24,623 nucleotides of DNA from a bacterium. Its GTDB lineage: Bacteria > Zhuqueibacterota > Zhuqueibacteria > Zhuqueibacterales > Zhuqueibacteraceae. Positions 1 through 24,623 of this stretch are shown piece after piece. A program made the position numbers and the translations under genes. The stretch lies in assembly GCA_044869275.1 (NCBI GenBank), contig JBIOXB010000104.1:1-24623 (forward strand), given 5' to 3'. How positions within the stretch are numbered: the stretch's first letter is position 1; every line of letters begins with the position of its first letter. The notes under the pieces were generated by a model. That model was not told the origin of the DNA. It worked only from the letters and a program-made list of their open reading frames with translations, and did not search any database.

Positions 1-50
1 CTCCCCCCGTCTCCCACTCCCCCCGTCCCCCCCCTCCCCCCGTCCCCCCC
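1..50. repeat. C-rich tandem repeat (CTCCCCCCGT core, 3 copies), truncated by window edge
   Basis: CTCCCCCCGT occurs at 1, 17 and 34 (16-17 nt period) and abuts the stop codon of the sigma-54 activator. Confidence 0.85.
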
Positions 51-1421
51 TCAAGCCTCCGGAGGGCGTAAGCCCAAGGCTTTGAGCTTGGTGGTGACGT
101 GGCTGCGATCCATGCCTGCGAATTCCGCGGTCTTGCTCACGTTGTTGCGGAAGCGCTGGAGCAATTGCGAAAAATACTGGCGCTCGAAGTTTTCCTTTGC
201 TTCTTTGTAAGGCAAATGTGAATGATCCGGCGCCGCGGAAGCCTGCGCGTTGACCAGCCGCGACTGGATGGTTTCCGGCTGAATGTCCGCGGAGTTCTCC
301 ATGAGCACGGCGAAAGTGATGAGATTTTCCAGCTCGCGTACGTTTCCAGGAAAATGATAATGCTCGAGCAGCTCCAGAGCTTGCCGGGAAATGCCGCGGA
401 TCGTCTTGCCGTTTTTGCGATTGCATTTCTTGATGAAATGCTCCGCCAGCAGCGGGATGTCGCCGTGGCGCTCGCGCAAAGGCGGAATCTCGATCACGAT
501 CTGATTCAGCCGGAAAAACAGGTCGTGCCGGAAGCGCCCTGCTTCCACTTCCTTTTGCAGGATCTTATTGGTGGCAGCAATGATGCGCACTTCCACTTTC
601 CGGAGCCGGTTGTCACCCACACGCTCGAAAATCTTTTCCTGCAGAAAGCGCAGAAACTTGAGCTGCAAGTGAGAAGAAAGATCGCCGATCTCGTCCAAAA
701 AAAGTGTCGAGCCGTTGGCGAGCTCGAACTTGCCGATGCGGTTCGCAATGGCACCGGTGAAAGCGCCTTTCACGTGCCCAAAAAGCTCGCTTTCCGCCAT
801 GTTTTCCGGCAGGCCGGCACAATCGGCCTTGATCATGGTTTCGTGCCGGCGACGGCTGCTGTCGTGAATCGCAACCGCGACCAGGTTCTTGCCCGTGCCG
901 CTTTCGCCGACGAGAAGGATACTCTCCTCCGTTTCCGCCACGCGGTGAATCAAACTGAAAACCCGGCGCATGGCTTCGCTTTGCGCCACGATATCCTCGA
1001 ACTGGTATTGGCGCTTGACTTCCTCGAGCTCGTAGTAGTTATTCCGCTCCAGCCGAAACTGATTGACCGCGGTTTCAATGCGCTGCCGCAAACTGGGAAA
1101 GTCGATCGGCTTCTCAAAGAAATCAAATGCGCCCGCCCGCATCGCTCTTGCCGAAGTATCGTCTTCGGCATGGCCGGTCAGGATGATGATGCAGATGTTG
1201 GGCTCTCTTTGGTGAAGCTTTTCCAGAACGTCGAAGCCGTCCAGGTCCGGCAGGATGAGATCCAAAAGAATGGCCTGGAAATTATCTTTGCTGGCCATAT
1301 TGAGCGCCATGCGGCCCGTGGCGGCTTGCTCGGTTTTGTAGCCTTCGTCCTTTAACCAGCGCGCCAATTGCTCCCGCATCGGTTGCTCGTCGTCAACGAT
1401 GAGAATCTTGAAAGGATTCAT
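51..1421 (-). CDS. Sigma-54-dependent response regulator, NtrC family (REC-AAA+-Fis HTH)
   Basis: REC motifs ILIVDDE, LLDL, FEKP; Walker A GESGTGK; intact GAFTGA; Walker B FLDEIG; RFRHDLFFRL; FPGNVRELEN; C-terminal HTH. Start moved to MNPFKIL (ATG 1421, or GTG 1424) after GGGGAG, which removes the overlap with the upstream gene. Confidence 0.96.
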   Translation of the reverse strand: MNPFKILIVDDEQPMREQLARWLKDEGYKTEQAATGRMALNMASKDNFQAILLDLILPDLDGFDVLEKLHQREPNICIIILTGHAEDDTSARAMRAGAFDFFEKPIDFPSLRQRIETAVNQFRLERNNYYELEEVKRQYQFEDIVAQSEAMRRVFSLIHRVAETEESILLVGESGTGKNLVAVAIHDSSRRRHETMIKADCAGLPENMAESELFGHVKGAFTGAIANRIGKFELANGSTLFLDEIGDLSSHLQLKFLRFLQEKIFERVGDNRLRKVEVRIIAATNKILQKEVEAGRFRHDLFFRLNQIVIEIPPLRERHGDIPLLAEHFIKKCNRKNGKTIRGISRQALELLEHYHFPGNVRELENLITFAVLMENSADIQPETIQSRLVNAQASAAPDHSHLPYKEAKENFERQYFSQLLQRFRNNVSKTAEFAGMDRSHVTTKLKALGLRPPEA

Positions 1422-1429
1422 CACAGCGT

Positions 1430-4400
1430 TTACTCCCCAAAAGTTTTCGTTGCACTTCTTTGTATGATGGTGGATTTCAACAACAGGCACTGATCGACCA
1501 AGGCGAGTATTTTTTCCCAGAACGAGGTATTGATCTCCAGAAAAAAGTCGCAGTACATTTCGGGAAAGCCCAATTGATCCAGCGACGCCGAGGTCAGAAT
1601 GATCGGCGTGGCCGGCGAGTTTTTTTTGAAGGCGGGCACGAAATCGATGGCGGTTTGCGTAGCAGTATAGTCCTTGCGCAAATGAAAATCCGAAACGATC
1701 ACGTCGAAGTCGTTTTGCAGGCAGCATTCCACGGCTTTCGTGCCCGACTCCGTGCCGGTGACTTTGTGCCCTTCTCCGGACAGAAGCTGCATGATTTTCG
1801 CGAGCATGTCGGTGTCGTCATTGATGACGAGAACGTTGCCGCGGGGTTTCCTGCTCACTTTTTGTGGAGGCGCACCCGTTTGAGTCTTTTCAGGCGATTT
1901 TTTTCCGCGTGGCGTTGGGCCTTCCCATTCCAAGGGCAGATTCACGACCACGGTGGTGCCGTGCCCCGGGGTGCTTTGCAGAATCAGCTTACCGTGATGA
2001 TCGGCTTCGACGATGCGTTTGGTAAGCGCCAGGCCGAGGCCGTAACCCTTCTCCTTGGTCGTGAAGAACGGCCGCAAGACTTCGTTGAGAATCTCCTCCG
2101 AAATGCCCGTGCCGGAATCCGAAAAGAGAATGCGCACCCAGCCCTCGTGACATTCCGCGCCAATGCGCAAGGTACCGCCGTCGGGCATGGCGTCGAGCGC
2201 ATTCGACATCACGTTGAAAAAGGCGCGCGCCAAACGGCCCGGGTCGGCATATAACGGCAGCGTCAAGGAAGCCTCGTCGGTGCGGATATCGACTTCCTGG
2301 CGCCGGGCACGCGCCGCCACCCATTGCACGGCTTCTTCCATGACACTGTGCAGGGGGCACCACGACATCTCTGGCGGAAATTTATATGCCCGGCTCTTGA
2401 GAAAATTGGCAAAATCTTCGATTTTTTTCACGTAAGCATTGATGCTCCGGATTGCGCTATTGAGTGCTTCGACGTTCAATTTGTGGTCGCGTTCGCGTTT
2501 TTCGAGCCACTGCGTTTCCCCGGCAATCATCGAAGAGAAATTCTTGATGTCATGTGTAAAGCCGGCAATGGTTTCGTCGATAATGGCGGTGTCCAAAGCC
2601 TTCGTGAGGCCAATTTGCGCATTGGCCAATTCCTCGCTCAGGCGCGCATTGGCAATGGCCACGCCTGCTTCGTTGGCGATTCCTTTGAGCAGCCGGAGAT
2701 CGGCCTCACCAAAATCGTCCTCGATCACACTTTCCATGGTAATCACGCCGAGGGCGTGGCGGTCGAAAAGAATGGGAACGAACAGCGCGGACTTGATCTG
2801 TGGCCCGGTCGGCGTATACAGCGCCTCCGGAGAGGCGGTGTCCGCGCAGAGATAATGCGTTTTGTTCTTGAGGACCCAGCCTTCGCGAGTGCGCTCATCC
2901 CAAAACTCGAACAGTTTTTTTTCGGCCCCAGCGTTGAGGCCGCGGGTCTCGCGCAGGAGAAACTCTCCCGTTTCGGGATTGACCAGGGTTACACTGAAGT
3001 TGCGCTTGTCCTTGCCGATGGCTTTCAGGCCCTCGCGGCAAATGGTGCCGAGCACGCCTTTGACATTGCGATGAGCGTTTATTTTCGTGCCGATGCGATA
3101 CAATGCCTCCAGCTCCTTGACGCGCACATCGCACAGCTCGCCGATCTTGTGGGCGACGGCGGCGTTGTGCGCAACTGCCGTCAGCGCTTCCTGGTCTTGC
3201 TCGCTAAAATCGTCCAAGCACAGGCTTTGCAAATCGATGACGCCAATGGTTTCGTCGCGAAAAACGAGCGGTATGGCCAGCTCTGATTTGATCGCCGGAT
3301 GCGTGGGGCGATAGTACGCGTCGCGCCGCACGTCCTTGGCGAGACGCGGCTCGCCATGATTGAGCACCCACGCCACCAGGCTGCGTTGGTAAATGCTCAG
3401 GGACCTGCCCAGCAGCTCATGGGCGAAGGCTTCGCCGTCCGCGGCTTTCAAAATGAGCTTGCCTCGTTCACTGTCCTTGATCCATACTAAAGCGACTTTG
3501 TTTTCGCGCCCAACGACGTTGAGACATTCGCTGGCGATGAGATTCAATATCTCCTGCATGCTGTTCTCATGGCTCAGCGCCTCGCCGATGCTGTTGGCGC
3601 TCATGACTTCCTGCGTTTTCTTTTCGGCAATACCAAAAAGGCGCTTGTTGCGATGCGTGATCGCGATGGCGTCCGCCAGCAACGACAGCAATTGCATCTG
3701 CGCCGGACGCAGAATTGTCGCCGTGCTGCCCGCCACCACCAAACAACCATGCGGTTCGTTGTCCACCAAGCCCGGCACGGCGAGTTCCCAACGCAGGTCT
3801 TCCCATAATGCAAAATACCGGAAGCTGGCGCCGCTGTCAACGCTCTCGACATTGTCCAAATACAGCGGCAGCCCGGTCTTGATGACATGTCCCGCTATGC
3901 CCTCGCCGTTTTCGATTTCCGGTCGTTGCGGCAACGGCTCCGGTGCATTCTCCGCAAAGCGGAAGCGCCAATCTTCTTCGCCGGGTTTGCGATAAACCAT
4001 ATAAGCGTGCTCCGTGCCGGTGATTTCTCCGGCCAGGCGCAGTATCTTATGGCTGATGGAGTCCAACTCCGTGTGTTTCCCGGCTTCTTGCAGGAGCAGG
4101 CGTACCTCCGCGAGCTCGTCGAAATAGCGCTGCAAATCCAGATGCATTTCGGTGTTTTGCAGGGCGAGTGCAGCGTAAGCAGCAAGGGATTCCAGCATTT
4201 TGATTTCGCTGCCGGTGAATTGCCGCGGCTTGCCCAGAGCGAGATTGATGACTCCCAGAATTTGTCCGGCGGCTTTGAGGGGCAAGCACGCCATGGCGCC
4301 CAGGTTGTATTTGAGCGCTATTTCACGACCAGTGAAATCCGGGCATTCGATTTCGTCGGTCACGTCGCTCACCACACGCGTGCGGCCCACCTGCGCCACC

Positions 4401-5785
4401 CAGCCGGCGATGCCCTGGCCCACCCGCAATGTGAAGGAGCTCATTTCATCCTGGCTTAAACCAATCGCATCGGCGATGTGCAAAAAGCCGCTGCCGTGAT
4501 CCTGCAACATGAGCGAGCAGCTTTTGGTGTTATCCACAATGTTCATGAAGGCTTCGTTGATGCTGCGCAAGATGTTGCCGCGCTCGAGATTGCCGCTGAT
4601 CATGTGCAGATTGCCCGTGAGCGCGTTCAGGTTGTCTTTGACCTCTTCCAGCTCGTGTACAGCTTTGGACAGCAATTCACGCGTACGCTGGTGATCCTGC
4701 GGTGAAGAGTAGAGATTGGCCAGCCGCTCGACCGTGAAATAATCATGAAACGCAGCTTCGTATATGCGATTGCGCACACGATAAAAGCCGTTGTGTTCGG
4801 CCAGCGCGCCCAGCGCCACCAAAGTTTTGCTGTTGGGGTCGAATTTGCTGGTACTCACCGTGCCGAGTTGCATGTTGTGCCGCAAACATTCCACCAATTG
4901 ATGGTCTTTTTCAATTTGGGTCATCACCATTTCGACGTTGGTGTCGCCCTCTTTCACAATGCTGTCGATCGCGGCTTCGGCGTTTTGCAGGGAAAACCCT
5001 GGCGGCTCTTGCCGCACGAAGGCCGTCTCCAAAATCCGGTAGCAAATTTTTTGCGCCAAATAGCCCGTGCCGGAAGTGGCCTCATAGAGCATGCGGGCGA
5101 AACCGGTGGCGAGGGGGAGGCGCAGATGATGCGCGACACGGCGTAACATCTCCTCTATGTCCTCGCAGCGAAAATCTTCCACTTGCGCGCGCATGGCATA
5201 CTCACCGAACGAATGGCCAGGATCGATTTGCAGGTCATTTGTGCCCAGCATGCCACTGATCATAAACTGAAAACGTGAGAGCTGCGCGTCCGTTGCTCGT
5301 GATTGCTGCAAATGCAGCAAAATCCGGAAGATTTCATGAATTAATACTTTGGGAAATGTCTCAACACCGTCTAAAATGAAAATGATCTTACCGTTGGGTG
5401 CAAGTTGCTTCGCGACTTCGACCATGGTGTTTTTGAGCTGATGCAAGTCGGGCGCTGCTCCCGCGCGCTCCACGCTGGCCGCCGCCGGATAAAGCGCTTG
5501 CAAGCGCCGGCGCAACAAACGACACCATTCATCCAATTGTGGCTGCGCCAGTTCCTCGGGCTTGATGAGCACGAACTGATAACCCAACTGGCGCATTTCA
5601 CATTCGTGAATGAGCGACAGCAAAAAACTGGTTTTGCCGATTTTCTTGCCGCCGGAAACAACGTACCAATTGCCGAATTCCAGGCCCGAGATCGTTTTGG
5701 CCATCAACGTTTTTCGGCTGATCGTGATCAGATCGTCTTGGCCCGGCTGCAAAGGCCGCTTGTAAGCAAAGGGATTGGCATACAT
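1430..5785 (-). CDS. Hybrid histidine kinase: N-terminal AAA_35/STAND-like P-loop domain, 4 GAF domains, HisKA, HATPase, atypical REC
   Basis: P-loop SGGKKIGKTS, IFILDGVE, TSGTGYLAQKIC, RNRIYEAAF; four GAF-like units; H-box GFTHDIKN; N-box NVMSNALDAM; DSGTGI, PFFTTK, GYGLGL; C-terminal VLVINDD...IVSD receiver. No transmembrane segment seen. Confidence 0.92.
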   Translation of the reverse strand: MYANPFAYKRPLQPGQDDLITISRKTLMAKTISGLEFGNWYVVSGGKKIGKTSFLLSLIHECEMRQLGYQFVLIKPEELAQPQLDEWCRLLRRRLQALYPAAASVERAGAAPDLHQLKNTMVEVAKQLAPNGKIIFILDGVETFPKVLIHEIFRILLHLQQSRATDAQLSRFQFMISGMLGTNDLQIDPGHSFGEYAMRAQVEDFRCEDIEEMLRRVAHHLRLPLATGFARMLYEATSGTGYLAQKICYRILETAFVRQEPPGFSLQNAEAAIDSIVKEGDTNVEMVMTQIEKDHQLVECLRHNMQLGTVSTSKFDPNSKTLVALGALAEHNGFYRVRNRIYEAAFHDYFTVERLANLYSSPQDHQRTRELLSKAVHELEEVKDNLNALTGNLHMISGNLERGNILRSINEAFMNIVDNTKSCSLMLQDHGSGFLHIADAIGLSQDEMSSFTLRVGQGIAGWVAQVGRTRVVSDVTDEIECPDFTGREIALKYNLGAMACLPLKAAGQILGVINLALGKPRQFTGSEIKMLESLAAYAALALQNTEMHLDLQRYFDELAEVRLLLQEAGKHTELDSISHKILRLAGEITGTEHAYMVYRKPGEEDWRFRFAENAPEPLPQRPEIENGEGIAGHVIKTGLPLYLDNVESVDSGASFRYFALWEDLRWELAVPGLVDNEPHGCLVVAGSTATILRPAQMQLLSLLADAIAITHRNKRLFGIAEKKTQEVMSANSIGEALSHENSMQEILNLIASECLNVVGRENKVALVWIKDSERGKLILKAADGEAFAHELLGRSLSIYQRSLVAWVLNHGEPRLAKDVRRDAYYRPTHPAIKSELAIPLVFRDETIGVIDLQSLCLDDFSEQDQEALTAVAHNAAVAHKIGELCDVRVKELEALYRIGTKINAHRNVKGVLGTICREGLKAIGKDKRNFSVTLVNPETGEFLLRETRGLNAGAEKKLFEFWDERTREGWVLKNKTHYLCADTASPEALYTPTGPQIKSALFVPILFDRHALGVITMESVIEDDFGEADLRLLKGIANEAGVAIANARLSEELANAQIGLTKALDTAIIDETIAGFTHDIKNFSSMIAGETQWLEKRERDHKLNVEALNSAIRSINAYVKKIEDFANFLKSRAYKFPPEMSWCPLHSVMEEAVQWVAARARRQEVDIRTDEASLTLPLYADPGRLARAFFNVMSNALDAMPDGGTLRIGAECHEGWVRILFSDSGTGISEEILNEVLRPFFTTKEKGYGLGLALTKRIVEADHHGKLILQSTPGHGTTVVVNLPLEWEGPTPRGKKSPEKTQTGAPPQKVSRKPRGNVLVINDDTDMLAKIMQLLSGEGHKVTGTESGTKAVECCLQNDFDVIVSDFHLRKDYTATQTAIDFVPAFKKNSPATPIILTSASLDQLGFPEMYCDFFLEINTSFWEKILALVDQCLLLKSTIIQRSATKTFGE

Positions 5786-5819
5786 TACGTCAAGCCACCG
5801 TAGAGGTTCTGTTCATCAA

Positions 5820-5915
5820 GGGGGGTGGATTATGGGATTGAGCGAGTGCGGGATTGACGGGCTTACGACAGTCTGTCAATCCATTGATCCAACACTCCAA
5901 TAATCCAACCCTCCC
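5820..5915. repeat. Imperfect inverted repeat built partly from 8-nt TCCA-periodic units
   Basis: Inner stem GGATTGACGGGC (5851-5862) / GTCTGTCAATCC (5871-5882); outer arms TGGATTATGGGATTG / CAACACTCCAATAATCCA; TCCA at 5880, 5888, 5896, 5904. Confidence 0.75.
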
Positions 5916-5932
5916 GTTCCGTTTTGCGCAGA

Positions 5933-6340
5933 TCATAATTGCAAACTCTGCAGGTACGTCGCAATCACTTTATCAAAGGGGACGGGCTTCTTAAGATAAT
6001 CCATGACCCCCAGCCTTTTCATTTTTTCCTCAACCTCGGCGTTACCCACGGCTGTGAGCACCACTACTTTGAGTTGCGGATCGCAATGCGGAATGTGTGC
6101 ACCGCGGATCAGCTCCAGCAGATGCAATCCACTGCGCCGCGGATTGACATCTCCGGCAAAAGCATGGCCCGGATCGAACATGACGTCAAGCGAGAGCAAA
6201 TCGAACCGGTCGAGTTGCAGTTGGGCCACGGCCGCATCGGCGTTTGGGGCCGCGACGCAGGCGATGTTCCTCTGTTCCAGGCAATAGAAATAGGGATTCA
6301 CCCCGCGCGCCTCGTCTTCGACAAAAAGGATGCGTGCCAT
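5933..6340 (-). CDS. Single-domain response regulator (receiver only)
   Basis: ILFVEDE, LSLDVM (phospho-Asp), VVLTA, YLKKP; starts 3 nt after the upstream kinase stop. Confidence 0.93.
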   Translation of the reverse strand: MARILFVEDEARGVNPYFYCLEQRNIACVAAPNADAAVAQLQLDRFDLLSLDVMFDPGHAFAGDVNPRRSGLHLLELIRGAHIPHCDPQLKVVVLTAVGNAEVEEKMKRLGVMDYLKKPVPFDKVIATYLQSLQL

Positions 6341-6343
6341 GGT

Positions 6344-9300
6344 TCACTTCTCCCGGCGATGTTTGGGCAATATGACGCGAAACGTGGTCCAATAATCTTG
6401 ATATTCCCTGATTTTTTGCGGATTTTTCGTGGCCGGCTCGCTCTTGACTTTGACCTCTCCGCCGTGCTTGAGAATGATTTCCCGGCAAATCTTCAAGCCC
6501 AGGCCTGTGCCCGGAATGTAACGCATCTTGTCCCGGGCATCGCCGCGTGAGAAGCCCTTGAAAATGGTTTCGAGCTCGTGCGCGGGAATGCCCAAGCCGC
6601 GATCGGTGATCTCGAAATTCAGATTGGTGCCATCGTCGTACCCGTTGATGATGATGAGCCGGTTGTAATGCGAATACTTGATGGCGTTGTCGATCAAATT
6701 GTTGATCGCCTGCTCCATGCGATCGCGATCGAATTCGATTCTGGGCAGGCGCTTGACGCCGTCTTTGACGGTGAAGCGCAGGCCCCGTTCCAGCGCACGG
6801 AAATTGTACACGCTGATACAGGCATCGATGAGATCCTGCAAATAACCGGCCTTGAAAACGTATTCCAGTTTCTCGCGCGTGCGGTCGCTGAGCAGCAGGG
6901 TATTATCCATGTGCCGCTTGGCGCGCATGATCTCCTCCTCGATGGCGCCCACGTATTGGTCGATTTCCTTGTCCAGCCGGCTTTGCTCGAGCCGGAATTT
7001 CAAGCCGCCGACTTGCGTCATGATGTTGTGCAACGGCGCACGAAACTCATGCGCGGTCTCGGCGATGTTCGATTCCAGCCGGTCGATTTTGATCAGATCG
7101 CGAATGTTGCGGATCGCGATGGCCACCTGTTGCGCGAAAGTTTCCACCACTTTCATGCGCTTGCCCAGCACGATTTCATCGCCGTGCACCAGTTCGGAGT
7201 GGTCGGTGAGGTCGATTTGCAGTGTGCCTATGGCTTTGTCTTTCGCAATCAACGGAATGACGTACTGCGATTTGATGCCGGCCCTGTGGATGAGCTCCGT
7301 ATCGCAGCGCGCGTCCGTTTCGCAATCTTTAACCCAGATGGGGCTTTTTGTGCGCAGCGCTTGTGCCAGAATGTCCTTGCTCTTGAGTTCGCAGTGCGTC
7401 CGGTGCACGATCGCTTTCCAGTTTTCGCCGATGGCGTGGCGGCCTTCGATCGTGCTCGTGGCTTCGTTGACCAGCGAGAGCATGCCTTTGGCATACCCGA
7501 TGCTGAGCAGGCTGCCGAAGATCCTTTCTATCGCCTCCTTTTCCGTGGCCGCGTTGAGAATTTCGATGCTCGCCTGGTTGAGCGCATCTAGCTGCATCTC
7601 GAGCTCGTTGCGCAGGGCCAATTCCTGTTTCATCTGATTCAAGAGATTGGCCTGCTCGATGCCGATGCCGGCGAGATTTACGATGCGCTGCAAGGTTTCG
7701 ATCTCGTCCGAGGCGATCTCGGATTTGTGCGCTTTGTCGTGACCGGTCTCGAGCGTGCCGAGCACTTCGCCGCGCGCGAAGATCGGAATGATGGTCCGCA
7801 CCCAGCGCTTGTGCCCGAACTTTTCGAAAATGTCCTGGTCGAGGCGTTTATCCCAGCCGGTGAGATATTCGGGTTGCTTGTGGCGGGCGACCCAGGCTTG
7901 GATGTCTTTGCTATCCAGGGAATGCCAGGCGGCGCGCAAGAATTCCTCCGGCACACCTCTGCCCTTGATCGTGCCGATGGCGCGTTTGGCGGGATCGACA
8001 ATGGAAATCGTCGCGTATTCGAATCCCAAAATATCCACGACGGCGTTCAAGATACTCTCCAGAATTTGATCCTCGACCGGATCTTTTCCGGTGGCCGCTT
8101 GCTGTACCATGTCTATGGCCCGCAAACGGGTAATGATGTCGTTTTTGGAAGCAATGAGATGAGCGTTCTCCAGCGCCACGGCCGCGTGGTTGGCGAGCGT
8201 GGTGAGAAAGTACAAATCATTGTTCGAGAAGGCCTTCAACTCTTCGCTGTCAACACTGATGACGCCGCGTTTTTTGATGTTGCCGGTTTCTTTTTCGATA
8301 TATGTGACCGGCACGATGAGCTTGGATCTCACGTTTTGAAAAATGGCGTTATAGCGATCAATCGGGAGCGCCGGCACGTCGTTGTAGAGCATGGGTCTTT
8401 GAATCTGAAAAACGTATCCGGTGACGCCCTTTTCTTTCGGCGTAAACGCCACCGGAAATTCTTTCTCGTCCGGAAGCCTTGAATTCAACGCTTTGAAGAC
8501 CAGGACGTCCTTCTTGTCGTCATAGAGCTTGAAATAGGCACGCACGCTGTTCGGCAAACGTAGGCATAGTTTGGTGATCTGTTCCAGAATATCATCGATA
8601 TTGTGCGTTTCCACCAGCGACCGGCCGGCGTCCAGCAGGGCTCTGATCTCGCGCTGATCCTTGGCAATGCCGATAGTGCCGGTTTCTTGGCCATGCTCGT
8701 TGTGCAGCAAGCTCACGGACAAGCTGATTGGAATCGGTTCGCCCTCTTTGTCGGTGAAAGTGGTTTCGTAGTTTTTGAGGCGTTTGTCCTTCCTGCGACG
8801 CACCTGGCGCAAAATATCGCGAGCCTTGTCCTTGCCGGTGGAATTCTCATCGGAGGGATAACGCTCGGTGACGTGACAACCCACGAAATCACCGAACAAA
8901 TTTTTCGCGCCCTGGTTCATATATCGAATCCAGCCGTCATTGTCGCACATCACCACTGGATCAGGTGTGCTTTCGACGATGAGCTGATAATCTTTCAGCG
9001 TCTTTAGCAGATGCGCGTTCTTGATCGAAATCACCAGTTTGGCAGCGAGCACCTTCATGAGTGGTTCGTCCAGCTCTTTCGAAAAACCGGCGTTCTGAAT
9101 GGGCTGGCCGTCCGGCCCCAACTTGTTATAGGCCAAAAGCAGGCCGATCAGGTTGTCGCCATCGAGCATCGGATGCGCCAGCTCGGAGTATACTTTTTGC
9201 GAATCTAAGAAATCCACCGGATTTTCTGGATTGCGCGCGGGATGTTCATCGAGGGCTTTGCCGTAGATATTGAAGATTTCCTTGCGAAAAGCGATGTAGC

Positions 9301-10060
9301 CCGTCATGCCGGGCTTGGGTTCGTCTTTGGACCGAGGCACATCCTTGATCGGATGAAAGACCCGTTTTTTGAAGACCTTGCCTTCTTGCGAATAGCTGGT
9401 CTCCAAGCTGATCTCCCCTTCTTTGACGAGCCAGAGGCTGCAAAGCTCCGCCTCCAAAATCTCCGTGGTCTTTTCGACGATATGATCCAGTTTTTCCGAT
9501 AGCGATTTATTTTCAAACTCGGCCAGCAACACGTTGTTGGCTTGCGAGAGCAAGCCCAGCTTTTTGATCATGCGATCGCTATCGGCAAGCTTCTGTTCTT
9601 TGTCGGCGAGTTTTTGCGATTTGCGCATCGCCAGGGAGCACAGCCCGGCTGCGGATTCCGCGACGCCCAAATCCCCAGCTTGAAATCGGGCGTCGCCCTG
9701 TAGTTCCAGCACCAACAGTCCGAGCGGTTTGCCATTGGGCTTGGGGAGAGGAACGATCATTTGGGAGGAGGAATGCTTCACGCCATTATTTCCCTTGGTG
9801 GGAAACAGCCGGTCTTGTGTGACGAAGCCGCCGGCCTCGGTGTGATTTTCGAACAATCGCTGCAGCCGCACCGGCGTTTCTGGCAACGGGATACTGCACT
9901 TGTTATTGCCAAAACAGGAACAATTTTCGCCGAAACTGCACTCCAGCCGGTCCTGCGCCGAGTCATAAAGCAGCAAACAAGCGCGGCTGGCTTTGGTAAT
10001 TTTAACGGCCTCTGTGACAATCTCCCCGACTAGGTGATCGTCCATTCGCGCGTTATTCAT
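6344..10060 (-). CDS. Cytoplasmic sensor histidine kinase GAF-GAF-PAS-GAF-GAF-GAF-HisKA-HATPase
   Basis: SD GGAGGT before ATG; PAS IVESTPDPVVMCD...MNQGA...GIAKD; five GAF-like units; H-box TAHEFRAPL; NNLIDNAIKYS; DRGLGI; GTGLGL. Confidence 0.94.
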   Translation of the reverse strand: MNNARMDDHLVGEIVTEAVKITKASRACLLLYDSAQDRLECSFGENCSCFGNNKCSIPLPETPVRLQRLFENHTEAGGFVTQDRLFPTKGNNGVKHSSSQMIVPLPKPNGKPLGLLVLELQGDARFQAGDLGVAESAAGLCSLAMRKSQKLADKEQKLADSDRMIKKLGLLSQANNVLLAEFENKSLSEKLDHIVEKTTEILEAELCSLWLVKEGEISLETSYSQEGKVFKKRVFHPIKDVPRSKDEPKPGMTGYIAFRKEIFNIYGKALDEHPARNPENPVDFLDSQKVYSELAHPMLDGDNLIGLLLAYNKLGPDGQPIQNAGFSKELDEPLMKVLAAKLVISIKNAHLLKTLKDYQLIVESTPDPVVMCDNDGWIRYMNQGAKNLFGDFVGCHVTERYPSDENSTGKDKARDILRQVRRRKDKRLKNYETTFTDKEGEPIPISLSVSLLHNEHGQETGTIGIAKDQREIRALLDAGRSLVETHNIDDILEQITKLCLRLPNSVRAYFKLYDDKKDVLVFKALNSRLPDEKEFPVAFTPKEKGVTGYVFQIQRPMLYNDVPALPIDRYNAIFQNVRSKLIVPVTYIEKETGNIKKRGVISVDSEELKAFSNNDLYFLTTLANHAAVALENAHLIASKNDIITRLRAIDMVQQAATGKDPVEDQILESILNAVVDILGFEYATISIVDPAKRAIGTIKGRGVPEEFLRAAWHSLDSKDIQAWVARHKQPEYLTGWDKRLDQDIFEKFGHKRWVRTIIPIFARGEVLGTLETGHDKAHKSEIASDEIETLQRIVNLAGIGIEQANLLNQMKQELALRNELEMQLDALNQASIEILNAATEKEAIERIFGSLLSIGYAKGMLSLVNEATSTIEGRHAIGENWKAIVHRTHCELKSKDILAQALRTKSPIWVKDCETDARCDTELIHRAGIKSQYVIPLIAKDKAIGTLQIDLTDHSELVHGDEIVLGKRMKVVETFAQQVAIAIRNIRDLIKIDRLESNIAETAHEFRAPLHNIMTQVGGLKFRLEQSRLDKEIDQYVGAIEEEIMRAKRHMDNTLLLSDRTREKLEYVFKAGYLQDLIDACISVYNFRALERGLRFTVKDGVKRLPRIEFDRDRMEQAINNLIDNAIKYSHYNRLIIINGYDDGTNLNFEITDRGLGIPAHELETIFKGFSRGDARDKMRYIPGTGLGLKICREIILKHGGEVKVKSEPATKNPQKIREYQDYWTTFRVILPKHRREK

Positions 10061-10274
10061 GGACCACCTCCTTCTCTCTTCCCTGCTTGCTTAGACTACC
10101 AAAGCTTGCTTTATTGGGCCTCCGCCATTATCAGAAAAATTTCCCTCACTTTCTGCAAATCCTCTTCCGCAAAATTTGGGTTTGGCGATTAAAATTCTAA
10201 TGTGATCGATCGACAATAGAGTAGTTCACGTAAACGGCTAATATGGCCTGTTCTGCGAGACAAAGGAAACGCTG

Positions 10275-10859
10275 ATGGACGCCAGCAAAAAGTGGGTGGG
10301 CGAACGTATCGTGACGATAGGTGGCACTTTCGATGAGCTCCACCGCGGCCATAAGGAATACATCCGCCTGGCGTTTGAATTCGCAACGCGGGTGATTATC
10401 TATGTCAATTCCAATCAATTTAATTCCGACCAATTCACCAACGGCAAAAAAAAATATCTGGCCCATCCGTATGCTCACAGATTGGAAAAGCTCAGAGAAT
10501 TTTTGCAGGAAATAGAACAAGAAATGGAAGAAGAGAATGCTCTGCATAGGAAGTATTGTCAAATTAAAGAACTGAATCATGTGGATGATGTGAAGAAGGA
10601 TTATTTGGAAAACCCGGAACTCCAAGAAGTTTACATGGCCATCGTTTCACCGGAATACTATCATAGTTTTGTCGAGTTGAATCGCGCGCGCGCGGCGCGC
10701 GGCCTCCCCAGTTTCTTGATTTTGGTCAAGCATAGAACCCGCGATTTACAGCAAGACATATCTTCCACGCTCATTCGCGAAGTTCTCCATTGTCCCACGG
10801 CTGACCACATCCCACCCGCCTCAGAGACGGCAGCGCAGGAAGAAATATTGTATTTCTGA
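10275..10859 (+). CDS. HIGH-superfamily nucleotidyltransferase resembling archaeal/eukaryotic-type phosphopantetheine adenylyltransferase
   Basis: GGTFDELHRGH (HxGH), PYAHRLEKLREFL, AIVSPE, NRARAARGL, ISSTLIR; AAGGA upstream of ATG. Confidence 0.85.
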   Translation: MDASKKWVGERIVTIGGTFDELHRGHKEYIRLAFEFATRVIIYVNSNQFNSDQFTNGKKKYLAHPYAHRLEKLREFLQEIEQEMEEENALHRKYCQIKELNHVDDVKKDYLENPELQEVYMAIVSPEYYHSFVELNRARAARGLPSFLILVKHRTRDLQQDISSTLIREVLHCPTADHIPPASETAAQEEILYF

Positions 10860-10875
10860 CTTGTTTAGTCACCCA

Positions 10876-10891
10876 TACGAAATTCGTGCCA
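10876..10891 (-). promoter_or_regulatory. Candidate sigma-54 promoter with variant -12 element, facing left
   Basis: Minus strand TGGCACGAATTTCGTA: perfect -24 box TGGCACG, GG-N10-GT instead of GG-N10-GC; IHF consensus just upstream. Confidence 0.45.
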
Positions 10892-10906
10892 CAGTTTTTG
10901 GAAAAC

Positions 10907-10919
10907 TAAGCACTTGATT
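10907..10919 (-). promoter_or_regulatory. IHF binding site consensus
   Basis: Minus strand AATCAAGTGCTTA matches WATCAANNNNTTR exactly. Confidence 0.55.
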
Positions 10920-11299
10920 TTGTGTGTTTGAAGACTAACCCCAAGACCCAAGTCGTTGGTTTTTTCCAACATAGATCCCTTTTGTGTTGTAATAAGCCAA
11001 CACATCGGTTTTATGCCGGGGTTACGACGGACAAGCGGCCAGATGACGCTTTTTCCCTACACCTCCATTAATTTTGCAACACTCACTTTTTCCCCTGCAT
11101 ATTTCTTAGTGAATCTGTATTGGAATGTCAAGTTCTCTCATACCAGCCACGGCCTCGTAATTTTTGAGGGCTAGCGGTTGCGTAGATTTTCATAAGATCT
11201 TGTTTCTCTGGAGTGAGTGCGGGATCGAAAATAATTGCTGCTTTCGAAGCCCTCATACTGCGACTTCAGAAATCTGCTCGGTTAAGCAAACGCATTTTC

Positions 11300-11314
11300 T
11301 GGTACGCTGCTTGC
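11300..11314 (+). promoter_or_regulatory. Sigma-54 (-24/-12) promoter
   Basis: TGGTACG-CTGC-TTGC versus consensus TGGCACG-N4-TTGC: one mismatch, correct GG-N10-GC spacing, intergenic, just upstream of an ORF. Confidence 0.75.
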
Positions 11315-11331
11315 GTTGTGATGTAACAAAA

Positions 11332-11682
11332 ATGCAACTCGTCTCATCAGCACAAAAACAGAAAATGCGCGATTCTTTGACAAGGAGCTTCTGGAAATTC
11401 TTGGACGACCGCCTGCCAGCTCTGCGCCACTCGACCCAGGAGTTGAAGGTCTGGCTCATGGAATACGCTTTTTCCAGTTTGCTTCGCTCCACGTGGGCCG
11501 ATTCTGTGATCAAACAAACGCAGCACCTGTTCGTGAGCAGCTTGTTGCTGCAACTGCGAGATCTGGAAGATTTCTTCGGCCTGTTGCAAGCCTTTTCTCC
11601 CTCGCTGATGTATGTGTGTATGCAGGCGGCGGTCATAGTGTTAAAGTATTTGAAGAAAGTGCGCGTCACGCCCTCTGCCTAA
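11332..11682 (+). CDS. Hypothetical small helical protein (start 11332 or 11365)
   Basis: 3' part of ORF 11164..11682 directly downstream of the sigma-54 motif; amphipathic helical composition; no clear SD and no recognised family. Confidence 0.5.
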   Translation: MQLVSSAQKQKMRDSLTRSFWKFLDDRLPALRHSTQELKVWLMEYAFSSLLRSTWADSVIKQTQHLFVSSLLLQLRDLEDFFGLLQAFSPSLMYVCMQAAVIVLKYLKKVRVTPSA

Positions 11683-11796
11683 GTCTTGACCGATTGAAAC
11701 GGGTTCCGCAATTCTGTCTCGCTGGTGTACAACTGGGTTGCCCGGTGGCGAAAAACCTGGGCGGGAATCTCATGCTCCAATCTGGGAGGTAATTTC

Positions 11797-12201
11797 ATGA
11801 TTTTCGGTTTGCTTTCATGGCATTTACATGGCGAAGGCAAGCAGCTTTTGACTGCCCGAATAAAATCCCGAGACGGCTCCGTCGTGCGCGCGCAGCTCGC
11901 AAATGTGCCGCTCACCTTCAAAACGGCTTTTGGCGAGACGCGCATCTTCCTCAGCCGCATGCGCCGCATGGAAAATGTAGCTCATCTGGATACGTTGAAA
12001 GATGTGGCTAAGCTGCACCGGTTTCGCATCTTTTGTACGGATGGCGACGAACTGTTGGGCTTTCCGCTCTCGCCCGGTCGCATTCCGGTGGCCATTGCGG
12101 ATGCGGTGCCTGCGTGGAACCTAATGCGCTTGGGCGATATTCTCTCGCTTGAAATTTTGTCGCCGGAGTCTTTTGCAGTGCCGGAACATGCCTTGAATTA
12201 G
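11797..12201 (+). CDS. Hypothetical beta-rich protein, 134 aa
   Basis: Strong SD GGGAGGT 6 nt before ATG 11797, in frame with ORF 11725..12201; followed by a 12-bp hairpin. Confidence 0.72.
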   Translation: MIFGLLSWHLHGEGKQLLTARIKSRDGSVVRAQLANVPLTFKTAFGETRIFLSRMRRMENVAHLDTLKDVAKLHRFRIFCTDGDELLGFPLSPGRIPVAIADAVPAWNLMRLGDILSLEILSPESFAVPEHALN

Positions 12202-12241
12202 GCGAAGAATTGTGGAAATCGGGCGGATGGAGCGTAGCGCC

Positions 12242-12271
12242 GGACGGCTGAATTGGGGCATTCAGCCGTCC
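12242..12271. repeat. Perfect 12-bp hairpin (REP-like or terminator)
   Basis: GGACGGCTGAAT-tggggc-ATTCAGCCGTCC. Confidence 0.75.
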
Positions 12272-12292
12272 ATAGGGATGGTCTGTCTCGCC

Positions 12293-12324
12293 AAAAACAA
12301 AAAGACCGGCAGAATTTGCCGGTC
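12293..12324 (-). terminator. Intrinsic terminator for the desaturase gene
   Basis: 8-bp stem GACCGGCA/TGCCGGTC (12304-12324) followed on the minus strand by TTTTTGTTTTT. Confidence 0.75.
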
Positions 12325-12364
12325 GCAAGAATTGGCTAACGGAATTGGAGCTCTGTGGAAGGAC

Positions 12365-12388
12365 CAAATCCCCTCCTCCGGGGATTTG
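12365..12388. repeat. 9-bp hairpin
   Basis: CAAATCCCC-tcctcc-GGGGATTTG between convergent genes. Confidence 0.6.
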
Positions 12389-12453
12389 ATCGCGTGAAAG
12401 GCAGCGAGCGCTAAAGATTTTTTTTGATAGGCCTCAGCGGCTAACTTATCACC

Positions 12454-13557
12454 TCATGCATGAACCGTTGCCGCTTGTGCTTCCGGAATTTGATCCTGCC
12501 GGCCCAACGTTTTCAAAAAGCGATAATGCGCGGCAATGGCGGCGCGCACCGTGGGGTACGAAACATATTTGATGCCGAACTCTTCGCAAGCTCTTTTGAC
12601 GATCTTGCTGATTTCCGGATAATGTATATGGCAGACACGCGGAAACAAATGGTGTTCGATCTGAAAATTCAAGCCGCCAAAATACCAGGCTGCCAGTTTG
12701 TTTTTGGGCGCAAAGTTCGCCGTGGTTTCCACTTCGTGAATCGCCCATTCGTTTTCGATCGTGGCCGAGGCCGGATCCGGCTTGGGGAAGGTGTTGCCTT
12801 CCACGACGTGCGCCAATTGGAACGTGAGCGCCAGCGTCAAGCCCAGCACGACGTGCATCAGTACGAAAAATGCGAGCACGTGCAGCACGGGATGGAAGAA
12901 CATCGGCAGCACTAGCATGTAGCCGAAGTAGAAGATCTTGGTCAAAAAGAACAGCGTGGCTTCGCCCGCGGAGAGCTTGGGCATTTTATAATCGCCGATG
13001 CGGCCGGTGAAAAATTTGCGAAAATCGCCGACGTGAATCCACAACAAGGTCATCAAGGTATAGGCGGGGAAAGCATAAAGCTGTTGAAAGCGGTGCCAGG
13101 GCCGCCGCGGCTGTTCCGGGCTGAAACGCATAATGCCATCCATATGAATGTCTTCGTCCAGCTCGTTGATATTGGTATAGGTGTGATGTAGAATGTTGTG
13201 CTTGTGCCGCCAAAACCAATAACTGCCGCCGATCAAATTAAGCGTGAATCCCATAATCCAGTTGACTTTCTTGCTGCGCGAATATCCGCCATGATTGCCA
13301 TCGTGCATGATGTTGAATCCCACCAGAGCACTGGCTTGCGCCACCGCCACCGCGCTGATGATTGCCATGATCAATGAAGAAGTTGCGAAGACCAGCAAGA
13401 AGTAAGAAGTCGCCAGCCACAGCAAAATAACCGCCGTCTTGACATACATGCGCCAATTGGCGTGGGGAGAAAGCTTGTTCTCCTCAAAATATTCCTGCAC
13501 CTGTTTTTTAACTTCTTCGTAAAAGCCGAGGTGGGAGGTGAACGTAATCTTTTGCAT
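12454..13557 (-). CDS. Membrane fatty acid desaturase (delta-6-like / acyl-CoA desaturase, no cytochrome b5 domain)
   Basis: His boxes HDGNH, HKHNILHH and QIEHH; hydrophobic segments; SD GAGGAG. Confidence 0.95.
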   Translation of the reverse strand: MQKITFTSHLGFYEEVKKQVQEYFEENKLSPHANWRMYVKTAVILLWLATSYFLLVFATSSLIMAIISAVAVAQASALVGFNIMHDGNHGGYSRSKKVNWIMGFTLNLIGGSYWFWRHKHNILHHTYTNINELDEDIHMDGIMRFSPEQPRRPWHRFQQLYAFPAYTLMTLLWIHVGDFRKFFTGRIGDYKMPKLSAGEATLFFLTKIFYFGYMLVLPMFFHPVLHVLAFFVLMHVVLGLTLALTFQLAHVVEGNTFPKPDPASATIENEWAIHEVETTANFAPKNKLAAWYFGGLNFQIEHHLFPRVCHIHYPEISKIVKRACEEFGIKYVSYPTVRAAIAAHYRFLKTLGRQDQIPEAQAATVHA

Positions 13558-13608
13558 GCTTTGCTCCTCGATTTTGTGAATGGATTTGGTAGTGGACGCG
13601 CAAAAACT

Positions 13609-13646
13609 TAAATTGTTAATTTAGAGCAAAAATGGAAAAAAAACAA
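13609..13646 (-). promoter_or_regulatory. Possible sigma-70 promoter of the desaturase with overlapping AT-rich palindrome
   Basis: Minus strand TTGTTT-N17-TAAATT; inverted repeat TAAATT-gtt-AATTTA at 13609-13623. Confidence 0.35.
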
Positions 13647-13793
13647 GTGCTAAATTCGACTTGCCGGTTACCCCGGATTCGTTAAACGTTCGGAGCGCAG
13701 CGGCTTCTCATTAGTAAGCAAGATAAAATGGAGTACCATATGAGAAACATTCATGATTCTGTTCACTTACGCCTCCTGTCCATGCACCGTTCC

Positions 13794-14345
13794 ATGAAAA
13801 CTGTCTTCAGGTTGTCGCTGTCCGCTTTTATTTCCCCTCTCGTGGTATTGCCCGCGCAAGTAAATAATGTCCCTGCCGATTCTTCCTGGCGCATCGTGTT
13901 GATTCGCCCTGACGAGGCGGGCGAGCCGATGGTTGTTACGGGAACCGTGTTCGCGGCGGATGGCAGGACGCCAGTGGCGGGGGTTGAGGTGCACGTTTAT
14001 CACACCGACGCGGAAGGCTATTATCGCAAGGGCAACAACGACTCCTCGCATCCGCGCCTCCAGGGCACGATGATGACGAACGCCGCAGGAAAATATGAAT
14101 ACCGCACGATCCGGCCGGGGCCCTACCCCGGCGGTGGAAATCCGGCACATGTGCATTATGAGATTTCTCGCGCGGGTCATGGACGGCAATACGACGAGCT
14201 GCAATTCGAGGGCGATCCGATCTTGGGCCAGGCCGGGCGTTTGACTGGCGCACAAAAGGCTAATGCTTTCGCCGAGGTCCGCCCGATCTCGCGAGATGAC
14301 AAGGGGGTGTGGCGCGTGGTGAAGGACATTCGCCTGAAGGAATAG
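13794..14345 (+). CDS. Intradiol ring-cleavage dioxygenase-like protein (protocatechuate 3,4-dioxygenase fold), probably exported
   Basis: GEPMVVTGTV..DG.TPV, YHTDAEGYY, YRTIRPGPY, PAHVH. Start uncertain (13728-13794); MKTVFRLSLSAFISPLVVLPAQ resembles a signal peptide. Confidence 0.85.
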   Translation: MKTVFRLSLSAFISPLVVLPAQVNNVPADSSWRIVLIRPDEAGEPMVVTGTVFAADGRTPVAGVEVHVYHTDAEGYYRKGNNDSSHPRLQGTMMTNAAGKYEYRTIRPGPYPGGGNPAHVHYEISRAGHGRQYDELQFEGDPILGQAGRLTGAQKANAFAEVRPISRDDKGVWRVVKDIRLKE

Positions 14346-14427
14346 CACGTAATGGCTGGCATGACACGCGCATGCAAAAGGTGGGCACAAGCAAGGAGTG
14401 GGAAGAGCTGGCGGGTGAGGGCAAAAT

Positions 14428-14454
14428 TGCGACGCACCGTGAGGGTGCGTCGCA
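14428..14454. repeat. Perfect 11-bp palindrome (REP-like) between convergent genes
   Basis: TGCGACGCACC-gtgag-GGTGCGTCGCA; no U-tract. Confidence 0.75.
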
Positions 14455-14468
14455 CATGCGCATCATGA

Positions 14469-15737
14469 TTATTGCTGCGCCAGCTTGCGGATCGAAATGT
14501 TGCCCGCGCTGGTTTTCAGCGTAATGGGGTCGCCGCCGCCATTGAGGTCGCCCTCGCCGCGAATGTACTGGCCTCCACGCCGCTCGCCTTCGCCGCGCTC
14601 GATTTTGAGCGGGAAATCCGAGGAAATATCGTAGCGCTCGCCCCAGCCCCAGCGCTCTTCCAAATATATCTCCGCATAAATTCTCGCCGGCAGCTTTTCT
14701 GGAATCACCAGCTCGATGTCGCCGCCACTGCTGCTAAGTGTGAGGCTATGCGGTTTTTTGAAATCCACGAGCGTCATTTCAACTTCGACGTTGCCACCCG
14801 AGGTCGAGCCATTGAAGCTCGCCATTAATTCGCGCACGATCACATCGCCGCCGGAGGTGGATAGGCGGCTGGGCGCGTGCAGGCGCTCGGCGCGAATGTC
14901 TCCGCCCGAGGTGCTGCCCTCCAGCTCTCCCTTGATGTCGCGCAGCACCAAGTCGCCGCCGGAGGTGGCAACCGCCACACGGCCGCGGGTGTTTTCGACG
15001 TCGACATTGCCGCCGGAGGTACGGGCATTGACGTTGCCTTCCACATCGATGATTTCAATGTCGCCGCCGCTGGTGCTCAGATCGACGGATTTGCTCGCCA
15101 CGCGCAAGGTGATGTTGCCGCCGGAGGTTTTGGCATCCAACGTGCCCTTAATGCGCTCGAGGTCCAAATTTCCCCCCGAAGTCTTGGTCACAATGTCGCC
15201 CTCGGCGTCGCGCACGGTCACGTTGCCGCCGGAGGTGCTCGCGCGCACCGTGCCGCCGGTTTCGATCAGGTCAATGTCGCCGCCCGAGGTGCGCAATGTG
15301 GTTGCTCCCTTGACGCGATAAACCGACACATTTCCACCGCTGGTGTTGAGGTCCAGGCCGAAAGTCGCGGGCACGTTCACTTTGAAATGTGAATCCACCG
15401 AACGGCGGGAACGGTCACGGCCTTCAACGATAATGCGATTGCCGCTTTGCGAATAGGAAGCTTCGCTCGCGTCCCGCACGTGCCGCGCCTCTTCTTCGGT
15501 GAAAACTTCCATGCGCAACGATTCAACAATTTCCACGCTATTTTGCGGCCACGCTTGCACCGTGATATCGCCGCTGACGTTGCGCATTTCCAGCACGCCC
15601 TCGGCCCCGGCGGGAAAGGTCTTTTTGATTTCGGCGACGTACCACCGGCCTTCGCGCTTGATTTCCTGCGCACGCACGCCCGCACTGGATATAAACCATA
15701 CACCGATCAGAAATTTGAAAAAAGCGGACTTGCACAT
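14469..15737 (-). CDS. Secreted DUF4097-family beta-strand repeat protein
   Basis: Eleven TSGG(D/N) repeats at 18-aa period; signal-like N-terminus MCKSAFFKFLIGVWFISSAGVRA-QE; GGAG upstream of ATG 15737. Confidence 0.88.
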   Translation of the reverse strand: MCKSAFFKFLIGVWFISSAGVRAQEIKREGRWYVAEIKKTFPAGAEGVLEMRNVSGDITVQAWPQNSVEIVESLRMEVFTEEEARHVRDASEASYSQSGNRIIVEGRDRSRRSVDSHFKVNVPATFGLDLNTSGGNVSVYRVKGATTLRTSGGDIDLIETGGTVRASTSGGNVTVRDAEGDIVTKTSGGNLDLERIKGTLDAKTSGGNITLRVASKSVDLSTSGGDIEIIDVEGNVNARTSGGNVDVENTRGRVAVATSGGDLVLRDIKGELEGSTSGGDIRAERLHAPSRLSTSGGDVIVRELMASFNGSTSGGNVEVEMTLVDFKKPHSLTLSSSGGDIELVIPEKLPARIYAEIYLEERWGWGERYDISSDFPLKIERGEGERRGGQYIRGEGDLNGGGDPITLKTSAGNISIRKLAQQ

Positions 15738-15819
15738 AATTGGGCTCCGATTATAAGATGAGTTTTCAGAAATCGCTTGCAGCTCGTTCTCGAACTCTGA
15801 GGGATGAACGCAAGGGAAT

Positions 15820-16812
15820 TCAGTGCATATTCTGTGTTCGGCTTTGATCGAGCAAGCGCACGGCTTGCAAACGCACGTAGCCGTTTGAATCACCGGCCGC
15901 CGCAGTTTCCAAAGCCGGAATTTTCTCGGCGGATTGATAGCGGCTCAATGCCTCAATCGCCTGCATACGCACCGCGGAATTGGCATCGCGTAACAACGTT
16001 TGAATCAATGCATTTTTGACTTGCTCGGCGGGCGGATGCTTCTTGAGCGCCTCGACGGCTTTCAAACGCACACCGGCATTGGCATCGTAGCGCAGGACCT
16101 GCAGCAGTGCTTTCGTCAATTCATTATCACCCACTTCAGGCATTTGCGCCGGCGTGATTTCGCCGGCGGCTTTGATCGCCCGCAAACGCAAACCGGTCTG
16201 CTCTTCCTGGCGCATGGCATAAGCCAGCACTTGCCGCACCATGGGATCTTCCGTGGAGCCGCGCAAAGAAATGTTGTTCACCGTGCTGAATTCGATTTCG
16301 ATTTGCCCGGTCACGGCATCGATGCGTATGGCATGCACGTTCGCCAGATGCGGCGCAAGCACGGAACGCTCGGTGGCAATGGGTTGTTGCGCCAGCAATG
16401 CGGGTAAAATATCCGGCGCAATATTCGGAGCATTCACGATTTCCGTGCGCGCAAAAAACTGCCGGCCCGCGAAGACCCCCACCAGCAACGCCGCGAGCGT
16501 GAACCCGATCTGCCCGGCCGCGCGCCCGGCCACCAACTGCTGCCGCAGCCATGCCAGCGGCGAAAACGGCAGCCGTGATTCTGCTTCCAGCTTGTCCATG
16601 AGATCGGAACGCAAGCGCTGCAGCGTGCTCGCCTGGGGCTCGTACACGGGCGCCTGTTGCAGGCGCTGATACAAAGCGCGCAGAGCTTGCAATTCCTCAC
16701 GCGCGGCGGGCTCGCTTTGCAGCCAAGTCTCGACCTCAGCTTTTTCCTGCGGCGTCAATTCCCCGCTGTCGTACAGCGGCAGGAGCATGCGCCCGCGCTC
16801 TGATTCTTTCAT
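15820..16812 (-). CDS. Putative anti-sigma factor with one TM helix and C-terminal HEAT repeats
   Basis: 4-nt overlap with the ECF sigma gene; LYDSGELTPQEKAEVE N-terminus; TM IGFTLAALLVGVFAG; repeats DANAGVRLKAVEAL, DANSAVRMQAIEAL, DSNGYVRLQAVRLL. Confidence 0.85.
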   Translation of the reverse strand: MKESERGRMLLPLYDSGELTPQEKAEVETWLQSEPAAREELQALRALYQRLQQAPVYEPQASTLQRLRSDLMDKLEAESRLPFSPLAWLRQQLVAGRAAGQIGFTLAALLVGVFAGRQFFARTEIVNAPNIAPDILPALLAQQPIATERSVLAPHLANVHAIRIDAVTGQIEIEFSTVNNISLRGSTEDPMVRQVLAYAMRQEEQTGLRLRAIKAAGEITPAQMPEVGDNELTKALLQVLRYDANAGVRLKAVEALKKHPPAEQVKNALIQTLLRDANSAVRMQAIEALSRYQSAEKIPALETAAAGDSNGYVRLQAVRLLDQSRTQNMH

Positions 16813-17387
16813 ATTTGGTCCTCGTGATAGGCCTGCAATTTTTTCTGCAAATGATGGGTGGCGCGAAAAAGATAGTTCTTCACCGTACCTTCAGCGCAGG
16901 ACAGAATTCCGGCGATCTCGCGCACTTTGTGGCCGTGAAAATGGCGCAGCACGAACACGGCGCGCTGCTGGTCCGAAAGATCGTCCAGCGCCGCCTGGAT
17001 GCGCTCTCCCAGCTCTTGATTCAACAGCATGCGCTCGGGATCCTGGCCGTGATCCTGCGGTTGCGGCAAATCATCCTGCTCTTCGTTCTGCGCACTCTCC
17101 AGTGAGCGATAGCGCCGCAACTGGCGTTTCTTGCGAAAGTTGAGACAATGGTTGACCGCAATGCGGTGCAGCCACGTGGAAAATTCGCTTTCAAAACGAA
17201 ATGACGACAGCTTGCGAAAGACTTGCAGAAAGATGTCTTGATAAACGTCTTCTGCGTCTCTCGCGCTGTTGAGCAATTGATAAGCGAGCTGCAACACGCG
17301 ACGATCGTGCATGGCCACCAGTTGCGCGAACGCGCCGGCGCTGCCCTGCTGCGCCTGCCGGATGAGCCTGTTCTCCCTTTCGTCCAT
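16809..17387 (-). CDS. ECF RNA polymerase sigma factor
   Basis: Region 2 DAEDVYQDIF...FSTWLHRIAVN; region 4 LSDQQRAVFVL...EIAGIL...GTVKNYLFRA. Start set at MDERENRLI, downstream of the predicted promoter. Confidence 0.95.
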   Translation of the reverse strand: MDERENRLIRQAQQGSAGAFAQLVAMHDRRVLQLAYQLLNSARDAEDVYQDIFLQVFRKLSSFRFESEFSTWLHRIAVNHCLNFRKKRQLRRYRSLESAQNEEQDDLPQPQDHGQDPERMLLNQELGERIQAALDDLSDQQRAVFVLRHFHGHKVREIAGILSCAEGTVKNYLFRATHHLQKKLQAYHEDQI

Positions 17388-17398
17388 TTTGTGCCTGT

Positions 17399-17430
17399 TT
17401 AGACATTCCTGCAAAGAAAAGGTTTGCAGG
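17399..17430 (-). promoter_or_regulatory. ECF-type (likely autoregulatory) promoter overlapped by an 8-bp inverted repeat
   Basis: Minus strand GCAAAC-N16-TGTCTAA fits the AAC...GTC ECF pattern; CCTGCAAA-N7-TTTGCAGG at 17408-17430. Confidence 0.65.
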
Positions 17431-17474
17431 TCGGGGTGGTATTTTGTAGACTTGCGGAAAGAATAGAATCGTGG

Positions 17475-17509
17475 TTCACACGTTACACTTTACACGTGTA
17501 ACGTGTAAG
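17475..17509. repeat. Heptamer tandem/inverted repeat
   Basis: TTCACAC GTTACAC TTTACAC GTGTAAC GTGTAAG; 11-bp stem 17478-17506. Confidence 0.8.
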
Positions 17510-17544
17510 ATACTTTTGATCGTGCCACCTTCTGGAACGAAATA

Positions 17545-18204
17545 GTGCAGCAAAACGATCACAAACACAAGCCTTTTGTGGCCATTGCGGGCAACATTGG
17601 AGTGGGCAAGACCACGCTCACGAATATTCTCATCGCACGGCTGGGCTGGCAGGGATTTCTGGAGAAAGAAGTCGCGAATCCATATTTGGCGGATTTCTAT
17701 GGCGACATGAAGCGCTGGTCCTTTCATTCGCAGCTTTTTTTTCTTAAGGAGAGAATGAAGGATCACATACAAATCCAGCGCAGCGCGCAACCCTGCGTGC
17801 AGGATCGCACGATTTACGAGGACGCTGAAATATTTGCCCGAAATCTGTTCGAGCGCGGCATGATGGAGGCGCGCGACTTTGCCTGTTACACGGATATTTA
17901 TGAAGCCATTGCCGCTGCCCTGCGCCCGCCGGATGTGATTGTGTATTTACGCGCTTCGATTTGGACGCTGATCAGCCGCATCCGCCATCGCGGCCGCGAT
18001 TTCGAACAGAACATCGACAAGGAATATCTCGCGCAGCTCAACTTCGCGTATGATCGCTGGGCCAGGCGCATGGCGCAACAGCATCGCGTCATGATTGTGG
18101 AAACGGATGCGCTCGACGTGCCGGGCGACACCGCGGCCTTGGAAAAGATGGTGGCGGAGGTTTGTGGCTTCATAGAAAAGGCGCCATTGCAGGCGCCGGC
18201 ATGA
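17545..18204 (+). CDS. Deoxynucleoside kinase (dCK/dGK/dAK family)
   Basis: AGNIGVGKTT P-loop, NPYLADFY, QLFFL, DRTIYED, lid RIRHRGRDFE; GTG start. Confidence 0.93.
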   Translation: MQQNDHKHKPFVAIAGNIGVGKTTLTNILIARLGWQGFLEKEVANPYLADFYGDMKRWSFHSQLFFLKERMKDHIQIQRSAQPCVQDRTIYEDAEIFARNLFERGMMEARDFACYTDIYEAIAAALRPPDVIVYLRASIWTLISRIRHRGRDFEQNIDKEYLAQLNFAYDRWARRMAQQHRVMIVETDALDVPGDTAALEKMVAEVCGFIEKAPLQAPA

Positions 18205-18244
18205 AAGTGGGGGTTGTCCTGCCATTTAAAACCACCGGGTTCGC

Positions 18245-19654
18245 ATGGCTTTTGTCGATTATATCATCATCCTCCTCTATCTTCTCGCCTTGTTGGTCTT
18301 TGGATTCTACCGCAGCAAAACTGCGGTAAACGATCCTGAAGAGTACGTGCTCGCCGGGCGGAGATTGTCCCTGCCGGCATTCGTGGCCACATTGGTGACG
18401 ACGTGGTATGGCGGCATTCTGGGTGTGGGTGAGTTCTCCTACAACCACGGCCTTTCGAATTGGCTGGTGTTTGGCGTGCCCTATTATCTCTATGCCTTGC
18501 TCTTCGCATTTTTTCTAGCGGGGCGAGCGCGGCGGAGCAATCTCTTCACCATTCCCGAACAATTGGAAAACAGTTATGGGCGTGCTTGTGGCATGGCCGG
18601 GGCTTTGTTCGTTTTTTTGCTCTCCAGCCCGGCGCCTTACGTGTTGATGCTAGGTGTACTCGGCCAGATTTTATGGGATTGGCCCCTGTGGCTGGGCGTG
18701 ATCGCCGGCGCTTTTTTTTCGACAGTGTACGCCTGGCGCGGCGGGTTTGCCGCGGTGGTACGCACGGAAATTTTGCAATTCGTGTTGATGTATGCCGGCT
18801 TTGCCGTGTTGCTTTACTTTGCCGTCTCGCATCACGGCGGCGTGAGCTTTTTGCGCGAGCATTTGCCCGCTACGCATTTGACGTGGCACGGTGGCAATCG
18901 TCTGCAATATATACTGGTATGGTATTTCATTGCCATGAGCACGCTGGTGGATCCCACTTTTTACCAGCGCTGCTTTGCGGCAAAGGACGAAAGTGTCGCG
19001 CGCCGGGGTATTTTGATTTCCGTGGCCTGCTGGTTCGTGTTTGATTTGATGACCACGGCGTGCGGCCTGTACGCGCGCGCGTTGTTGCCAAATCTGCAAG
19101 AAGGCGCCGCGGCGTATCCGCAGCTCGCGCTGCAGCTCTTGCCGGAAATCGGGCGCGGACTTTTCTACGTTGCCTTGCTGGCCACCATCATGTCCACGGT
19201 GGACGGCTTTTCTTTTCAGTCGGCCGTGACTCTGGGAAAGGATTTTCTTTCCAAGATTTTCCCCATGGGCGGCGCCCGCGGTATCACTTTCCATACGCGC
19301 GCCGGTTTGTTGCTGACGTTCGCCCTCGCGGTGGTCATCGCCGTGCGGGCGCAATCTGTGGTGACGATTTGGTACCAACTCGGCGCGCTCACGACGCCGG
19401 CACTGTTGCTGCCGCTGGCCTCCAGTTTTTCGCAGCGCTGGCGGATGTCGCCGCTGGCCGCATTCTTTTCAATGGTGCTGAGCGCAAGTATAACGGCCGG
19501 TTGGCTGCTTAACGCCGAGGAGGGCGAATACTGGTGGGGTCTTGAGCCGATTTATTCCGGCTTGGCGGTCTCCTGCCTTTGTTTTGTTGCTGATCATATT
19601 CTGAGAAAACGAAAAGTGCGAAGCGCGAGCCTGCCACCACTTGCTCGTCAATAG
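18245..19654 (+). CDS. Sodium:solute symporter (SSS) family transporter
   Basis: Many hydrophobic helices; EYVLAGRRL, GGFAAVVRTEILQ, YQRCFAAKD, LATIMSTVD motifs. Confidence 0.93.
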   Translation: MAFVDYIIILLYLLALLVFGFYRSKTAVNDPEEYVLAGRRLSLPAFVATLVTTWYGGILGVGEFSYNHGLSNWLVFGVPYYLYALLFAFFLAGRARRSNLFTIPEQLENSYGRACGMAGALFVFLLSSPAPYVLMLGVLGQILWDWPLWLGVIAGAFFSTVYAWRGGFAAVVRTEILQFVLMYAGFAVLLYFAVSHHGGVSFLREHLPATHLTWHGGNRLQYILVWYFIAMSTLVDPTFYQRCFAAKDESVARRGILISVACWFVFDLMTTACGLYARALLPNLQEGAAAYPQLALQLLPEIGRGLFYVALLATIMSTVDGFSFQSAVTLGKDFLSKIFPMGGARGITFHTRAGLLLTFALAVVIAVRAQSVVTIWYQLGALTTPALLLPLASSFSQRWRMSPLAAFFSMVLSASITAGWLLNAEEGEYWWGLEPIYSGLAVSCLCFVADHILRKRKVRSASLPPLARQ

Positions 19655-19674
19655 CACCGAACTATAAATTTTTC

Positions 19675-19703
19675 TTGACAAATTAATTTTTCGGTGATAT
19701 ATT
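19675..19703 (+). promoter_or_regulatory. Sigma-70 promoter with overlapping palindromic operator
   Basis: TTGACA-N17-TATATT with extended -10 TG; near-palindrome GACAAATTAATTTTTC at 19677-19692. Confidence 0.8.
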
Positions 19704-19709
19704 CGCGCC

Positions 19710-20315
19710 ATGACAACACAACCCCAAACCGCGGTCAACTTGGTGGGAAGCGCCGCAGGTGCCGCCGCCATGCTCAACCCCTTGCGGCTGCAAATTCTCG
19801 AGAAATTGCGCGAGCCGGATTCGGCTTCTGGCTTATCGCGGCATATGAAGATTCCGCGCCAGAAAATCAATTATCATCTGCGGGAGCTGGAGAAGCACGG
19901 CCTGGTCGAGCAGGTGGAAGAACGCAAGAGAGGAAATTGCGTGGAAAGAATCGTGCGGGCGACGGCCCGTCACTATCTCATTAACCCCGCGGCGCTGGGC
20001 AATCTCGCCGCCGACCCGAGTGAAATACCAGACCGTTTTTCCTCGACCTATTTGGTTGCGGTTGCCGCCCGTGCCATACGGGATTTGGCGGTACTGCGCA
20101 CGAATGCCGACAAAGCTGGCAAGCAGCTCGCGACATTCACCTTGGAAACGAATGTCAGGCTTGCGTCGGTTGCGGACTTGAATGCCTTCGCCGAAGAACT
20201 GGCCAACGCGGTCGCCCGCTTGGCCGCCAAGTATCACAACGAGCACGTCCCGCGCGGCCGGGTGTTCAAATTCATTGTCGGCTCCTATCCGGCGATCACG
20301 AAACATGAGCAATGA
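19710..20315 (+). CDS. ArsR-like (HTH_20) winged-helix transcriptional regulator
   Basis: LNPLRLQILEKL...SASGLS...RQKINYHLRELEKHGLV; located upstream of an SRPBCC gene. Confidence 0.9.
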   Translation: MTTQPQTAVNLVGSAAGAAAMLNPLRLQILEKLREPDSASGLSRHMKIPRQKINYHLRELEKHGLVEQVEERKRGNCVERIVRATARHYLINPAALGNLAADPSEIPDRFSSTYLVAVAARAIRDLAVLRTNADKAGKQLATFTLETNVRLASVADLNAFAEELANAVARLAAKYHNEHVPRGRVFKFIVGSYPAITKHEQ

Positions 20316-20365
20316 CATACCCAACCATGCAGCCTTAAGTTTATGCTTTTGCACCAAAGCGGCAC

Positions 20366-20455
20366 TGTCATTCTGCAAGAATCTTCCCATGTTAAAATAT
20401 CACGGTCTATTTCGGCCCTGTGCCCAGCACTTGGGAAGATGCTTTCAGCATGACA
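20366..20455. repeat. 90-bp palindromic element with 24-bp terminal inverted repeats (MITE/REP-like)
   Basis: TGTCATTCTGCAAGAATCTTCCCA (20366-20389) and TGGGAAGATGCTTTCAGCATGACA (20432-20455), 21/24 complementary. Confidence 0.8.
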
Positions 20456-20524
20456 CCCCTGGTGTTGGCGTTGACTAACGTTGAAGTAGTAAGAACTGTT
20501 CAAAGAACAACGTGAGGAGTAGCT

Positions 20525-21370
20525 ATGTCCAATTCCAAAAGTAAGCCCCAAACTCGTTCGGTCGAGGCCGAGATCGAAATCGATGCCCCTATAGAAGCCG
20601 TGTGGAAGGCGCTGACCGACGCCGACGAGCTCACCCGCTGGTTTCCGCTGGAAGCGGGCAAAAATCCTGACGGCAAACTTTGGATGTCATGGCGAAATGA
20701 ATTTAAATGGGATAGCCGCATCGAGATTTCCGATCCGCCCCGCCATTTTCGTTATGCCACGGTCGAAAGCTTGTCCGGAGAACACAAAGCCTCGACACCT
20801 TCGGAGAGCAACACCATGAAGATGGAACCCACGGCCACGGATTTTTACTTGGAAGTACGTGGCGGCAAGACAGTGTTGCGCCTGGTCCATTCCGGATTTT
20901 CGACTGCGGCCGACTGGGATGCCTTATACGACGGTACGAAACGCGGATGGAAGTTCCAGCTTTGGAGCCTTCGCCATTATTTGGAGAATCACTGCGGCAG
21001 TCCGCGCAACACTGCCTATGTCCGGATTTTCCTGAAAAGACTAACGCAAGAACAGGCATGGCAACGCCTCTTCGGGCCGGAAATACTGGCGCGGGAAGGC
21101 GGAGTAAAAGGATTGCAGCAAGGAGATCGATATGAGCTGCGCACTGCGGCCGGTGATCATTTCTCGGGAATCGTCTTTACCTGTGATCCCCCTCGCGAGT
21201 TCTCCGCGACAGTGGAAAATTTTAATCACGGAATTCTGGAAGTTCATTCGGATGCGCTGTTCGATTATCGCGACGTGAATTTTTATCTCTTCACTTACGG
21301 CGTACCGCGGCCTCAGGTCGAGGAAATTGAGTCACGCACGCGCCAGCTTTTGCAGGGCCTGGAAGATTAG
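20525..21370 (+). CDS. SRPBCC (AHSA1/START-like) domain protein, apparently two domains
   Basis: EIEIDAPIEAVWKALTDADELTRWF, GKTVLRLVHSGF, GWKFQLWSLRHYLE; second unit from EQAWQRL; SD GAGGAG. Confidence 0.9.
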   Translation: MSNSKSKPQTRSVEAEIEIDAPIEAVWKALTDADELTRWFPLEAGKNPDGKLWMSWRNEFKWDSRIEISDPPRHFRYATVESLSGEHKASTPSESNTMKMEPTATDFYLEVRGGKTVLRLVHSGFSTAADWDALYDGTKRGWKFQLWSLRHYLENHCGSPRNTAYVRIFLKRLTQEQAWQRLFGPEILAREGGVKGLQQGDRYELRTAAGDHFSGIVFTCDPPREFSATVENFNHGILEVHSDALFDYRDVNFYLFTYGVPRPQVEEIESRTRQLLQGLED

Positions 21371-21379
21371 CAGGTTGCC

Positions 21380-21478
21380 GCAAGACTATGGCAATGTCTT
21401 GCCCGCGAAGCATGCAATTATTCCGCCGTAGTTTGCTTCACTTCTTTTGAACGCAGAGGACGCTGATTTTCGCAGATT
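21380..21478. repeat. Short hairpin plus degenerate CGCWGA repeats
   Basis: GCAAGAC-N9-GTCTTGC (21380-21402); CGCAGA/CGCTGA/CGCAGA at 21452, 21461, 21471. Confidence 0.45.
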
Positions 21479-21515
21479 CCCAGTTCTGATTCTGTGACCT
21501 CAGGAGAAAAACGCC

Positions 21516-22046
21516 ATGAAACGGTTAGCACCCATGTTGCTGTCGTTCACGATCATCACCTGCACTGTAAATATGCTTTGGGCTCAGAGCCAGGCCACTA
21601 AAGGGCAAGCCGCTCAAGATTGGGCGGCCGCCGGTTTCGAAAAACTCAAATCACTCGCGGGAGAATGGCAGGGTCAAGGTCCGCACGGGTTGACCAAGGT
21701 ATCGTATCAAGTCGTTTCCGGTGGCACGGCAGTCATGGAGACGATGGTTCCTGAGCATGAGCCGAGCATGGTCACATTATATCATCGCGACGGCGACAGG
21801 TTCATGATGACGCACTACTGTTCCAGCGGCAATCAGCCGCGCATGCGCGCCGAGGCCACCGGTGGTGAATTCAAAAGTTTGAATTTTACTTTCATCGATA
21901 TTACCAATTTGGCGAAGCCTGCTGATGGTCACATGCAAGAGCTGGTGCTCAACTTCCAAAGCAAAGATCAATTCACAAGCGTGTGGACCTGGCGCCAAGA
22001 CGGGAGGGATACGCCCTCGACCTTCGTTCTTGAACGGAAAAAGTAG
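21516..22046 (+). CDS. Secreted hypothetical protein, likely beta-barrel, with THYC..GNQPRM motif
   Basis: SD AGGAG; signal peptide-like N-terminus; FEKLKSLAGEWQG and MTHYCSSGNQPRM motifs. Confidence 0.82.
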   Translation: MKRLAPMLLSFTIITCTVNMLWAQSQATKGQAAQDWAAAGFEKLKSLAGEWQGQGPHGLTKVSYQVVSGGTAVMETMVPEHEPSMVTLYHRDGDRFMMTHYCSSGNQPRMRAEATGGEFKSLNFTFIDITNLAKPADGHMQELVLNFQSKDQFTSVWTWRQDGRDTPSTFVLERKK

Positions 22047-22135
22047 CACAGAATGGTACAGCCATGCTTTGATTCGCCTCGGCTTTATGTTGTTGCGGGG
22101 ATTCTGTGCAAACTTGGGGCGCGAATGTTGCCCAT

Positions 22136-22939
22136 TTAAGCCTTTTTTAAGATACAAACCATCTGCTCAGCCCTGGCATGGTTTAATGGGATATCCTCAT
22201 GTAAACTACCGTAGAATCCAACCGTCTCCCATTTTCCCACAGATTGAATCAGCAATGCCAGTTCATCGCGCCATAGCATTCGATCACGCATAACAGTGGA
22301 GATGGTGAACCGCCGTTTTGACACTGTGTCGTTCACAGTATAGACAACGTGGGTCTGCGAGATTTGATTAACCGCATCAAACGTATCTTCCTCAGTCGCC
22401 CACTGCGTTGACACGGTAACACCATCGCGAACGCTCTTCCACGGGATTCCAGAGGCATCAATTTCCAAAATATCATGGGGGTGGATCAATTCAACTATAT
22501 AGAGTCCTCCCCGGCGCAGATTGAAAGCCATTGCAGAAAGGTGTTCCTTCACCTCTGCAACCGTCAGCAGGTAATTCATGCTCAGAAGCGGGCAATACGC
22601 AAAATCGACCTTCGAACGCATCATAAACGTCCTCATGTCACCTCTTCGAATGTCAAAAACACCGTCAAACCTGCGAGCTTTGGCCTTCGCATAGTCAACC
22701 ATATTCTGGGAATAATCAATACCGATCATTCTGGCTTCACAATGGCGCGCAAATTCGAACAAGTGGTTCGCGGGGCCACACGCAGCCTCTAAGATACGTT
22801 TAGGGTTCTTTATCCCAAACCGCCGATTCCATTTCAGCATCTGCAAAACGTCACTGCGGTAATCGCGATAACTCAAAGCGATGTCATAATACAGGGGATA
22901 ATCCCAAATTGAACCAGGCTTTTGTTTTCGACGAGTCAT
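22136..22939 (-). CDS. Class I SAM-dependent methyltransferase
   Basis: Motif I ILEAACGPA, GIDYSQNMVDYA, GDMRTF, LRRGGLYIVE. Confidence 0.9.
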   Translation of the reverse strand: MTRRKQKPGSIWDYPLYYDIALSYRDYRSDVLQMLKWNRRFGIKNPKRILEAACGPANHLFEFARHCEARMIGIDYSQNMVDYAKAKARRFDGVFDIRRGDMRTFMMRSKVDFAYCPLLSMNYLLTVAEVKEHLSAMAFNLRRGGLYIVELIHPHDILEIDASGIPWKSVRDGVTVSTQWATEEDTFDAVNQISQTHVVYTVNDTVSKRRFTISTVMRDRMLWRDELALLIQSVGKWETVGFYGSLHEDIPLNHARAEQMVCILKKA

Positions 22940-22994
22940 AGAATAACTTCACAGCTAGCTTTTCAAAGTTCATTACAAATGGCAAATAAGTTTG

Positions 22995-24623
22995 TCACTT
23001 GCTCTCCATCGCCTCCACGCCCTCCCAATCTTCGGGCACGCCCCGCACCATGAATTGCGCCGAGCGCTCGAGATAAAGCCGCGCGGTTTTATCCTCGGCA
23101 TTGGCCTTGAGCACATTCTTGAAGCACACCGAAGCCTCAGCAAAGTCTTTCGCAAAGTAATGCCGCAAGCCCTGCTCAAAATCCCTTTTCGTTTTCAGCT
23201 TCAAATCAATAATCGCCTCTGCCTCGCCGTCACATACTTCATAAAGAGAAATGGGCACATCTTTGCCCTTCACCTGCACTTTGCCGAGAAAGCGCGTGTG
23301 GTACTGGCCGCGATTTGTGAGCTTGCTCAGCGTGGTTTCACTCACCACGATGGACGCGCCGTAAAACTTGCACAATCCTTCGATGCGGTTCGTCAGATTC
23401 ACAGCATCGGAAAAAATGTCGCCCTGCATGCGCTCTTTCTCGCCCACGATACCCAGCATGAGATTTCCGGTGTGCAACCCGACCCCGATCTGAATAGCCG
23501 GCTCGTTACGTTTTCCGCGTTCCGCATTAAACTCCTGCAACTGCTTTAGCGTCGCAATCGCATTGTTCACCGCATCTTCGGCGCGGCGCGGGAACAGCGC
23601 CATGATGGCATCGCCGGTGTAGCGGTCGACGAAACCGTGATGCTCCCGCACCGTTGGACTGGCGATGCTGAAGTATTCGTTGATAAAGGCAAAATTCTCC
23701 GCCGGCGTCATCTTTTCGGAAATGGTGGTGAAGCCGCGAATATCCGAAACGAAAATGGTGACTTCCAATTGGGTGTGATCACCGAGCTTCACCTCCACCG
23801 CGCTTTCCTTTTCGAGATAGCGCAAAAACTCGCGTGGCACAAAGCGGCCAAAGGCGGTGTTGATTTTGAGCAGATTCAAGTGCGTCTTGATGCGGGCGAG
23901 CAGCTCGTCCTTGGAAAACGGCTTGGCAAGATAGTCGTTCGCACCGGAGGAGAGGCCTTCGATCAAATCACTCACTTGATCCTTCGCCGTGACCATGATC
24001 ACCGGCAATTCCGCGGGCAGATGTTTTTGGCGCAGGCGTTGGCAGACTTCGTAGCCCGACATGCGCGGCATCATCACATCCAGCAAGACCAGATCGAATT
24101 TCGTTTTATCCATCGCCCGCAGCGCTTCCTCGCCATTGTAGGCTTGACTGAAGCGATATTTGCCGAGCGTGAGATGATTTGCCAGCACTTGCTGGTTCAC
24201 CGGTTCGTCGTCGACGATGAGAATATGAAACGCGCCATCTGGGCTGCTCTGCTCCAACACCTGCATTTCCGCCGCAATGCCTTCCACTTGCCGGACGCGC
24301 GCCAAGTCGATGGTCTGGCCGGTGATGGGAATATAGGCCTGTTCCGTTCTCTCGGGTTTTCCCTTTGCAACCGGCAGGCTAAAGGTGAAAACCGCCCCTT
24401 TTCCGACTTCGGAGTCCACGCGGATCGCGCCGCCGTGCAATTCCACTAGGCTTTTGGTGATCGCCAGGCCCAAGCCGGTGCCGCCATATTCGCGGGCAAT
24501 CGAGGCGTCTACCTGCTCGAACGATTTGAAGATGTCTTTCTGCTTGTCTTTGGAAATGCCAATGCCAGTATCGGCCACTGTGATTTCGATGAAATCCCGG
24601 GATTCTGCCGTAGGGGCGACCCG
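22995..24623 (-). CDS. Hybrid histidine kinase-receiver-class III nucleotide cyclase (5' truncated by window)
   Basis: Frame open to the window edge; HATPase DTGIGI...GGTGLGL; REC LIVDDE, LLDVMMP, LAKP; cyclase SDIRGFT, DRYTGDA, GVGLHTG, SDAVNLTNRIE; TPR-like tail. Confidence 0.94.
   Translation of the reverse strand, partial: RVAPTAESRDFIEITVADTGIGISKDKQKDIFKSFEQVDASIAREYGGTGLGLAITKSLVELHGGAIRVDSEVGKGAVFTFSLPVAKGKPERTEQAYIPITGQTIDLARVRQVEGIAAEMQVLEQSSPDGAFHILIVDDEPVNQQVLANHLTLGKYRFSQAYNGEEALRAMDKTKFDLVLLDVMMPRMSGYEVCQRLRQKHLPAELPVIMVTAKDQVSDLIEGLSSGANDYLAKPFSKDELLARIKTHLNLLKINTAFGRFVPREFLRYLEKESAVEVKLGDHTQLEVTIFVSDIRGFTTISEKMTPAENFAFINEYFSIASPTVREHHGFVDRYTGDAIMALFPRRAEDAVNNAIATLKQLQEFNAERGKRNEPAIQIGVGLHTGNLMLGIVGEKERMQGDIFSDAVNLTNRIEGLCKFYGASIVVSETTLSKLTNRGQYHTRFLGKVQVKGKDVPISLYEVCDGEAEAIIDLKLKTKRDFEQGLRHYFAKDFAEASVCFKNVLKANAEDKTARLYLERSAQFMVRGVPEDWEGVEAMESK
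24610..24623 (+). repeat. GTAG-family REP-like sequence (partial) inside the kinase CDS
   Basis: GTAGGGGCGACCCG at the window end; reads RVAPT in the kinase frame. Confidence 0.6.

Follow-up and report, generated by a model that had tools for sequence, protein, structure and literature searches.

Sigma-54 promoters have upstream activating sequences, which lie 100 bp or more upstream of the promoter according to the section of one account drawn on here (PMC4641369). Noncontiguous operons, exemplified by the Staphylococcus aureus men operon in the excerpted part of PMC11034616, hold an oppositely oriented gene between a promoter and same-strand genes, and this gene is repressed upon their expression; the same excerpt states that transcript data are needed to identify them. 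Frg proteins have an ART fold and are possible NADases, as put in a passage of PMC9503650. The locus described here lies in a window of 24,623 nucleotides (the whole stretch of DNA analysed). We read it, at about an even chance, as an autoregulated phosphorelay with the layout of a noncontiguous operon, in which the activator likely binds a pair of palindromes and likely fires two sigma-54 promoters placed back to back. What the sequences show directly is which domains and catalytic residues the proteins carry, how the genes are ordered and linked, and that the boxes and both promoter-like sites are conserved (Table 1). A literature search for this module found no published account.

Table 1. 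Features of the module, with positions counted from the first letter of the window
Feature	Position	Strand	Description	Basis or relation
act	51..1421	-	NtrC-type sigma-54 activator, 456 aa	PF00072, PF00158, PF25601, PF02954
kinA	1430..5785	-	STAND/AAA_35-like NTPase (~1-350), 4 GAF, histidine kinase H1078, atypical receiver; 1451 aa	
rec-kinA spacer	5786..5932	-	long hairpin from genome-wide repeat family	
rec	5933..6340	-	single-domain receiver, canonical D52/K118, 135 aa	Pfam, orthologue alignment
kinB	6344..10060	-	GAF-GAF-PAS-GAF-GAF-GAF histidine kinase, H1004, 1238 aa	Pfam and orthologue alignment
NTase	10275..10859	+	HxGH nucleotidyltransferase, 194 aa	KSB1 clade related to archaeal-type phosphopantetheine adenylyltransferase (PPAT)
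leftward sigma-54-type site	10876..10891	-	points antisense into NTase 3' end, towards kinB	
palindromic box 1	10954..10971		TGTTGG-N6-CCAACA type; possible binding site of the activator	79 nt upstream of leftward site
palindromic box 2	10985..11002		candidate activator binding site	110 nt upstream of leftward site
rightward sigma-54-type site	11300..11315	+	before ORF1	
ORF1	11365..11682	+	105 aa, ATG 11365, no known family	
ORF2	11797..12201	+	134 aa, ATG 11797, predicted tandem Sm/SH3-like beta-barrel protein	

In KSB1 bacteria, as the relatives are labelled, the genes kinB, rec, kinA and act are conserved as a signalling operon without membrane proteins. The four minus-strand genes are separated by gaps of 3, 147 and 8 nt (starts checked), and their order is constant in the relatives as far as each contig extends. 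The operon is present in 21 of the 167 genomes of the phylum, counted as kinB orthologues (E < 1e-190) in 20 genomes of six families plus G014, which carries rec-kinA-act. No 19-residue window with a hydropathy above 1.8 was found in the activator, KinA, Rec, KinB or NTase, against 39 such windows in the control, a desaturase encoded in the window, which bears out the claim of an earlier, sequence-only reading that the signalling proteins have no transmembrane helices. The hairpin in the rec-kinA spacer folds at -44.6 kcal/mol and gives 75 blastn rows with E < 0.01 in the genome, including the self-hit; it belongs to a repeat family and is not module-specific.

Pfam matched nine GAF domains, each on its own segment, five in KinB and four in KinA, and one PAS domain, in agreement with the four-gene operon described in the sequence-only reading. 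Its two intact H-boxes were likewise found, at H1004 of KinB and H1078 of KinA, with N, G1, F and G2 boxes in the aligned orthologues. All three receivers that it had counted are there, but only two are canonical, because the KinA receiver retains D1366 and lacks the conserved lysine after beta-5, as do 10 of 10 aligned KinA receivers. In four relatives (G047, G154, G155 and G162) kinA has no NTPase part and the receiver is encoded as a separate gene. The N-terminus of KinA gave no Pfam match above cut-off (AAA_35 at E = 0.006) and its NTPase part no informative match in a PDB search; its Walker A is intact, its Walker B reads LDGVE, its GxP motif is GxG here but GxP in two relatives, and AAA_35 matches a relative that stands alone (E = 2.5e-14). 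On these motifs and relatives, it may be called STAND-like.

GAF2 of KinB falls into the CyaB2/phosphodiesterase class, with cAMP/cGMP-binding GAFs as its nearest matches (profile comparison with 1ykd, E = 1e-16); compared as a single sequence it aligns weakly with 1ykd (E = 6e-5), and the alignment reveals no ligand. Residues 312-333 carry what we take to be the NKFDE motif, and its NK...F...D(E) pattern, presumably structural rather than ligand-specific, is kept in 14 of 14 aligned orthologues. GAF2 is not more divergent in two operons without NTase (G135, G155) than elsewhere.

The activator combines a receiver (D54, K104), an AAA+ domain with GAFTGA at 219-224, Walker A and B motifs and arginine fingers, and a C-terminal Fis-type HTH. 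These are the sequence characters of an NtrC-type, phosphorylation-activated sigma-54 activator, which is what the sequence-only reading had called it. The genome encodes rpoN (TIGR02395, above cut-off) and holds 45 other strong matches to sigma-54 activators. Against the named NtrC-family systems (NtrC, AtoC, ZraR, PrsR and NtrX) the best score was 401.9 bits for a cut-off of 502.6 (TIGR02915), and all of the best 25 NCBIfam families listed for the protein were under cut-off. The kinase core of KinA has its best NCBIfam matches in AtoS, ZraS and PrsK, and a paralogue of Rec stands 3' of a KinB-like kinase on another contig (C48) as a separate pair. Because of this closeness and this pair, KinA probably phosphorylates the activator and KinB Rec.

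The NTase bears the sequence HRGH at residues 23-26, which confirms it as the divergent HxGH nucleotidyltransferase proposed earlier. Its clade occurs in 16 of 167 genomes, 14 times divergently adjoining kinB and twice as an orphan (G004, G010). Seen from the operon, the linkage holds in 14 of the 18 genomes with visible upstream DNA, across five families, while the gene is found in only 2 of 146 genomes without the operon. Its absence beside the operon in 4 of the 18 assessable genomes makes it dispensable, which weakens the idea of the NTase as the only input. Homologous operons thus co-occur with the NTase and also with ORF1 (8 of 8 carriers), contrary to the outcome, no co-occurrence at all, that would have told against the one-module claim of the sequence-only reading. 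This claim is supported for operon, NTase and ORF1; ORF2, adjacent in 2 of its 12 carriers, does not belong to the module in general.

A second sigma-54 site (10876-10891) and the two palindromes were absent from the sequence-only account. In 11 of 11 family-f1 loci (8 genomes and 3 metagenome contigs, which are kin and hence not 11 independent events) this leftward site lies 31-57 nt from the NTase stop or the start of an FRG gene (shuffle p 0.003-0.043), and none of the 11 has a comparable sigma-54 site on the opposite strand. Among the 3089 long ORFs of this genome, taken as background, 56 carry a site of this kind within 75 nt; the site score was hand-written from the sigma-54 consensus and allows -12 variants already seen beforehand. 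In the four operons without NTase, a sigma-54 site (score 10.75-13.75) precedes the first kinB start codon by 144-296 nt in every case, three of them outside the shuffle-tested 150 nt and two sharing a TCGC -12 variant. A scan of 150 nt from the NTase stop found no leftward site in three family-f6 genomes (G042, G047, G162), the best one in G021 is 285 nt off that stop, and G031 was left out because of a contig edge.

The box pair ranks first in the 6.67 Mb genome (score 37.1, next 28.1; ten shuffled matrices 19.1-26.4) with a matrix trained without this genome but from a seed pattern written after viewing all six regions, this genome's included. A tandem pattern derived from the boxes hits nothing but the module locus in this genome and in three of five relatives. 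It is quite likely that the activator uses the candidate boxes at 10954-11002 and opens both promoters, although the one at 11300 could also answer to one of the 45 other sigma-54 activators matched in the genome. With slightly less than an even chance, the leftward transcript would cross the NTase gene and reach kinB, giving positive feedback on the operon and NTase repression as in a noncontiguous operon. In six relatives it would encode the FRG protein first; there the FRG and NTase stops overlap or are 4-30 nt apart, so that no space is left for a terminator between them. Weak terminator-like hairpins lie on the operon strand within the NTase gene here and in one metagenome contig (L186).

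On the other side, the motif at 11300 is not above chance by itself (21 occurrences genome-wide, against 16-42 with wrong spacers); what backs the promoter that the sequence-only reading had placed there is that all 9 loci examined keep the motif, 66-91 nt ahead of ORF1 (shuffle p 0.003-0.03). ORF1 is found in 8 of 167 genomes, always beside the module and in one of six families. Its homologues match one another across genera (hhalign E 3e-11 to 2e-9; the control did not match), have a C-terminal hydrophobic helix and give a dN/dS of 0.19-0.26 in three pairs. The rightward promoter likely switches on this small membrane-protein gene. ORF2, whose start like that of ORF1 was set by alignment with relatives, adjoins the module in this genus only. 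Its model (pLDDT 76) resembles LSm/Hfq at Z 3.5-4.1 over about 50-65 residues and has its best structure match in 4uqx (Z 7.9, rmsd 3.9, 107 aligned). The earlier idea of orphan outputs is incomplete, since the second promoter faces the NTase and the operon (FRG in relatives).

Both promoters could have short local targets only, the leftward one being that of FRG (a relic where FRG was lost) or making an antisense RNA against the NTase, with the operon transcribed from the NTase-kinB gap and no feedback. We regard this as possible but rather unlikely. The FRG gene is next after the leftward site in 6 of the 11 family-f1 loci, including one of the same genus (G001), so its loss here may be recent; the gap, of at least 175 nt, could hold promoters, and G007 and G013 have a weaker form of the site (score 9.75). 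What speaks against local targets is that the site persists without FRG in these two and in L185, L186 and G154, decays in both orphan-NTase genomes, and has a similar counterpart directly before kinB where the NTase is missing. In the 5 of 11 loci without FRG, no long ORF lies between the leftward site and the NTase stop. A model along the lines of the sequence-only reading has instead the NTase making a diffusible nucleotide second messenger, sensed by GAF domains and integrated by both kinases, with ORF1 and ORF2 as outputs. The NTase linkage, the absence of membrane helices, the cyclic-nucleotide-binding class of GAF2 and the conserved ORF1 promoter all suit it; it is nonetheless improbable, given the scattered ORF2, the restriction of ORF1 to one family and the operons that lack the NTase. 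A leftward promoter would also be expected to repress the NTase, for which an antagonist or negative feedback fits better than a simple upstream input.

Least probable to us is a multi-kinase NtrC-type system of the ordinary sort, responding to general metabolites, beside which the NTase is a hitch-hiking spare PPAT and the neighbours are passengers. Other large cytoplasmic kinases of this kind are indeed common in the genome, and the best family and structure matches of the NTase are archaeal PPAT (NF001985, 77 bits; 3do8, E = 6.5e-17). The family score is under the cut-off of 104, however, the genome already has a separate bacterial coaD, and a quick tree separates the clade by a long branch (SH-aLRT 99). 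The NTase retains ATP-binding residues and has altered ones on the acceptor side, with Y29, Y128, K152 and R154 invariant; its dN/dS is 0.10-0.27, and its linkage across five families comes with tandem and TIR-fused forms in relatives. This previously undescribed clade appears to serve signalling rather than CoA synthesis.

TIR and FRG genes are common passengers. The NTase relatives P0024 and P0088 carry TIR_2 as a fusion, on one side of the NTase or the other, with TIR on only 2 of 33 longer NTase relatives scanned, and a receiver-TIR-like gene lies within the operon in G047 and G155. FRG, absent from this genome, adjoins the NTase in 5 of the 6 genomes that have its subfamily and matches the PADLOC candidate PDC-S15 (E = 6e-46). 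PADLOC matches for FRG and TIR come from relatives only: of five proteins or segments of the window scanned, NTase, ORF1, ORF2 and Rec had no match and the N-terminus of KinA a single marginal one (E = 5e-4). A doubtful suggestion, taken as a whole, makes the NTase an adenylyltransferase that uses ATP, has a changed acceptor site and works against the ON state; the most likely way would be to rebuild or remove an NAD/ADP-ribose-type nucleotide read by a GAF or the STAND domain. A full nucleotide-gated bistable switch is unlikely. In such a switch a pool of this type, kept up by the PPAT-derived NTase, would mean OFF, and its disturbance, sensed by GAF or STAND domains, would fire the sigma-54 transcript; this would amplify the kinases, silence the NTase by antisense read-through and induce the FRG NADase (where present) and the membrane protein. 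The cell would thereby enter a committed state of defence or development, and two-component signalling would be linked with NAD-based conflict chemistry.

The module offers a concrete wiring diagram, of activator, boxes, two promoters and targets, for an uncultured phylum. If the read-through is true, sequence conservation alone has predicted a sigma-54 noncontiguous operon that is autoregulatory; if the NAD link is true, histidine-kinase signalling is tied to the TIR/FRG chemistry of phage defence; if neither is, it is a large but ordinary phosphorelay.

With NtrB/NtrC-type systems (AtoS/AtoC, ZraS/ZraR, PrsK/PrsR) the module shares the receiver-AAA+-HTH activator with GAFTGA and the KinA core matches, and its tandem palindromes, which precede a -24/-12 site by some 80-110 nt, are similar to the upstream activating sequences in that section of PMC4641369. 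It differs in that none of its NCBIfam scores reaches the cut-off, in its two cytoplasmic kinases with their nine GAFs, STAND-like domain and receiver without the lysine, in an extra stand-alone receiver, and in a nucleotidyltransferase between promoter and operon. This opposite-strand NTase gives the layout of a noncontiguous operon, as judged solely by the conservation of promoter motifs; unlike that of the men operon as excerpted, its promoter is of the sigma-54 type and would serve autoregulation. Archaeal PPAT (PRK00777; 3do8) has the HxGH fold, GGTFD-LH-GH, R69, N136, R139 and S163 in common with the NTase at ~30% identity, whereas the four invariant residues of the NTase replace L, T and variable residues and the C-terminal RIRxGEI seen among the archaeal rows listed is missing. 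The tandem GAFs of Anabaena adenylate cyclase (1ykd) and phosphodiesterase (1mc0, 6mzb) align with KinB GAF2 and its kept motif, a likeness of overall alignment rather than of mapped ligand contacts, while the output of KinB is a histidine kinase. To NAD-consuming conflict modules (TIR, Frg; PDC-S15) the likeness comes from the FRG, TIR-NTase fusions and receiver-TIR-like genes of relatives; none of the TIR or FRG genes is in the window, and the module is a transcriptional phosphorelay.

Orthologues of kinB were found in 20 of the 167 genomes of the phylum, and a further genome (G014), whose contig stops short of kinB, adds rec-kinA-act. Across these 21 operon genomes, which span six families, the four-gene order kinB-rec-kinA-act is unchanged up to the contig limits. 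Four of them (G047, G154, G155 and G162) lack the STAND part and carry the receiver as a free-standing gene, and a receiver-TIR-like gene is inserted into the operon in G047 and G155. For 18 of the 21, the contig extends far enough to show what lies upstream of kinB. The nucleotidyltransferase (NTase) gene diverges from kinB in 14 of these, from five families; it is absent there from G019, G022, G135 and G155. The NTase clade occurs in 16 of the 167 genomes, and two genomes carry NTase without the operon. A metagenome scan returned at least seven loci, of which three reached the DNA upstream of kinB, with NTase present in all three. ORF1, searched as a profile, occurs in 8 of the 167 genomes and lies beside the module every time. 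The gene-neighbourhood check therefore upholds the linkage of the operon with NTase and ORF1 that the sequence-only reading had proposed.

Features of contig C104
Feature	Position	Strand	Remark
G-rich repeat	1-60		contig end, immediately past the stop codon of act
act	51-1421	-	NtrC-type sigma-54 activator
kinA	1430-5785	-	kinase
rec	5933-6340	-	receiver
kinB	6344-10060	-	kinase
NTase	10275-10859	+	HxGH nucleotidyltransferase
Leftward site	10876-10891	-	sigma-54-type
Palindromic boxes	10954-10971, 10985-11002		tandem pair
Rightward site	11300-11315	+	sigma-54-type
ORF1	11365-11682	+	105 aa
ORF2	11797-12201	+	134 aa
Flanking genes	12454-14345, 17545-19654		fatty acid desaturase and secreted dioxygenase-fold protein (G001 synteny for both); also deoxynucleoside kinase, then sodium:solute symporter
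Flanking genes	14469-17414		ECF sigma factor, HEAT-repeat anti-sigma-like protein, repeat-rich LiaG-like protein; order identical in G001
Flanking genes	19710-24623		ArsR-type regulator with SRPBCC protein; unknown secreted protein of 176 aa; methyltransferase; kinase-receiver-adenylate cyclase hybrid, truncated by the contig edge

The stretch is the whole of its contig, in a host genome of 6.67 Mb and 94% completeness. This genome has one copy of rpoN and 46 strong sigma-54 activator matches, act counted, among 48 matches altogether. Close homologues are labelled 'candidate division KSB1 bacterium'; homologue searches returned 13 proteins for KinA and 34 for KinB, and those with names are labelled KSB1, 'bacterium' or, once, 'Calditrichaeota'.

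KinB consists of five GAF domains, a PAS domain and a PhoR/WalK-like kinase core, and KinA of four GAF domains, a core nearest AtoS/ZraS/PrsK and a C-terminal receiver. Aligned with their orthologues, both kinases keep the phospho-acceptor histidine and the ATP-binding boxes, and hydropathy gave no membrane helix in KinB, Rec, KinA or Act. The three receivers counted in the sequence-only reading include two canonical ones, in Rec and Act; that of KinA retains the Asp, but the conserved Lys is missing from 10/10 aligned kinases with that receiver, which makes a normal phospho-switch role unlikely. The working receivers had been over-counted. Walker A and Walker B motifs occur in the KinA N-terminus, with GxG where GxP is expected; together with the AAA_35 matches of stand-alone relatives, they lead us to call it STAND-like. 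Such relatives follow a large NTPase in G155, G166 and G060 (L172:1861-6274, L173:9054-13572 and L174:6091-10225); the G155 NTPase has two ATPase stretches, and the relatives in G166 and G060 adjoin apparent V/A-type ATPase genes. In KinB, the nearest class to GAF2 is that of cyclic-nucleotide-binding GAFs, and the many invariant residues of GAF4 suggest a second candidate ligand site. Among the NTase-less operons, GAF2/GAF4 conservation is lost in G019 and G022 and not lost in G135 and G155. On contig C48 of the host (L060:8422-13719), a paralogous kinase with five GAF domains and a PAS precedes a Rec-like receiver and an unknown protein of 238 aa, with neither kinA nor act alongside; this kind of kinase-receiver pair also occurs in G001, G004, G010, G016, G031, G041 and G056.

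We next consider the promoters. The rightward site, taken alone, is within chance expectation, but a sigma-54-type site is kept 66-91 nt before ORF1 in 9/9 loci; the sequence-only reading was right about this putative promoter. The sequence-only reading overlooked a second sigma-54 site and the boxes. This leftward site, on the operon strand, was found by aligning the DNA ahead of FRG, a gene found in relatives only, and is kept here without FRG. It is present in 11/11 same-family loci (five without FRG) and in G154, and is decayed in both orphan-NTase genomes. No such site was found in G042, G047 or G162, or ahead of the paralogous C48 kinase, and the best site in G021 is 285 nt off. For the rightward and leftward sites alike, the loci compared are kin, and the score was hand-made from a consensus and composed after the first sites had been seen. 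All four NTase-less operons have a strong sigma-54 site 144-296 nt before kinB. That a sigma-54 site within the NTase-kinB gap drives kinB was rejected, as the gap holds no conserved site; its one good sigma-54 site, in G154, drives NTase. Where FRG is present, its stop and that of NTase are 4-30 nt apart or overlap, from which overlapping transcripts are expected. The most parsimonious history would make the leftward site the operon's own promoter, with NTase, and sometimes FRG, within its leader. Scans for sigma-70 promoters and terminators over 9900-12600 gave no signal beyond chance level, and Rfam and tRNA scans gave no match.

Both palindromes are conserved in six genomes; their distances upstream of the leftward site are 79 and 110 nt. 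Scored with a matrix trained on relatives, the pair is the top-scoring one of the host genome. The tandem pattern matches only the module locus in this genome, and the module locus in 3/5 relatives; since such matches arise by construction, their uniqueness alone is informative. Other lineages have related yet different palindromes at similar distances, and their activators partly differ in the HTH.

The nearest families and structures to NTase are archaeal-type phosphopantetheine adenylyltransferases (PPATs), with a score under the family cut-off, and archaeal PPATs also dominate among the matches listed when loci across GTDB were scanned with an alignment of NTase. A housekeeping CoaD role was rejected, since the genome encodes a bacterial coaD separately. 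A quick tree separates the clade by a long branch, the bacterial CoaD row itself being placed unreliably on a long branch. Comparing 30 clade rows with 66 mostly archaeal ones, the ATP-side residues are kept and the clade has invariant aromatic and basic residues of its own. NTase is duplicated in G012 and L184, and tandem-domain proteins also exist. Remoter relatives of ~280-340 aa (P0109, P0115, P0120, P0133 and others) have an apparently degenerate domain copy followed by an intact one. P0024 and P0088 carry TIR fused to either end of NTase, and FRG is convergent with NTase in G001, G003, G009, G012, G015 and L184; the FRG subfamily occurs in 6/167 genomes, in five of them at the NTase position. 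Frg is described as an ART-superfamily domain and possible NADase, and TIR is counted among NAD-consuming domains (PMC9503650). The FRG/TIR association is thus a lead towards an NAD-type acceptor. No conserved ORF antisense to NTase was found in eight loci. Complex prediction for NTase with KinB 160-810 scored zero, giving no answer and counting neither way.

Single-sequence search with ORF1 matched the same genus only; its positional homologues span three genera, are mutually homologous by profile comparison and evolve under purifying selection. ESM Atlas returned mixed helical matches with low recognition. Homology of ORF1 to the small membrane ORF ahead of ORF2 in genus g3 was rejected. In L184:2532-2930 and L185:4148-4555, ORF1 is replaced by a small membrane protein that has its own sigma-54 site and, judged by eye, a LysM-like C-terminus. 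In G003 and G009, a gene convergent with act encodes a 290-aa protein that has a signal-peptide-like start and, in G003, DUF4384; near-consensus sigma-54 sites (L043:4303, L039:4626) precede this gene. ORF2, proposed as a further output, is not borne out as a general one: among its 12/167 genomes it adjoins the module in G000 (the host) and G001 only, lying several genes beyond act in G016 and after a different cluster in g3 and g4. Foldseek gave no match for ORF2 at E<=0.001, and ESM Atlas only unnamed clusters, below 0.9. The g3/g4 cluster, which is conserved (L054:10366-15723; L056, L057, L058, L059), encodes a methyltransferase and 730-aa and 800-aa proteins without a Pfam match, a degenerate kinase and receiver by eye; in g3 a 76-aa membrane ORF and then ORF2 come next. 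In G003 and G012, a high-scoring pair of module-type boxes (L058:9189-9227, 18.5; L052:11059-11097, 17.3) sits upstream of the ORF2 operon, inside the gene for the 800-aa protein at its 3' end; G006, G009 and G015 lack such a pair. In the former two genomes ORF2 is a possible remote target.

From the components, residues, gene order, linkage and conserved DNA motifs observed, a mechanism can be proposed. KinB would phosphorylate Rec, since C48 and several relatives have a KinB-like kinase paired on its own with a Rec-like receiver, and KinA would phosphorylate Act. Act would then bind the boxes and both sigma-54 promoters would open. Boxes ~100 bp upstream of a sigma-54 promoter and activators close to their targets are an established pattern (PMC4641369). 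NTase would act as an antagonist on an NAD/ADP-ribose-type nucleotide. Leftward read-through would give positive feedback on the operon and repress NTase.

At title and abstract level, we found no description of this gene set, although comparative-genomics supplements could list the proteins; a preprint retrieved in the search describes other systems (10.64898/2026.10.19.760177). The module is conserved, real and built from known parts, an apparently undescribed variant of the sigma-54 multi-kinase kind. Its likeness to noncontiguous operons (PMC11034616) would lie in the predicted read-through repressing NTase.
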